Shown here: positions 1 through 64,000 of the stretch, one piece after another
How positions within the stretch are numbered: the first letter of the stretch is position 1
How the letters are laid out: the number at the start of each line of letters is the position of its first letter
Origin: Pelagomonas calceolata
Taxonomy: Eukaryota
NCBI GenBank assembly: GCA_918797485.1
Contig: CAKKNE010000004.1
Location: 2,418,001 to 2,482,000 of the forward strand
Direction: 5' to 3'
Length of the DNA stretch: 64,000 bases
Position numbers and translations under genes: made by a program
Notes under the pieces: model-generated
What the model saw: only the letters and a program-made list of their open reading frames with translations
Databases searched by the model: none
What the model was told of the DNA's origin: nothing

Positions 1-1249
1 TATCTTTGCGCTCCTCAGCGAGCCGTCCGACGAGCGCCGCCAGAGGATCGCCGAGCGCGACGGCCGTGTGCCAGGACTCGAGCTGACCGCGCCGCCGGCG
101 GTTCCAATTCTGTGCCACCGTGGTGACGACCTTGGTCGAGAACGCCCTTGCGACGTTTTCGCACGTGACCTGGTCCTTGAGCGGCTCGTTCTTGAGAAGT
201 GCGGCTTCCAGCGCGAAGCGAATGCAGAACGGGAGTCCTTTCGATTTCGCGAGGCTTCGAAAGTCCTCGAGCAGTGCCGCGACGTTTAACGCGCGTAAAC
301 CTTCCCTCCGCGGCGGGTCTAGCTTGACCAAGTCGAGCATTTTACAAGCCATGCGTTGGCCCTGGAAGACGGAGAGCTGCGCGCGCCTCTCGTCTAATTC
401 CTGCTTAGCAGTCGCTCTCGACTCGTTGAGAGCACTCTGATACTCGGGGTTCTTGCTATTTGCGACGCACTCCTCCCATAATTTGCGGCTTGCTATATTC
501 TGAAGGTTTTCTACTATAGGAGTCGCTTCGTAAGCGGTTGGCGCGGCCGGCGTCGCGATCGCAATCTCCGGCGCGGGCGGAGCGATGCGCCGGGCGCCGC
601 CCACGCCATAGGGCCGCGAGCCGTACCTCGGGCACCGTCTACAGATAAAGGTGGGCTGCTTTAATGGTATCGGTGCGCCCTGGGCGTACATACCCTCGCC
701 GAACGTCATGTTGTAGTGAGGCTCGCCGATGCCATTGCTGAACGGCGTCTCGAGGTCAGTCGCCGGCCGCCCGTAGCCGCACCGTTCGCATAGGCAAATG
801 ACGACCGGCTCCGTCGTCGCGTGCCCGCCGAAGATCGCTCGATATAATCCGTCGTCGCCGGGTACTTCGAGTATTTTCGGTTTCGCGTAGCGCCGAACGT
901 GAATAGCCGCGTCCTGCTCGTGCGCGTCCTCAGCCGGCGTGGGCTGCGGTTCGACGTCTCGCGCGGCGGCTATGTCCTCCCTAAGGTCCAAACGGCGACG
1001 TAGCGCCGGCTGCGCCGGCTGCGCTGCGGACCGCTGCTGCGGTCGCTGCGGCTCGTCGGCCGTGTTCGCAAACGCTCCTCCGCTTCGCGGTTTTTTCGCT
1101 TCAACGCGCGGCGCTTGCTGCTGCGCTCGCAGCGCCTGCGCGACTGCGGCCGCTGCGTCGAGGTCTAATGCATGATCAACACGACGCGGCTGCGGCGCCT
1201 CGTCGGCAGCAGCCAGCGGTCTGAATTTAGTAGGAGTCCTGCGCGGCAT
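1..1249 (-). CDS. Hypothetical protein, partial (runs off window start); two CxxC pairs
   Basis: Hand translation from ATG at 1249 (MPRRTPTKFRPLAAADE...) stays open to base 1 and contains CERC and CRRC. It is absent from the ORF track because no stop lies in the window. Confidence 0.7.
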   Translation of the reverse strand, partial: MPRRTPTKFRPLAAADEAPQPRRVDHALDLDAAAAVAQALRAQQQAPRVEAKKPRSGGAFANTADEPQRPQQRSAAQPAQPALRRRLDLREDIAAARDVEPQPTPAEDAHEQDAAIHVRRYAKPKILEVPGDDGLYRAIFGGHATTEPVVICLCERCGYGRPATDLETPFSNGIGEPHYNMTFGEGMYAQGAPIPLKQPTFICRRCPRYGSRPYGVGGARRIAPPAPEIAIATPAAPTAYEATPIVENLQNIASRKLWEECVANSKNPEYQSALNESRATAKQELDERRAQLSVFQGQRMACKMLDLVKLDPPRREGLRALNVAALLEDFRSLAKSKGLPFCIRFALEAALLKNEPLKDQVTCENVARAFSTKVVTTVAQNWNRRRRGQLESWHTAVALGDPLAALVGRLAEERKD

Positions 1250-1480
1250 TGCTGCACTAATCCATGCCTTCTTGCTGAGTGGTTACAATTTTGCTGCGTT
1301 CGAGCAGTACGACCGTTTAGTCTCAAGGCTGCAAAAGAGTTGTGCGCTCTAGTTGTGCTGCGTTCGAAGTGAAACTCTCACGCTGCAAACGAGTGCTCTC
1401 CGCAAAAAAAGAGGGCTGCTCTTCGGGAATTCTAGTGTGTCTACACAAGCTCCTAATTTACGCACCGTAACAATAAGTAA

Positions 1481-2257
1481 TTAATTACCCCTCACCACGC
1501 TCGCCAGCGCATCATCATCGTCATCAAACCCCTTTGGAAACAACGCCTTCTCCAGCGCCGCGACGTCGGGCACGACGACGTCGAAGTGCCCCGACGCCTC
1601 CAATTTCGACGCGGCATGGCTGCCATAGCTGCAGCCAACGGCCGCTCCGTATCCAGCGGCCCGCGCCGCGGCTCCATCAGTAGGGGCGTCGCCCACGTAT
1701 ATGCATCCCTTCGGCTCGAGCCCCAAATCAGCAGCGACGCGGAGGCAGCCGTCCGGGAACGGCTTCGCGCGTTCGACGGAATCGGCGCCGTGGACCGACC
1801 CGAACGCGCCCCGCGCGTTGTTTACCAAGAGCACGGCCTCGGCGTACGCGACGGCTGCGTTCGTTAAAGCGCCGAGCACCGCGCCGCTGTCCCGCAGCCG
1901 TTCCAGTAGCGGCCTCAAGCCGGGATAGAAGCCCGCCGTCTCCGTCGATACCAACGCAATGTACTCCCGATCGAACTCAGCACCCAATCGCCGCCCGAGG
2001 TCCTCGTCGTGCTCGCCGACGGCGTGGCGCGCCATGCGCTCAGGCGTCACGTAGATACAATTGTCGTGATAGTCCGCCTCGCTGATGGGGGGGAAGGCGT
2101 TCCGTTGCAGCACCACGTTCGTGGCGTCGAAGCCGAGCCGGAAGCTGTCGGCTAATGTACCATCAATATCAAACACGACGCCTACGCGGTTCATCGCCGC
2201 GAGTCCGTCGGCGCAGCCAATTGCCGCGGCTGCGCACAACGCTGATATGCGCCGCAT
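1481..2257 (-). CDS. HAD-superfamily hydrolase (phosphoglycolate phosphatase-like) with N-terminal signal-like peptide
   Basis: Motif I FDIDGTLADS, LTN, KPFPDG and YVGDAPTD. Confidence 0.9.
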   Translation of the reverse strand: MRRISALCAAAAIGCADGLAAMNRVGVVFDIDGTLADSFRLGFDATNVVLQRNAFPPISEADYHDNCIYVTPERMARHAVGEHDEDLGRRLGAEFDREYIALVSTETAGFYPGLRPLLERLRDSGAVLGALTNAAVAYAEAVLLVNNARGAFGSVHGADSVERAKPFPDGCLRVAADLGLEPKGCIYVGDAPTDGAAARAAGYGAAVGCSYGSHAASKLEASGHFDVVVPDVAALEKALFPKGFDDDDDALASVVRGN

Positions 2258-2687
2258 TCACGCCGCGACTGCGTGCACTGCGTAAGCGTGTGGCAGGCAG
2301 CCTGAACCTGCACGCTAGTGCAGCAAGCGCGGCCGGTATAGCTGCAGCGTTGCACAAGTGGCTATTAGATGATAACGTAGCCTGTGCTGCGCCGTGCAGG
2401 ACGATAAAACCGATCGATACAGTCGACACAGCTGTACCTAGAGTGTCGAGACACACTAGCACGAACCCGAACGCATCCCTGCACGCGAACCCTCCGACGA
2501 CTAGCTCCAGACCGCTACCAGAGCGCGAGCAAAACGAGGCTGCCCCCGCACGCCAAGCCAAGCAGAGAGCCGCTGTGGAGGGCAGCAAATCGACTGCCTG
2601 GGAATCTCCTGGGACGGCTAGAATCGCATCGATGGTGAGCTCAAGACGACGACGATGAAGATGGAGAGCCCGGACGCCCGATAAAAC

Positions 2688-5600
2688 ATGCATCCGACGA
2701 CTACCATGCTGTGCTCCCTCCTCCTCCCACAGGTAGTAGGAGCAGCCACGGTCACCTGGCTCGGCGGGACTGGGAGGTGGAAGGAGCCCCGCTTCTGGGA
2801 CAGCGGCTCGGTCCCGACGTCGAGTGACACCGTCGTCATCCGACAGGGCACGGTCTACCTCACCGAGGACCGTTCGATCACGAATTTGGAGGTCACGGAC
2901 TCGGGACGCGTCGTCCTCGCGACCACAGAATGCCCGGAAGGCTGGGCCGTCCTCAGAAGAGACGGTAACGGCAACTCGGAAGGCTGCGCGAAGGCCTTTG
3001 CCGACGCAAGGAGCTGGAACGACGCTGAACTTGATTGTCGAGTGAGAGGAAGAGGCGGCGTCTGGCGCGCGAATTCCTCGGACACGCTGGCCGGAACGGG
3101 CTGCTACACCAATAGTCGGGGCGAGCGCGTGTGTCGAGTGGAAGACCGTGAAACGTCCGGCAAAATGGCAAGGGAGAAATACACGAGGTGGCTGTCGAAC
3201 GGGACTCAAGATGACGAGGGCGGGTCGATCCATGGTGGGTATCGCGGGCATTTAGCACTGATAGGGGACGAGGAGACCAATAGGATCGTGTCAATATTGT
3301 GTGCGGAGGCTTCCAATGCTTCGTCTCTGAGGTATGAAAATTCGCGAGCAGAGAGCATGGGCCAGCAAATGGCCGACGTCGACGCCTGCTGGATCGGATT
3401 AAGCATGGCTTTGGATGGGGATGCCATGACCCATGAAATGTTTGAGAACAGGGCGTTCCGCGACGGTGGCGCCTACGGCGAGCATCGCGCGTACGGGGCG
3501 AAGGGCTCTAATCCCGTGCCGGAGCAGCGCAGTCATCACACGCAGTGGTCTCTTGATGAACACGCGGACGTGGGCAACTGGGCCTGGGTCGACGAGGGCG
3601 CCGTCCCGCCCGCCGACGACGGCGTCGCGGGCTTCCACGGGAACTTGTACCGGAGCTGGGCGCGCCACGAGCCGCGATATCGACTGGCGGAGACGTGCGC
3701 GGCCACGTTACACCGGGGCTACGACCCGGCGTCGCAAGCCAGGGCGCGGTGGACGTCGGCCGACTGTACTTCTCATAAACCCTACGTCTGTACAAGAAGA
3801 GGGACCACGGAGCAGCACACGTTAATTGTGTCGAATACGTTGACGCTCAAGGATGGTGGTGTGTTAAGAGGCGGCGGCGTCGTGAAACCAGGTACCATAG
3901 TTTCCAATAGAGACGGCTACTTAGATGGTGCCGGTTTGGAAGCGTCTTCATTAACTACGGACCTGACGGGCGTCCACGGCGCCTGGCTTACCATATCAAG
4001 TACGTTCACGCTGAGCGGGCGATTACTGGGACATGGCGGCCGCGTGCTTGGAAACACGCTATCCCTGTCTAATGGACGGTGCGACTGGCCCGTCTACGCC
4101 GACAAGGTCACGGGTTCTGGTTCGCTAGGAGGCGGCGGCGATTTGAGTCGAGGCGAAGTAAGCGGCACCTCCATCGTAATAGACGGCCAGAGCCTTTCCC
4201 TGAGATCGCCTGTAATAGATGTGTTACGCTTAAAAGCGGACGCGCCGGTCATTCGCGAGGACTTCGAGTACGCTAAGGAGAAGGTCGTGACGGTGACCGA
4301 GCGGTCGTGGCGCGACTGGCCTTCCAGTGCAGTACGGGCGGCGGGCTACACCCACCTGCATTTCAGAAGTATCGAGAACGACTATTACGAGCGCGGGAAT
4401 GTTCGAGGTATTGGGAGTTATAGGGACTTCGACAGTAATTATGGGGAGCCCCAGACGAGTGGTCCGATGGCTGGTGTTGATGGCCTCAAGGGTCGACTCG
4501 AATCCGCACTCGGCGCGAAGGACGAGTTCATGACTTTAGAAAGGTCGGCCTTCGTCCTCGACGGTCGCGGGAATAATAGGTTGGGGCCGGCCCAAGGGAG
4601 TTATAGGTTATCGGTCGGTAGCGAGCGGTCGGAGTGCATCCCCTGGCACGCCTCGGCGAAGGAAGTCTCGGACGCCGTCAATGGTTTGACAGCAATCAGT
4701 TCCATTGGAGGCGCCACGGTCAACAGGAGGGGCGACGGGAGCCACCGCTGGGGCCATGCCTTTCATTACGAGATCGCGTATGATAGTGCCGAGACGGCGA
4801 CCGTACCTACGCTGCGGTTTGATTGTGAAGGGTCAAATGACTTCGGGACCGATTCTCTAGCAACTGGTGGTGACTGCGGCTGCGTGGATAATGTTGCCAG
4901 AGCTCATACGAAACCGGCCGGCACCTGCTCGTGGAGCGGCGACCCGACGTCCGCCTCGGACAACCAAGGAACACACCTCGTGGCGGTTCATGCAGCGAAG
5001 CACGGCGACCCCGGGGACTACTGCCTTTCTAGAGTGTTTGGGTCCGTCGATCGTATACAACAGGGCGGCGAGACCGCGGTCAGTACGACCCTAGACTTCC
5101 GCGAGGGCTGGCACCGGCTGTCCGCGACCGCTACGGACGTGAAGGTGTCCGGCCACCACGCGCGCGTCGACGTCGCCGCCGCGGCCGCCTCCTATTCTAC
5201 CTTGGAGGTGTCGGCGGGCACGGTCACGTTCGCCGGTCCGGGCTATCGGGGCGACGACGCCGCTGCCCTATTGTGGGCGCCCTACGACCGCGAGTGGCGC
5301 GCGGCCCTGGCGCTGCGCGAGGGGCCGTCCTTCGGCCACAAGGTCACTGGTGCTGTGACATTATCGGGCGGCGAAATACGCATGGCTTCGGAGCGGCTCA
5401 TCGACTCGTACTCGCGGGGACCGCCCCATGGTTCCGTCACCTTCGAGAGCACCTTATCCTGGACGGGCAATGGTGGTATAAGGGGCAACGGCCGGCTTGT
5501 GGTCGAGGGCGCGGCCACCATAAACACCTGCGTGAACCACACGGAGTGCGACCGGACGCTCTGGCCGGCGCACGTCCGGGACTGCGCGCGCGTCGTGCTG

Positions 5601-7088
5601 GCGGGGGCTTCTACCTTTCAAGGAGGTGATATTGTGACGGGCGAGGGCGCCGGCTTGGACGTCGCCGCCACCTTAACCATGAGCGGGTCGGCGAACGTCC
5701 TCGCCTCACCACGACCGGAACGCACGCCGGGCCGCCAGGAGGATCCATTGAACGACCGCGGCTGGTACAGCAACCCGGCCTGCGGCGACGCGTGCGCGCG
5801 GCCACCGCTCGTGAAGATCGAGAATGGCGGGACGCTGTCGGTGGAGGGCTCAAACGTCGTCGAGGCGACGCTCTTCGCGCGCGGGATTCTTGATGCGCAG
5901 GGGTCGCTGACGCTGGGCGACGGCGGCGGCGGCGACGGCACGTTCCAGATCGCGGCCGGCGGCCGCGTGTCCCAGCGCAACGGGCTCTTGGACCTCGAGC
6001 GGGTGAAGCTGCGGGGCGAGGGCGAGCTCGGCATCACGGGCGGGCGGCTCTTTTTACCGGGGCCGACGCTCATCGAACCGTCCCTCAACGTGTCGGGCGG
6101 CGAGGCGGCCTTTCGGGCGAGGCGCGTCCTCATGGCGTCGGCGGCTGTGTGTGAAATCAACCAGTGCGTCGGGTGCTCCAATAATTCTTCACAAAGTCAT
6201 TTCACGGCGAGGACGCGGCCACGCTGGCTCCATCGAGTGGTGATGGACCGGCAGCGCCACGCCATCGAGCAGGCGTCGCGTCGATGGCGTGGAGAACGCG
6301 CCGTAAAATTTGATTTCCACACAGGTCGGCAGACGTCACGGTCTCGAACGGCACTTTATCTTTTCTCGCGGACGCGACGAACGGCACGCTGCACGGCCGC
6401 TTCCACCTGTTGAATACCGGACGGGTCCGTTTTCCGGAGCGCGACTCGCTCGCGGAGCCGAGTAGGTTTCACCTGTCGTGTCCGTCGCGCGAACAGGCGC
6501 CGAACTGTGCATAAATCAAATTGTCGCGGCGCGTCTCCGCCACCGCTGAATCGTGACTTCCACGCCATCGACGCGACACCAGCTCGATGGCGTGGCAGTG
6601 TGGGTCTTGCACCACTCGATTCAGTCATCAAGATCGCAATTGTGCACCCGACTCACTGGTTGATTTACGCACAGGCGCCGAACCACCCCTGCCAGGGGCC
6701 CTACACGCTGGATCGGTCCCACGTCGATATTCGCGGCCAGACGACGTGGCGCGGCGGGACCGTGAGCGGTGGCGGCGACCTGCACCTGCGGGCGGCGTCC
6801 GTCGTCGCCGACGGCGAGCTCAAGATGTGGGCGCGCGTGGTCAACCACGGCGGCATGTTATTAGAGGACGGACAGATCATCGCCGACACCGAGGGCTACC
6901 TCGAGAACCGGGGGACGGTCGAGATGGTCGGCCCGCGGACGACCTACAACGGCGTCACAGCACGTAGACCCCGGTCGGAGACGGAGGTGACGCTGCTGCA
7001 CGACTGGGAGGACAACATGCTCCGCGAGGGGCGGCGCGTCATGGTCGTTGGCGACGACTCGGCGCGGGCGAGCACGCTGGGGGTGTAA
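2688..7088 (+). CDS. Large secreted protein: C-type lectin domain within a Gly-rich beta-helix/adhesin-like scaffold; exons 2688-6136, 6325-6496, 6675-7088
   Basis: Signal peptide and WLGGTGRW..W..GSVPTSSDTVVI start. CTLD features: CPEGW, SWNDAELDC, HLALI, CWIGL, YRSWARHEP and C..HKPYVC. Removing two introner introns gives a continuous frame. Confidence 0.75.
6137..6332 (+). mobile_element. Introner element (element 6145-6324; GT-AG intron 6137-6324)
   Basis: TIRs ctgtgtgtgaaatcaa / ttgatttccacacag. 8-bp TSD gtcggcgg (6137) / gtcggcag (6325). Donor lies in the TSD, acceptor in the TIR, and splicing restores the frame. Confidence 0.9.
6497..6682 (+). mobile_element. Introner element in opposite internal orientation (element 6505-6674; GC-AG intron 6497-6674)
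   Basis: TIRs ctgtgcataaatcaa / ttgatttacgcacag. Perfect 8-bp TSD gcgccgaa at 6497 and 6675. Splicing joins CAG|GCG in frame. Confidence 0.9.
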
Positions 7089-7130
7089 GGGCTTTTGTGA
7101 AATTGTGCTAGGACTGTGGCTTGTGAACTT

Positions 7131-7150
7131 GCTAGTGTCTTACCGCTAGT
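7131..7150. promoter_or_regulatory. Recurrent bipartite upstream motif (CTAGTGTCTTA-N-GCTAG)
   Basis: gctagtgtcttaccgctagt, about 210 bp upstream of ATG 7362; one of at least 10 copies. Confidence 0.6.
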
Positions 7151-7361
7151 TATTAACGCGGGAAGGGTGCGGCTCGACCGGCTCGGGGCGCACCGAGCAC
7201 ATAGGCGTGCGCGGAGCACGTGGCACCGCTGGTTGCAGTAACTGAGGCCACCCAATTGTTCATCGGACAGCGCGCGCTGCGTCGCGACGCGCCGGACGGA
7301 CAGAGCACACGAAACGGCGGCTAGCGCTTTTGGTCGCAGCGGTGCGTACCGGTGGCTCGAC

Positions 7362-9497
7362 ATGGCTCACAGCCCGCTGAAAGAAGGCGACCGGCTGCTC
7401 TACAATGGCTCCGAGCCCGAGTGGCAGGGCGCGAGGGGCGAGATCGAAGAAATTGATACCGTCGGGGGACGACCCGTCGTCTCGGCGCGCTGGTCTTTGG
7501 CCAGGGACGACGACGACAGCGACGATGATCAGGGCGGTGTCCTGGCGCGCACCGCGGCCGTCCGCGGGTCGCGGGCGCCGCGGCGGACATGCCGTGCAGC
7601 GGCGCGCCCCGTCTCAGTTGATACCACGGAGGACCACTACTCCGTCCTGAGCGCCGCGGACGCGAGGATTTACCGCCAGGCGTGGCTCGACGCGAACCCA
7701 CGGAACGAGCTGGCACCCACGCGGTTCGCCGTCGGCGACAGAGTTCGGGGGATATGGGACGGGGAGTGGTGCGGCGCCACCGTCGACGAGGTCATCACCG
7801 ATGGTCGTGGCGGTCTCGCCTACATGGTAGATTGGGACGACGGCGGCGGGGTCAACCAGCTCTCCGCAGCCGACGTCCGGCTGGCGGCGGACGCCGAAAG
7901 CTCTTCGGAGGAGGACGAGGAGGAGGAGGAGGAGTCGAGCTCTTCGGAGGAGGAGGAGGAGGACGTGCAGGACGCCGCCGAAGATTTAGACGAGGCCGTC
8001 GGCGCCGCCGACGACGACGAGAGCTCCTCGAGCAGCGACGAGGACGAGGGGCTGAACCAGGCGTCGAACCTGCCGCCGCCGCCGACCGCGGTGTCAAGAT
8101 CGGAGACACCGGAGGCCGCCGTTGTCGAGGACGACTGGGACGAAGAATCCGACGAAGAAGATGACCGCCGCGTGGCCAACCTGTCGTCGCAAGTGGTCGA
8201 CCCGTCGCAGCACACGTCGCAGCACGCGTCGCAGGATTCACGGCTGTCTCTCCAAGGAGCCGCCGCCGTTGATGGCAGCGGCGCCATCGACGCCGCTGCG
8301 ATGCGGGCGCGGATTCTGGCGGCACGGCCGGAAAGTATAGTACCGCCCGCATCTGCGACGTCGGCGCCGAAGCTACGCATTGTCCATAGCCGCCATGGAG
8401 AGTGGTGGGGTCATGCGGGGAAGCTGAGAATCCCCGGATCGGACGAGCTACGGACGACGCTCCACGAGCTCGGCGGCGAATCGTCCTGGCTCGGTGATAA
8501 GCGCAAGTACTGCGACATCGACCTCAAGAGGCTGAACGCCGAAGGCTACGACATCATACTGGTAGATAGAGGTGCAAGCATTGCGTACCAACGCCAATTC
8601 AAGGACACGAAGCAAGACTTCGCGCGAACGGAGCTAGAGCGCAAGTACGGGCACACCGTCGTCCGCAAGCCGTGCGTCGTCGCCTATAGCACCGACAACG
8701 GTGTACCGCTCGACACGTATGAAGTCGTGGCCGTCGTCGCGATCAACACGGCGACCACGCGCGCGGCGTGGACCCCTGCTGCCGTCGACCAGGTCGAGGT
8801 GTTGTTGGATACGATGGAGCGCCATCATAATCCAGCGAAGCGCGGCTCGAACACCCGGAGGGGCAAAATGTTCATGGCCGGCGCGCTCGTGAGGCGCTGG
8901 ACCGCGGAAGAGCTAAAGAAGCGCAAGAAGCGCGGCAGCGGGCGGATCGACACTTACAGAATTAACCGCGCCGCCGCCGCGGAGGCTAATTATGACGGCT
9001 ACATTTCCCCGCTGGAAACGGTCCTGACGATCATGGCCGCACTCGAGGCTGCGGTTTCCCCGCGCCTCCATCGGGCGCGCCTGGCCGTCTCCGCGGCGAT
9101 CAACGCGCCGGCGATCGTCGGTGGCTTCCCGCGGGAGATCGGGCCGTCCGTGACGCTGGCGTTGTCCCAGGGCTACGTTTCGTCGCAGCACCTGGACAGC
9201 TCGGGCAAGTGGGCCTGGGAGTCGATCGCCTGGCCGCCGTGTCGCCGGGCGCCCTCGGACTGGACGTTCGCGATCCCCGGCGCGGGCCTACTGGTCGACC
9301 TGTCGGGCCCGGGCGGCGTCTACGTCACGTTGAATGCGTCTCGGACCGTCCACGGCACACTGCGGAGCGAGATCTCCCCGGACCACGACGGCATAGGCAT
9401 CGCGGATATTTTGAAGCACGACATGCTCTCGCGGAACGTGGTCGACGCCTTCGAGGGGGGCTGCAAAAAGCGCCCGGCGCTCGGGGCGCACAACTAA
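7362..9497 (+). CDS. Tudor-like domain(s), acidic linker and TET/JBP-like Fe(II) dioxygenase domain
   Basis: FAVGDRVRGIWDGEWCGATVDEV...YMVDWDDG is Tudor-like. GKMFMAG, HxD (QHLDS, 9189-9197) and distal H (VHGT, 9351) lie in a beta-rich C-terminus. Confidence 0.65.
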   Translation: MAHSPLKEGDRLLYNGSEPEWQGARGEIEEIDTVGGRPVVSARWSLARDDDDSDDDQGGVLARTAAVRGSRAPRRTCRAAARPVSVDTTEDHYSVLSAADARIYRQAWLDANPRNELAPTRFAVGDRVRGIWDGEWCGATVDEVITDGRGGLAYMVDWDDGGGVNQLSAADVRLAADAESSSEEDEEEEEESSSSEEEEEDVQDAAEDLDEAVGAADDDESSSSSDEDEGLNQASNLPPPPTAVSRSETPEAAVVEDDWDEESDEEDDRRVANLSSQVVDPSQHTSQHASQDSRLSLQGAAAVDGSGAIDAAAMRARILAARPESIVPPASATSAPKLRIVHSRHGEWWGHAGKLRIPGSDELRTTLHELGGESSWLGDKRKYCDIDLKRLNAEGYDIILVDRGASIAYQRQFKDTKQDFARTELERKYGHTVVRKPCVVAYSTDNGVPLDTYEVVAVVAINTATTRAAWTPAAVDQVEVLLDTMERHHNPAKRGSNTRRGKMFMAGALVRRWTAEELKKRKKRGSGRIDTYRINRAAAAEANYDGYISPLETVLTIMAALEAAVSPRLHRARLAVSAAINAPAIVGGFPREIGPSVTLALSQGYVSSQHLDSSGKWAWESIAWPPCRRAPSDWTFAIPGAGLLVDLSGPGGVYVTLNASRTVHGTLRSEISPDHDGIGIADILKHDMLSRNVVDAFEGGCKKRPALGAHN

Positions 9498-9509
9498 GAA
9501 ATCGAATTA

Positions 9510-11963
9510 TTAGGCCCCACCGGCAGCAGTCGCCGCCGCCGCCGGGCCACGCGGTAGCGCACAGAACCTCGGGCACTGGTCTCTGTGCTGATGCTTCCAG
9601 TCGCGCCTCTGACATTCTTGGGAACAGTAGGTCGAAATGCGGCACCGACCGCAGCGCGAGAACGGACTCAGTCCGTCGCCGCCTTGGCGATTCGGGCAGC
9701 CCATCGCGCTGCACTCCCGGCGACCCGCGCCGTCGACGTCCGTCACAGCTACCACTGAGAAGGGAGTACGGCTCGGCCCTGGGCGGTCCATCGCTTCCAC
9801 GTCATCGCACGCCCCCCAATACGTAACCTTTCGTCCCCCTTCAAGATTCATCGTGACCGCGCAATGCGTCGCGGCGGCGAGACCTTCGGGCGCGCCCGTC
9901 GCAAACACTGGCGCCGTCGGCGGCGCCTGTCGAGCGCATCGCGGCAGCCGCGCGACCGCTCGCAGCGCGGTCAGTCCGTTCATTTGGCGGTTCATCATAC
10001 CCTTGAGATAATCATCGTCTCGGATGGCCTCGGCGAGGTCACTGGTCGTGGTCTCGTCCTGCATTTCAATTTCAACGACGCGCTCGCGGCAAAGCGGACA
10101 TTTTCCTAGTTTCCGGGCGCACGCGCCGCACACTTTGTGGCGACACGGCTTCAGGCAGGCGTCGAGGGGCGTCGTTTCTAGGCACACACAGCAAAGATCA
10201 CGGGCCGCCACAACAGGAGCGAGGACCCGCCCCTTGAGGTAGCGTTCGTCAGTCGTAGCATAGGTCAGGTGCACGCACGAAACTCGTCCGTTGGCAACGC
10301 GCGAGCACGCTTCTACCGCGACATCCAGAAAGGATAACCCCTTGCCCCCACCATCGTACGCCGTCATGGCCAGGACCTCATCCCAGGGCCGCGTCGCAAT
10401 ATAAGAATCGTCCACGTGCTCGGAGGCGCACTGGACGTTCTCGAGGCCCAGCACCCGCTTCACATAGTCGTGCGACTCGGCGAACGCAGCGTATACCGGC
10501 ACGGAGAAGAGGGCTCGCAGGCCACACGCCCACTCCATCAGCCGGGTCCCCGCCGCGGGGTCATCGGCGCGCCGGCGCTTCGCCTCGTCCGAGAGCGACG
10601 GCGCGTCCGATTCACCGAGCCACGAAGAGGCGCTGTGGCCGAAGACGGGGTCGCGCATGAGAGCATGCATCGCATCCGCCCCTCCAAAGATATCATCGAC
10701 GTCCTCCTCCGAAAACAACTGCAAAAGCATACTCCACGGCCAAGTCGCCGTACTGCGGCGGATAAAGCCCTTCGCCCCGAGATGCGACGCCGCCGCGCAG
10801 ATCTCGAGTGCGGAGCGGCTGGCCCTTAGGACAATTTCGAGCTCTTGGGCCCACGACTCGAACGTGGCGAAGTCGCCTTCCTCGCCCACGCCCAGGCGCA
10901 CGTCCTCGATGGCGTTGTGCGAGTACTGGACCGTGCTCATAAACCAACAGAGGCGCTTCGCGGGATGGAGCGAGCGCGCGATGGCGCGGATGCGCGCGCT
11001 CAGGGCCATTGCCGTGTCCGCGTGTCCAGCAATGTGCACGAGGAGATCTTCGCGTCGGAGGGCGTCCTGTTGCGACGCGGCTGGTGGCACCAGGTTTTGC
11101 TCTAGGCATTCCCAAGGCACATCGTCGGCGACAAACGGCGCGTATGCGTCGCGCAGGCTCGTCTTGTCGGCGGGCTGCTCGAGGATAACCTTATATGTAA
11201 ATTTGTGCCGGTCCAGCTGCTCGCGCTGGATCCGCTCCTGGATCGCGTCGCGCGCCGCGCTGATCGCGTTCTTCTCGGTCAAATCGTCGGGTGCAGAGTA
11301 ATACCACCAGAGAGCCCTCCGCGCGAGCGCGCGGGCCTCGGCGCGCAGAGTGAACGGCGCCAGCGACGGCTCAGCCAGGAGCTTGCCTTGTAGCGTCGCG
11401 ACGGCGGTCATGAACGTTCCACCACGCAGCCGCTCGGGTAATTCAATCCCCCGCGCCATCGGGCGCATGATGAGGTTCGTGACGTCCGGCATCATCCTCT
11501 CCGCGAAGGCCGCCGCATCGCCGCCGCCGCTCGGCAACAGAGTGGTCGCTTCATCGCCTAGGCCCAGCACGAATTCCGGGTAGAACTGCGTGATCGCCGT
11601 CATGAGTACCTCTTGGGCATGCGCGTCGACGTCAGGATCGTCGAAGGGCAGCTTCGCCATCAGCGCTTGGATGACGCTTTCGAAATCGCCCTTGCCCAGC
11701 AATGGCTTCGAGATCTCGCGGCAGCGCTCGATCAATTCATCGACAGTAGTGCACGCCGGCTGCGTGCCGCGCGCCCGAGTTATGACGGCGTTGATATTGT
11801 TCGGCGCGAGGGTGGCATATAACTCCGCGTAGCCGAGGCGCAGCCGCCAGCTTAAAACGCAGCAGTTGGGTGTGAAGCCTTCCGTGCCGACGGTGTCACC
11901 CATTATTCTGACGGCGTCCTCCATTATTCTGCCGCCGACGGTTTCATCATCGTTCTCGCTCAT
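9510..11963 (-). CDS. RING finger and MYND zinc finger protein
   Basis: CCVC...PCRH.VCGAC....CPLCR (C3HC4 RING) and CSAMGC...CGRC..YCSQECQRRDWKHQHRDQC (MYND). Start taken at the first ATG (MSENDD). Confidence 0.8.
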   Translation of the reverse strand: MSENDDETVGGRIMEDAVRIMGDTVGTEGFTPNCCVLSWRLRLGYAELYATLAPNNINAVITRARGTQPACTTVDELIERCREISKPLLGKGDFESVIQALMAKLPFDDPDVDAHAQEVLMTAITQFYPEFVLGLGDEATTLLPSGGGDAAAFAERMMPDVTNLIMRPMARGIELPERLRGGTFMTAVATLQGKLLAEPSLAPFTLRAEARALARRALWWYYSAPDDLTEKNAISAARDAIQERIQREQLDRHKFTYKVILEQPADKTSLRDAYAPFVADDVPWECLEQNLVPPAASQQDALRREDLLVHIAGHADTAMALSARIRAIARSLHPAKRLCWFMSTVQYSHNAIEDVRLGVGEEGDFATFESWAQELEIVLRASRSALEICAAASHLGAKGFIRRSTATWPWSMLLQLFSEEDVDDIFGGADAMHALMRDPVFGHSASSWLGESDAPSLSDEAKRRRADDPAAGTRLMEWACGLRALFSVPVYAAFAESHDYVKRVLGLENVQCASEHVDDSYIATRPWDEVLAMTAYDGGGKGLSFLDVAVEACSRVANGRVSCVHLTYATTDERYLKGRVLAPVVAARDLCCVCLETTPLDACLKPCRHKVCGACARKLGKCPLCRERVVEIEMQDETTTSDLAEAIRDDDYLKGMMNRQMNGLTALRAVARLPRCARQAPPTAPVFATGAPEGLAAATHCAVTMNLEGGRKVTYWGACDDVEAMDRPGPSRTPFSVVAVTDVDGAGRRECSAMGCPNRQGGDGLSPFSRCGRCRISTYCSQECQRRDWKHQHRDQCPRFCALPRGPAAAATAAGGA

Positions 11964-12382
11964 TATAGTGTTATCGTCCTTGGACCGACTTCGGCGTGTC
12001 CCGACCTCGGCGTGTTCTGCAGGCAGGTTAGATGCTGCAGGTTGAACACTGCACTGCTGCTCTGAACGTTGCTTAATCCACAATGATCACTCCGGTGCTG
12101 ACGTGCTGGGTGCAAAACCAATCCTAGATTGATTCGCAGCCCGTAGATCAAGCCGTGCGGAGGTTGCTCGATCGAAACTAGCGTATAAGCATACTAGCCA
12201 ACCATCCCAAGCTCGCGGTGCACAACGGCTATTGCTGTGCAGGGCGGCGTAAGGAGCAAGAGAGCAGCTCGCGACCACCGCTTGCACTGCTAGTCGCAGC
12301 GCACAGCGTCCAGCTGCACCGCTGCCTCAATTGCTTGCATACAGCAGATCAGCTGCTGCGTGAGGCGAGCCCTACGCCATCG

Positions 12383-13351
12383 ATGCCATCGATGCGCCAC
12401 TCATGGCTCCTCTGCTTGCCGCTGGCCGCGAGCCTCGCCCCGGTGGACCAGATCAAAACGCTGCTCAAACTGGGCCGCATCGATGGCGCCACGGGCTACC
12501 ATGAGCTCGACAGCGGCTTTTGCAACTCGGTCTATCGGGTCGACACGCACAAGAAACCGGTCGTCGTGAAGATCTATTCGGCCATGGCCAAAGCACGGTG
12601 CGCGCCGGCCTGCCGCGGCGTCGTCGACGAGGCCGTGGGCGCGGCGGGCCTCGGACCGCAAATACACGTCCGCACGGACGACGCGCTCGTGGCCGAGTTC
12701 GTCGACGGCGAGACGCTGACGGAGCGCGACTTGAAGGACGAAGAGACAGCGCTGACGATTGCGCCGAAGCTCGCCCAGCTCCACGCCTTGCCCATTCCGC
12801 CGCCGCTGCCGCAGAAGCCGGCGCTCTGGGTCGGCATCGACGCGATGCTCGCTTGCGAAGGCGACGCGCTCGACGCGAGCTTGCTGCGGCGAGAAGCCGC
12901 GCGGATGCGAGACGCCGTCGAGGCCTGCACGCACGCCGACGTGCTGGGCCACGGCGACCTCAAGCCGTCGAACGTCTTGCGATTAAGGCGCGGCGGGATT
13001 ACCTTTATCGACTTCGAGCTTGCGGGCCCAAATTATAGAGGATACGACATCTTTAAACTCTTTCGGACGTCAAAACTGCCGGCGGCGTCCGACGCTTCTC
13101 TACTGTCCTTCGTGGAGGCGTATCTTGGCGAAGGCGCGACGCAACGCGCCGCCGACGCGTGCCTCTTGGAAACGAAGCTCTTCGAGCCGCTCACGTGGCT
13201 CGAGGCGGCGATCTTCTTCTCCTTCGCCGCGGCGACGCTCCCGGAGAAGCGCTCGGAGATGGCGGCCCTCGCGCGGGACCGGTGGGCTGCATACGAGGAT
13301 TGTGCCGGCGCGGGATTTGATGCCGCGGTCAGGAATCTAAATAACACTTAG
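12383..13351 (+). CDS. Choline/ethanolamine kinase (APH/ChoK family)
   Basis: SGFCNSVY, HGDLKPSNVL (Brenner motif), FIDFELAGPNYRGYDI; signal-like N-terminus. Confidence 0.85.
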   Translation: MPSMRHSWLLCLPLAASLAPVDQIKTLLKLGRIDGATGYHELDSGFCNSVYRVDTHKKPVVVKIYSAMAKARCAPACRGVVDEAVGAAGLGPQIHVRTDDALVAEFVDGETLTERDLKDEETALTIAPKLAQLHALPIPPPLPQKPALWVGIDAMLACEGDALDASLLRREAARMRDAVEACTHADVLGHGDLKPSNVLRLRRGGITFIDFELAGPNYRGYDIFKLFRTSKLPAASDASLLSFVEAYLGEGATQRAADACLLETKLFEPLTWLEAAIFFSFAAATLPEKRSEMAALARDRWAAYEDCAGAGFDAAVRNLNNT

Positions 13352-13478
13352 TTGTCGGACGATCACACATGCTCGAAGCCCCTCGCCGGATGACGACGGT
13401 GCCCTCGGAGCCCTGGCCGCCGCAGCCCGCCTCCGCCTCGCACCTGCGCCAGGGTCGTGAGGCGCCCCGAGGGCGCGC

Positions 13479-14032
13479 TCACAACTCTGCCGAGACCCCC
13501 TGGCAGCTCAGCATCTCCATCGTGAAGACCAGAACGGAATTGGCAGGAATATCCGAGCCCATCGCGCGGCCGCCGTACGCGATCTCGGGCGGGCAGACGA
13601 GCTCCCACTTCGAGCCGACCTTCATCTTCTGCATGGCCTCCGTCCAGGCCGCGATGACTTGCCGCGGCGCGAAGGTCGTCGGCTGGCCGCGCGCGTAGCT
13701 CGAGTCGAAGGTCTTGCCCGACGGGTAGTTCGTCGCCGTGCGGCCCTCGTAGTGGCACCTGCGCGAGCGGCGGGTCGCGGCGACGGCGTCGGGGGACGCT
13801 CGCATGTCGAAGGGACGAGGACGCCGCGCGCGCGCGAGCAGGGCGTCGCCAATTCGGGAGAGCCGCCGGAGCCGTCCTTGAGGACGCGGTACATGAGGCC
13901 CGAGTCCGTGACTTGGGTTCCTTCGCCCGTGGCGTACTCCTCGAGGAACGCCGTCTCCTTCGCGTTCGCGGCCGTCTTCTTGACCGCCGCTAGCGCACTC
14001 GGCAGGAGGAGCGCGATGAGAGCGAGCTTCAT
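13479..14032 (-). CDS. FKBP-type peptidyl-prolyl isomerase, ER-targeted; GC-AG intron 13759-13835
   Basis: Signal peptide MKLALIALLL; SGLMYRVL, CHYEG, FDSSY, WTEAM, PPEIAYG, IPANSVLVF; C-terminal SAEL; the intron restores the frame. Confidence 0.9.
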
Positions 14033-14230
14033 CGTTGACCTGCGCGACGACGCTCTCCGCGACTGCACGTGGAAAATGTGCCGGCAGCCTATCTCTCAAA
14101 CTAGGCAGTGTCGCGCAGGACCGCTTGCAGCGAAGTAGCGTGGCAGCAAAAGGTGTGTGACCAGCGCCGGCGGCGTGCAATTTTAGCACTGCTTGGCACG
14201 TTTGCGGCTCCAGCTCCAGGTGTCGGATTA

Positions 14231-14255
14231 GCTAGCGGCCTTGTAAGACACTAGC
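14231..14255. promoter_or_regulatory. Bipartite upstream motif between divergent FKBP and ABC-F genes
   Basis: gctagcggccttgtaagacactagc. Confidence 0.6.
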
Positions 14256-14564
14256 AATCAGCAGCCGTCCTCTTTTCGATATGAGGAGCCTTGGAGGCCT
14301 CTTCAGAGCCGTATGATGCACCCTTTCGCGTTGCCTACTCCAGTCCTTTTGGCAGTCCTCAGCTGAGGCTGGCTGCAGTCAGTGTGTTGCGCTTGTGGGA
14401 GCATAGCAGTCATTTACACGTGCAGGACCACTGCTGCATAGCTACAGTAGCGCTGCAACCGGAACCGTCATCGGACAAGTACTTGGGAGAGCTGCTCTCA
14501 GAGCTGCACGCACTGCACTGCACACATCTCAAACGCGCGACGAACGACGCAATAAATCCGTGAA

Positions 14565-16559
<1,995 letters not shown>

Positions 16560-16605
16560 GTAAGTTGTTGAAAACTAGCGGTCTTTCGCGTGCGCAACGC
16601 GCTTT

Positions 16606-16628
16606 GCTAGTGTCTTACAGGTGCTAGC
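16606..16628. promoter_or_regulatory. Bipartite upstream motif
   Basis: gctagtgtcttacaggtgctagc, upstream of ATG 16912. Confidence 0.55.
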
Positions 16629-16911
16629 TATCAGGCCAAGCAAAGTCTTGGTGTCTGTGAGCACACGTCATATAAACAAGTCCTCTAAAACCGCCAGTAC
16701 GTGTCCAGTGTCGTGTCTCAAAACCGTATTAATCACCCTTGACTCGAAGCGCATTGCGTGTCGAAGTGTAAGACTTCAATTTTGTGTGTCAGAGTTGGTT
16801 AGACTGCGTTTTTGCGCCATCGCGGCCATAGAACACGACATCGCGGCCATCGTAATGGCTCACGTAGTTCGTGCCCGCTTAACCCTTCTCGCGCAGGTCA
16901 ATTTTGCAAGC

Positions 16912-17734
16912 ATGAAGTGTGTTGTCGCCCTCGCGCTCGCGCTCACGGCGCAAGCCATCGAAATTGACTGGCGCATTCCGGGCGCCGAGCAACTCCCACC
17001 CGTGACCGTGGACCCGTCGAATGACGTCGCCTCGACGATAACATTCAAGTGGAGCTTTACCCACAACGTCTACGAGATGCCTAGCGAGGCTGCAATGAAC
17101 TCGTGCGATTTCTCCGGCGCCAAGGAGATCGCGGGTTCGTCGTCCGGCGGCTCCGTCACCGTCGACGCGCCCGCCGCCGGCGAGACGAAGTACTACGCGT
17201 GCGAGGTCGGCAGCCACTGCAACGCGGGCCAGCGCGTGGCGATCACGAGCGAAGGCGCGCCGGTGGACCCGACGCCCGATGAGCCGACGATGAACATTGT
17301 CGAGACGGCCCAAAACACCGATATTTTGTCAACGCTCGTGCAAGCCGTCGTCGCCGCGGACCTCGTCGACACGCTGTCCGGCCCCGGCCCGTTCACGGTC
17401 TTCGCGCCCACGAACGATGCATTCGCCGCATTGGGTAGCACGGTCGACGACCTGCTCAAGCCCGAGAACAAGGATCAACTGGTGAATATCTGTGTGAAAA
17501 TCAACCAGTTTGTCGGGGTGCGGAGAATTCACGCCCACGATCAACGGCGACTCGGTCATCGGTCCGGCGGACGTGCTCGCGACGAACGGTGTAATCCACG
17601 TCATCGACACGGTCTTGATGCCCGGGAGTGACGACGAGCCGACGATGGGCCCGACGGCCATGGAGGAGTCGGACTCCGCGGGCCGCGCGAGCCTGGCGGT
17701 CGCCGCCGCGGCCGCGGTCGCCTACGTGCTCTAG
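16912..17734 (+). pseudogene. Phytocyanin-like cupredoxin plus fasciclin (FAS1) cell-surface protein, disrupted at about 17490-17530
   Basis: Signal peptide; HNVY and [14 protein letters not shown] copper site; [10 protein letters not shown] and [11 protein letters not shown] of FAS1 lie in different frames, the central part is missing, and an introner left end sits at the break; hydrophobic GPI-like tail. Confidence 0.7.
17490..17521 (+). mobile_element. Truncated introner (left end only)
   Basis: ctgtgtgaaaatcaaccagtttgtcggggtgc matches the ends of other copies; no right TIR or second TSD. Confidence 0.75.
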
Positions 17735-17823
17735 ACACATGTCCATACTCGGGAGTCGCCCCGCTCCCGAAAGACCCTCCCCGTTCCACTACCCCGCGCG
17801 TCCTACTCTGATGTTAACTCAAC

Positions 17824-18663
17824 TTAACTGGTAGACACGGCCACCGTGCCCTGCCCGACCCCCACAATGTTCTGCACGTGCGGCAGCCGGAGGACGCGAT
17901 CCCGTTCCGCGTCCGAGAGCCGGTACTCGCCGCGCGACTCGAGCGCTTCCTTGTACCAGCCCCGCGCGAGATTGAGGTGGTCCGGGATTCGCGGCGCGAC
18001 GCCCGCCTCATTCCCGGACGCCTTGCACAACACATCAAAGGCCTCCTGCGCGTCGAGGGCGTCGTAGTAGTGCAGCTGCCCAAGCGCCGCCGCCGCCGCC
18101 GCGACGCCGGCTCTAGCGGACAGCGTCAGCGTCTCTAAAGCTAATAATCGCTCCGGGTCGTCATCTTCACGCTCCGGCTTCTCGCGATACCGATCCAAAG
18201 CGTACTTGCCTACCAATGCTCTAGCTAACGACGCGTGGGGCCCCGTCGGTTTCTTTTTTAGTAGCTCGCGCAATCGCTGATGTTCTTGAATGGGGTCCCC
18301 CGTGCCCGTCTCGCCACAAACCCTACAAGGCGTGGAGGAACCCACCGCGACCAAGGCGTCGCAGTTCGCGACCTCAGACAAAGCGCCGCAGCAGGCACAC
18401 AGGCTCTTCGTACGCCGCGGCGGCGCGCAGCGCTTCTTGTGGTTCGGCCACGCTTTCCTCTGGCAGTCGACGCCGCAGTAGGCCACACTTTTACATTTCG
18501 AGCACCGCAGCACCCGCCGGCAGGCCTGCTCGCAGTAGCCACAGAATAAGACTTCTTTCTTGGGCGGCGGCTTCTTAGACGTCCCTTGGACCGGGTCCTT
18601 CTCGGGCAGGCCGCGGATGGGGACCTCGATGCCGGCTATGTTTACTGTGGGCTGCTGCTCCAT
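17824..18663 (-). CDS. MYND zinc finger protein
   Basis: CGYC...CSKC..AYCGVDCQRKAWPNHKKRC. Confidence 0.85.
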   Translation of the reverse strand: MEQQPTVNIAGIEVPIRGLPEKDPVQGTSKKPPPKKEVLFCGYCEQACRRVLRCSKCKSVAYCGVDCQRKAWPNHKKRCAPPRRTKSLCACCGALSEVANCDALVAVGSSTPCRVCGETGTGDPIQEHQRLRELLKKKPTGPHASLARALVGKYALDRYREKPEREDDDPERLLALETLTLSARAGVAAAAAALGQLHYYDALDAQEAFDVLCKASGNEAGVAPRIPDHLNLARGWYKEALESRGEYRLSDAERDRVLRLPHVQNIVGVGQGTVAVSTS

Positions 18664-19132
18664 TGGGGCAGCCGCGTCGATGGCGTTTTGGTGTGGTTAT
18701 TGCCTTCCTTGCTTTGCACCGATGGCCGGAGAGGCAGGCGCGGCTTCGAGATCGAGGGCAGCTTGTAATGACACACTAGCCCGCCCGGCCGAAGTACGGT
18801 ACGGGTCCGGCAGGCGACTCAGCAGCCGGTGGGCGGGAGTAATCCTCGGTCGGCGGACGAATCGAGGCGCTCGGTCTCGGCCAAAGCGCCCACTGCACTT
18901 GGCAAAACGAGCCCTGGTTCACCGCCGTCGGAGGACCGGCCAGCTGCACTGGCACTTGAAAACTGCCAGAAAATATTCATAGAGCTGGGTGAGATCATAA
19001 ATTCACGGGGCAACGCTGTCTCGGACGTCAACACAGCCGGGTGAGGTCACCCCCACGAATAACTCAAATCACACAAAAACGAGGGGCGCGTGAAGCGCCG
19101 TCGAGGCCGCCTGCGCATCCGAAAGACCCAGA

Positions 19133-20623
19133 ATGGGCGCCGAGCCCCAACTAGACCTGCCCGCACCCCCGGACACGGCGACGGGCCGCAAGCGCGACGC
19201 GACCGGCCAGAGCAGACAAAAGCACGGCCCCTACCGCGCCGGCCAGCGCGTCGACGTCTTAGATACGGTGAACAAGTGGGCCGAGGCCGACGTTATTAAG
19301 GTCGATACGCAAGGACGGAGGATCAAAGTCGCCTACGTGGGCTGGAGCGCGCGCTGGGACGAGTGGCTCCAATGGGATGATGAACGTATATCACAACACC
19401 ACTCCCAGACTTATATTGCGGGCGCGAGACCACGGCCGGGCCAGCGCATCGAAGCTAAAGATGACAGAGGCCAGTGGTTGGAGGCGGAGGTCCTGGAGGT
19501 GCGAGACGATGCCGCGTTCTGCCACTACAAGGGCTTCCATCGAAAGTTCGACGAGTGGCTGCCGTTAGAAGGCAGTCGTTTGAGACCCTTCGGTTCTACG
19601 AAGCCTCGACGGGAAGTGGAGATCGATTCTCGAGACGTTGTCGCGCGAAGTTGTGATAGCGACGATCTGGTCGAGGTGTTAGGCGTGAAGGGCCCGAAAC
19701 TCAGGGAACGCCAGGTCCAGGGCGACGTGTTTGAAAGATACCGCAAGTCTCTGCAGCGAAGGGGTCTGAGAGTACATCGAGTCGAAGGTGACGGGAATTG
19801 TCTGTTCCGATCGGTGTCGCACCAAGTTTATGGGGATGACAAGCACCACGGTTTAGCTCGAAGGAGTGTGGCCGACTACATGAGTTTAGAAAGGCCCTTC
19901 TTCCAGTCGTTCGTCGAGGGCGACGGCGACGCCTTCGACAGATATATATCAGAAAAGCGGCGCGACGGCTCCTGGGGCGACGAGCCCGAGATCCAGGCGC
20001 TCTGCGAGTTGTACGATCGGCCATGCGAGGTCTGGGCCTACGACGCCGGCATGGACCCTCGGAAAGGAGGCGGCGCGCGAATTTTGCGGACTTTTCATGC
20101 TGCCGCGAAGGGTGGTTCCGTCATGCGCCTGTCGTACTACGGCGGCGGCCACTACGACTCGCTGGTCAATGATAGTGATGAGTTCGATCCGCTGGCCGAT
20201 CCTGGTTCACGCGAATTACTCGCGTTGCAGAAAGCTAGAGCGCGCAAGACCAATGCAGACGCTTCTTCGGCTCTTGCCGTGTCGGACGCGGAGGCTACGG
20301 AACGAGCAGCCGTGGAACAAGCCTTGAGTGCGTCTAGAGCGGCCTACGACGGCGCGGCGGACCTCGAGGCCGCCCTCCAAGCGTCGCTGAGCGCCCAGCG
20401 CGAGGCCGAGACGAGCGACCTGCAGAGCGAGCTCGACGCGGCGGCCCTGCGCCGGGCCGAGGACGACGATTTGGCAAGGGCCATCGCGCTGTCGTCCGAC
20501 GCGGCGCCGCAGCAGGGCGACGCCGACCTCGCGGCGGCGATCGACCTCTCCGCGGCCGACGCCGCGGCGGGCGACGACTTCCTCCTCGCGCAGGCGCTCG
20601 CGGCGTCGATCGAGGACACGTGA
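19133..20623 (+). CDS. OTU deubiquitinase (OTUD5-like) with two MBT/Tudor-knot-like repeats and UIM-like tail
   Basis: GDGNCLFRSV, WGDEPEIQAL, LSYYGGGHYDSL; YVGWSARWDEW and HYKGFHRKFDEW repeats; DDDLARAIALS. Confidence 0.9.
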   Translation: MGAEPQLDLPAPPDTATGRKRDATGQSRQKHGPYRAGQRVDVLDTVNKWAEADVIKVDTQGRRIKVAYVGWSARWDEWLQWDDERISQHHSQTYIAGARPRPGQRIEAKDDRGQWLEAEVLEVRDDAAFCHYKGFHRKFDEWLPLEGSRLRPFGSTKPRREVEIDSRDVVARSCDSDDLVEVLGVKGPKLRERQVQGDVFERYRKSLQRRGLRVHRVEGDGNCLFRSVSHQVYGDDKHHGLARRSVADYMSLERPFFQSFVEGDGDAFDRYISEKRRDGSWGDEPEIQALCELYDRPCEVWAYDAGMDPRKGGGARILRTFHAAAKGGSVMRLSYYGGGHYDSLVNDSDEFDPLADPGSRELLALQKARARKTNADASSALAVSDAEATERAAVEQALSASRAAYDGAADLEAALQASLSAQREAETSDLQSELDAAALRRAEDDDLARAIALSSDAAPQQGDADLAAAIDLSAADAAAGDDFLLAQALAASIEDT

Positions 20624-20852
20624 CCGGTCGCTCCCTCCCCCATGTTTCCTAAGCCAGTTTCAAGACTACTAGTACTCGGCCCGGGCCCGCGGCGTCTACG
20701 GCGAGTCGGCGACTCGGACTCGGACTACTAGTACCGTACGCTTGCCGGAGGAACGGCCGAGGCCAAGAAAAGCGCAGGCCCTCGCGGCGTCGATCGAGGA
20801 CACGTGACCGGTCGCTCCCTCCCCCATGTTTCCTAAGCCAGTTTCAAGACTA
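20588..20852 (+). repeat. 81-bp direct duplication of the OTU gene 3' end (20588-20668 and 20772-20852)
   Basis: gcgcaggc.ctcgcggcgtcgatcgaggacacgtga...caagacta occurs twice with one mismatch and a 103-bp spacer. Confidence 0.9.
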
Positions 20853-21065
20853 TTAAGGTTAGCGATCGCGCCGGCGGGCGGCGAGCGCGATCTGGAACGT
20901 GTGCGCGCTCTTGCGCAGCACACACAGTCTTCATAGGTCAGGCTGGTGAATTTGGCGTGTGAGTGAGCATGGGATAGATTGATGAATTGGGCGGCGGCGG
21001 CGGCGCGGCCGCACACAGGCGTAGGAGTGAGCATGGGTCAGCATGATGAATTGGGCGGCGCGGCT

Positions 21066-22187
21066 CTATCTCGGTCCGCGCCACGTCGTGATGCGTCTCC
21101 GCGGCGCGGCGTAGTCCCCGCGCGGCCGCAGGAAGATCCCGTCGAGCTCGCGCATCTCCGCGCGGCTCGGCGCGAAGTCACTGGAGGCGAGGTTGTCCTT
21201 CATATAAACCGTCGACGTCGTCCCGGAGAGGGGCTGCGCGCCCTGCTGGCGCAGGTAGCTGAACAGGACCTGCTCCGGATCGACGTGGTGCGCGAGGGCC
21301 GCGGCCGTCACGGCCGGCGATTTGAGCTGCTGGCCGTTCGCGGAGAGGACCCAGAAGGGCTGATAGATTATACCGTGCCTTTGACAGAAGATCCGGATCT
21401 CCGCGTCGTGGCCGAGCTGCGGCGAGAAGCGGTTCTGGAGCACGCGCGGCTTGACCGCGGCCTCCTGATAAATCCGCTCGAAGCGACGCACGTCGTGGAG
21501 GTTCGAAATCCCCAACTGCGTCACGAAGCCCAGTTCGACCTGCCGCTCCATGGCGCGCCAGGCCTCCATGGTCCGCTCGTGCGTCTCCAACGGCCCGTGG
21601 AGCAGCAGCGCGTCGACGGAAGTGACCTGGAGATTCTTGAGCGACACCTGGAGGCTCTGCGCGACCTGGTCTGACAGCGGCGCCGCGGGGTCGTACGGCA
21701 CGTCCTCTCCCTGGTGCAGCGCGGGCGTGAACTTCGTCTGGAGCCAGACCGCCTCGCGGCCGATGCCGTGCTTGGCGGCGAGCGTCCGCAGCGCCTCCCC
21801 TACTAAATCCTCGCGGTAGTGCTGCGGCTGGCAGGCCGTGTCGACGCCGCGGAAGCCCGCCAGGACGGCATCCACCACATTCGTCGCGGTCTGGTCCTCC
21901 TTCCAGGCCGACCCATAGAGCAGGGGCAGCCGGTTGCCCCAGTGCCGGTCCCGACCCAAGACGAGGCCGCTGCCGGGGCTCCTCGCGCGAGTTCCGGGCC
22001 ACGCCAGGCCGAGGACGACCAGCGTCATGGCTGCGACGATGAGTAGTTGCCGCGTGTTCGGCGCCGGCCGTCTCCGCGCCGGCGGCTGCGTGCCGTCGTC
22101 CCCGCGGAACGCCAGCGGCAGCGGGGGCCCGTCGAAGAACGCGCCCGCGCCGGCCGGCGGCGTGCCGTCGAAGGAGCGCCGCGACAT
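21066..22187 (-). CDS. Aldo/keto reductase with N-terminal membrane anchor
   Basis: GFRGVDTA, Y.E..VGEAL, WLQTKF, DALLLHGP, LGISN. Confidence 0.9.
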   Translation of the reverse strand: MSRRSFDGTPPAGAGAFFDGPPLPLAFRGDDGTQPPARRRPAPNTRQLLIVAAMTLVVLGLAWPGTRARSPGSGLVLGRDRHWGNRLPLLYGSAWKEDQTATNVVDAVLAGFRGVDTACQPQHYREDLVGEALRTLAAKHGIGREAVWLQTKFTPALHQGEDVPYDPAAPLSDQVAQSLQVSLKNLQVTSVDALLLHGPLETHERTMEAWRAMERQVELGFVTQLGISNLHDVRRFERIYQEAAVKPRVLQNRFSPQLGHDAEIRIFCQRHGIIYQPFWVLSANGQQLKSPAVTAAALAHHVDPEQVLFSYLRQQGAQPLSGTTSTVYMKDNLASSDFAPSRAEMRELDGIFLRPRGDYAAPRRRITTWRGPR

Positions 22188-22543
22188 CCCGAGTCAGGGC
22201 AGCCTGCGCTCAGCGCAGGTGAGGGCAGCTTGTCCAAACGCCGCGCCGACGGCGTTTTGCGAGGGCCCGCGCCGTCTTGTCGGCCGGTGGCTTCTGACAC
22301 GAGCGACGCCCCGTGTCGTCCGCCGGGCGCGCGGCCGCGTTGGGTGAATCTCAGATTTGAGTCTGCCAAGCTGCTATTCGTTCAGCTCCACTAGGATCAC
22401 GGGGCAGCTCTCTGCGCGGCAGGAGTGGCCGTCGTAGAGCCCTGGCACTACGCTTCAGAGCGTAGGAAAAAAATTGGCACTTCGACGCCGTCGCCGCGGC
22501 ACGGACGTAAGGTACACACGTTAGTATGAGGGAGGGAGACGAC

Positions 22544-25500
22544 CTAGGAAGACGACGGCACGCGGGAAAGCAACTCGCCCTTCGCTGCATCGCCCTCGGC
22601 GCCCCAGTTCGTCTCCAGCATGGCCAGCGTCTCCTCGACGGCCGGCTCCATGTCGTCGCGCTCCGGCAGCTCCGCTGAAGCGACCAACGAAGCCCCGCGC
22701 TCGCGCACGTAGTAGACGAAGGGCTTCAGACGTAATTGACGAGGCTCCGGCTTCAGCAAGGACGGCCGCGGCGCACTTCGAGACGACAGGCCCCTAATTT
22801 CCTTCTCTAATTTCCGCCACTCATCAGTAGCCTGGGTCTCCTCCCGTTTCGCTTGCTTGAGTTTGGGCTCCAACGCCCTTAACTCGGCCTCGACGACGTG
22901 CGCCGGCCGCACGGCGCGCTTCTTCTCGAGTGCTTTTTGCGCCTGGCGCTCGCGCGAGGCCCGGACGCCTTCGCACTTCGACTTGAGGGCGACGCATCTC
23001 GATGCGAGGTCATTGTGCGACGCTCCTAGGATCCTACGATCGAATAGGAACCGGTCCGTCGATCTCATGGCCGCAGATAGGGCGTGACCGTCGGTATCCT
23101 TGAGGAGGTAGCACGCCGTGAGTAGGAAGCGGTCTTCGGAGCGAGTATAGGGCCGTTCATCATCTCTGATTTGAGTAGCAGGACCCCCACCGTCAATGGG
23201 CAACGCGTCCAACGCATTACCTTCTTCCACAGCACTCGACACAAGTTCTTCGAACGCACTGTCGTTCTTCTTGCTATCGATCGTCGCCTTCTCTCCTCGC
23301 TCGATCTGCCTGAGAGCGCGAGAATACTCCGCTTGATCTCTCCACTTCTCCGCCTTTTTCTGGTCAAAAAACGCTTCATGAAAAGCTTTGACCTCTGATA
23401 TTTCGATGCCGGGCGCCACAGCCTGTAAACCAGACGTGATCTTGTCGTGGGCGTGGCGGCCGTGCTGTGCCGACAACCGCCGCCACTGCATGAAGCGTTC
23501 TTTGGTCCACTGGCGGAACCCTGCTTCTAACAGCCGCTTCTTCTCCTCCGACACTGACGGTTCTAGGACACCACACTCGCTATTCCCTACTTCTTTGTAC
23601 TTCTGCGGATCCGACAACAACGCCGTAAACCCCTCCGTCTCGAGCTTCCCGATCTCCGACAACCGAGCCACGTCCAAAAACGCCCAGTCGTCGAGCCGCG
23701 GCATGCGGTGCTTGGGCGGGACCGGGTTCCTTTTTTTGGCCGCCTCCTTGGCCTGGTACTCTTGCGCATTCAAGACGGCCTGGGCGTTGTAGGCGGACTT
23801 TTTTCTTTCACCAGGACCCTCTAGAGCTGTGACCGCCGCGGCGGTCTTGAGCGCGTCCAAATCTTGTTTTTGTCTCTGAGCATAGTTCACGCCCTCGAAG
23901 GTCTGGGTGTACTGGCCCCCGTCGAGCTTGAAATCCAACATGTCGCCCTTGTCGTCCTGCTGGAACTTCTCATCTAAGAGTTTGGTGCGCTCCCGACCTC
24001 TTTCTAAGATAGCATCTAGGTCTTCATCCTTCACATCACCCTCGGCCCGGAAGATGGCAGAAGCGCCGAAAGTAACAGCCTCCAACATCTCGTCCTTCGA
24101 CGGTCCTTGTGGTTTCTTCTCCTGGTTTAATCGCCCTTGCTGCACGACCATGGCGTCCAATTTCAACTTCTTCTTGGCCCGTTCCACAATCTTCTCTTCT
24201 ATCGTGTCCGCCGTGACTAATCTGTACACATGTACGGGTTTGGTTTGACCTATTCTATGGCACCGATCCATGGCCTGCAAGTCGGCCTGCGGGTTCCAGT
24301 CCGAGTCGAACAAAATACAAGTATCCGCGGTCTGCAAGTTGATCCCCAAACCACCGGCTCGCGTCGATAGCAAAAAGACGAACTTCGAGCTATTGGGTTT
24401 GTTGTACTCCTCGATGAACTCGTCGCGCTCGTCGTAGGACGTGTTCCCATCAATTCTACAGTACTCGTACTTGCGCATCGCCATCACGTCCTCCAGCACG
24501 TCTAGTAAGTGCGTCATCTGCGAGAAGATCAGTACTCTGTGACCTTTTTCTTTCAGTCTACTCAGTAGCTTGTCCATCAACTTGAGCTTCCCACAAGCGT
24601 CGATGACGTGCTCGCCGAGCGGGTCTAGGGTTCTATCCTCGACGCCCTGGAACAGGTAGGGGTGGTTGCAGCACTTCCGGAGCTGCATGGCGATGTTCGC
24701 GATCGACGCCCTGGAGCAGGAACCGTCCTCCTTGCCTAGTAAGGAAGCGTCGCGTTTCAGCAGCGACTTGTACACGTCTCTCTGGCACTTCGTCAGCGAC
24801 GCAAACAGAATCGTTTCTGTTTTGGGAGGCATGCTCCGCTCGACGTCGGCCTTGAGCCGCCGCAGCACGAAGGGCCGCAGCAGTTTGTGCAATTGCGAGA
24901 TCATCGTCTTCTTCGCGTCGTCGTCATCAACATCAAGATCGAACCTGCGCGCGGTTTACGCCGTCGGCGCGCGTCGGCTCCGTCGGACGAGGTCGCGTGA
25001 TACGGACGCTGACGCACACCACTCGTCGAACTGGTCCGACGAGGCGAAGACGTCCGGTAATAGAAAATTCAGCAAAGCCCAGAGCTCGTGGAGGTTGTTC
25101 TGGAGGGGCGTGCCCGTCACGAGCAAGCGCCTTTCCGCTCGTAAGGACCGCGCCGTCCGCGCAAACAAGGAAGCTTCGTTCTTGATGCGGTGCGCTTCGT
25201 CGATGACGACGAAGCGCCACGAGACCTTCTCCAGGGACTTCTGCTCCGCGTTCGCGACTTCGTACGTCGTGACGACGACGTCATAGTCTCTTCTAGAAGC
25301 TCCAGGTTTGAGGACATCCCTCACGAAGGCGGCCCTATCAGGTTTAGGACCGTGGAACCGCACCGCGCGGATCTCGGGGCACCACCTTGCGAATTCATTC
25401 ATCCAGTTGCCTAATGTACTTTTAGGTACCAGTATCAAGTGAGGTCCTTCGATCTTCCTCCCTTCTCTCAGCCATGCTAACATAGAAATGCACTGCAGCG

Positions 25501-26373
25501 TCTTCCCTAAACCCATTTCATCAGCTAAAATGCCGTTCATGCCGTGGTCGTAGAGCCGGATCATCCAGTTCAGTCCTTCTAATTGATAAGGCCGCATCTG
25601 GCCGCCTTTTATGTTCGAGGGCTGCCTTGATAGTCGTGTGGTCGCTTCTGCCTCTTCTTTGGTCTCGAGGTCGTCCTCCTCGAGCGTTCTAGCGCGTCTT
25701 TTGACGGGCGACTTGACCTCCTGCGTCTCCTTCTTTTTTGAGGCGGCCGCGGCCGTCGCGCCGGCGCCGAAGTGGCCGAAGATGTCCGACTGCGACAGCA
25801 GGAACTTTAACCTAGCTTGCGCCGCGTCAGCTAACCTACCATCTAAGGCTTCGCGCTCCGCGTCCATGCGCGACTCGCGCGCCGAGCGCTCGCTTTGTTT
25901 CGCCGAGCGCTCGGCCTGCTGCTTCTCGGACAGCACGCGGGGCTTGCGCTCCTTCTTGGGCTTGGGCGCCTCCGAGACCGGCGCCGCCGCTCGTTTTGTG
26001 CCGCGGCCGCCGCCTTCTCTAGCTTTCCGCTTGGCCTCCTGCTCGGCCAGGACTTGCGCGTCGCGCGCCGCGGACGCCTCGTCGTAGCGCTTCTTGTCGG
26101 CCGCCGCTTGGGCCTCGTAGGGCGACTTGTCCGCGAGGGCCTTCCAGCGCGCCGAGATCTCCTGCATGCGCTCGCCTGCGGTCGGGGTCGCGTTTCTGTT
26201 GCGGTGGGCCCGCGGTCCGCCTTTGTTCGCCGGTTGAATTCAAACGAAGGCGCCGCGACGGTATCGAGACTCGACGCCGGTGTGATGCCGAGCGGCACGC
26301 CCACCATCTGCTTGTTCATGGCCGCCTGAAAGAAGGCGTAGGCGCTCTTCGCCTTCGGGATCGATTCCGCCAT
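22544..26373 (-). CDS. ISWI: ISWI/SNF2H-type chromatin remodeller with N-terminal HMG box; introns 26176-26288 (GC-AG) and 24945-25019
   Basis: GILADEMGLGKTLQ, IDEAHRIKNE, TGTPLQNNL, QLRKCCNHPYLF, STRAGGLGINL, QAMDRCHRIGQ; divergent SANT/SLIDE region; HMG-like PKAKSAYAFF...ISARWKAL...ADKKRY. Confidence 0.92.
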
Positions 26374-26727
26374 GGCTACGTCGAATTGACCCGGAGGGAC
26401 AGGAGGGGCCTGGCGCTGCGGTGCTGTCCGCGGCGCAGGTATTGCCACCCCTTCTGAGTCCTCTCACAGCCCTAGAGAGGCCGCTCGCCGACCCCCTCTG
26501 CCGGTACTGAGGCGCTAGTATGCAAACTCAGAGGGTGAATTACAAAGCGCGACCAGGCTGGAAATACTAGTATGTCTATGAACTAGGCCGACGGGACCAG
26601 GATTGATTGCGCCGGCAGAATAACGCTTCAGAGTCTCACAAGGACACCGCCCAGGGGCTGTGGACCGGCGCCGCAATACGCCGTCGGCGCGTGGTCCATT
26701 CGAGTACGTCCAACGCCATGAAGTCAA

Positions 26728-28080
26728 TTACTCCCCCAGAGAAGGCAGGCGGGGTTCGGGCAGCGGCACGTCGAAGAGGCCTCCGGACGCGACGCCGGCC
26801 GGGACCGTCACAGTCATGTCCTGGCCCGTCGTCGGCGCGCGGACGCGCAGGCGCGAGCCGGGGCCGGCGCCCTCCGGCACCGACACGGCAAAGGTCCTCT
26901 TCTTCTGCGGCGCTCCTCCGAACCACGAGTGACGAGACGGCGTCACGGTCGCCTCCTCGAGAGCGCGCTCGCGCTTCTGCTCGTCCAGAGCTACAAACAA
27001 GACGTCGCGCTCCGTGGATAGGTCGATGCCGTCCGCCGCGGAAAACTTGAACGTCGTCCTGACCGCAACGTGCATGAAGGACCGCTCGCCCGTGTCGTCG
27101 CAGCGCACCTCGCTTAGATGCGAGTAGGCCGTGCAGACGACGCGGCCGTCGACGAAGGCGTCGATCGTGGTCGGGGGCTCCGTCGGCCGCGAGACGAGCG
27201 CGTGGTCCTCGAGGTCGCTGTATTCATCATCATCAGAAGCCTGGACGGTCGAGCCGTCTCCACAAAGCGAGGGCGCGCGGGACGACGTCGACGACAACAC
27301 CTCGGCGACCTGGGCCTCGGTCGCCGCGTCGGCCGCGCGCCGCTGCTCGAGGTGCTTCCGCGCGCGGGCCCAGGCGTCCAACCCTACTCTCGTGCGCCAG
27401 ACCGCTCTCAAAGCAGCCGTCGCCAGCGCTTGGGCCGCCTCGGGCCGCTGCGGCGGGAAGACGTCGCTTTTGTCATCGATTGCTCTGAGACCAGAGCAGT
27501 GGTCGCGGACTTTGGCTTCGAGGTCGCCGCCCTGGACCTGTGTGGAAATCAACCAGTGAGTCGAGAGGCGACATTTGATTTCTACGCAGCCTTGGACCTC
27601 GACGCCGCCCACGATCACGGCCTCGCGCGCGAAGTCCTTGGCCATCTGGACGGCGTCGTCGGGCGGCGCGGTCCGGTCGAGCGGCGACGTCGGAGAACTC
27701 GGTTCCCGCGCGTGATCGTCGTCGCGGGAGACGTAGGTGCCGTGGCCGCCGCTGTCGCGGCTCAGCAGCCCCGGAAACCGCTCGTGCACGCGTTTTTCTA
27801 TTGCCCAGCGCGCTTCAGCCGCGGCGTCGACGGCGGCTTTCGGCGCGCCGGCCTCCCGCAGGGCTTCCGCCTCTCGACGAGCGTCGATGAGCGAAAAGAC
27901 GAGTTGACTGTACTCGGCGGTCCACGCTCTCCGCTTGGCGGCCGCCTGGCGCGCGGCCTTGGCGTTCTTGCGCGCCGGCGACAGGGCGCCGCGCAAGCTG
28001 TAGAGCAAGGGGTAGCGGTCGGCGTCGAGCTGCATCTCAAGTAGTTTTTGGCCTTCCAAGGCGCCTGAATAATGATACAA
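26728..28080 (-). CDS. Hypothetical protein; start uncertain; in-frame introner intron 27538-27597
   Basis: Long ORF with host-like codon usage; C-terminal VPEGAGPG...VTVPAGV repeat. Confidence 0.6.
   Translation of the reverse strand: MYHYSGALEGQKLLEMQLDADRYPLLYSLRGALSPARKNAKAARQAAAKRRAWTAEYSQLVFSLIDARREAEALREAGAPKAAVDAAAEARWAIEKRVHERFPGLLSRDSGGHGTYVSRDDDHAREPSSPTSPLDRTAPPDDAVQMAKDFAREAVIVGGVEVQGCVEIKCRLSTHWLISTQVQGGDLEAKVRDHCSGLRAIDDKSDVFPPQRPEAAQALATAALRAVWRTRVGLDAWARARKHLEQRRAADAATEAQVAEVLSSTSSRAPSLCGDGSTVQASDDDEYSDLEDHALVSRPTEPPTTIDAFVDGRVVCTAYSHLSEVRCDDTGERSFMHVAVRTTFKFSAADGIDLSTERDVLFVALDEQKRERALEEATVTPSRHSWFGGAPQKKRTFAVSVPEGAGPGSRLRVRAPTTGQDMTVTVPAGVASGGLFDVPLPEPRLPSLGE
27530..27597 (-). 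mobile_element. Minimal 52-bp introner (27538-27589)
   Basis: TIRs ctgtgtggaaatcaa / ttgatttctacgcag; TSD ccctggac / ccttggac; 60-nt GT-AG intron on the minus strand. Confidence 0.88.
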
Positions 28081-28405
28081 GGCGCCGCGGTACTGCGGGG
28101 AGTTCTAATCTCTTCCCGCGAGGCCGCGCGTCGCGGTGTATCCGGGATTTGTGTCGCTGATGAATCTCAGAGGAAAACGATTCCTGCGGCGCGACACCGC
28201 TTGGCCACCGTCTTGCGCAGTGAAACAGTGGTGAACTGTCCCTCTAAAAGGCCTAAACCGTCGCGTGGGCGACAATGCGCGTGGCTCCGATTTGTGGTGC
28301 ATGCCAGGCTAATTTAGCTCTGATTCCTTAGATCCCTCTGCAATGATCCGTAACTGCTACGGACACGATAGACAAGAATCAGCAAAAACTCCTTGTGTGA
28401 ATCCA

Positions 28406-28427
28406 GCTAGCGTAGTAAGACACTAGC
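28406..28427. promoter_or_regulatory. Bipartite upstream motif between divergent genes
   Basis: gctagcgtagtaagacactagc. Confidence 0.6.
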
Positions 28428-28641
28428 AAGCTGGACGGCCAAGGCGCGCTCACCGCCTAAACGAGCTCACTGTCCTGTACCGTAGCCAAGGACAAGCGCA
28501 GGAGTGGCCTATCACGCTGTCAAGGCTCACTTCTTAAGCCCGAGAGCGCGCGCCCACGAATCAAGCACTGCTGGACCATAAAGAGAGCGCGCTTAAAAAT
28601 ACGAATAGCGTCCGTGCGACATCGTCAAAATACGAATAGCC

Positions 28642-30186
28642 ATGCCATCGAGCAAAGCAAGAACGTACGCGGCCCCGCGCCTGCCGCTGAGCCAAGCCAC
28701 CACAACAAATCTGGGCCCGCCCGTACCCAGAAGGCCGCAGCCAACGCAAAGGACGGGCCCGCCGCCTGTTCTACGGCAGCCGCCGCGGCCGCCCCAGCGC
28801 ACAGCGGCGCGGTCCGACGACCTCGCGCGGCGCGAGGCGGCCATGGCGCAACGAGCCGCGGACGTAGCAAGGCGAGAAGCGGCTCTGGCCGCGTCCGAAG
28901 GCCCCGCGGCGGACCTCGCGGCGCGCTTACGAGCGGCCGACGAGCGCATCTTCGAGCAGCGCGCGGAAATGGCCACCATCGAATTGGACGCGCGCTACCA
29001 GGTCGAACGCGCCCGCGAGGCCGCGGCGTCGGAGGGCCGCTTCGCCCGCGACCGCTTGGAAAGGGAAGCTAGAGATTTGAGGAGGCGCGTCGCGCGGCTC
29101 GAGTCGCAACGGGCCGCGGCGAACCGCGCGGCAGCCTCGCCGACGCCGGACAACACGCCCATGGAAGACGTTTCTACATCAGAACCGCGGAATTCCACCG
29201 CGGACGACGCGCTGCGCGTCGTCTTCGGCGAGCGCCGCGACGAGGTCGCGAGTCTGTGCGTCGCGTCGCCGGCGTTGCGCGCGGCCTGCGCGGGCCTCGC
29301 GGGGTCCGGCGACCGCGGCGCGGCCGTCGAGGCGGCGCTCGCCGCGCTCGGCGCCGTCGCGGCGAAGGCGGCGTCGCGGCAGAGTTCCGAGGACGCTGTG
29401 GAGAGGGCCCGGGCGGCGTTAGGTGTCGCCGCGGACCTCTGCGCGGCCTGCGGCGGCGGCGCGGCGGCCGCGGCCGCCGCCGCGCCGGCGCGCGCGGGCA
29501 GCGGCCGCTGCGTCGCGATAGCGTTAGATATTGCTTCCAAAGCGGAGCACCCGCTGCGGACAACGGCGGCGGCGACGGCGGCGACCGCGGCGGCCTGTGC
29601 ATTACCGCCGGCCGACGCGCAGACCGCCGCGTGGTGGCGCGCGCGCGCCGCCGAGGCGTTGAATGCCGCATCACCAAACGACGGCGCCGCCGACGCGCTG
29701 GATCTGGCCGCGGCCGTGGCCCACAGCCAGGGTGACACGGAGATCGAGGTCGACGTCTGGCCGGCCGTCGCGGCGCTCGCGGCGCGCTGCGCGGAGAAAA
29801 GCGATGGCCCCGCGCTCGAGCGCGTCGCTGCGTTGTGCGGGAGCGCCGCGGGCCGCGACGTCCGGCGCGGCGCGGCGCGGCTCTCGTATCAAAGCGACGG
29901 CCGCGCGGTCGCGGCGATCCTCGCGCGCGCCGCAAATGATGTTGATGCGTCTTCTGTACTGGCGCGAGGCGTCGTGGCCGCGCTCGGCCACGTCGCCTTC
30001 TTCGCGCCGGACCTGGGTTTTGATGTGGTCCTGGGCGCGCGGGGCGACGCCCTGGCCGCGCACGAGGTCGCGGCGCTCTGCGAGCGGGCCGTCGCGCTCG
30101 GTGAAGGCGCGAGCGACGCGACCGCCGTCCTCGCGCGCGTGAAGAACCTGACGCGGCCCGCGCCGTCCCCCTCGCAATCACAGTAG
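28642..30186 (+). CDS. Hypothetical protein: coiled coil plus Ala-rich helical region
   Basis: 514-aa ATG-initiated ORF downstream of the promoter motif. Confidence 0.65.
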   Translation: MPSSKARTYAAPRLPLSQATTTNLGPPVPRRPQPTQRTGPPPVLRQPPRPPQRTAARSDDLARREAAMAQRAADVARREAALAASEGPAADLAARLRAADERIFEQRAEMATIELDARYQVERAREAAASEGRFARDRLEREARDLRRRVARLESQRAAANRAAASPTPDNTPMEDVSTSEPRNSTADDALRVVFGERRDEVASLCVASPALRAACAGLAGSGDRGAAVEAALAALGAVAAKAASRQSSEDAVERARAALGVAADLCAACGGGAAAAAAAAPARAGSGRCVAIALDIASKAEHPLRTTAAATAATAAACALPPADAQTAAWWRARAAEALNAASPNDGAADALDLAAAVAHSQGDTEIEVDVWPAVAALAARCAEKSDGPALERVAALCGSAAGRDVRRGAARLSYQSDGRAVAAILARAANDVDASSVLARGVVAALGHVAFFAPDLGFDVVLGARGDALAAHEVAALCERAVALGEGASDATAVLARVKNLTRPAPSPSQSQ

Positions 30187-30364
30187 AATAAGAAGCATGT
30201 TCGTTCCTGAATTTTCCCCTACGCCGTCGACGCGAGATCAACTGCGATATCCTCTGATGACGTTCGGTCCGAATCGGGATGTTCGGGTTTGGAGGTTTGC
30301 TTGCCCATGCGAACCGCAGGCTGCCCAATCGCACCGCACGCGTCGCGAGGCAGCCCAAGACATC

Positions 30365-31390
30365 ATGGCCTCGTTCGCCGGCGACGACTACGCGCTCGAG
30401 CGCCGGAAACTGCGGGAGCTCCAGGCCTCGGTGAGCCGGAGCACAAACCGGCCCCCATCAGAGCCACGCAAAAAGGCGCCGACGCCGACCAGCGATGGAA
30501 CCGCCGCCGCCGCGGTGGCGGCGAAGCGGTTGCGAGCGGCTCTCAAGGTCGCGGGCATGCGCCGGGCGGCGGAGCTCGAGGTGATTGGTCTCCTCGACGC
30601 GCTCGAGTCCGCGCACGCGCGCTGCGCTGATGCGGCGGCGTCGAATGCGGCGGCGGAGCGTGCTGTTCTTGAAGAATCCCTGACGGCGGCGCGGGCGGAC
30701 GCGGAGGCTGCCCGAGCTGATGCGGCGGAAGCCGTTTCTCGCGCGCTGGAGGCCGAGCGCTCGCGGAGCGCCGGGGCCGTCGCCTGCGTAGACGCGCGCG
30801 GAGCGGAGTGCGTCGCTAGTGCTGCGCGCGCGGCTGACTCAATCCGCGAGGAGCTCAAAACCACGCGCCGAGCGATGCGGCGCGAGTCCGACGCGCGGCG
30901 CGACGCCGAGGCGGCGCGGAACTGCGCCGAGGCGAATCTCGAGAAGGCGTGCCAAGAATGCGCGGCCGCGGAGGCGCGGCAAAAGGAGGCCGAGCGGAGC
31001 GCGCAGGCCGCACGCGACGCGGCGGGCGACGCGGCCGCGGCCGGCGAGGCGGCGCGGCGCGCGGAGCGGGAACGGGACGCGGCGATAGCCTCGCGGAACG
31101 CTGCCCGCGGCGAGTTGGCCGCGGCGCAGCGCGTCCGCAAGGCCGACCGCGCCGCGCACGAGGCCGAGAAAAACAGCTGGAAGGCGCGGACGGAGGCCGA
31201 GATGGACGCCCTCGACGGTAAAATACGGCGGCTCCTGCGGACGCGGGACGCCGAGATCGCGTCCTTGCGGGAGGCGCTCTCGGCGGCGCGCGGTGAACGG
31301 GACCGCGCGCGGGGGTACCTGGAGGAGCTCGGGAACGAGCTGCCTGTTTCCGAGCGAGTGGTGGCGGGGGCGGCGGGGGAAAGTTACTAA
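30365..31390 (+). CDS. Hypothetical coiled-coil protein
   Basis: A/E/R-rich heptad pattern; start at MASFAGDDY. Confidence 0.65.
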   Translation: MASFAGDDYALERRKLRELQASVSRSTNRPPSEPRKKAPTPTSDGTAAAAVAAKRLRAALKVAGMRRAAELEVIGLLDALESAHARCADAAASNAAAERAVLEESLTAARADAEAARADAAEAVSRALEAERSRSAGAVACVDARGAECVASAARAADSIREELKTTRRAMRRESDARRDAEAARNCAEANLEKACQECAAAEARQKEAERSAQAARDAAGDAAAAGEAARRAERERDAAIASRNAARGELAAAQRVRKADRAAHEAEKNSWKARTEAEMDALDGKIRRLLRTRDAEIASLREALSAARGERDRARGYLEELGNELPVSERVVAGAAGESY

Positions 31391-31467
31391 AAAAGATGTC
31401 GAGAAAACCCGTTGTGAGGGCACCGCGCGCACGCCGATTCGCCTCTAGCCTCGCCTCCAGACCAAAA

Positions 31468-32205
31468 ATGATCCTCACAATATGCGCCGCCTGCGCCGCC
31501 CCACTGGCCCACGACGCGCCGCGATGCATTAGATGTAAAATGAGGTATTGTGACCAGACCTGCCAGCATGACCACTGGCGCCGCGGCCACAAGCAGATGT
31601 GTAAGAAAATACACCGCGGCGGCAACGCAGAACAGTATAATGCAGACAAAAAATACAAGGAGGCCGTCGCGGAGGCCGTCGAGGCGTGCGCCGAGGACAC
31701 GAAGGGCCAGACGTGCTACATCTGCACGCAGGCCCTCCACTGGAAGACGAAGGAGGGCCTCGTGCGCGGGTGTGCGTGCCGCGGGACGGCGGGATTCGCG
31801 CACGTGTCGTGCTTGGCGGAGCAGGCGAAGATTTTGGTCGCGGAGGCCGAGGAGAACAATTTAGCAGCCAACAACTACGCGGTGTCCCTTCGTGATCTAG
31901 AGCGCTTCGAAGACGCTAAGGCGCTGCTGCGCAAACCGATGCCTGTGGCACGACGCGTTCTCGGAGAGAATCATCATCTCACGCTCAGAATGCGGTTGAA
32001 TTACGCGGAGGCGCTATACAAGGACCCCGGCGCCACGCTCGACGATCTCCGCGAGGCCAAGACGAGGCTCGAAGAGTTGGCACCGTACGCGCGGCGCGTG
32101 CTCGGCGGCGCGCACCCGATCACAACGGGGATTGAGCGATCCCTGAGTTTGTTGCAAGCAACTTTCCGCGTCTGCGAAACGCCGCCGCCGCCGGGGAGTG
32201 CATAA
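31468..32205 (+). CDS. MYND, incomplete RING-CH and TPR-like protein
   Basis: CAAC...CIRC..YCDQTCQHDHW...HKQMC; CYIC..CAC...HVSC lacking the final CxxC; RRVLG.H..T repeats. Confidence 0.8.
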   Translation: MILTICAACAAPLAHDAPRCIRCKMRYCDQTCQHDHWRRGHKQMCKKIHRGGNAEQYNADKKYKEAVAEAVEACAEDTKGQTCYICTQALHWKTKEGLVRGCACRGTAGFAHVSCLAEQAKILVAEAEENNLAANNYAVSLRDLERFEDAKALLRKPMPVARRVLGENHHLTLRMRLNYAEALYKDPGATLDDLREAKTRLEELAPYARRVLGGAHPITTGIERSLSLLQATFRVCETPPPPGSA

Positions 32206-32257
32206 ATTGTTAGACCGACCGTCGCCCACTTACGTTGCAACACTACACAGTGACACA

Positions 32258-33286
32258 TTAGTCCACCCGCCCCCCGCACGAATTCAGCAGCTTCCACCGC
32301 CGCCGCTCCGGCGGCCCCGTGTTCGGCTGCTGGCAGTTGATCGGGTACTTCGACGCGAAGGGCGGCGCGTTGCGCGCGGGCGCCGCGACGACGGCTCGCC
32401 TGTTCGCGCGGAAGCGCTCGTCGCCGGCGCGGCGCGCGATCTCCGCGTCGAAGCGCCGCTCGTACGTCTCGTAGAGCTGCGAGTCCGCGGCGTTGCACGC
32501 GAGGACGGCGTTCCTGCACGCGGCGTCCTCGCAGCGCGCGGCGCCGCGGCGGCCCCGCGCGACTCGCGCCGAGCGGAGCCTCGCCGGCGACGCCGCGAGG
32601 TCCCAGTTCAGCGACGACGCGAGCAATGCGAGAGACGCGGACATGTCCTTCTGCATCAGCACGAGCGTCTCGTGCGCGTCGAGGCGCGCCGTGATGGCGG
32701 CCGCGGCCGCGAGCTGCTCCTCGCGGGATACGCCGTAGGCGAGCGTGCGCTGTTCTCCGCTTAAAACCCACGCGACGTTGTTGCAGAATGTGTTCGCGTC
32801 GCCGTCGGGGAGGCGCTTCTTCTGGATCGAGTCGACCAACGCGGCGGCGTTGCCGCGGAAGCGCTCGTCCAGGCGCCGCACGAAGCGCATCGTCGAGACG
32901 AAGCGCGACACGGGCTCGCGCATGATCGTGCACCACCGCGCGTTCGGCACGAGGCGGCCCAAACTCAAAACGTCGAGCGTCGGCGTCGGGTGGCGGAACG
33001 ACAAGTCGAAGCGCTCGCCCCGGTCCGCGCGGCGCTTCAGCTCGCCGGCCTTGAAGTGGCCGCTCTCCGACGGGTGCAGCGCGTGCAGCCCGCGCTCGTA
33101 GCCGATCTGCGCGAGGAACTCGCTTACGGTGGTGGAGCCCGTCTTATACGTCTTCACGAAGACAACGCGGTCCGACGCCGGGGCCGTTGGCGCGCCGGCC
33201 GCGGCGTCGACGAATGCTTCGAGCTCCGAGGCGATGTTGGCTGCATGGGCTGTGAGAAGGGTGAGGGCGGCGAGGGCGCGACGCAT
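32258..33286 (-). CDS. Galactose-3-O-sulfotransferase-like sulfotransferase
   Basis: VFVKTYKTGSTT (5' PAPS-binding) and MREPVSRFVS (3' PAPS-binding); signal peptide. Confidence 0.85.
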   Translation of the reverse strand: MRRALAALTLLTAHAANIASELEAFVDAAAGAPTAPASDRVVFVKTYKTGSTTVSEFLAQIGYERGLHALHPSESGHFKAGELKRRADRGERFDLSFRHPTPTLDVLSLGRLVPNARWCTIMREPVSRFVSTMRFVRRLDERFRGNAAALVDSIQKKRLPDGDANTFCNNVAWVLSGEQRTLAYGVSREEQLAAAAAITARLDAHETLVLMQKDMSASLALLASSLNWDLAASPARLRSARVARGRRGAARCEDAACRNAVLACNAADSQLYETYERRFDAEIARRAGDERFRANRRAVVAAPARNAPPFASKYPINCQQPNTGPPERRRWKLLNSCGGRVD

Positions 33287-33440
33287 GCTGCCCGGAGCGG
33301 TGATACGTAAGATTTTGCTATTCTTGCGCTTGGTGCGGCTGCCCCAGATGCGTATCTGTGCTCGAGCCGCCTGTTTTGCGCGCTGCGAGATGCTTTTTAC
33401 GGGTTTCATGAGAAACCCGCCATGCTACGAGCACAACAGA

Positions 33441-34658
33441 TCACTTAGCCAGCTTCCGCCGCCACCGCCGATTCGTCCGCGCGAGGTCGCCCGGCAATCC
33501 ATCACAAAATCGGGCGAGCGCGTCGGCGGCGCCCTGCGGCACGGCGCGGAGCCGGTACGCGCCGCGTGCGCCGGTGGCAGAAACGACGGCGTCGAGGCGC
33601 GCGCCGCGGGACACGACGCGGACGCGCCAGAGGGCGCCGTCCGCGTCTACGTCAGAAACCGTGGCGTCGGCATGCAACGCGACGGCGCGGGCGGCGAGGC
33701 GGTCGCGGAGCTCCGGAACCGAGCAGTCCGCGGGCACGGCCACGTCGCGGGCCGGGTCGCGCTTCTTGGCGAACACGCGCGCGTCGCCCCGTGGCGCCGG
33801 GCCCGCGGCCACCGAAAAGGCGACGGCCCAGCGCGTCGTCCGGCCCAGATCGATCGTCGTCGTCGCGACGCGAGAAATGCCTCGTTCCCGGAGCAGCGCC
33901 AGGACGCGCCGCAGCGACTGCTTCCGGCCCAGGAGCGCCGAGTGCCACGCCACGCGACTCTGTAAGCGCAGCGCGTCCTCGATGAGCGCCGCGCAGAAGC
34001 CGACCTCGCCGTCGTCCCGGACGGTCTCCGCCGCCGTCGCCTCGGCGGCGCCGTCGCGGCGCGGCGCGCCGCCGCAGGCGTTGCGCCGCTCGTCGTCGCT
34101 CTCGAACCACGGCGGGTTCGCCAGAACGACGTCGACGCCCGCGCGGCCGGCCGCGTCGAGCGCCGCCGAGACGGGCCGTTGAGAGGCGGCCGTTGCACAG
34201 ACGCGGAAGACGTCGACGAGCGCGCCGGCGTTCCAGTCCGAATTCTTCGCCACGAGCGCCGCCGCCTCGGCGCAGGCCTTGTCGTCGCTCTCGGACGCGA
34301 CGACGCGCCAGCCCCGGCACCGCGCCGCCAACAGCGCAATTATACACGACGCGCCGCAGCCGACGTCGAGGGCGTTCGTCACGCCGTCGCCGGCGACCTT
34401 GGCGGCCCAGGCCACGTAGCGGACCCGGTTCGGCACGCAGGGCACTAGATGCCCGGGCGCCGCCTGATACGTGATGCCGAAGTCGTGGCGCAGCAGCGCT
34501 TCGGCGACGACGGCCCGCGCTTCCGGGCGCGTCCAGTCGACGCCGGTTTCGCCTTTGAAGGTCGCAGTGCAGGCTGCCAATTTCGGGTCTGTGGCGGCCA
34601 GCGATGCCCAATCCGTGCGCGCGCCGTAGGACTCGAGCGCTGCTAGGTCTTGCGCCAT
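33441..34658 (-). CDS. METTL16: METTL16/RlmF-family RNA m6A methyltransferase
   Basis: LLRHDFG, LVPCVPNRVRY, LDVGCGASCI, NPPW, GEVGF, WHSALLG, GRTTRWAVA. Confidence 0.9.
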   Translation of the reverse strand: MAQDLAALESYGARTDWASLAATDPKLAACTATFKGETGVDWTRPEARAVVAEALLRHDFGITYQAAPGHLVPCVPNRVRYVAWAAKVAGDGVTNALDVGCGASCIIALLAARCRGWRVVASESDDKACAEAAALVAKNSDWNAGALVDVFRVCATAASQRPVSAALDAAGRAGVDVVLANPPWFESDDERRNACGGAPRRDGAAEATAAETVRDDGEVGFCAALIEDALRLQSRVAWHSALLGRKQSLRRVLALLRERGISRVATTTIDLGRTTRWAVAFSVAAGPAPRGDARVFAKKRDPARDVAVPADCSVPELRDRLAARAVALHADATVSDVDADGALWRVRVVSRGARLDAVVSATGARGAYRLRAVPQGAADALARFCDGLPGDLARTNRRWRRKLAK

Positions 34659-34715
34659 GTGGCGCCGTCTGGATGCAGCTCTAAGCGTCCAACAACTAAG
34701 GGCTGTGCGGCCAAA

Positions 34716-34737
34716 GCTAGTGTGTCGTTTCGCTAGC
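34716..34737. promoter_or_regulatory. Variant bipartite upstream motif
   Basis: gctagtgtgtcgtttcgctagc, about 60 bp upstream of the METTL16 ATG. Confidence 0.45.
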
Positions 34738-34857
34738 TCAGAGTGTTTGCAGGCGCCAACACCTAGTAAGTTTTTGGTTTTGATCCTACGCGGGTTGCCT
34801 GTATCGGTGCATTTTCAAGGCCTTTCTTTGCTGGACTAAGATAAACAAGTCTGGAAA

Positions 34858-36769
34858 TTATTCACTCACATTACCTACTCTCGGACTCCTCCTCGGACCG
34901 CTCCTCGGACTTCTCCTCCTCTCGCACTCCTCCGACCCTACAGCCTTCTTTCTCTTCAACTGGGCCCGCTTTCGCTTCTTCGCGGCGTCCGGTCGCGGCG
35001 CGCCGCGCTGCGATCGCATGTCCACTATGGCACCTCTAGGAACCTCTTGCCCACTCGGCGCCGGACGACGCGCGAGGGCTGCATTGATGGCCGGTGCCAT
35101 GTGGCGATAGAACTCAATCACCACGTCCATGGTATGCATCTCGCCGAGCAACTCCATCAGTTCTGAGATGGTAGTGTCCGACGGAAGCTTATAGTTGCGC
35201 AGCCCCATCAGATCGAGTATCTCCATGATCGTCGGCGTGCGGACCAGCATGGTTCCGGTGCTCGGATCCAGGACGCGCAGCTCCTCAGAACCGAAGTCAC
35301 TATCCCGCATATAACCGTCGTGGGCCTTGGCCAACGCTACGAGGTCCTCCCCCACGCCGGTTCCGGCACGTTGCAGCGCCGAATTCACTGGTCCACGACA
35401 AAATGTTCGCAGTCCACCCTTGAGTTTGCCAGTACTGAACGAGGAGACGAGCGGTTTGTCCACAGGAATGATGACGCTCGTGCCGTTCTTATACCCCCTT
35501 TCTCCTCTTTCATGTCGATCGTTGTACCACATAATACTCGGCCCGTCTATACCAGCATCCCTCAACGTCGCCTCCCACCTCGTGAATCGCGGGCGTCGCT
35601 CGCACAAACCTGTGTTCGAGGGATGTTTGTCCCCACCCGGCCAGCGGCGCGCGCAGTCGTCCACGGTCGAAGGCACTACTCAGTCACGCCGCTGCGCACG
35701 CACAACCTCGCTTTCGATATCCTTTGCGTCGCCGTCGCCGACTTTGAGAAAGATGGCCTGACATTGCGTCTTCATGTAAAAAACAGGACTGGCGTCGGCG
35801 ACGTCGCGGGCGTCGAGCTCCACCAACAATACGACGTAGCCCAAGTCCACGGCCATCTTGAAGAGCCTCGTGTACAACTCGCCATTAAACGCGTTCTTAG
35901 AGTTTTCAACAATGATGACTTTCCTGTCCGACTCGAGCGCGGCTTCGATCAACTCTTCTGACACGAGGGCCTGGGCGCAGATCGAATCGTTTTCGTATGG
36001 AGACGCGCGTTCTCCGTCCGCTCGGGCGGTGACGCTCTGCTTGCCCACGTCCTGTCACAGATGTCCTCAAGTAAGAAGGCGCCGTCGAATGATCACACCG
36101 AGTAAGACGTCATCGCACTTGTCGCCGTCGCCTGTGACAGGAATCCACGGCTGGCAAGGAGGTTCGAGAGCAATGATTTCGGCCTGCGGGTTGTTCCTAA
36201 GGAACCGGCGGAAGCTGTCGCCGTCCACCTTCTCGGCACGCGCCCGCCCCTTGCCGAAATTGGCGAGAGCGAGCTTGATCTTGCCCGCCTGCTTGTCGAA
36301 GCACATGCACACGTGGCATCCGAGGGCCAATGCCAGCGCGGCGCCTTGGACACCGCCACCACCACAGCATTCGACGATACCGACGCCTTTGGACGACGCC
36401 CTCGGCATAGTCCCGGCGTCGACGATCCTGTTCCCGCGGAGCGACACTCCGATCTGCTCTTGTTCCAAATCCTCGAGCGTGCGGCCACCGTGGCCGCTCC
36501 GGCCGTGGTTCGGCACGTTCCCGTCCAATTTCCTCCCCACGGCAGCTTGAGATTTGAAGATCTCGCCGTCTGCTTCATAATACCAATCGATATGATCTCG
36601 CCCGGTTGGCGTCTTTCTCTGACTATGGCGGTGCACACGGAGGTTGGCTTCTTCAACCCGTTCGTCGCTTACGCCCCACTTGCGGAGGCTCAGCTTAAGG
36701 GTCGCCTGCGCGGACGCCCACATCACAGCACCGAAGGCATCTGCGGATAAGGACGCGGGCAGCGACGAG
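34858..36769 (-). CDS. Divergent C5 cytosine DNA methyltransferase domain preceded by an MBD-like domain; predicted introns 36052-36138 and 35610-35699
   Basis: Motifs in order: I IVECCGGGG, IV EPPCQPW, VI IIVENS, IX RTPTIMEILDLMGL, X LLGEMHTMDVV. MBD-like RKTPTGRDHIDWYYEADGEIFKSQAAVGRKL. All in-frame stops fall inside the predicted introns. Confidence 0.75.
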
Positions 36770-39700
36770 CTGTGCGCAGTAGTCCGCCGGGAAGTCGCTC
36801 AGGACGACGTCGCGGCGCGGTCGGTCCTCGTCAATCAATTCATCCTGAGCGCGCCGTTCTGCTCGTGCTTCGTCCAGGGCCTCCTCTGCTTTCTTCGCGG
36901 CCTTCCGCTGTGCCGGCCGTGTCTTGGGACTCATTTTGTTCACCGCCTTCTTCGGTTTCGCTTTCTTGGGAGCCTTCTTCTTCTTCTTCTTCTTCTTCTT
37001 CTTCTTGGGGGGCTTCTTCCAGGCGGCAGGCATCCGCGCTTCGTTGGCCAGCTCGGCAGGCGGCTTCAGCGTGCCGCCGCTCTTCAGGGTGTCCCTGAGC
37101 GCGGCCACGACGAGCTCCCGCGTCTTGTACTCATAGGGTCTGCCTTCGGTCTTCGTGACGCCTTTGTGATCCAGCGGGTAAGATCCGAAATTCTTCTGGA
37201 CCATCACAATCCTATTTCGCTGCGAGCTGGCGGCATCGGACACCACTTCGCGTACCGGGCGCTGCAGGACGAGAATCTCGTCGATGGGCACCTGTGTGGA
37301 AATCAACCAGTGCGTCGGGTGCACCCGGTAATTCTTCGAGAAGTCATATCTCGGCGATGACGGCCGTGTTGGCTGGAAATGAGCGGCGATGGACCACATC
37401 GCCACGCCGTCGAGCGGGCGTCGCGTCGACGGCGTGGAGGTCACGATTCAGCACCACATCGCCACGCCATCGAGCAGGCGTCGCGTCGATGGCGTGGAGG
37501 CCATGTTCAGCAGTGTTGGAGACGCGCCGCGACAATTTGATTTCTACACGGATAGGGACCACCCACCCTTTCCCTTTATACGCCCACGTGTCGTCCTTCA
37601 AGTTGCTAGATTTTCGCGCCGAGCCGAAAACGTATAGCACGCAGATATGCCCTTCCAAGTGTTTGATCTTCGAGACCGCCTCTTGTAGTTTCTCTTCGCC
37701 CACTTCCCGCGCACCGCGACACGCCTCCATGACGTCCTTTATTTCCACGTCACCTTGCGGAGTAAGGCGCACAGACTGCACCGTATTCTCGAACTTTCGC
37801 GCGGTCTCTTCTTTTATTTCGTTCTCGATATTTTTACCGAAAAAACGGGCATATGCGAAGTGTACTATATTTCTATTCAAGCCATGAGTGGTAAATTTCT
37901 CCAAGTGAGGTAGTAGTGCGTCTCCCCGTAGAGATGTCCTCTCGGCCGTTGGAGGATCTTCGTAAACTTGTGGTTCAGAATGATTGTTTGCTGGTTGGCG
38001 CGGCCGCAGTCGTTGGGACAGCCCCGGCTCCCATGGCGTGTCCTCGTCGTCGTCGTCGTCGGCCGGGGAGGCAAGAGGTTCAAACCCGTCGTCGCTGTCA
38101 GCATGAGCATCTGGTCCTTGCACCAGCGCGCGGCGCTGCGTTTCGGCAATAGCTTCGGCGCGGATAACCTTGTCCCAGTCAATTTGTTTACGTTTCGATG
38201 TACTTCGTGGAGGAACAGTCGCCGTCGGGGCCCGGGTCTCGCTGCGTGTCTCCTTTTCTAATTCCTGTCTTCGTCGACGCATGTCCCTGACCGCATCTTT
38301 CCAGGTGTCGTACTCACCGATGTATGTCTTGTAGTCGTATTTACCGCAGCGGTGCCAGCCTTTTTTATATACTTTAACTTTGATTGCATGCTTTCCTTCG
38401 TAGTAGTGTCCCGGACCGTACTGAATAACGTACGCCGGCATTTCATCGATTCCGAGGGGGCGCGTGGGCAATGGGTAGAGCAGGGTACATAAATAGGGGG
38501 GTGTGTCCGAGCCCACGTCGTCTGCGGGCGGCATGCCGCCCAGGAACTCATCGTGCTTGAGACAGATCCTCCCGAAACACCCCCCAGAGAACGGCGCGTC
38601 GTCGTCGTCGTCGTCGAGTCCTTCCTCGCCCGGCGAAGGCCTATTCCAGCAGCTCATTGCCCACCGTGCGGCCGCAGCGAGGCTGGAGCACGTGCAGAGA
38701 GCAAAGCGCGCGGCGCGGGCTGCCATCGCCGGGCTGACGCGGTCGGGCGCCGCGTCGTCTTCAACGAGCGTCTCGACGCGCTCCTGGTCGTCCTCGTCGT
38801 TGCATTCTGAGTCCGAGGGGGTTGCCGCGAGCGCTGTAAGGCCGTAGACGTCGTCGTCTAACGAGTGGGCCTCGTTCAGGGCGTCGCACGCGTGTGCAAT
38901 ACGCGCACGCGGAAGCTCGGTCTCGCGCATCGACGCGGCCACGATGCCCGCCATTTTCAACGGCCGACGAAGAGGGAGGCGGTTGATCGCGAGGATCTTG
39001 TCCTGTATCGACGTGGCGGCGTTGCCGAGGATGGCGTCGACCTCGTCCATAGGCGACCAGGGCACGCGTGGCGGCAGCAGCGCGTCGGCGCCAGGCGACG
39101 TCGGTGTCGTCGGCGGCGACTGCAGCGGCGCGCACGTCGCCGGGGGCCTTGGCGAGCTCGCGACGACGGCCGGCGCCTCCGAGCGCCGGTCGCGCCGCGC
39201 GGCCGTCGCGACCTCGGCGGCGCGCGCGTGCGCCGCCGCCGCGTCCTCGTGCGCGCGCGCCGCCGCGTCCTCGCGCGCCATTGCCGCCGCGGCGTCCTCG
39301 CGCGCGCGCAACGCGGCGTCCTCGCGCGCCGCCGCGTCCTCGCGCGCCATCGCCGCTGCGTCCTCGGACGCGTCCGACGCCGCGTCCTCACGCCCGTGCG
39401 TCGCCACGTCCTCGTGCGCCATGGCCTCGAGCTCGCGCGCCCCGCGCTGCCGCTCTCTGCGCCGTCTCTTTTTTTCGCGGCGGCGGGCCGTCTCCCGCGC
39501 GGCCGCCAACCGCCGCGCGCACTCGCGAGCCGCTTCGCGAGCAAGGGCGCGAGCGGCCTTCTGCTGGGCCTTGCGAGCCGAGATCGTGCGCAGGCCCAGC
39601 TCTGCGCACTGCTTGGCCCGCAACGCGCTCTCCTCGCGGAACGCCCGCCGCCACCGCTCCGCGATCTTGGCGTCGTGCTTGGCCTTGGCCTCGGCCTTCT

Positions 39701-40004
39701 CCTTAGCCGCCGCCTTGCGCTTGGCTGCCTCAGCCTCGCGCTCTCGCAGGCGTTCCTCGCGCTCCGCCGCCTCGGCGGCCCTGTCGTTCGCCGAAGGACG
39801 GGCTTTGGCCTTCGCGCGCGCTGCAAGCACAGCCGCCTTTCTTTCGGCCTCGGCGGCCTCGGCGTAGATCTCGGCGGCGACGAAGGGAATGTTTCTCCCG
39901 TGCTCACTGCTGAAAACACTAACGCCAAGACGCGTAAAAGCCGCATCGAGCGTGTCGGCATTGTAACGGGAGCCGTACTCGTCACACTTTTCTTCCTCTG
40001 CCAT
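36770..40004 (-). CDS. Large low-complexity/coiled-coil protein with AP2-like segment; probably the 5' part of the methyltransferase gene
   Basis: ORFs 37344-40004 and 36695-37444 join in frame across introner 37292-37559. YIGEYDTWKDAV is AP2-like; AREDAA repeats and poly-Lys are present. Link to the MTase needs a tentative GC-AG intron 36770-36854. Confidence 0.65.
37284..37559 (-). mobile_element. Introner element (37292-37551) with internal duplication
   Basis: TIRs ctgtgtggaaatcaa / ttgatttctacacgg; TSD atgggcac / atagggac (6/8; both read VPI on the minus strand); two copies of the gccacgcc.tcgagc.ggcgtcgcgtcga.ggcgtgg hairpin. Confidence 0.88.
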
Positions 40005-40478
40005 TTCCTGTCAAGTAGGCATTAACTGGCTGCTGAAATGCGCCCGGGCTTCCGGGGCGCACGCAGCCGTTACCCTCGTGCCCCGCAAGGCATATCTCCG
40101 ATTTGGGCTGCCTGAAGACCGTGGGCAGCGCGGGACTGGCGTTGCCGCTGGCTGCAATGCCAAGCGCTGGCGGCCTGGCAGTGTCGGGTTTTTACTTTCA
40201 GTTTTTGGACTCGTGTCCACGTGCATGACCTCATCAAGCCAAGAATCCTATGAGCGAGTTTATTCTTAGGACTCGTCCCGTCGAATGTTGGTGAGTGAAC
40301 ATCGGTTGATGCATTTGTAGGAGTGGTGCGGCGACAACTTGAGGCCAAAGACCTGTGGGTATTGATGCAAATAATTCTCCAAATTCAGAATTCATCCTAG
40401 TCGTTTGCCAAGACCAAATATTTCGCAGTAGCGGCCGAGGAACATACCCTCGCGGCACCGCGACATTCGCGGATGACA

Positions 40479-40860
40479 CTTACGGCTCGCCAAAATACAC
40501 CAGCGATGGACGCCGCCATCTACTATCCAAATAGTACATCATATCAACTCCAGCCCGGTTTTCATACAAGTTGGACGGAACCGGAGCCGCCTGCCCGCGC
40601 TCGGAGGGCGGGAAAAGAATTCTACTAGACAACTCCCGATTTTATGTTCGTTTCCTTCCGTTTGGTAGTGGTAGAGTCCATCCTGACCGCCTGGACATCG
40701 GCCAGCATGATCATGTACTCCGTTAGAGCCGCGTGATTCGTCGAGTTCGCGACCTCGCGTTTATATAAAACAGAGCTCAAGACCTCAACCCGCGACTATC
40801 AGCGACGCCACCATCCAGGTGGACCATAACGCCATCGTTCTATTCACGATCGACCGACTT
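40479..40860 (+). repeat. Diverged, interrupted copy of the 300-bp repeat unit
   Basis: cttacggctcgccaaa...catacaagttggacggaac (40479-40590) and tatcagcgacgc.accatcc...ttcacgatcgaccgact (about 40795-40860) match the 42.6-43.7 kb array. Confidence 0.85.
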
Positions 40861-41289
40861 GGCCGTTCTCTGCGGACGACGGTGCGTACGCGGGGCACTG
40901 GAAAGGCCCCAGACCGGTGAGTTGTAAAATAAATTCGCGTTTGAGGCGCTTCGGTTCCGGGACAGGCCAGCTAACCGGCTTGACTGTGTACTACATTGCT
41001 CCGAGACCCGACGATCGTCCATCTCGGGACCCAGATCGAGTGTTGTACAATGCTTCCAGCACCTTGATTGATAGGATGGACTCAAAGGCTTCGTAGCCGG
41101 TCGCCGACAGAGCGACTCGTCGAGATGACCCGAGAACATACTAATTTGAGAGTCGTCAGCAAGTCTGCAGCGCTGCGCGACGGGTAGGAGGGTACGTGAC
41201 TTGTATACGAGATAAGACCGAGGACTGCCGTACCTAATCTTGCCCAAGTCAGCACTACGCCAGGTGAAAAACACAGAACGTTTTTTCAC

Positions 41290-41311
41290 CTAGTGTCTTA
41301 CTGCCGCTAGC
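41290..41311. promoter_or_regulatory. Bipartite upstream motif
   Basis: ctagtgtcttactgccgctagc, about 145 bp upstream of ATG 41455. Confidence 0.6.
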
Positions 41312-41454
41312 AGCGAGTTTGGGGAGCAAGCACACAAAGAAGCACACGCCCGCAAGTGCACGCTGCGTAAGGGTTTTGAAGGAGGGCACAGCCCCCATTT
41401 GCCAGCCCGTAGAGCGCTAGGCGTTCCTCCGGCTAGCGATCAGGACAACATTCC

Positions 41455-42504
41455 ATGGCGGAGAGGCAGGTGCCGAGCGCGACCTTAGAGAAACGAGTAG
41501 CTCGCTGCGGGGCAGGCAACAAAGCTAAAACACGACGCGGCGGTCTACAATTCGAAGCATCAAATCGCGCCGAGCGTGGTCCAGGTCGTCCGCCACACGG
41601 GCGGCCTGAAGCGGAGCTTGGCCCGTACGCAGAAGGTCTTGTCGGTCATGAAGGTCGATCAATTGAACAGTATCAACTCCAGGACCACGGGTCTCCAGAA
41701 CCCCCCAAAGAACAGGAGATGGATGCTACAGCAGCCCGAGAGAAGGGCGTATTGAGAGGCCGATTAGGAAACAGCCTATTTAAAGTGGTACTTGCATGGC
41801 TAGCTGGAGCTGCAAGAAATTTCCTCTCGTCAAGGACCGGGCGCTGGATAGCTGAATTTAAAGGCTCGGGCCGATTCGCCGACACATATTTCAGCGTTGT
41901 GCGGTATTGGAAGACTCCAGGACGCCATCCGCCTCTAGCGGTTTGTGACGAGTTGGAAAATGGGCTTCATACGTCGGCCGCAGGGACGGATAAACGTCAA
42001 TTCTGTAGTCATGCATCGAGAATGCTCGGTGCCTCTACGCTCACCAGCGATGAACGGATGCATCAAATAGTAGATGCAATCCTGGAGAATATTGTAGCCG
42101 ATGAAAATCTGGGCAGCTCAGTGCTCAGACGCAATGGTGGCACCTATGTCATGGAATTGATGAAGCACAAGAAGGGCGTTGGAGGGTTGCACGCTGACTG
42201 TGCTTGCTTGAGGAATGTTATCATCGTTGTGAAGCTGTCGGGTGAAAGCTATGCAAGGATCCTGGTCCCTAACTACGACGATGGCCGATCTGGTGCCAGA
42301 GAGGATGGCGAGTTTATCTTCAAGCAAAGTCCAGGGACGTACTACATTATGCGGGGCGCGGCTCGCAAGAGCAAGCACGAGATTACTTACACGGAGGAGG
42401 GCTGGACTCTATTGATTCGTACGGATTGCGGCGAAGAGGAGGCCCCGCTGACACGGGCCCAACGCGCGGAGCGAAGGAACAAATCCCGTCGAATTGACGC
42501 GTAG
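41455..42504 (+). CDS. AlkB-like 2OG-Fe(II) dioxygenase
   Basis: GGLHAD (42190-42198), IIVVKLSG, PGTYYIMRGAAR..KHEI (42376), WTLLIR. Confidence 0.75.
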   Translation: MAERQVPSATLEKRVARCGAGNKAKTRRGGLQFEASNRAERGPGRPPHGRPEAELGPYAEGLVGHEGRSIEQYQLQDHGSPEPPKEQEMDATAAREKGVLRGRLGNSLFKVVLAWLAGAARNFLSSRTGRWIAEFKGSGRFADTYFSVVRYWKTPGRHPPLAVCDELENGLHTSAAGTDKRQFCSHASRMLGASTLTSDERMHQIVDAILENIVADENLGSSVLRRNGGTYVMELMKHKKGVGGLHADCACLRNVIIVVKLSGESYARILVPNYDDGRSGAREDGEFIFKQSPGTYYIMRGAARKSKHEITYTEEGWTLLIRTDCGEEEAPLTRAQRAERRNKSRRIDA

Positions 42505-42644
42505 GAGGGCGTGTAAGAGGAGTGTAAGGTTTAGGTCGAAAGAGAGTAGGTGGTCCTAGACCGCCACCAACCCCTCGACAGCCCGCGCTCCGAGGGCAAG
42601 AGGAGAATTCTACGAGTCTGATACAAGTTGGACGGGAGCCGACA

Positions 42645-43685
42645 AGAGCATTTCCGAGTTTTTACCAGACGTGGCAGGAGCAATCGTGGAATGAGTCTTA
42701 CGGCTCGCCAAAGTAGACCGGCGATTGACGCCGCCATCTACCGTCCAAATGGTACATTATATCAACTCCAGCCCAGTTTTCATACAAGTTGGACGGAACT
42801 GGAGCCGACGGTCGACCCCCGCGACCCCCGCGAAGCCCAGGTTTTTCACACAAACGACTTAGAACCTGAACCTGCGAGTATCAGCGACGCGACCATCCGG
42901 ATGGACCACAACGCTGTTGCTTTCTTCACGATCGACCGACTCGCCAGACATTTCCGAGTTTTTACCAGACGTGGCAGGAGCAATCGTGGAATGAGTCTTA
43001 CGGCTCGCCAAAGTAGACCGGCGATTGACGCCGCCATCTACCGTCCAAATGGTACATTATATCAACTCCAGCCCAGTTTTCATACAAGTTGGACGGAACT
43101 GGAGCCGACGGTCGACCCCCGCGACCCCCGCGAAGCCCAGGTTTTTCACACAAACGACTTAGAACCTGAACCTGCGAGTATCAGCGACGCGACCATCCGG
43201 ATGGACCACAACGCTGTTGCTTTCTTCACGATCGACCGACTCGCCAGAGCATTTCCGAGTTTTTACCAGACGTGGCAGGAGCAATCGTGGAATGAGTCTT
43301 ACGGCTCGCCAAAGTAGACCGGCGATTGACGCCGCCATCTACCGTCCAAATGGTACATTATATCAACTCCAGCCCAGTTTTCATACAAGTTGGACGGAAC
43401 TGGAGCCGACGGTCGACCCCCGCGACCCCCGCGAAGCCCAGGTTTTTCACACAAACGACTTAGAACCTGAACCTGCGAGTATCAGCGACGCGACCATCCG
43501 GATGGACCACAACGCTGTTGCTTTCTTCACGATCGACCGACTCGCCAGAGCATTTCCGAGTTTTTACCAGACGTGGCAGGAGCAATCGTGGAATGAGTCT
43601 TACGGCTCGCCAAAGTAGACCGGCGATTGACGCCGCCATCTACCGTCCAAATGGTACATTATATCAACTCCAGCCCAGTTTTCAT
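42645..43685. repeat. Tandem array of a 300/301-bp unit, about 3.45 near-identical copies
   Basis: catttccgagtttttaccagacg starts at 42649, 42949, 43250 and 43551. Confidence 0.97.
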
Positions 43686-43902
43686 CGACAATCGACGGAA
43701 CCGGAGCCACGGCCCGCGCTCGCGACCCGACGTTTTCACACAATCGACGACCAGACGATGTTCTAGCTGCCAAAGCTCGACCACTATTCCATTTTCGTCG
43801 TACACAAACAGCGTACCCATAACGTGTTGATAGAGTACATCATCGGCCGTGAGGCCGTCGCTCGCGGGCCAAGATACTAGTAAAAATAACACTTGCAACA
43901 AC

Positions 43903-46566
43903 TTACCTCGCTGGCGGCGAAGCTCGATGTTTCGCAAGTCGCTCATAGCGGTCCCTCAAGCCTTCGTCGAAGTCGCCGTCGAGGACCTCCTGCCATAGTT
44001 CCGGGTCATTCTCGACCGCGTCGGCGAATTCCTTGATTCCACCGAGCGTGTAGGGGACGATGCGTAGGAGGGTGTGGCCGGGCGTCCTCGGCTCAGGCGA
44101 GTTCGGAAAAACATTGCAGTGGAGACGCGTGGCGCTCGAGAAGATAGCAATGCACACGTGGTTTGGACACGCGGTCTGAATACGGATGCATCGACCTCCA
44201 GACTCGTCTTCGAAGATCATGAGATCATTCTTTTTGAGTGGCCGCCCTTTGACTCGCGCCGCGCCTTCCTCCTTCACGTACGCATAGATCAGGGGCGAGC
44301 CCCTAGGGTGACGTACGTCCCCGCTGTCGGCGTGCAGCCCGCAGGGCTGAAATGACCTCTCCTTCACATGACGGGAGCCAGCTTCCAGACCGAGAGGCTC
44401 GCCGGCCACGCGGACTACGACCTGGTTCACAGATAGGGAGTGCTTCGAGCGCGCGTCGTCGTCCGGGTGCTGCATGTCGTGGGTTGGGAACATGAGCGTG
44501 TCGTGCATGACCGGATGATTTGCGACCTGGGACATAGCCTCGAGTACGTCGGGAACCTCACGGTGTATAATCTCGGCGCACTGTCCGATTACCGGAGCCA
44601 CGGCCGCCATCACCGACTCCACGACTGGCTTGTGCGTGTCCGCGCGTATCCAGGGAACGACAACAGTGCCCGTTCCGGTGTTGATGGTGCGCGTGGGGTT
44701 CGGCCCCGTGGTACTTGAAACAAAGCTGCCTGCAACTCCGGCGGGCCAGTAAGAACCGCCCGTCTTCTGGTCATTCTTGAGCCCTTTCTGGCGCAGCGCC
44801 TCATCGACCTTTTTAAACGCCGTGTCAATTAAGGCCCGTAACTGCGACGAATCTACTGTTCTGCCGTCGGAGGGCGCGAAGATTACAGTGGCCATCTCGT
44901 CTCCAGATGCGGCGTAGGCGTGCACCGTCCGCTTCTTTCCACGGGCGGGCGGCTGGATCAGGAACGGTTCGAAAAGGGCGACATCCTTTTCTGTCAGGAC
45001 CTTGACCTGACTCTCGGGATAACCGTTATTCCCCGCCCTCGGGTCCGGGTGTCCGGTGAGGCCGGTGCCTTCGATTATGACACCGTTTCCGTCCCTTCTC
45101 ACGCCCGCGACTAAAACGCCCTCCTTATCATAGATCGAGGCATCCTTGAAACTCTTCGTCTCACCATACTCAAGCTGACTAGCATCCTGCGCCAGCTGAA
45201 AGTGGACCACGTCGCCGCCGTCCCGACGAATCACGACCTTTCGTCCCGCCGGTAAAACAGTCGCCACGGCGCCTTTTGGAAAATTGCCAGGCCACGTAGG
45301 TGGCCCGGACGTGTCGAGCGGTGCCGCGGCGTCGGTCATCACCACGTCTGACTCGATGACCCTGACACTGGCGAGTGGACGTTCGAGCCTGAGATGTTCA
45401 AAGGCCCGATAGCACGCACGGTGAAGATATAGCTTTCTCACACCATTGTCGATCATCCATTCGCCCGCCAGCTCTAGTTTCGCAGCCCGTCGCCGTTTTA
45501 GAGGGGTCAGGCTGTCCCACGCCGCCTCCGCTTTGGCGCACGTGCGCACAATGGTATCGATCGTAATGTGGCGTTCAGGTCTCAAAAGCCGTCGTCCTTC
45601 GATGGTTGCACAGCAAGCCGACGCCATTCTTCCGCAGGCGAGCCGCTTGACCGCGTCGGCGTTGGACGACGGTTTTGTGGGCCACTCGCCGCCTGTGCGG
45701 AAATCGACACCTGAGACGCATGCAATGCGCGGCGCCGACGCGGCGCTGCGGCGGCAGTGCTGTCTGAGTCGAGCGGTGACGTGCGCAGCGACGCCGTCGA
45801 GTCTACGGACGCGACGATTTTGACGAAGGCCACGGGAATTTGATGTCCGCGCAGTTTCACCACCGCAAGGGTTGTTCCGGCTTGGGCCGCCGCGCGGTGC
45901 GGCGTCCGTAGTTAACGAGTTCCGCCTGTTGGACACGTCGTCGTTACCAACCGTCTCAGGCTCCTCATCCCGAGGCGACCCTGGCGGCTCGTCTGCGGTG
46001 CCGAGGTACTTGTTGTTGAAGAAGCCCTCGTTCTTGACAATAAAATGAGCCCCGTCAGCGATAGCAGCTTGTATAACGTGCATGAGACGGCCAGACCCAG
46101 TGGTAAATAGACACAGAAAATTGCCGCGCGACGCATCTCCGAGGATGGTCGTCGCGCCAGTATCACTGAACACGACAACAGCGCGCTCGTCGAGCGCTTT
46201 GCCAATCCTTTCGAGTGCGTCTCCGTTGATGGGGACCGGGAGGCCCGCGGAGACGCCCGCCACGTCCCGCAAGGCTCCAGTGTTGGACGCAAGTGCTAGC
46301 CGTAGATTGGCATCGGGCGCTTTCTTCGCGAGCTCTTTGATGGCGTCGAAGACGCAATCATTACCCAGGCCTTCAATAGCACAAGTCAAGAAGGCCTCTG
46401 TGAGGGCGGGAAGTGGTCCCTCGCCGTCGTCTCTTGCGGTCTCAAGGGCGTAGATCTCGGCCGCGACCTCGGCGACCTCTTCACTGAAACAAGTAACGCC
46501 AAGACGCTCCAAAGAATTCAGAGACTGGTCTTGCAAAGGGAGGTGCATTGGGGGGCAACGCAGCAT
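43903..46566 (-). CDS. TET/JBP-like Fe(II) dioxygenase at the C-terminus of a large protein; in-frame introner intron 45693-45863
   Basis: GSYWPAG; CGLHADSGD (HxD 44326-44334); RLHCN (44119); LLRIVPY with Arg and Tyr on the last strand. Confidence 0.7.
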   Translation of the reverse strand: MLRCPPMHLPLQDQSLNSLERLGVTCFSEEVAEVAAEIYALETARDDGEGPLPALTEAFLTCAIEGLGNDCVFDAIKELAKKAPDANLRLALASNTGALRDVAGVSAGLPVPINGDALERIGKALDERAVVVFSDTGATTILGDASRGNFLCLFTTGSGRLMHVIQAAIADGAHFIVKNEGFFNNKYLGTADEPPGSPRDEEPETVGNDDVSNRRNSLTTDAAPRGGPSRNNPCGGETARTSNSRGLRQNRRVRRLDGVAAHVTARLRQHCRRSAASAPRIACVSGVDFRTGGEWPTKPSSNADAVKRLACGRMASACCATIEGRRLLRPERHITIDTIVRTCAKAEAAWDSLTPLKRRRAAKLELAGEWMIDNGVRKLYLHRACYRAFEHLRLERPLASVRVIESDVVMTDAAAPLDTSGPPTWPGNFPKGAVATVLPAGRKVVIRRDGGDVVHFQLAQDASQLEYGETKSFKDASIYDKEGVLVAGVRRDGNGVIIEGTGLTGHPDPRAGNNGYPESQVKVLTEKDVALFEPFLIQPPARGKKRTVHAYAASGDEMATVIFAPSDGRTVDSSQLRALIDTAFKKVDEALRQKGLKNDQKTGGSYWPAGVAGSFVSSTTGPNPTRTINTGTGTVVVPWIRADTHKPVVESVMAAVAPVIGQCAEIIHREVPDVLEAMSQVANHPVMHDTLMFPTHDMQHPDDDARSKHSLSVNQVVVRVAGEPLGLEAGSRHVKERSFQPCGLHADSGDVRHPRGSPLIYAYVKEEGAARVKGRPLKKNDLMIFEDESGGRCIRIQTACPNHVCIAIFSSATRLHCNVFPNSPEPRTPGHTLLRIVPYTLGGIKEFADAVENDPELWQEVLDGDFDEGLRDRYERLAKHRASPPAR
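45685..45863 (-). mobile_element. Older, diverged introner (45693-45854)
   Basis: TIRs ctgtgcggaaatcga / ttgatgtccgcgcag; flanks both encode GGE (degenerate TSD); 171-nt GT-AG intron. Confidence 0.75.
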
Positions 46567-48472
46567 CTACCACACGTGGGTCAAGCGGCCTCCTGTTATT
46601 TCTGTCATCAGCACCCCAACCTCTGACTGACGAGAGCATCTTCCCGGGTGGCTTGATCCCTTCCTTCTCGAGGGGCAGGTCGACGCCGGTGTCGGCGAGC
46701 CTGATCGCTTTCTCGAGGTAGCTAACGAGGTCTCGGGGCGTCGAGAAAGTTTTATGACGACCTGGGTCAGCCCTCTTCTTGTCCTTCCCCCAGAGCTTCC
46801 AGTAGTTCGGGAAGCCGTCCGGCACATGGATGGTGCAATGACTATTTGTCCATTCGAAGGTAGAACCGTAGAAGCCGTAGCCCTTCAGCAGGTCCTTGAG
46901 GTATTCGAGCGGATTGGCTATCTTCTTGCTCTGCGCCTCCTCCAACGCTCTAAGAATTGCTTTCGCCGGTAATTGCCAGGGCACAGCCGACGACAGCGCG
47001 TCGGCGCCGCGCGTCGGCGCCGCCAACTGCTCCTTCTCCTCCTCCTCCTCCTCGGAATCGGACTCTACCTCGTCCTCGTCCTGGTCCCGCGACCGCCCCC
47101 ACTGGTTCTCGTCGTCGTCGTCGTCGTCGTCGTCATTGTCGGTTCCTAGCACGCCGCGCATGTCGTTCAAGTCCGCCTCGGGCGCCGGCGTCGCCGCGCC
47201 GCCCGCCTCCCGGCGCTGCTCGTCCGCCTCGAGCGACTTCAGCGACGCCGCGAACGCCGCCTTGAGCTCCTCGTCATCAGCGGACGCGATGCGCCGCCGC
47301 GTCCTCGGCGGCCCCCGGCGGCGCGACGGCGGCTGCCGGGGGTCCGCCACGAGCGCCAGCTGCGACGCCGCGACTGCCGTCGCGCGGTCATCGTCATCAT
47401 CCTCGGACTCGATGCGCCGCACCCTCGACTCCCGCCGGGGCGGCGGCGACGCGGCGCACTCGCGCGGCCGCGCGACGCGCTCGCGCGGCGGCGCGGCGCG
47501 CTCGCGCGGCGGCGCGACGCGCCGCTGCTCGTCCGTCTTCCGCGCGGCGGACTTGGGCCGCGGCGGCGGCCAGATCCGCTTGTCGCCGTTCAGAATCGCG
47601 CGCAGCACGCGCTCCGGCACGTGCTCGCGGCACCAGTAGCACTTCCAGTCTCGTTCTTTGAGCTTCCCAAGGCACGACGCGCAGGCCTTGTTGCCGCAGC
47701 ACGTGACCGTCGCCAGCTTCACGCCGTCGTCGTAGCAAATGGTGCACTCGCCCGTCTCGTAGCAAATGGTGCACGCCGAGGACAGGGGCGGCGGCCGGTC
47801 CTCCTCATCCAACGACTGGCAAGCCGCCACGTCGGCCGGGCCCTCCATGTCCTCGTCCGAGGAGCGGCCCGCGCTTGAAGCCGGCGGCGGCGGCGGCGGC
47901 CGGAAGGGCGGCGGCGGCGGCGGCCGGAAGGGCGCCGGCCGCGGCGGCGGCGGCGCCGCGGGCTGCGGCGGGCCCTCGGTCATCGCGAGGTAGGCTTCTA
48001 AGGCTTCTAAGTCCCGCCCCGGGGCCCTCCTATGCTTCTTCTTCTTCTTCTTCTGCCGACCGCGCGGCGGCGTCTCCAACGTCCGTCGCCGGCGTGTGTC
48101 GTCGTCGTCGTCGTCCGGCGTCCGTCGCCTTCCCGACGACGGCGGCGGCGCGTCCTCGGGGTTTGTGCTGCTCAACGAGTCCATGATTTGTAGCAGGTGC
48201 GTATCCCGTCGGTCGAACATGTCTTTGCGTTCGCGCGCCTTTGTGCATGTCGCCAGATCTCCCATGAACATAGTCATGGCCCTTCTTTCCCTCACGTGCT
48301 CCCGATTCAAAGCCTCGGCCGCGGCGGCCCGCTCGCGCAGCCGGTCGTTGTCTTTTTTTAGGCTAGCATTCTCTTCCTCGACGATTGCCAGCCTGTCCGT
48401 CAATGTAATCTGACCGACGACGCTTAAAGGTACGGACTCCTCGCTGTTCGGCGGCGGCGCAGCGGCGCTCAT
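46481..48472 (-). CDS. Coiled coil, RING, UIM-like and MBD-like protein; probably exon 1 of the TET/JBP-like gene (tentative intron 46567-46627)
   Basis: CTIC...CCGNKACASC...CYWCR (RING); DEELKAAFAASL; VPDGFPNYWKLW...KTFSTPRDLVSYLE (MBD-like). A GT-AG intron gives an in-frame 1445-aa model. Confidence 0.65.
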   Translation of the reverse strand: MSAAAPPPNSEESVPLSVVGQITLTDRLAIVEEENASLKKDNDRLRERAAAAEALNREHVRERRAMTMFMGDLATCTKARERKDMFDRRDTHLLQIMDSLSSTNPEDAPPPSSGRRRTPDDDDDDTRRRRTLETPPRGRQKKKKKKHRRAPGRDLEALEAYLAMTEGPPQPAAPPPPRPAPFRPPPPPPFRPPPPPPASSAGRSSDEDMEGPADVAACQSLDEEDRPPPLSSACTICYETGECTICYDDGVKLATVTCCGNKACASCLGKLKERDWKCYWCREHVPERVLRAILNGDKRIWPPPRPKSAARKTDEQRRVAPPRERAAPPRERVARPRECAASPPPRRESRVRRIESEDDDDDRATAVAASQLALVADPRQPPSRRRGPPRTRRRIASADDEELKAAFAASLKSLEADEQRREAGGAATPAPEADLNDMRGVLGTDNDDDDDDDDENQWGRSRDQDEDEVESDSEEEEEEKEQLAAPTRGADALSSAVPWQLPAKAILRALEEAQSKKIANPLEYLKDLLKGYGFYGSTFEWTNSHCTIHVPDGFPNYWKLWGKDKKRADPGRHKTFSTPRDLVSYLEKAIRLADTGVDLPLEKEGIKPPGKMLSSVRGWGADDRNNRRPLDPRVVDAALPPNAPPFARPVSEFFGASWRYLFQ

Positions 48473-48922
48473 CGTGCGCTGGCCTCCTTCGATTGATGCA
48501 GTAGGCTTGTGCGCGCGGCCGCACGCAGTTGTGCTGTTTTCAACGGTCGATGTAGGTCAGTAAACGATGCTACAACTGTTGCCAAAACGTTTTGCGACGG
48601 AGCAATCGCCTATGCAGCTGCCACTCTCGCCCTTTCGGACGGGTTTTATCCGGATCTCCGCGAGGCCCTTGGAGAACTCTTTAGCGACGTTGTAGAGGTG
48701 CGAGAATGTGCTGCGAGGGTAAGTCTATTTTTGCTGGTCTCTCATCGCTGTGCTATGGCGACATTATCCTGCTTTTGTTGTAGGAAGCGAATTTGCCGCG
48801 CCGCAAAACGAGACTCACGATCGCTACGTACTTCGTGTCCTCCACTTTCGTCGTACCTGCGCGCGCCGCGACAACGCGCGCTCTAACGGTCATTTTTCAC
48901 AGTATCTTGCCACAGGCCAAAG

Positions 48923-49531
48923 ATGGCAGGTGTAGGTGGAGGTGGAGCCCCCCCCGCCCTGCTCCCGGGCATCGCGCAGCAGAAGAACGCGCTCCTCCAA
49001 AATTTTCTGCTCAGCGCGGCGAACCGCGCGCACCTCACGTCGACGGCGTTCGCGAACGCGACACCGGTCGACCAGCAATCCACGCTTGATGCTTTCGCCA
49101 ATCAGGTGGCGGCGGCGGCGGCGCCGGCGCCGGCGCCGGCTCCCGCTCTGACCGCCGCGGAGCTCCACCAGCAGCGTGTAGACAGGGCCCAAGCCGCGGC
49201 CAACGCTGCGCGGCAAGCCCTCGGTATGCCGCAGTGTCAAATGTTGTTATTTTCCTCGTTTCGCGTTTACTAATCATCCACACAGAGGAAAACAAGCAGA
49301 TCAACCGGATCCACCGCAGCGCGTACCACGATTAAACGGATATGCACGCGCGTCGCGGCCGCGCTCGGCGATGGTCGCGGCCGCGTCAGTCCCCCCCCTC
49401 CTAAGGCTTGTCCTTGAGTATGGCTTCGCTCCTAGAGTATCACGCCGGGCCACGGCATGTACCACATCAGGTTCTTCGACGGCAGCGAAGACGACTCTGT
49501 CTCTCCTCATCACGTCCGCCGCGCGCCGTGA
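48923..49531 (+). CDS. Small hypothetical gene or remnant, possibly spliced to a Tudor-like tail
   Basis: Ala-rich ORF, then gtatgc...cacacag intron; downstream MYHIRFFDGSEDDSVSPHHVRR. The simple splice hits a stop, so the model is unresolved. Confidence 0.35.
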
Positions 49532-49621
49532 CCATTGACCAACGCGGTGGCCCGGCGGGACTCATGGCCTCGTGTAACTAGGTGTTAGGCGCCAACCTAC
49601 TATGGGTGTGGGAGGTGAGGT

Positions 49622-52600
49622 TCAGCTCTCCTTCTTCGGCTCCTTCTCGTCGGGCGGAGGAGCGGACGGCTCGTACGCGGCCTGGCCGGGGGAATACGCT
49701 CCCGTGGAGGGCGTCGAGTCCGCCCCGAAGCTGCTCGGCGAGGATGACGCTTGCCCGGCGCCGTCGAAGCTCGTAGGTGAGTACTGCGTAGGGGGGCGCA
49801 GGGTTAGGTTTCGGAGCGCCGCGCGCGAGACGTCTCCCGAACAACAACTCGTAGCGCCGAGCGTACTGTCGCGAAGCGATCGGCAAACGATCGGCGAAGG
49901 AAAGCCATGTAGCGACGCTGCCACACGCCGCAGGCGAAGAAGGGCTGTAGGCCGGGCTCCTGTGTGGCAACGAAACGGTGATCGCGCGGCAAAGCATTGT
50001 CGTAGGTCGTCCTGGCGCAAAACACGGCGGGCCTCGGTCGTCGGATCCGAGGTCGGCTCCGAGGACCGCTAGAGGCGGTTCCGACGATCAGCAGTGGCCT
50101 TGGCGCAATGGCCGCGGCCGCCGCCTCGGCCATCGCCTCGGCCACTGGTTCCTCAGGCCACTTCGTAGGTCGTCTGGATTCATTATAAGACACCGAAACA
50201 CGTGCGTCGGAGAGTACTGTGTAGAAACAAGATGGGTGAGCTGTGGAACCGATAAAGAGGCGTAACGTCCCTTTTCGGGCTCGAACGAAGTGCTAAGTCT
50301 CACAACGAAGTCGAAGTGCTGTGTAGGGCGCTGGAAACGCACTGCGGGACTCGATGGACTGTAGGCGGGACTCGTAGGCCTGCGTGGAGAACGAACAGTC
50401 AGGGACCCGATCCGAGGCTCTTGGTTGATTCACGACGCCGCGGCGCACGAGTAGGCCGGTGATGTAGGCCTGCGGAGAGAACGAAAGGTTAGCGACCCGA
50501 CCCGAGGCGCTCGATTGAGGACCCGAGGCGCTTGATTGAGTTAGGACGCCGCGACGCACGAGTACGCGGGACTCGTAGGACCTGCGCGGAAACCGAACAA
50601 TCAGGGAATCGGCCCGAGGATATTGGTTGATTCCAGACGCCAGTGCGGCACTGTACGCGGGTGACGTAGGCCTACGTAGAAAAGAAACGGTCAGCACGAA
50701 CGAACGATAAACGTGATGAGAATCGCGAGTCCGGACGCCGGGACGCACGAGTACGCCGGTGACGTAGGCCTGCGTAGAAAAAAAACGGTGAGGGACCCGA
50801 TTCGAGGCGCTTGATTGAGTTAGGACGCCGCGACGCACGAGTACGCGGGACTCGTAGGACCTGCGCGGAAACCGAACAATCAGGGAATCGGCCCGAGGAT
50901 ATTGGTTGATTCCAGACGCCAGTGCGGCACTGTACGCGGGTGACGTAGGCCTACGTAGAAAAGAAACGGTCAGCACGAACGAACGATAAACGTGATGAGA
51001 ATCGCGAGTCCGGACGCCGGGACGCACGAGTACGCCGGCGATGTAGGCCTGGGTGGAAAAGGAACGGTCAGCAAAGCAACCAGGCTCCGTCCGGACGCCG
51101 TGACGCCACGAGTACGCGGGGCTTGTAGGACCTGCGAGGGATACGAACAATCAGGGAATCGGCCCGAGGTTGTTGGTTGATTCCAGACGCCCGGACGGCA
51201 CTGTAAGCGGGTGATGTAGGCCTGCGAGGGATACGAACGGTGAGGGACCCGACCCGCGGCTCGCATGACAGTCAGCACGTACGAACGATAAACGTGACGA
51301 GAATCGCGGACGCCGGAACGCACGAATAGGCCGGACTCGCAACCCCCCCGCCGTACACCGGCGACGCCACGCCGCCATACGCCGGCGACGCCCCGTAGAT
51401 GGGCGACGCGCCGTGCACCGGCGACAAGACGGAAGAAATTCCACCAACAGTAGGAGAAAACGCCGCGTCGCCCCAGCCCGGCGTCGCGCCGCCGCGCGCG
51501 GGAGACGCCCCGTACAAGCCGGCCGGAGACGACGCGTAGGGCGTCATCGCCGGCGCCTGGCCAGGCACCGCGTCGGGCGACGCGTCGCCCCACTCCCTCA
51601 GGGAAGCGTTCTGCTGCTGGTCCGGGGCTTCCAATTCCACGGCGTGTTCCAATTGCGCGGAATCCAGCAATAAGTCAGAAACACCAGTGCCCACATGTGC
51701 GAGCTGCCCGAGCATGATATTCGGCGTGACGCCGTCGACGTCGTCTTTTCTCGCGAAGATCGCGCTTTTGAACAAGACCTCGACGGTCTCCTCGAAGGAA
51801 GCCGACAGGAGCGGCCCCGAGTCGCCCCGGTTGATGCCGTGCCTTGAAATGGCCATCAAGCTACCTCGAAAGCACATCGTATCACAGAGCACCGCCAAAT
51901 GCCGATAGTTCACGTAGGCGCCGTCGAACGAAATGACCTCCCTTAACATCTGCAGCAGGGCCTGCCGCGTGCCCTCGATGCCCATGACCTGTGTTGAAAG
52001 ATCGTTCGCGACGGTAGCTCGAGGCGCTCTCGCATCCAGGGGCGCCGCGTCGACGGCGTACCGGGTGTAGGTCGCGTCGGCGGCGTGGGCGCGGCCGCGG
52101 GCTCTGCCGTAGGCCCAGCCGTCGGCGCGGCCGTGGGCTGGCCCGGCGGCTCGGCCGTGGGCTCCGCAGTAAGCGCGGCCGCGGGCTCGACAGCCGCAGG
52201 GCGAAGCAGAAGAAACGACATGGGACGCCGCAAGACGCACGCTACAAATCTCCACGATGTCGTTCGAGACCGTTCTCGTACAGTCGACGTCGGGATCCGC
52301 TAGGACCGTAGCTAGGTTCGTGCCGTCCGTCTCCAGCACCCATTCTTCCCCGTTGCCCAGCGCGCCCGTGGACGCCCAGATATTTGTTTTTTGTTTTTTG
52401 ATGTAGACCTTCGTCACTCTCGGGATGCCTCTTAGTCTCAAATCAGCCAACATCGACTGCTCGACCCTTCTGAGCAGTTGCCACTCATCGTCGTCGTCCT
52501 CGTCCTGCGGCTGATCTCCACCAGTACGTATACGAACTCTCAGTACCAATTGGTCGGCGTTATCATCAGCGTAAATACAGTGCAAGTCCGCCCCATATTC

Positions 52601-55600
52601 GTCGGCCACCGTAGCGGCGACATCAGCCATCCTCAGTTTTTTGTCAGCGACCACTTCCCGATTCAACACAAACCGCAGCACCCAAGGAGACATAGCCTTC
52701 GCATCAAAATCTTCGTCGGGCACCTCGCAGTAGGCTTGCACGAACTCGCGGTCCTCAGATACCACAGAGTCAGTAGCGTCGGGGTCGTACACGATCTGCG
52801 TCTTCACGGTCACGTCGCCGAGCGTCGTATGTTCGAGTTTGGCCTGGACGCCTCGCGCCTTCGCCTCGTCCTCCTTGCAGTGGTCCGCGAGATAAATTGT
52901 GAGCGATGGAGTTCGGACCGTTTTCGCGACGTTGAGGATCTCATTGAGTCGAGGCACACCGAGCGTGACGTTCTTCGCACTCACTCCGGCAAAGTGGAAG
53001 GTGTTGAGCGTCATCTGCGTGGCGGGCTCGCCCATGGACTGGGCCGCGAGCACGCCGCACATCTCGCCGGCGTGCGCGCGCGCCTGGACGAAGCGCGCCT
53101 CGACCTCTCCCACCAACCTGCGTTGACAACGGGTCGGCGGTTGTCGCGTCGATGGCGTATTGTGGAGTCTAGGCCGGGCCGCGGGCTTCGCTGTGGGCTC
53201 GGCCATTGGCTCGGCCGTAGGCTCGGCCCTGCGCTAGGCAAGGCCCGGCCCAGGCACACAGGTCCCGGCGGAGGTACGGGCCGGCGATGTGTGTGTAGAA
53301 TCGTCCCTCGTGCGGAGGCGACGGCCGGAGGCCAGGCGCGCCGCGGCGCCGCGCTCGGGACGCGCCAAGGCCGGGCTCACAGGGACAACATCGCGTCGAC
53401 GGCGCGGCGGCCGCGTGATCATATGACGCCATCGAGCCGACACGACGCCGCAAAGAAGTAAAAAGCAAAGGACGCCGCAAACAGCACCAGTCGAAGGCCG
53501 CCCGGTTCAGCCGGTGCTCGAACACCACCTTCCGAGCCGCCAGCGTGGACCTAACTAGAATCACAAATAATTGAGTAGCGTCGTCGGCCTCGGCGGCCGC
53601 CGCTGCGGTAGCTTCGGGCGATTGCTCATTCGATTCGCCGACGTCCCGTCGGCAAGTCCTGATGCGGACACACAAGCGCGTGACGCCCTCTAGAACCACG
53701 CGAGGATCTAGGACGGCCGTATCCAACCGCTCGCCGCACTCGAACTGCTTTTGGGCTGCCCACACTAACCGTTCCAAGTTCACAGGTAGCTGCGCAAAAG
53801 GATCCGCGTCGCGGTCCGGCTCGCGGCAAGCGAAGATCGCCCGCAACGCATCGCGATCGCCCTTCAACCTGTCTAACTCCGCCTCGAGCAACGTCTCGAG
53901 GTCCGGATCGGCCCGGCAAGCGGCCGCAACGTCCACATCTAGAGGAACGCCTTGCGTCACGGGACCCTGCTTGTCTCTCCCCTCCGCAAGGTTGATGGAG
54001 TAGGCCTTTCTCAGTTGATCATCCCCCAACAAAAGAGAGGGAAACTTTTGCTTCTCGACCCAGGCGCCGTCGCCGCCGTCCTCGCCGTACAGAAACTGCA
54101 CGACGTGGCCTTGGTTCGTTCGGACCGTGCCATCGTACTGGACAGCTGTCGACTCCATGGACTTGACCAATCTACGTTGTAAGTAACCGGTCTGGGCCGT
54201 TTTACAGGCCGTATCGATGAGACCCTCCCGACCGCCCATGGCATGGAAGAAGAACTCCTGCGGGCTGAGACCTCTCAGATACGAGTTCTCCACAAACCCT
54301 CTCGATTCGGGCCCCAGATCATCTTTCGCGAAATGAGGTAGGGTCCTTCTCCGGAAGCCGTAGGGTATTCTCTTACCCTCGACGTTCTGTTGGCCCACAC
54401 ACGCAATAATCTGACTGATGTTGATGTCGTTACCTTTGGACCCGGCCATGGCCATGGATTTCACGTTATTTGCCTCACTGATACTATCCTGGACAGATAA
54501 ACCCGCAGACGTCCGCGCCGCGTTCAGCACGCGGTTCACCATCGCTTCAAAGGACTCGATCATCGTCCGCCCGGGCTGGCACTCGAGTTCTCCTCTCTGC
54601 CCTCGTTGTACCAGTTGTTTGACCTTGTCCTTGGCCTCATCAATGATCGACTCAATATTTCGCATCGTCGACTGGTCCGCGACCGCATCCCCAATGCCGA
54701 TACTGAATGATACCGTCACCAACCAATTGTTCGTTAATGTCTGCACGCGATTAATCAAGTACATGGTCGCTTCCGAACCTTTTTCCAACCAGGTCACATG
54801 AATCAAACTTCCACCACTTGTCCCAAGGATCTTCTTGTCCATGACGCCCGTCAGCAGCTTGCCCTGATGAATGAGTACGGTCCCGTCGGACCAGTTCAGC
54901 GTGTCGGCGCCCTTCTTCGGGAACCGGTTGCCCTTGCCCTTGAAGTTTAGTTTGGGTATGATGAGGGAAAAGACCTGTTTCCCGGTCCACAACGGCTTCG
55001 GTTTGAGGATGGCCGGCGGCGGGATCACGCCGTCCCAGTCGTCGCCGACCCACATCAGTAAATTGAAGAGTAAATCCTGTTCGATGAACGTGTCTCGGGA
55101 CGTCATTCTCGCAGAGGCTAGTAGCGAATCTTGCACGATGCCCATGACCGGTTTATTGGATTGGGGCGACACGATATTCCTCGGCACCATCATGATCTGC
55201 TCGAGTTCCGCTTTCGCGGCGACCGACTGCGGGACGTGCCTGTGTTGGAAACAAAGGGTCGATGGCGTCCACGGCGATGGCGTGCCCGCGGCGTCGGAGT
55301 CTCGTGGCGCCCCTACGCCGTCGCCGCGACGCATGAAAAGTACAACAGACGCCGCTACGCACAAGTTCATCTCGTCGCCGTCGAAGTCGGCGTTGTACGG
55401 CGACGTGACGGAGAGGTTCAGTCGGAACGTCGAGTGGTCCAGCACCTTGACGCGGTGCGCCATGATCGACATCTTGTGGAGCGACGGCTGGCGGTTGAAC
55501 ACGATGAGGTCGTCGTCGCGCAGATGCCTTTCGACGACGAACCCCGTGTGTAACGCCAGATCATTCAAATGCTTCACGAAGCGGAGGTCTACGCGTCGCC

Positions 55601-57115
55601 CGTCGGCGTGGACGACGTAGCGCGCCCCCGGCCAGACCTCCGGGCCATTTCTTACGAGAGCTGAGAGTTCGTGGACGTTGTACGGCGCTACTCTTTCAGG
55701 CACCGTTAAGGTCTTCGCTATGGACCGAGGAACGCCGACCTGGTCCACACTTAGGTTCGGATCGGCCGTGATCACGGTTCTCGCCGAGAAGTCGACGCGC
55801 TTCCCCATCAAATTACCTCTTATACGACCTTCTTTACCTTTGAGCCGTTGTCTAATAGTCTTCAACGGTTTCCCGCCGCGCTGCTTTTCTTGCACTCCAT
55901 CTTTAGCGTTGGCCTCGTTGTCGAACAACGCGTTGACCTTGTACTGGAGCAATTCCTCGAACTGGGACACGATGTGGGGCGCCTCGCCCGCGCGACACAA
56001 TTGCTCCAAAGTTCTATTGGCTTTCACGATGTTCACGAGCTGGTGCGTCAGGTCGTCTTCGGACCGCTGGTTCGAGTCGCCGAGTTGTACACTGGGACGG
56101 ACGTGGGGCGGCGGCACCGGTAATACCGTGAGTAGGAGCCACTCGGGCCGCGCGTGTCGCGGGTCCAGGCCTAGCAGTCTCGCGTCGCGGTCGGACACGT
56201 TCCGCAGCACCTCGTGCGCCTTGTGCGCGCTCAGGATCTGCTTGCGGTCGCCGGAGCCTGCGTTGTTTCGAGGGTGAGCGTCTCGCGTCGACGGCGGTTC
56301 CCTCTCGCGACGCCAGCGACGCGCTGTCGACGCGTGCTCTCGACGCACGGCGCGCCGGCGGCGTCTCTGTGCGGCTCCAGCGCTCGACGCCATCGACGCG
56401 CAGGCGGCGCCGCGCCGATGGCGTCCACCACGAGAAGCCGTCGACGCGACGATGGCGTCGCGACGCGTGGCGCTCGCGCGAGGGACGCGACGCCGTCCAC
56501 CGGAAGGTCACAACCAGGACGCCGCCACAAACCGGGCACGTGCTCATCATCAGCTGAAAACTCGACCTCGATGCTCTGCGCGTTCCTTTTCCGGAACTGG
56601 GGCTGCAACGCGCCGCAGCCGTAGGACGCCTGCTCCGGGTCGCCGCCTTCTAAGATAGCGGCGTCCAACTCCTCCTTCGTCGCGAACTCGCAGCGCTTCT
56701 GCGTCCGACACAGCGCGTGCATAGCTTCTAACCTTCGCTGAGATTTCAACTTCTGCGCCGCCTGGACTCGATAATCGCTGGGATCGGCCATCAGTCTAGA
56801 ACAATGAAAACAGACGCACCGCAGGACCATCAAGGTCTCTTTCAGGTAACCGAGGTGGTAGCACGGCCTCGCTAATTCTATATGGCCGAAGTGCCCGGGG
56901 TCCTCCTTGTCATCTAGCGACCCCATTCTAGGATCATTCACGCCGCCGTAAACGCCCTTGCCGTCCAAGTACGTCTCATACTTTGAAATTCCCGCGTCGA
57001 CGGCGCGTTCGCGCGCGTTCGTTTTTTGGGTCACGGACATGTTCCGGATCTCATCGGGCCCCAGGATCCCGAACTGGACCCTTTTAATGGCGTGCGTGCG
57101 GCCCGTGAAGACCAT
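49622..57115 (-). CDS. RPB1: RNA polymerase II largest subunit; introns 56258-56532, 55240-55362, 53118-53487, 51989-52240 plus 13 CTD introns
   Basis: GHFGHIELA, GNLMGKRVDF, FNRQPSLH, YNADFDGDEMN, GGREGLIDTA, GEPATQMTLNTFH, SFEET; spliced CTD of YSPTSPA heptads; stop at 49622. Confidence 0.98.
49784..51323 (-). repeat. RPB1 CTD microexon/intron array
   Basis: Exons 51202-51221, 51110-51131, 51028-51048, 50931-50950, 50839-50860, 50749-50769, 50652-50671, 50560-50581, 50449-50469, 50343-50379, 50206-50216 and 49929-49959, each bounded by YAG and GT/GC; 279-bp higher-order period. Confidence 0.9.
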
Positions 57116-57455
57116 CTTGGCTTACCTTTGTCTTCTCTTCTCGTGGGGAGCGCTGTGATGTTATTGCGTCTGCGCGGCTGCTTTTGGGAGGAGCGCGTGG
57201 GCGCTCGTGTGGTGCGCGTCGCTGACCGTGTAGCACAGCTCTCGGAGCGGTGCGTCGCGCGGGCGGCGGGCCGCGGCGCCTGTTATATCAGCCGGCTGGA
57301 GAGGCAGGGCTGGGGGCGACGCTGCTGCGCCAGTGATCGAGCTGCGTACCGCGCCGTTTCGTTCCACCTCTGAGACGGCTTCCGGACAGTTCGTTCGGAG
57401 TAACTAGTGTTCCTTTGGCGCAATTAGGCGGCCGCGATGGAGACGCCGCTTGTTT

Positions 57456-57478
57456 CTAGTGTCTTTACAGACGCTAGC
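57456..57478. promoter_or_regulatory. Bipartite motif in the divergent RPB1/RPL27A promoter region
   Basis: ctagtgtctttacagacgctagc in the ~510-bp head-to-head gap. Confidence 0.6.
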
Positions 57479-57628
57479 TCGAATCGCCAACTTCCGTTTG
57501 CGGTCTGCAGAGCGGTGCGTCTAGCTGTCCAGCTTAGCGGAACGGCGTCTGAGACGGGTCCAGCTCCTAGCACCCAAACTATTGTCGCCGAGCGCGAGCG
57601 CATAGACAGGAGCTGTACAGACGCAACC

Positions 57629-58410
57629 ATGGCATGAATCGGCGTCCGCAGACGAAAGGAAGCACATTCATAGATGGGTGGTGGCTCTCGCTCAGCGATT
57701 TCGTGCTCGCGGCCGCCAAAAACGCGAGAGCCAGCCCTGCTACTGCAAAGCCCTGCCGAGCGCTCGAGCGCCGCGCGCGCCTGCCTAGCAGGCCGTCGCC
57801 GCCGACGCCAGCCGCCGCGGGAAGCAGCGGAGCGAGCGCTGGACGCGGGACGGCTCCCAAATACACACCGCGCCCGCCGAGACGACTCCGAACGCGAGCC
57901 GCAAACACCGACGCTCGGCCGCGCGGCGCGCACACCCCCAGAGAGAGAGCGCGCGCGTAACTAACCCCGCCTCCCCCAACGCAGCCGCTCACTCGGTTAA
58001 GCAAGAACCGCAAGAAGCGCGGCTCCGTGTCCGCGGGCCACGGCCGCATCGGCAAGCACCGCAAGCACCCCGGCGGCCGCGGCAACGCCGGCGGCCAGCA
58101 CCACATGCGAACGTTGTTTGATCAGTTCCACCCGGGTTATTTCGGTAAGGTCGGCATGCGCCAGTTCCACCGGACGAAGGCGCGCTACCACTGCCCCATG
58201 ATCAACGTCGAGATGCTCTGGAGCACGCTGCCCGAGGGCACGGTCGCGCCCGCCGGCCAGGCGCCGGTCGTCGACGTGACGCAGCACGGCTTCTTCAAGG
58301 TCGGCGGCAAGGGCCTCGTCGCGAAACCGATGGTCGTGAAGGCCAAATTATTTACCGCGGTGGCGGAGAAGAAGATCAAGGCCGCGGGCGGCGCGTGCAT
58401 CCTTGTCTAA
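57629..58410 (+). CDS. RPL27A: 60S ribosomal protein L27a (uL15); ATG alone in exon 1, GC-AG intron 57632-57984
   Basis: [37 protein letters not shown]|gcatgaatcggcgtcc...ctaac...cgcag|CCG gives [14 protein letters not shown]. Confidence 0.95.
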
Positions 58411-58435
58411 GTTGGTCTCGTTAATTCTCGCGTCG

Positions 58436-58836
58436 ACCGTGACCTAGGTTGCCATTTACCTGAGGGGTTATTTACCCCAGGCGCCGCCCGGGGGTAATTA
58501 CCCGGGTAATTACCGGTTAGTACGGGTTATTTACCTCAGGATCTTATAGAGGGGTAGGGGAGGGGGCCTCACGGGCCACTGGCGCGGGCCTGGGCGGCCG
58601 CGCCGGGCCACATGACTTGGTACTTGCCTTGGCGCACCTGTACGTATACAAAAGCTCAACGGGCTGCTTGCGCCCATCCGCTCGTCCGGGAGGGGACTTC
58701 GCTAATCTCACAAAACGGGGTTTAGTCGAAAACCCGTCGGGTAATTGAGCGGGTTATTTACCCCAGATCCCCTCCGAGGAGTAATAATGGGTAAATTACC
58801 GGTTATTAACCGGTTAATGGCAACCTAGACCGTGAC
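58436..58836. mobile_element. 385-bp MITE (58444-58828), hAT-like by its 8-bp TSD
   Basis: TIR ctaggttgccatt(t/a)acc (16/17); perfect TSD accgtgac at 58436 and 58829; repeated subterminal ggttatttacc/ggtaattacc motifs; non-coding. Confidence 0.93.
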
Positions 58837-58923
58837 GACGTCTCGAGTCTGAGTCGAGAGGGGATGCGTCGACGGCGTCGAGAGGGGGCGCGTCGACGGC
58901 GTCGAGGGGAGAAATACACAAAG

Positions 58924-59226
58924 CTACTTAGCGTCGGGCGCCTGCCCCTCGTGGAAGGCGATCAAACTATCCAACGAGTTCGTCTTCTGGACGGCCTGCG
59001 AGTGCGACGTGAGCGCGAGGAAGTAGGGTTGCGCCTCCTTGCGCTGCGGCTTCCAGCCCGCCGGCGTGTGCTGCGCCTCGGTCCAGGACTGGCGCATGCG
59101 GAGGCAGCCCGCGTGGAGCCGCAGCGTGTGGTCGATCATGCGCTTCTCCGTCGCGTCGTTGTTCTCCATCCAGCTCGCGATGAAGTGTGTAATGAAGTTC
59201 CCGCCGGGCGCTTGGACGGGGGGCAT
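58924..59226 (-). CDS. Small hypothetical protein (100 aa)
   Basis: ATG-initiated ORF MPPVQAPGGNFITHF with host-like codons; promoter motif upstream. Confidence 0.6.
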   Translation of the reverse strand: MPPVQAPGGNFITHFIASWMENNDATEKRMIDHTLRLHAGCLRMRQSWTEAQHTPAGWKPQRKEAQPYFLALTSHSQAVQKTNSLDSLIAFHEGQAPDAK

Positions 59227-59415
59227 GGTTGCTCGGCGCGGCAGCGGCGCGGCGGCTTGCGTGAGGGTGGGCAACAACAACCGGCGGCGGCGCGTCGGGG
59301 GGACCAGCGGCGGCCTGGCTGCGCTGTGGCAGTCCTCTGGAGACAAGCGCGCTGTGATCAGCCCGGTAGGGGCGGCGCGCGGCCGTGCGAGGTTGGGCAA
59401 GCGCAAAAACTAATA

Positions 59416-59438
59416 GCTAGCGGCCTATAAGACACTAG
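59416..59438. promoter_or_regulatory. Bipartite upstream motif
   Basis: gctagcggcctataagacactag. Confidence 0.6.
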
Positions 59439-59561
59439 TAATCACGCGATCTCCGCGACGAGTCCCCTGGGGCGGGCAGGGGTCCGCAAAACCCGTTCTG
59501 GTTGGTTAAGAAAGGCTAGGCTAGGTTAGGCAGAGTGAAGTATTCATAGTGATAATGGCAT

Positions 59562-60217
59562 TTATACGTGCACATGCCCCCGTTGTTCCTGCGACGGCGT
59601 CTTCGGGAGGGTAGGCTGGAGCGTGATGTGGCGTCGCTCGACGGCCTCGGGGTCGGTCCAGGAGACCTCCCGCGGTGTCGACGCGTTCGTCCGCGAGCCG
59701 GGCGGGGAATTGGCCCAGAGGTCGTCGGCGGGCGCGGGCGCCAGGCTGATGGACTCCGCCGTCCCACCGCCCGTCGAGTCGCTCACCGTGGTGCGAGTCG
59801 ACAGGCCCCGCAGGACCGCGGACGGCGACCGGAAGAGGTCCAGGCGCGACCGCGACCGCGCGCCCGACGACGGCGGCGAGTGCCGCTGCGTCGCCGTCCG
59901 CGCGAGGCGGTGATCGACGCGCCGCGCTCGACGGCCAGGCCGAAGACAGAAGAGCCGAAGATGGCCATGTCGAGGTCGCCGCCCTCCAATTTCTCAAGAG
60001 CGCGCTGGCCCGTTTGGTGCCGATAGAACGCGAAGCAGGCGCCCTCGCCGTCGAGCCACCGCGTCGGCGCCGCGACGGCGTAGGGCGCGAGGCCCTCGGG
60101 GTAGCCGATGCGGACGATGATGTCGCATGTCTCTGAGGCGTTCGTCGCGTTGCGCGCCTGGGCGCCGCTCACAGCGAGTAACCATAGCAGTGCTTTTTCG
60201 ATTATTGGCCCTCTCAT
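59562..60217 (-). pseudogene. Fragment of a type II substrate-binding-domain protein (TauA-like) joined out of frame to a low-complexity tail
   Basis: Signal peptide, IVRIGY, TGQRALEKLEGGDLDMAIFGSS; the domain breaks off after about 100 aa. Confidence 0.5.
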
Positions 60218-60432
60218 CGTCTCGCGTCGGAGGTCGTCTCTTCAAATCAATGCGACCGCATACATTTGCGCGATGCGAGGCGCACCGCGGACACTTTGAG
60301 TTTGAAAGTGTGCGGATGGTGTGCGGAGTTTGATGCCAAGTCTGGCCAAAAAATCGGGACGTGGGGGGGGGCGTTTTGGAAGGTACCGCTGGGCGGGGAC
60401 AAATGATTAGACTTATGTGTCTCCGTATGCCA

Positions 60433-60453
60433 CTAGTGTCTTAGCACGCTAGC
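60433..60453. promoter_or_regulatory. Bipartite motif between divergent genes
   Basis: ctagtgtcttagcacgctagc. Confidence 0.6.
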
Positions 60454-60589
60454 GCGTTCCCTTGGGGACAAAAAGGCGCCAAGCACCAGCATTCATTGCA
60501 CATTATACACCCGACGGCGCGCGTGAGCTCGCGCAGCTGTGCTGCTGCGCTGCAGAAGCTCAAACAATAAATAGCTGTGGCAAACTCAT

Positions 60590-61876
60590 ATGATGCTAAG
60601 CAGAGTCTACCGCAGCCTACGCGCATCGCTGGGCAAGCTCCGGCGGCTATTGCCTGGCAGCACTCGATATGAGCACGAACCAGCCACGCCCTCGGCTGCG
60701 GTATTGGAGACGCATCTCGTCGAGGCGGTCGCCGCGCACCTCGAGCTCGGCGACATGGCGCGCCTTGCGCTCGCGAGCACGCGCTGCCGGCGCGAGACGC
60801 TGTCGACCCTGAGCCGCGTGGATTTCGGCTGGCCGGTGCAGCGCGACCCGAAGCCAATCGTCAAGGCGCTGGCTCGGTCGTGGACGGCCCTCCGGTCGGC
60901 TTCGTTCGGAAACCTAAGCAGCCACTTGGTCACCGACGACCTCGCGGTCTACTTGCTCCGGAAATGCCGAACGCTGCGCGTCGTGGAGTTCTGGGGCTGC
61001 GACTACGTGACGGACGCGGTCGCGAAGGCCATCGCCCGCTACCTGCCGCGGATGGAGCAGGTGGCGTTCTGCGAGTGTAAATTAATCGGCGACCCTGCCG
61101 CCCATGCCCTCGCGCGCCGCTGCTCTAAGCTGCGGGAGCTGGAACTGGAATCATGCGCGGTAACGGACGACGGCCTCCGGGCGTTCAAAGGTAAGCGCAT
61201 GACTGATCTCGAGAGTCTCGGTTTGAACAATCTAGGGTCTTATGCTAATCGCATTTCTGACGTGTCCGTCGTGCCTATAATTCAAGGAACGTCGGGTCTT
61301 CTGCACACTGTCCATTTGTTTCGTTCTGCAGTCGGCGACGCGACGGTCGAGGCCATCGCCCGCAACTGCCCCGCCTTGGAGTACCTCGGCCTGTTCGGCT
61401 GCGATGCGGTCACGGACGCGTCCGTCATCCTGCTGGCTTCGGGGTGCCCCCGCCTTGAGAACCTGTTTTTGACCTCGCGACGCGTTTCCGATCGGTCCAT
61501 CATTCCTATGCTGCAGAGCTGTCCAGAACTGAAGTTCTTGGATTTGCGGGGTCCTGAACTGACCGACGCCTTCGTGGAACAGCTTATTCGCCAGCCCCCG
61601 CGGCGCATGGTAGCAAGAGAATATTCGCGGATTTCTATTCATAACGGCCCGTCGAGGGAACGTCTATTCGCGTTTCACCAGCTCTGCCACAGAAATGTCA
61701 CGATATTTGTGGGCGAGTGGGAACTTAACCGCGATGAGAACGAATGGCGTTGCGCGAGATATGCCAGCAACGTCTTTCAGCCGGCGCCCGCGCCCGCACC
61801 GCCTACCCCGGGCGGTTTCTCGAGCGACGAGTCCGAGTCGTCCGACGAGGACGATGTTGTCACTGTCAGTGAGTAA
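60590..61876 (+). CDS. F-box/LRR-repeat protein (cysteine-containing LRRs)
   Basis: Repeated CxxL..L.L.GC..VTD units; degenerate F-box near the N-terminus. Confidence 0.85.
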   Translation: MMLSRVYRSLRASLGKLRRLLPGSTRYEHEPATPSAAVLETHLVEAVAAHLELGDMARLALASTRCRRETLSTLSRVDFGWPVQRDPKPIVKALARSWTALRSASFGNLSSHLVTDDLAVYLLRKCRTLRVVEFWGCDYVTDAVAKAIARYLPRMEQVAFCECKLIGDPAAHALARRCSKLRELELESCAVTDDGLRAFKGKRMTDLESLGLNNLGSYANRISDVSVVPIIQGTSGLLHTVHLFRSAVGDATVEAIARNCPALEYLGLFGCDAVTDASVILLASGCPRLENLFLTSRRVSDRSIIPMLQSCPELKFLDLRGPELTDAFVEQLIRQPPRRMVAREYSRISIHNGPSRERLFAFHQLCHRNVTIFVGEWELNRDENEWRCARYASNVFQPAPAPAPPTPGGFSSDESESSDEDDVVTVSE

Positions 61877-61904
61877 CTATGTCTTGTATACTAGCTAGTG
61901 CGGC

Positions 61905-63470
61905 CTAGCCGTTCCGCGCCTTGAGGATCTCGAAGACCAGGTCCACGTTCACCCGCCCCATCTCCTCGAAGGCCGAAGTCCTAGTGACCGCGTCGAAGTT
62001 CGCGAGCACGAAGGCCAGACACTTCTCCCGCAAGGAAGCCGCCGCGTGCTGGTCCGCCGCGTGGAAGATGGTGGCCGCGTTCTCGACGTGGATGCTTCCC
62101 AACATTCTGGATTCGCACATTCTTTTGAGCCGTTCCACCCCAAATTGGTCTGCGGCCTGGAAAAGCTCCATGGCCATATCTAAGTCCACCTCGACATCAT
62201 CCGTGTACAGGTACTCGAGCAGCCGCAGGAAGATGTCCTTGCGCACGTCATTTATCGCGATCCTATCCATCAGCGACTCTCGCATGTCTCCAGTGAGCAA
62301 AGCCCGGAAGTAGGGGCACCGCAAACACAGAACCTTGTGGGCCGGGACCTCCTGGCCCTCGACGACGAAGGTGACATCTGACAACAACTCGGAATTGACC
62401 AGTTGTTTGAGGTCAGTCACGAGCGACGAAGCCGGAATGTCCGCGCCACCGAAACCAAACCGAAACTCCAGGAAGTCGTTCAGTCTATTGGAACCATCAT
62501 ACCCACCGAAGACATACAACGAGTCCTTGTGTGTCACAGCAACATGGCAGAACCGATGCCCCGGCGCGTACCCAGAAGCCTGCACGGGCGCCCAGCACTT
62601 CGCCTCGAGTCTCAATTCGTGGAAGTCGTTCATCGCGCTACCGGTAGACCCGCCAAAAACGAACATGCTCCCGCCGTGCGCGACCGCGACGTGCGAATCT
62701 CTCGGAATAGGTGCAGGGCCATCCGCTTGCATGGCAGACCAAGCTCTAGCTGAAAAGTCGAAGACGTGCACATCATTTAAGTGCCTTGTCCCATCGTGGC
62801 CGCCAAACAAGTACATGGCCTGGTCGTGGACGACGCATGTGGCTCTATAACGCGCTCTCGGTACTCGACCCTCACCAGTAATGGGCGCCCAGGCCCGCGT
62901 CACGAAATTGAACTCGTGGAAGTCGCATCTATAACTCCCATCATACCCTCCAAACACGTAGAACGAATCTCGGTGCACGACCGCCGCGTGCGAGTGTCTC
63001 GGGGATGGGGGCAGTCCTGACAACGCTCTAACGGGACTCCAAGCTCGCTCCGCGACGGCGAACTCGTGGAAGTCGTTGACGCGAGAGGTACCGTCAAACC
63101 CGGCAAACACATAAAACGACCCGCCCCAGACAACTGCCACGTGGCGATCCCGCGGCGACGGCGGCGTGCCCGACGACGGCCGCACCGTCGACCAGGCCCG
63201 TTTACCAAAATCAAATTCCCAGCAGTCGTTGACTCGGTGCGAGCCATCGTATCCCCCGAAGCAGAGCATGCGGTCGCGCCAGACCGCGGCGACGTGCAAC
63301 GACCGCTGGCACGGGCCGGCCCCATCCGGAGCGTTCGCGTCGGTCTGGACTCTAAGCCAAGCGCGCATCGCGTCCTGCTCATTCGACGGGGGCGGCGGCG
63401 GTCTTACAGAGGGTGGCGGGGGCGGCCGCGGCGGCGTCGTGGCCTCCTCTCCATCTAACTCGAGGGCCAT
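61905..63470 (-). CDS. Kelch repeat plus BTB/POZ protein (LZTR1-like)
   Basis: Six FGGYDG..R.ND kelch repeats; SDVTFVVEG..VPAHK.L...YF BTB domain. Confidence 0.92.
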   Translation of the reverse strand: MALELDGEEATTPPRPPPPPSVRPPPPPSNEQDAMRAWLRVQTDANAPDGAGPCQRSLHVAAVWRDRMLCFGGYDGSHRVNDCWEFDFGKRAWSTVRPSSGTPPSPRDRHVAVVWGGSFYVFAGFDGTSRVNDFHEFAVAERAWSPVRALSGLPPSPRHSHAAVVHRDSFYVFGGYDGSYRCDFHEFNFVTRAWAPITGEGRVPRARYRATCVVHDQAMYLFGGHDGTRHLNDVHVFDFSARAWSAMQADGPAPIPRDSHVAVAHGGSMFVFGGSTGSAMNDFHELRLEAKCWAPVQASGYAPGHRFCHVAVTHKDSLYVFGGYDGSNRLNDFLEFRFGFGGADIPASSLVTDLKQLVNSELLSDVTFVVEGQEVPAHKVLCLRCPYFRALLTGDMRESLMDRIAINDVRKDIFLRLLEYLYTDDVEVDLDMAMELFQAADQFGVERLKRMCESRMLGSIHVENAATIFHAADQHAAASLREKCLAFVLANFDAVTRTSAFEEMGRVNVDLVFEILKARNG

Positions 63471-63687
63471 GGCTTTGTGCGATTCTCGGCTGGCCGCGTG
63501 TCGCGGCGGCGTGCGCTTTTTCCCCTCGGCGTGCTGCGCTGTGTTCGGCTCGTGGAGGCCGGAGCGTCCGGCGCGCCTCGTCGCAGCGCTGTCGTACAGT
63601 GTTAGACCGCTGTCGTCGGTCTGTCGGCTCTGGGGATAGCCCAGTATTACAGCCGCAGCTCGAGTAAGCCGCCGCCGCTGTGAGCTT

Positions 63688-63710
63688 GCTAGCGTCTGTA
63701 AGACACTAGC
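63688..63710. promoter_or_regulatory. Bipartite upstream motif
   Basis: gctagcgtctgtaagacactagc, about 220 bp upstream of ATG 63470. Confidence 0.6.
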
Positions 63711-63783
63711 GCAAAGTGCGACGTAACTAGCCTCAGCCTCAAAAGCCTCCGCGACGCTTCAAGGAAACACAAAAACGAGCACA

Positions 63784-64000
63784 TTAGGTCATCACAACTC
63801 GCACGCTATCTCCAAATACGGGCGCGAACGACAGGCACGGCACGCCGCCGCCGAAAACCACGACGCCGTCGCCGGAAAACGCCGCGGCCGCGTGGACGGG
63901 GTAGGCCCGCATCACGTCGAGCGGCGCCTCGGCGACGCACTTTACGTCCTCTCCGATGCGGAGCACCGCGACGCCGCCGACCTCGCCCTCGTCCGCCGGG
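63784..64000 (-). CDS. 3' end of an unidentified gene (partial)
   Basis: Open frame from the window end to the stop at 63784. Confidence 0.5.
   Translation of the reverse strand, partial: PADEGEVGGVAVLRIGEDVKCVAEAPLDVMRAYPVHAAAAFSGDGVVVFGGGVPCLSFAPVFGDSVRVVMT

What the first reader, a model, noticed from the sequence alone, without database searches (positions are those of the whole stretch)
34858..48472. Candidate DNA-modification module: C5 methyltransferase, AlkB-like and TET/JBP-like dioxygenases around a tandem array
Seen: between METTL16 and RPB1 are three consecutive genes that each look like nucleic-acid base-modifying enzymes. They are an MBD-linked C5 MTase (minus), an AlkB-like oxygenase (plus) and a RING/UIM/MBD/TET-JBP-like protein (minus), with a 300-bp array inside. 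The central part looks less GC-rich than the flanks. Known: TET/JBP enzymes oxidise 5mC or T, MBDs read methyl-CpG, and TET/JBP genes occur with KDZ-type transposons in fungi and with chromatin domains in algae. Inference: a writer-reader-oxidiser unit that may make a hypermodified base or mark its own locus, perhaps mobile. No transposase or terminal repeats were seen.
Basis: partly seen in the sequence, partly recalled or inferred. Interest (0 to 1): 0.85.

Follow-up and report, generated by a model that had tools for sequence, protein, structure and literature searches.

The report
Algal TET-fold DNA-modifying gene cluster
A marine picoalga transcribes a four-gene cluster built around an unannotated enzyme predicted to have the TET fold, which likely oxidises methylated DNA bases and likely arrived on mobile DNA, while the neighbouring methyltransferase-like gene lacks key motifs and is probably not a working "writer".

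Summary
The block is real and transcribed, in Pelagomonas calceolata. It holds four ORFs, not three. C2 (830 aa) has a confident TET/JBP-fold model (pLDDT 90; Z 16.2 TET2, 15.6 NgTET1, 14.1 CcTet, 11.7 CMD1, then 9.9) with an intact HxD..H triad. It belongs to a 141-representative family that Pfam Tet_JBP misses; the named relatives are haptophyte proteins, and some carry PHD fingers. The RING/UIM/MBD-like part (C1) is a separate, out-of-frame ORF on what looks like the same mRNA. B is AlkB-like only by motif and language-model hits. A (1515 aa) has collinear C5-methyltransferase motifs I-VII with the catalytic PC and EN, but lacks motif VIII QxRxR, the motif I Phe and motif X GN, so it is probably degenerate. 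The 301-bp array is a tandem copy of a dispersed repeat. The TET gene recurs as truncated or chimeric copies elsewhere, one beside a Helitron-like 3' end, but no transposase or empty site was found. Best reading: likely anti-silencing cargo or relic of mobile DNA. A writer-reader-oxidiser pathway is not supported. New variant of a known kind.

The parts
34858..40004 (-). Gene A, 1515 aa: coiled/low-complexity N-terminus, AP2-like and BAH/Tudor-like stretches (by eye only), MBD-like motif (aa ~997-1035, by eye), degenerate C5-methyltransferase-like domain (aa ~1083-1440). Exons 40004-37560, 37291-36809, 36705-36109, 35970-35700, 35609-34858.
   Evidence: Minus-strand RNA. Introns 36108-35971 and 35699-35610 deduced from contig piece lengths in two RNA runs. 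Donor 36808 and the repeat intron 37559-37292 are inferred from frame and GT-AG. ORF open; motif alignment.
37292..37559 (-). Repeat-derived (introner-like) intron in gene A; related copies at 6145-6680
   Evidence: exact ends inferred
40383..40871 (.). Diverged copy of a dispersed, many-copy repeat related to the array unit
   Evidence: 83-88% to the array unit; high summed depth and many variant contigs in DNA run X12; no Rfam match
41455..42504 (+). Gene B, 349 aa, intronless; AlkB-like 2OG/Fe(II) dioxygenase motif (H246-x-D248, H308, terminal Arg); GC3 0.53
   Evidence: Unspliced 1200-nt RNA contig with 0 differences; ESM Atlas top hit 2OG-FeII_Oxy_2 cluster, score 0.91; fold unresolved; GC3
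42645..43728 (.). 301-bp tandem array, 3.6 copies, 98% identical; tandem copy of the dispersed repeat
43903..46566 (-). ORF C2, 830 aa after one intron (45863-45693); TET/JBP-fold dioxygenase domain aa ~390-820 with R662, H688, D690, D693, H759, R778, Y782
46481..48472 (-). ORF C1, 663 aa: RING finger (weak Pfam hit), UIM-like and MBD-like motifs (by eye); ends out of frame with C2, overlapping it by 86 nt
46436..46542 (-). About 110-nt segment at the start of C2 that is homologous to the start of gene A (39972-39853); both encode RLGVxxFS..AAEIYA
   Evidence: local DNA alignment score 65 against a maximum of 41 in 500 shuffles
33441..34658 (-). Left flank: METTL16-like RNA methyltransferase (not part of the block)
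49570..57121 (-). Right flank: RPB1 (not part of the block)

Best explanation
The block is a transcribed cluster of four ORFs whose core is a dioxygenase predicted to have the TET/JBP fold and likely to oxidise methylated pyrimidines in DNA, and the cluster is likely cargo or a relic of mobile DNA that would blunt host 5mC silencing. Shown: transcription, gene structure, the predicted fold with an intact iron triad, family conservation, dispersed truncated copies of the TET gene, and a DNA segment shared by A and C2. Inferred: C2 flips out and oxidises 5mC (or T) with Fe(II) and O2. C1 (RING, UIM-like, MBD-like) and A (MBD-like plus a methyltransferase fold without motif VIII) would act as non-catalytic readers, decoys or targeting factors for methylated chromatin. 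B would remove or oxidise alkyl marks on nucleic acid. The mobilising enzyme would be supplied in trans or has been lost.
For: Fold: AlphaFold2 with 100 rows, pLDDT 90.4, pTM 0.92. The top 10 Foldseek PDB hits are all TET2, NgTET1 or CMD1. VIA Z 16.2, 15.6, 14.1 and 11.7 for the four TET-family entries, then FTO 9.9. The best named viral match is a phage JBP1/TET protein. Triad conserved in 78/80, 75/78 and 90/93 rows. PHD finger in 6 of 70 relatives scanned, 3 above the Pfam cut-off. Copies: a P. calceolata paralogue on a contig of different length, 78% identical from aa 420 on and fused behind PHD and a patatin fragment. 4 of 4 confirmed metagenome loci hold only a 290-460-nt piece at 90-94% DNA identity in foreign flanks. 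One of them is followed by a GC hairpin plus CTAG|T, Helitron-like by a recalled consensus. B's 90% cluster has 2 members against a median of about 50 for 10 flanking genes. Precedent: TET on fungal DNA transposons (PMC12730594, abstract); on Chlamydomonas Helitrons and an endogenous giant virus (10.64898/2026.10.09.758095, passages); with MTases in Polinton-like viruses (10.64898/2026.06.19.733378, passages).
Against: No transposase, integrase, capsid or helicase in the block or among 31 other window ORFs scanned. No viral relative of A, B or C2. No clear terminal repeats or target duplication; only one imperfect 16-17-nt inverted pair, found post hoc. The block is single-copy by depth in X12, like METTL16. 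No empty site could be tested. Two of 10 flanking genes also have tiny clusters (2 and 5 members). A, C1 and C2 have host-like GC3 of 0.68-0.82. Haptophyte relatives look like ordinary PHD-fused host genes. Metagenome fragments may be misassemblies, and for protein-only records the foreign N-termini could be introns. No activity was measured, and 5mC in this species was not checked.
Confidence: 0.5

Rival explanations
1. A resident host pathway: A writes 5mC or a non-methyl adduct, MBD-like domains read it, and C2 with B convert it to a hypermodified base.
For: Four adjacent nucleic-acid or chromatin ORFs, all transcribed in one library. A keeps catalytic PCQ and EN and collinear motifs I-VII. 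The family's last-strand Arg sits two residues later than in the recalled TET RxSxVxY motif (R/K in 86 of 88 rows), which may mean another co-substrate pocket; CMD1 lacks canonical 2OG sites (PMC11065753, passages).
Against: A lacks QxRxR, the motif I Phe and GN. No relative of A was found. None of the 141 TET relatives shows similarity to A, B or C1. Linkage is not seen in 4 loci.
Confidence: 0.22
2. A gene-shuffling hotspot: repeats brought together duplicated pieces of chromatin genes, and the ORFs are chimeras, some decaying, with no joint function. C1/C2 would be one gene split by a recent frameshift or two genes fused by a recent join.
For: Shared 5' segment of A and C2; a chimeric paralogue that lacks the 20 residues holding the third iron ligand as annotated; an out-of-frame C1/C2 junction; repeats at the B boundaries.
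Against: All four ORFs are long, open and transcribed, also in seawater metatranscriptomes with 0-2 differences on several pieces. C2 keeps every family-conserved catalytic residue and has the shorter branch of the paralogue pair, 0.058 against 0.19 (quick tree).
Confidence: 0.2
3. C2 acts on thymine (JBP-like, making 5hmU) or on RNA rather than on 5mC in DNA.
For: D at HxDxxD in 77 of 78 rows, and Arg two residues after the terminal Tyr in 25 of 80 rows, a pattern recalled for JBP-type enzymes. Dinoflagellate TET/JBP makes 5hmU (PMC11572971, passages).
Against: The window protein has Leu at that place (25 of 80 rows). MBD-like and PHD partners fit 5mC chromatin. The register is read from sequence, not from a superposition.
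Confidence: 0.08

Closest known systems
TET/JBP dioxygenases (TET2, NgTET1, CcTet)
   Same: Predicted fold and HxD..H triad; conserved Arg on the strand before HxD
   Different: About 10% identity; no Pfam Tet_JBP hit in 0 of 70 relatives or the window protein; last-strand Arg shifted by two against the recalled TET motif; a large N-terminal part of unknown fold
Chlamydomonas CMD1 (5-glyceryl-methylcytosine)
   Same: Algal TET-fold enzyme, Z 11.7; non-canonical co-substrate pocket in CMD1 (PMC11065753, passages)
   Different: Closer in Z to TET2 and NgTET1 than to CMD1; keeps an Arg in the pocket strand; no evidence for vitamin C use
TET-carrying mobile DNA (fungal KDZ/Helitron transposons, Chlamydomonas Helitrons, punuivirus GEVE, Polinton-like viruses with Tet and MTase)
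   Same: TET gene in dispersed, truncated or chimeric copies; beside an MTase-fold gene; transcribed
   Different: No transposase, capsid or proven termini here; the intact block is single-copy by depth; genes are host-like in GC3 and carry spliceosomal introns
C5 DNA methyltransferases (Dcm-type, DNMT2, DNMT5/6)
   Same: Collinear motifs I-VII with PCQ and EN; best PDB sequence hit of the exon is DNMT2 at E 0.28
   Different: Motif VIII QxRxR absent, motif I Phe is Cys, motif X GN is GE; no profile hit; no SNF2 domain
AlkB-family dioxygenases
   Same: HxD..H and terminal Arg; 10 of the 10 best Atlas hits with a family share its family or clan
   Different: First Arg of the recalled Rx5R motif is Gly; no sequence relatives outside a 2-member cluster; fold not obtained

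Membership tests
TET/JBP dioxygenase (C2) | Double-stranded beta-helix with TET-type elaborations, closer to TET than to AlkB | tested here: met
   Z 16.2 (rmsd 3.6, 270 aligned) TET2; 15.6 NgTET1; 14.1 CcTet; 11.7 CMD1; next FTO 9.9; Foldseek top 10
TET/JBP dioxygenase (C2) | HxD..H iron triad | tested here: met
   H688, D690, H759 in 78/80, 75/78, 90/93 rows
TET/JBP dioxygenase (C2) | 2-oxoglutarate-binding Arg on the last strand | tested here: inconclusive
TET/JBP dioxygenase (C2) | Match to the Pfam Tet_JBP profile | tested here: inconclusive
   No hit for the window ORF or for 70 of the 141 relatives; at about 10% identity a profile miss does not exclude membership
TET/JBP dioxygenase (C2) | Oxidation of 5-methylpyrimidine in nucleic acid | not testable with these tools
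   needs an in vitro assay
C5 DNA methyltransferase (A) | Motifs I-VII in order with catalytic PC (IV) and EN (VI) | tested here: met
   One collinear alignment over profile positions 9-148, 5.6 bits; exceeded by 2 of 2000 shuffles; best score against 4.6 for the top of 124 other window ORFs; hhalign 75%, E 2.5e-5. Weak. A Dcm-only profile gave no signal.
C5 DNA methyltransferase (A) | Motif VIII QxRxR | tested here: not met
   TQCQAIF; all 12 control enzymes have QxRxR
C5 DNA methyltransferase (A) | Motif I aromatic/Leu-x-G-x-GG and motif X GN | tested here: not met
   ECCGGGGV and LGEM against F/C-x-GxGG and GN in the 12 controls
C5 DNA methyltransferase (A) | SAM-dependent cytosine methylation | not testable with these tools
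   needs an assay
AlkB family (B) | HxD..H triad | tested here: met
   H246, D248, H308 read from the sequence; Atlas 0.91, 156 of 256 shared features, below the 170 typical of true family members
AlkB family (B) | DSBH fold | tested here: inconclusive
   single-sequence model pLDDT 41, no Foldseek hit
AlkB family (B) | C-terminal Rx5R | tested here: not met
   GWTLLIR: only the last Arg (motif recalled)
MBD/TAM domain (A, C1) | MBD profile or fold | tested here: inconclusive
   no Pfam, PHROG, NCBIfam or PDB sequence hit; resemblance by eye only; not folded
TET-carrying mobile element | Transposase, Rep-helicase, integrase or capsid gene | tested here: not met
   none in block ORFs or 31 other window ORFs
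TET-carrying mobile element | Termini and target-site duplication | tested here: inconclusive
   one imperfect inverted pair 34752-34768 / 49593-49578, no duplication; no Helitron-type CTAG end passed the hairpin filter in the window
TET-carrying mobile element | Dispersed copies | tested here: met
   for the TET part only; not for A, B or C1
TET-carrying mobile element | Empty site in relatives | not testable with these tools
   no genome held; contig look-up closed

The most novel reading that the evidence does not exclude
An unrecognised haptophyte-pelagophyte TET family with a rebuilt co-substrate pocket makes a DNA base not yet described. In Pelagomonas it is co-expressed from a two-ORF mRNA with its RING/MBD-like targeting partner, beside a methyltransferase fold repurposed as a base-flipping reader or non-methyl transferase.
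Probability: 0.15. Interest if true: 0.85.

Novelty: new variant of a known kind. Interest (0 to 1): 0.56.

Why it matters
TET/JBP enzymes have three known chemistries (5hmC series, 5hmU/base J, 5gmC), and whether others exist is posed as open in PMC11065753 (passages). This locus gives a compact, expressed, testable member of a 141-representative family that Pfam misses and that is found in major marine picoalgae and haptophytes. If it rides mobile DNA, it extends the TET anti-silencing arms race to pelagophytes, where linker methylation is reported for Aureococcus (PMC9998398, passages). If A is dead, the interest lies in the TET family and the two-ORF mRNA, not in a three-enzyme pathway.

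Tried and rejected
Whole genome not held; L003 not held as a record. Pfam, PHROG and NCBIfam gave no DNMT, Tet_JBP, AlkB or MBD hit for block ORFs; the best weak one was PrmC, a class I SAM methyltransferase, at E 0.011 on the motif I exon. Word-based homologue searches: C2 1 hit among 4834 candidates; B 0 among 7995; A exon 0 among 2681 longer proteins; plasmid tblastn of that exon 0. A Dcm-only HMM (15 sequences) scored A like shuffles. The single-sequence fold of B failed. The Atlas for C2 gave only scores under 0.9. Viral contigs: no relative of C2, B or A and no exact array motif; prokaryote genomes none. No Rfam match in 40000-44000. Array ORFs are not coding by any profile. A fused C1-C2 protein is rejected as the main product: 16 candidate introns could restore frame, but none was seen at raw-read depth of about 19 (X21) and 4-7 (X22), and an RNA contig crosses unspliced; a minor spliced form is not excluded. 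CpG depletion was not seen in the block (o/e 1.1-1.4, like the flanks). The tree is the quick version only, with long-branch warnings, and is used only for the C2/P0182 pairing. Three look-ups of earlier findings were empty. The complex-prediction job was not used, as no binding is claimed.
Full report
Setting. No genome is held. Source names on a near-identical protein from a contig of the same length, and on a paralogue, give the species as Pelagomonas calceolata. The flanks are METTL16 and RPB1. The block is 60.4% GC against 63.6% outside; 40001-44000 is 54.7%, the lowest 4 kb of the window. That dip comes mostly from repeats and gene B (GC3 0.53, against 0.68-0.82 for A, C1 and C2).

Gene structure from RNA. 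20 of 24 listed runs hold the left part. In the stranded run X21, A and C are read from the minus strand and B from the plus strand. B is one unspliced 1200-nt contig. For A the joint table was swamped by repeats. Two introns (36108-35971, 35699-35610) were deduced from a 272-nt middle piece seen in both X4 and X15; the other two junctions are inferred from frame and GT-AG. The model is open for 1515 codons. The right-hand unit has one intron, 45863-45693 (7 and 8 reads, 2 contigs). An X4 contig runs unspliced through 45863-47020 and no indel is listed. So C1 (663 aa) stops at 46481 and C2 (830 aa) starts at 46566 in another frame. X21 depth falls from 130 at the C2 3' end to 12-19 across the junction and 7-10 at the C1 5' end, with a near-zero gap over the GC-rich 47060-47900 stretch and no 3' peak for C1. 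This suggests one mRNA with two ORFs (inference). There are 21 AUGs ahead of the C2 start, so leaky scanning is unlikely; re-initiation, frameshifting, an internal start or a recent mutation remain open. Pieces of all three units occur in seawater metatranscriptomes, several with 0-2 differences. Co-regulation was not tested.

C2 is TET/JBP-fold. A two-sequence profile found 141 representatives at E<=0.001. I aligned 99 of them with the window domain; the model has pLDDT 90.4. Foldseek ranks TET2, NgTET1 and CMD1 in the top 10. The exhaustive aligner gives Z 16.2, 15.6, 14.1 and 11.7 for TET2, NgTET1, CcTet and CMD1, then 9.9 for FTO. The best named viral match is a phage JBP1/TET protein. H688, D690, H759, R662, D693, R778 and Y782 are family-conserved. 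Against the recalled TET motif RxSxVxY, the Arg sits two places later (LLRIVPY); this register is from sequence only. Of 70 relatives scanned, 0 hit Tet_JBP, 6 have PHD (3 above cut-off), 1 a weak SET and 2 weak 2OG-FeII_Oxy_3. Of the relatives looked up, the two with named organisms outside Pelagomonas are haptophytes. None of the 141 resembles A, B or C1.

A is a degenerate C5-methyltransferase-like protein. No library profile matched. The motif I-IV exon has DNMT2 as its best PDB hit (E 0.28) and PrmC as its best NCBIfam hit (E 0.011). A 15-sequence Dcm profile gave nothing. A profile of 12 diverse C5 enzymes aligned collinearly over motifs I-VII at 5.6 bits, with 2 of 2000 shuffles higher and hhalign 75%. 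PCQ and EN are kept. QxRxR, present in 12 of 12 controls, is absent; the motif I Phe and motif X GN are changed. It is therefore not filed as a working DNMT; loss of catalysis is an inference. No relative was found. MBD, AP2, BAH and UIM labels are by eye.

B has HxD..H and a terminal Arg. Atlas hits at 0.90-0.91 point to 2OG-FeII_Oxy_2, but its fold failed. Its 90% cluster has 2 members, against 85, 50, 51, 139, 5, 2, 57, 33, 13 and 50 for the 10 flanking genes that were found; one further flank gene, C1 (two starts) and unspliced C2 were not in the collection. This is suggestive only.

Array. The unit matches 40464-40603 and 40782-40859 at 83-88%. That stretch draws summed depth of 600-690 and up to 18 variant contigs in DNA run X12, where single-copy pieces have 4-6 (summed depth is not a copy number). 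There is no Rfam match. It is best read as a tandem copy of a dispersed repeat.

Mobility. Of 107 pattern matches in metagenome contigs, 4 were confirmed. Each holds only 290-460 nt of C2 at 90-94%. L001-L003 share a downstream flank unlike the window, with the break at 43856; L001 and L002 have different foreign 5' sides. L004 has a GC hairpin plus CTAG|T just after the fragment, the only CTAG site that passed my hairpin filter in the window and the four loci (consensus recalled). Among 15 close protein fragments, four further classes have foreign N-termini, which could be introns. The annotated paralogue CAH0377023.1 joins the TET domain behind PHD and a patatin fragment, and lacks the 20 residues with the third iron ligand. 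A and C2 share a 5' DNA segment. Against mobility: no transposase or viral gene, no viral relatives, no proven termini, single-copy depth, and no empty-site test.

Literature. Seen as passages: PMC4738411 (chromatin-domain fusions of C5-MTases and TET/JBP are a known trend), PMC9481584, PMC9998398, PMC3145265, PMC11065753, PMC11572971, 10.64898/2026.10.09.758095 and 10.64898/2026.06.19.733378. Seen as abstract and outline: PMC12730594. Nine searches listed no paper on this locus or family by title or abstract. Iyer 2013 was not held and no supplements were read, so prior description is not excluded.

Verdict. A real, expressed cluster; one solid TET-fold enzyme of an unannotated algal family; a doubtful writer; an uncertain AlkB; an incidental array. 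Most likely anti-silencing cargo or a relic of mobile DNA (0.5), then a host modification pathway (0.22) or a shuffling hotspot (0.2). New variant of a known kind; interest 0.56.

Noticed in passing
window 51221-50360 (-): The RPB1 C-terminal repeat is encoded one heptad per micro-exon: 10 pattern-matched exons of 20, 22 or 21 nt separated by 61-90-nt gaps. The '279-bp array' is this exon-intron repeat.
   Followed up: partly
window 46481-46566: Overlapping out-of-frame ORFs C1 and C2 on apparently one mRNA. One metatranscriptome contig (X16 record 5) stops matching at 46512, next to the segment shared with gene A; unexplained.
   Followed up: partly
window 38348-38426: A variant with several substitutions and a 6-nt insertion in RNA and DNA runs: a second copy or allele of the AP2-like stretch of gene A.
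   Followed up: no
window 34752-34768 (+) and 49593-49578 (-): Imperfect 16-17-nt inverted pair bracketing the block; the right copy lies in the RPB1 3' UTR; no target duplication.
   Followed up: partly
L003:2428-4150 (-): A long ORF converging on the TET fragment whose C-terminus looks ASCH/PUA-like by eye; no Pfam or NCBIfam hit.
   Followed up: partly
window 48923-49540 (+): Small, weakly transcribed ORF(s) between C1 and the RPB1 3' end; no Pfam hit.
   Followed up: no
window 6145-6680 and 37292-37559: Introner-like repeats with CTGTGTGGAAATCA-type ends, also in L004.
   Followed up: no
window 19133-20620 and 22547-26239: Other chromatin genes nearby: an OTU deubiquitinase with a Tudor-knot and an ISWI-like SNF2/SLIDE remodeller.
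   Followed up: no

What the first reader, a model, noticed from the sequence alone, without database searches (positions are those of the whole stretch)
49622..51330. RNA polymerase II CTD encoded one heptad per microexon
Seen: the RPB1 ORF seems to end without a CTD, but downstream lie nine consecutive 20-22-nt exons (20,22,21,20,22,21,20,22,21). Each reads (S)PTSPAY(S) between YAG and GTG, separated by 61-102-nt introns with branch-like CTRAY/CTCAC and pyrimidine tracts. Exons of 37, 11 and 31 nt and a terminal exon follow. Every junction splits a codon in a compatible phase, giving 13 full heptads (11 YSPTSPA, 2 YSPSSPA) plus YSPTS. Known: Ala7 heptads are typical of stramenopiles, and the CTD couples transcription to splicing. 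Inference: skipping a 21-nt exon or a 20+22 pair keeps the frame, so CTD length could be tuned by splicing as a feedback loop. I do not know of a described case of this layout.
Basis: partly seen in the sequence, partly recalled or inferred. Interest (0 to 1): 0.92.

Follow-up and report, generated by a model that had tools for sequence, protein, structure and literature searches.

The report
Pol II tail built from microexons
In the ocean alga Pelagomonas calceolata, the repeat tail of RNA polymerase II is spliced together from tiny exons of about one seven-residue repeat each; wild copies of the gene are predicted to carry different intron layouts, and the pattern likely arose recently as one intron was copied along with the repeat, probably not as a way to tune tail length.

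Summary
Observation confirmed. Poly(A) reads support all 13 CTD introns, including the 11-nt exon, and the 18-exon model equals a public 1733-aa transcript protein with 13 heptads. The organism is Pelagomonas calceolata; its NCBI gene model misses the CTD. The tuning idea is not supported: junction counts stay flat along the array (neighbouring ratios 0.95-1.03), and no clear skip is among the 15 of 25 joints shown. The real alternative event is retention of GC-donor intron 12 (26-49% by depth), giving an 11-heptad form with an early stop. Comparison shows the layout is young and polymorphic: a 94%-identical sister and Aureococcus have intron-free CTDs, while six P. calceolata-type contigs carry 46 parsed introns at seven heptad sites, with one, two or three heptads per exon. 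The Ser2 introns are largely one family, duplicated with their exons (279-bp unit), with a branch shifted by one base into AGT codons. In-register CTD introns at lower density occur in two other loci here, and this scan noted them before on other DNA (Microbotryum, Perkinsus). Verdict: an extreme new variant of exon-intron cassette duplication, caught while still variable within a species.

The parts
49622..57115 (-). [quoted passage not shown]
   Evidence: model translates exactly to transcript protein P0129; Pfam RNA_pol_Rpb1_1-7 and Rpb1_R
51324..51988 (-). last large exon (E0): end of the catalytic core, linker, first Tyr and two bases of the first Ser2
50449..51221 (-). nine single-heptad microexons E1-E9: 51221-51202, 51131-51110, 51048-51028, 50950-50931, 50860-50839, 50769-50749, 50671-50652, 50581-50560, 50469-50449
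   Evidence: sequence; spliced reads
50380..51323 (-). ten introns (61-102 nt) all inside the Ser2 codon: seven phase 2 (TC^G), three phase 1 (A^GT; introns 2, 5, 8)
   Evidence: homology
50524..51223 (.). tandem array of a 279-bp unit (three exons plus three introns), 2.5 copies; perfect 236-nt repeat starting at 51038 and 50759
50343..50379 (-). 37-nt exon E10
50206..50216 (-). 11-nt exon E11, included in 502 of 504 reads that bridge E10 to E12
   Evidence: tables 5 and 5c
49960..50205 (-). intron 12 (246 nt, GC donor, in Thr4), retained in 26-49% of transcripts by depth; retained form has 11 heptads, a basic tail and a stop ending at 50088
   Evidence: transcript proteins P0128, P0202, P0203
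49929..49959 (-). 31-nt exon E12, followed by GC-AG intron 13 (49928-49784)
49622..49783 (-). terminal coding exon: YSPTS, Ser/Pro-rich and acidic tail, stop
49570..49573 (-). likely mRNA 3' end, about 50 nt past the stop codon
   Evidence: many first mates begin here in all four runs (table 6)
51989..56532 (-). four gene-body introns: 56532-56258, 55362-55240, 53487-53118, 52240-51989; three of them absent in some wild copies

Best explanation
The P. calceolata CTD is encoded by constitutively spliced one-heptad microexons, and this layout likely arose recently when an intron gained in one heptad was multiplied together with the heptad by the recombination that normally maintains CTD repeats. 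Steps: (1) shown: the lineage gains and loses introns in RPB1 quickly, since four of five gene-body intron positions are present in some wild copies and absent in others, and the sister lineage has none; (2) inferred: an intron landed in the Ser2 codon (TC^G) of one heptad; (3) partly shown: unequal exchange or conversion between heptads copied exon-plus-intron cassettes, as in the 279-bp duplicate in the window and the repeated 63-nt exon plus intron in L045; (4) shown: one descendant sits one base earlier, in AGT serine codons, and was then copied too, which yields the 20/22/21 rhythm; whether it slid or re-inserted is open; (5) inferred: selection holds the protein near 13-15 heptads while the DNA layout drifts; (6) inferred: short introns with a strong shared donor motif, branch-like site and U-rich tract are removed by intron definition, so 20-nt exons are included almost always. 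The layout is most likely tolerated rather than adaptive. Retention of weak GC-donor intron 12 is the one common alternative product.
For: Reads support all 13 introns with flat junction counts. L006 (94% aa) has the whole gene as one 1751-codon frame with 14 uninterrupted heptads, and the Aureococcus-type L008 has at least 19 in one frame, so the state is derived. Gene-body introns present in 1 of 4, 5 of 5, 3 of 5, 4 of 7 and 2 of 6 covering copies at residues 195, 493, 1077, 1370, 1545. 37 of 46 parsed CTD introns lie in Ser2; phase-1 copies (11) are 89% alike, the 69-70-nt phase-2 copies (14) 84%, the two groups 71%, and their interiors align beyond all 150 shuffles; phase-1 copies form one branch in an unrooted, midpoint-drawn tree without a clade test. 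Introns 4=7 and 5=8 and exons 4=7 and 5=8 are identical. L045 has the same family in only 4 heptads, with 42- and 63-nt exons, and lacks the phase-1 intron at its AGT codons. L004 and L005 have the same units in other orders. No copy of the Ser2 family lies elsewhere in the 64-kb window or in the 45 loci. Yeast CTD DNA is known to expand by recombination while repeat number stays nearly constant (PMC4882425, passages).
Against: Only 64 kb of the genome could be searched, so a dispersed introner family with this sequence is not excluded. The one-base shift with a TCG-to-AGT codon difference is not what plain duplication gives; it needs sliding or a second insertion. The 77-nt and 61-nt intron types share ends but not interiors with the 69-70-nt type, so the family is mosaic or has more than one origin. 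Wild layouts come from short metagenome contigs parsed without RNA; repeats can be misassembled, and L002 switches to L003-type sequence inside the array. Wild copies differ at 49-82 of 663 exon bases, so they may be cryptic species rather than alleles. The order of events (gain in the window type or loss in L045) is not rooted.
Confidence: 0.7

Rival explanations
1. The introns are a mobile intron (introner-like) family that inserts again and again before a G in Ser2 codons, by DNA transposition or by reverse splicing into the same transcript, and cassette duplication is secondary.
For: The same family occupies two different phases; L045 has the empty AGT site; seven heptad sites are occupied across copies; 956 putative introner elements are reported for this species (bioRxiv 10.1101/2021.10.25.465678, passages); CTD and gene-body introns share a donor motif GTGC-N3-8-GGCGTC (12 of 19 window matches are RPB1 donors, 3.5 expected).
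Against: No copy outside the array in the window or 45 loci; three viral-contig hits are 19-base chance matches; the reported elements peak near 210 bp, not 70; no notable fold in 6 of 6 introns tested; identical introns come with identical exons, as cassette duplication predicts.
Confidence: 0.17
2. The microexons are a regulatory device: skipping 21-nt exons or 20+22 pairs tunes CTD length as feedback from splicing to transcription.
For: 32 of 78 possible contiguous exon deletions keep the frame; database proteins with 10, 13 and 16 heptads exist; 10 weaker joints were not displayed.
Against: Neighbouring junction ratios 0.95-1.03 with about 4-5% sampling error; no unambiguous skip among the 15 joints shown; the 10 and 16 forms match the 63-nt period of a perfect 59-nt repeat; L045 and the L003 type reach similar proteins with layouts that allow other or no single-heptad skips, so the device is not conserved even within the species group.
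Confidence: 0.06
3. Retention of GC-donor intron 12 is a regulated switch: when splicing is slow, RPB1 mRNA is held back or degraded, or makes an 11-heptad polymerase with a basic tail (not exclusive with the best explanation).
For: Depth in intron 12 is 26-49% of exon depth against 0.4-4.8% in intron 11 and about 2% in intron 1; the form was assembled independently (P0128, P0202, P0203); the stop lies 159 nt before the last junction; a homologous intron at the same Thr4 site follows a 10-nt exon in L003.
Against: GC-AG introns are about 14% of introns in this species (bioRxiv 10.1101/2024.10.30.620910, passages) and slow removal may be plain inefficiency; L003 has a GT donor here; L045 lacks this intron; run conditions are unknown and come from at most one sample.
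Confidence: 0.2
4. The introns were selected because they break up the 21-bp repeat and protect CTD length from contraction.
For: Yeast CTD DNA contracts about ten times more often than it expands (PMC4882425, passages); 42 of 42 database ORFs that run from the linker into non-heptad sequence do so within the first heptad.
Against: The introns lengthen the perfect repeats: 236 nt in the window against 17 nt in intron-free L006 and 47 nt in L008; layouts are visibly reshuffled; intron-free relatives keep 14 or more heptads.
Confidence: 0.05

Closest known systems
Stramenopile RPB1 CTD with YSPTSPA heptads (PMC3646058, passages)
   Same: Same Ala7 heptad and an ordinary protein product; most full-length hits carry YSPTSPA runs.
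   Different: 13 heptads, against mostly 17-28 in full-length stramenopile hits, encoded across 14 exons; the paper's text has no passage on introns inside the CTD.
In-register CTD introns in other eukaryotes (L023, L042 here; AI notes e1-7146932 Microbotryum and e1-7223435 Perkinsus, unchecked)
   Same: Several introns at the same spot of the heptad; exon lengths that are multiples of 21 nt.
   Different: L023 and L042 have 3 introns each in Ser5, exons of 63-105 nt, and no interior homology between their introns. Here there is one intron per heptad, the introns are young paralogues, two phases alternate, and the layout varies among wild copies.
Tandem exon-intron cassette duplication in repeat-protein genes (collagen 54-bp exons, nebulin; recalled) and micro-exon genes of Schistosoma (recalled)
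   Same: Repeat unit and exon coincide and grow by tandem duplication.
   Different: Micro-exon genes make variable secreted proteins by skipping symmetric exons; here six of nine microexons are not multiples of three, skipping was not seen, and the gene is an essential housekeeping subunit.
Introner elements and intron presence-absence polymorphism (P. calceolata elements; Zymoseptoria, PMC5647799, abstract and passages)
   Same: Recent gains, families of similar introns, GT and GC donors, rapid turnover among conspecific copies.
   Different: The family found here is confined to one repeat array in the DNA searched, is about 70 nt long, and spreads with its exon.
One-base intron sliding (PMC3488318 passages; PMC2891723 abstract)
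   Same: Homologous introns one base apart.
   Different: Both positions coexist many times in one gene and go with the two serine codon families.

Membership tests
RPB1 with heptad CTD | Rpb1 domains 1-7 plus C-terminal repeat | tested here: met
   Pfam on P0129, which equals the window model
Spliceosomal (U2-type) introns | GT/GC..AG ends, removed from mRNA | tested here: met
   11 GT-AG and 2 GC-AG; spliced reads for 13 of 13
Tandem exon-intron cassette duplication | paralogous introns linked to paralogous exons at a fixed period | tested here: met
   279-bp unit, 236-nt perfect repeat; intron homology
Introner elements | many near-identical copies in unrelated genes | tested here: inconclusive
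   none in 64 kb and 45 loci; whole genome not available
Introner elements | terminal inverted repeats and target-site duplication | tested here: inconclusive
   no dedicated search; folds of 6 introns no better than shuffles; flanks share at most G or GT; the species' element logo is in a supplement that was not seen
Introner elements | presence-absence polymorphism among close relatives | tested here: met
Micro-exon genes (Schistosoma type; definition recalled) | mostly symmetric microexons | tested here: not met
   3 of 9 microexons are multiples of three
Micro-exon genes (Schistosoma type; definition recalled) | frequent exon skipping that varies the protein | tested here: not met
   flat junction counts in one sample; rare skipping not excluded

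The most novel reading that the evidence does not exclude
A single short spliceosomal intron is caught spreading through the coding repeat of the Pol II CTD, heptad by heptad, until it saturates the array; it can also move to a new phase within the same gene, and wild P. calceolata carries competing, independently invaded versions (Ser2 type, Ser5 type, partly filled type). This would be intron multiplication in cis in an essential gene, seen within one species, and it leaves Pol II synthesis dependent on 13 extra splicing events, one of which (intron 12) acts as a splicing-sensitive brake.
Probability: 0.3. Interest if true: 0.82.

Novelty: new variant of a known kind. Interest (0 to 1): 0.62.

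Why it matters
It gives a dated, within-species series (empty sister, partly filled, saturated, independently invaded copies) for two processes usually inferred from old events: intron gain by local multiplication and one-base intron sliding. It also shows that an intron-poor alga (0.186 introns per gene in one published count) splices nine consecutive 20-22-nt exons accurately, a natural test of intron definition in a culturable organism. Practically, the reference gene model lacks the CTD, so surveys that report 'CTD-less' RPB1 from gene models may be wrong; the Chrysophaeum taylorii model also ends without heptads.

Tried and rejected
No whole genome was held, so the intron family was searched only in the window, the 45 metagenome loci and viral contigs (3 hits, all limited to the 19-base pattern, chance). 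A first identity matrix (matches over the shorter length) was inflated by gaps and was replaced by local scores against 150 shuffles (the printed header says 300 but 150 were run). The intron walker stopped at residue 114 of L006, so L006 rests on tblastn and its open frame; the position-by-position comparison of that frame with P0121 was out of register and is not used. RNA folding of 6 introns gave z from -1.28 to +1.65: no structural signal. The three irregular joints (50468-50838, 50768-50559, 50949-50748) were rejected as skips or circles because they join identical exon copies and their counts add up with the regular joints. The 10/16-heptad and 8/11-heptad database variants were rejected as evidence of tuning. 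Reads at 49452-49533 with fixed differences and loose ends come from another gene and were ignored. Of loci L009-L044, L029-L040 and L044 have no heptads and are probably viral or other polymerases; they were not used. Literature searches found no description of this layout: searches returned 0 papers; some searches returned listings with none on introns in the CTD by title or abstract start. The library lacks most subscription papers, and the main comparative CTD survey (Yang and Stiller 2014, recalled) was not seen.

Full report
Observation. On the minus strand the RPB1 frame ends at 51272 without heptads. Downstream lie nine exons of 20,22,21,20,22,21,20,22,21 nt, then 37, 11 and 31 nt and a terminal exon. 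Joined they read 11 YSPTSPA, 2 YSPSSPA and YSPTS, then a Ser/Pro-rich acidic tail. Introns 1-10 (61-102 nt) all sit inside the Ser2 codon: seven at TC^G and three (2, 5, 8) at A^GT. Introns 11 and 13 lie between Ala7 and Tyr1 (phase 0), intron 12 in Thr4; 12 and 13 have GC donors.

RNA evidence. Four raw poly(A) runs (at most one sample; 6-12% of each read) were laid on 49400-52100. All 13 introns are spliced. Summed joint counts: E0-E1 502, E1-E2 452, E2-E3 466, E3-E4 315, E4-E5 568, E7-E8 703, E9-E10 756, E10-E11-E12 504 (502 with the 11-nt exon), E12-E13 545. Because E4=E7 and E5=E8 are identical, reads split between equivalent placements; adding them gives E5-E6 687, E6-E7 721, E8-E9 720. 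Likely 3' ends cluster at 49570-49573. The 18-exon model equals the public transcript protein P0129, 1733 aa, with Pfam Rpb1 domains 1-7 and the C-terminal repeat.

Organism. The 99%-identical cluster holds CAH0374029.1, named Pelagomonas calceolata by NCBI; Aureococcus RPB1 is 88% identical. The NCBI model keeps two heptads and then reads through introns and has no CTD Pfam hit. Published counts make the species intron-poor, 0.186 introns per gene with about 14% GC-AG (bioRxiv 10.1101/2024.10.30.620910, passages); another paper reports 956 putative introner elements and an intron length peak near 210 bp (bioRxiv 10.1101/2021.10.25.465678, passages and section 18; its supplements, which hold the element logo, were not seen). 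YSPTSPA arrays in stramenopiles are in print (PMC3646058, passages).

Is CTD length tuned by skipping? 32 of 78 contiguous exon deletions would keep the frame, so it is possible. But none of the 15 joints shown, of 25, is an unambiguous skip, and neighbouring junctions balance: E6 flows over E9 flows 0.95 +/- 0.04, E5-E6 over E6-E7 0.95, E8-E9 over E9-E10 0.95, E2-E3 over E1-E2 1.03, a smooth rise toward the 3' end. Skipping of E1+E2 is bounded only loosely because one equivalent joint (E3-E7) is among the ten not shown. Database proteins with 10, 13 and 16 heptads, and 8 and 11 on the retained background, differ by three heptads, the 63-nt period of a perfect 59-nt mRNA repeat, as assemblers produce; a real 10- or 16-heptad form would shift the E6 flows, which it does not in these reads. 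This is one sample under unknown conditions.

The alternative form that exists. Depth wholly inside intron 12 is 29, 49, 31 and 26% of E10 depth in the four runs, against 0.4-4.8% for intron 11 and 1.5-1.9% for intron 1. The retained form encodes 11 heptads, YSPT and a 38-residue basic tail, stopping at 50088, 159 nt before the last junction; it matches transcript proteins P0128 and P0203. Whether it is regulated, translated or merely slow is untested.

Relatives. One scan of metagenome contigs gave 45 loci. L006 (94% aa on the query, 136 of 666 bases different) has the whole gene as one 1751-codon frame with 14 uninterrupted heptads, and Aureococcus-type L008 has at least 19 in one frame. P. 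calceolata-type copies (98-100% aa) differ at 49-82 of 663 bases in E0 and in their introns. Gene-body introns at residues 195, 493, 1077, 1370 and 1545 are present in 1 of 4, 5 of 5, 3 of 5, 4 of 7 and 2 of 6 copies that cover them. In the CTD, a parse that recovered all 13 window introns found 46 introns in six copies at seven heptad sites: L004 and L005 have one Ser2 intron per heptad in other orders (10 each before the contig ends); L045 has 15 heptads with four Ser2 introns, exons of 42, 63, 63 and 37 nt, no intron in its AGT codons, and three Ala7/Tyr1 introns; L003 has none in Ser2 in its first four heptads but introns at Ser5, Ala7 and Tyr1, then a Thr4 intron homologous to window intron 12. 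L002 starts like the window and switches to L003-type sequence, a recombinant or an assembly chimera. These layouts have no RNA check of their own, though P0156 has 15 heptads and the L045-type tail. Among 73 listed cluster members (not a random sample; 15 of 85 for the main cluster), 19 do not reach the CTD, 33 read into a Ser2-type intron, 9 into a Ser5-type intron (8 by script plus P0170), and 12 carry heptads: 7 named transcripts, the NCBI model, 2 of the sister type, 2 unnamed.

The intron family. Of the 46, 37 are in Ser2. The 11 phase-1 copies are 89% alike, the 14 phase-2 copies of 69-70 nt 84%, and the two groups 71% (69% in the interior); interior scores between them exceed all 150 shuffles in most comparisons shown, while gene-body introns and other-site introns show no such match to them. 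The 77-nt and 61-nt types share ends but not interiors, and intron 1 is a mosaic of the 77- and 69-nt types. The window holds a 279-bp three-exon, three-intron unit in 2.5 copies with a perfect 236-nt repeat. No copy lies outside the arrays in the window or the loci. A donor motif GTGC-N3-8-GGCGTC occurs 19 times in the window against 3.5 expected; 12 are RPB1 donors (9 CTD, 3 gene body) and the other 7 are within the chance range.

How it most likely works. Shown: constitutive inclusion, young paralogous introns tied to their exons, intron-free outgroups, variable layouts. Inferred: in a lineage that gains introns fast, an intron entered one Ser2 codon and was carried along by the recombination that reshuffles CTD repeats, known in yeast to expand the array via Rad52 while the count stays at 24-26 (PMC4882425, passages); one copy moved one base into an AGT codon by sliding or re-insertion and was copied in turn, making the 20/22/21 rhythm; selection keeps 13-15 heptads. 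I put this at 0.7, repeated independent insertion at 0.17, tuning by skipping at 0.06, selection for repeat stability at 0.05 (the introns lengthen perfect repeats, 236 nt against 17 nt in L006). Regulated retention of intron 12 is a separate add-on at 0.2.

What is known. In-register CTD introns are not unique: L023 and L042 each have three Ser5 introns with exons of 63-105 nt and no interior homology, and two unchecked notes of this scan describe the like in Microbotryum and Perkinsus. Fast intron turnover among conspecific strains is described in Zymoseptoria (PMC5647799, abstract and passages), and one-base sliding is accepted as rare but real (PMC3488318, passages; PMC2891723, abstract). 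Collagen-type and Schistosoma micro-exon genes are recalled, not read. I found no paper on a CTD split one heptad per exon, in a library that lacks most subscription journals.

Verdict. Real and RNA-confirmed; a new, extreme variant of a known kind. Its value lies less in the proposed feedback than in a within-species series of intron invasion and sliding in an essential gene, and in the warning about gene models. Interest 0.62.

Noticed in passing
window 49960-50205 (-): Intron 12 (GC donor) is retained in 26-49% of poly(A) transcripts by depth, giving an 11-heptad form with a basic tail and an early stop.
   Followed up: partly
P0125 (CAH0374029.1): The NCBI gene model for P. calceolata RPB1 has two heptads and then reads through the introns; it lacks the CTD.
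   Followed up: yes
P0011 (Chrysophaeum taylorii RPB1 model): Ends right after the linker with no heptads; it may hide a similar interrupted CTD or an assembly gap.
   Followed up: no
L023:7744-8087 and L042:1508-2099: Two other eukaryotes with Ala7-rich CTDs have three in-register introns each in the Ser5 codon, exons of 63-105 nt, introns unrelated to each other.
   Followed up: partly
window 51326-51988 vs L001-L005: Wild copies differ at 49-82 of 663 bases with almost identical protein: very high synonymous diversity for one species, or cryptic species.
   Followed up: partly
window 51989-56532 (-); L001-L009: Gene-body introns of RPB1 are present or absent among wild copies; the one at residue 493 is in all five copies but varies from 123 to 198 nt; those at 1077 and 1370 share a 12-bp GC-rich repeat.
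   Followed up: partly
L002:4934-5030: Contig switches from window-type to L003-type sequence inside the heptad array: recombinant allele or assembly chimera.
   Followed up: partly
window 49452-49533: Plus-strand-transcript reads with five fixed differences and loose ends on both sides map here; an 80-base stretch just past the RPB1 3' end has an expressed relative elsewhere in the genome.
   Followed up: no
window 57961-58410 (+): ORF upstream of RPB1, divergently oriented, that looks like ribosomal protein L27a/uL15 (recalled, not tested).
   Followed up: no
P0135-P0147 (Aureococcus cluster): Heptad counts of 4, 8, 9, 14 and 21 among near-identical entries, likely collapse of an intron-free repeat during assembly.
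   Followed up: no
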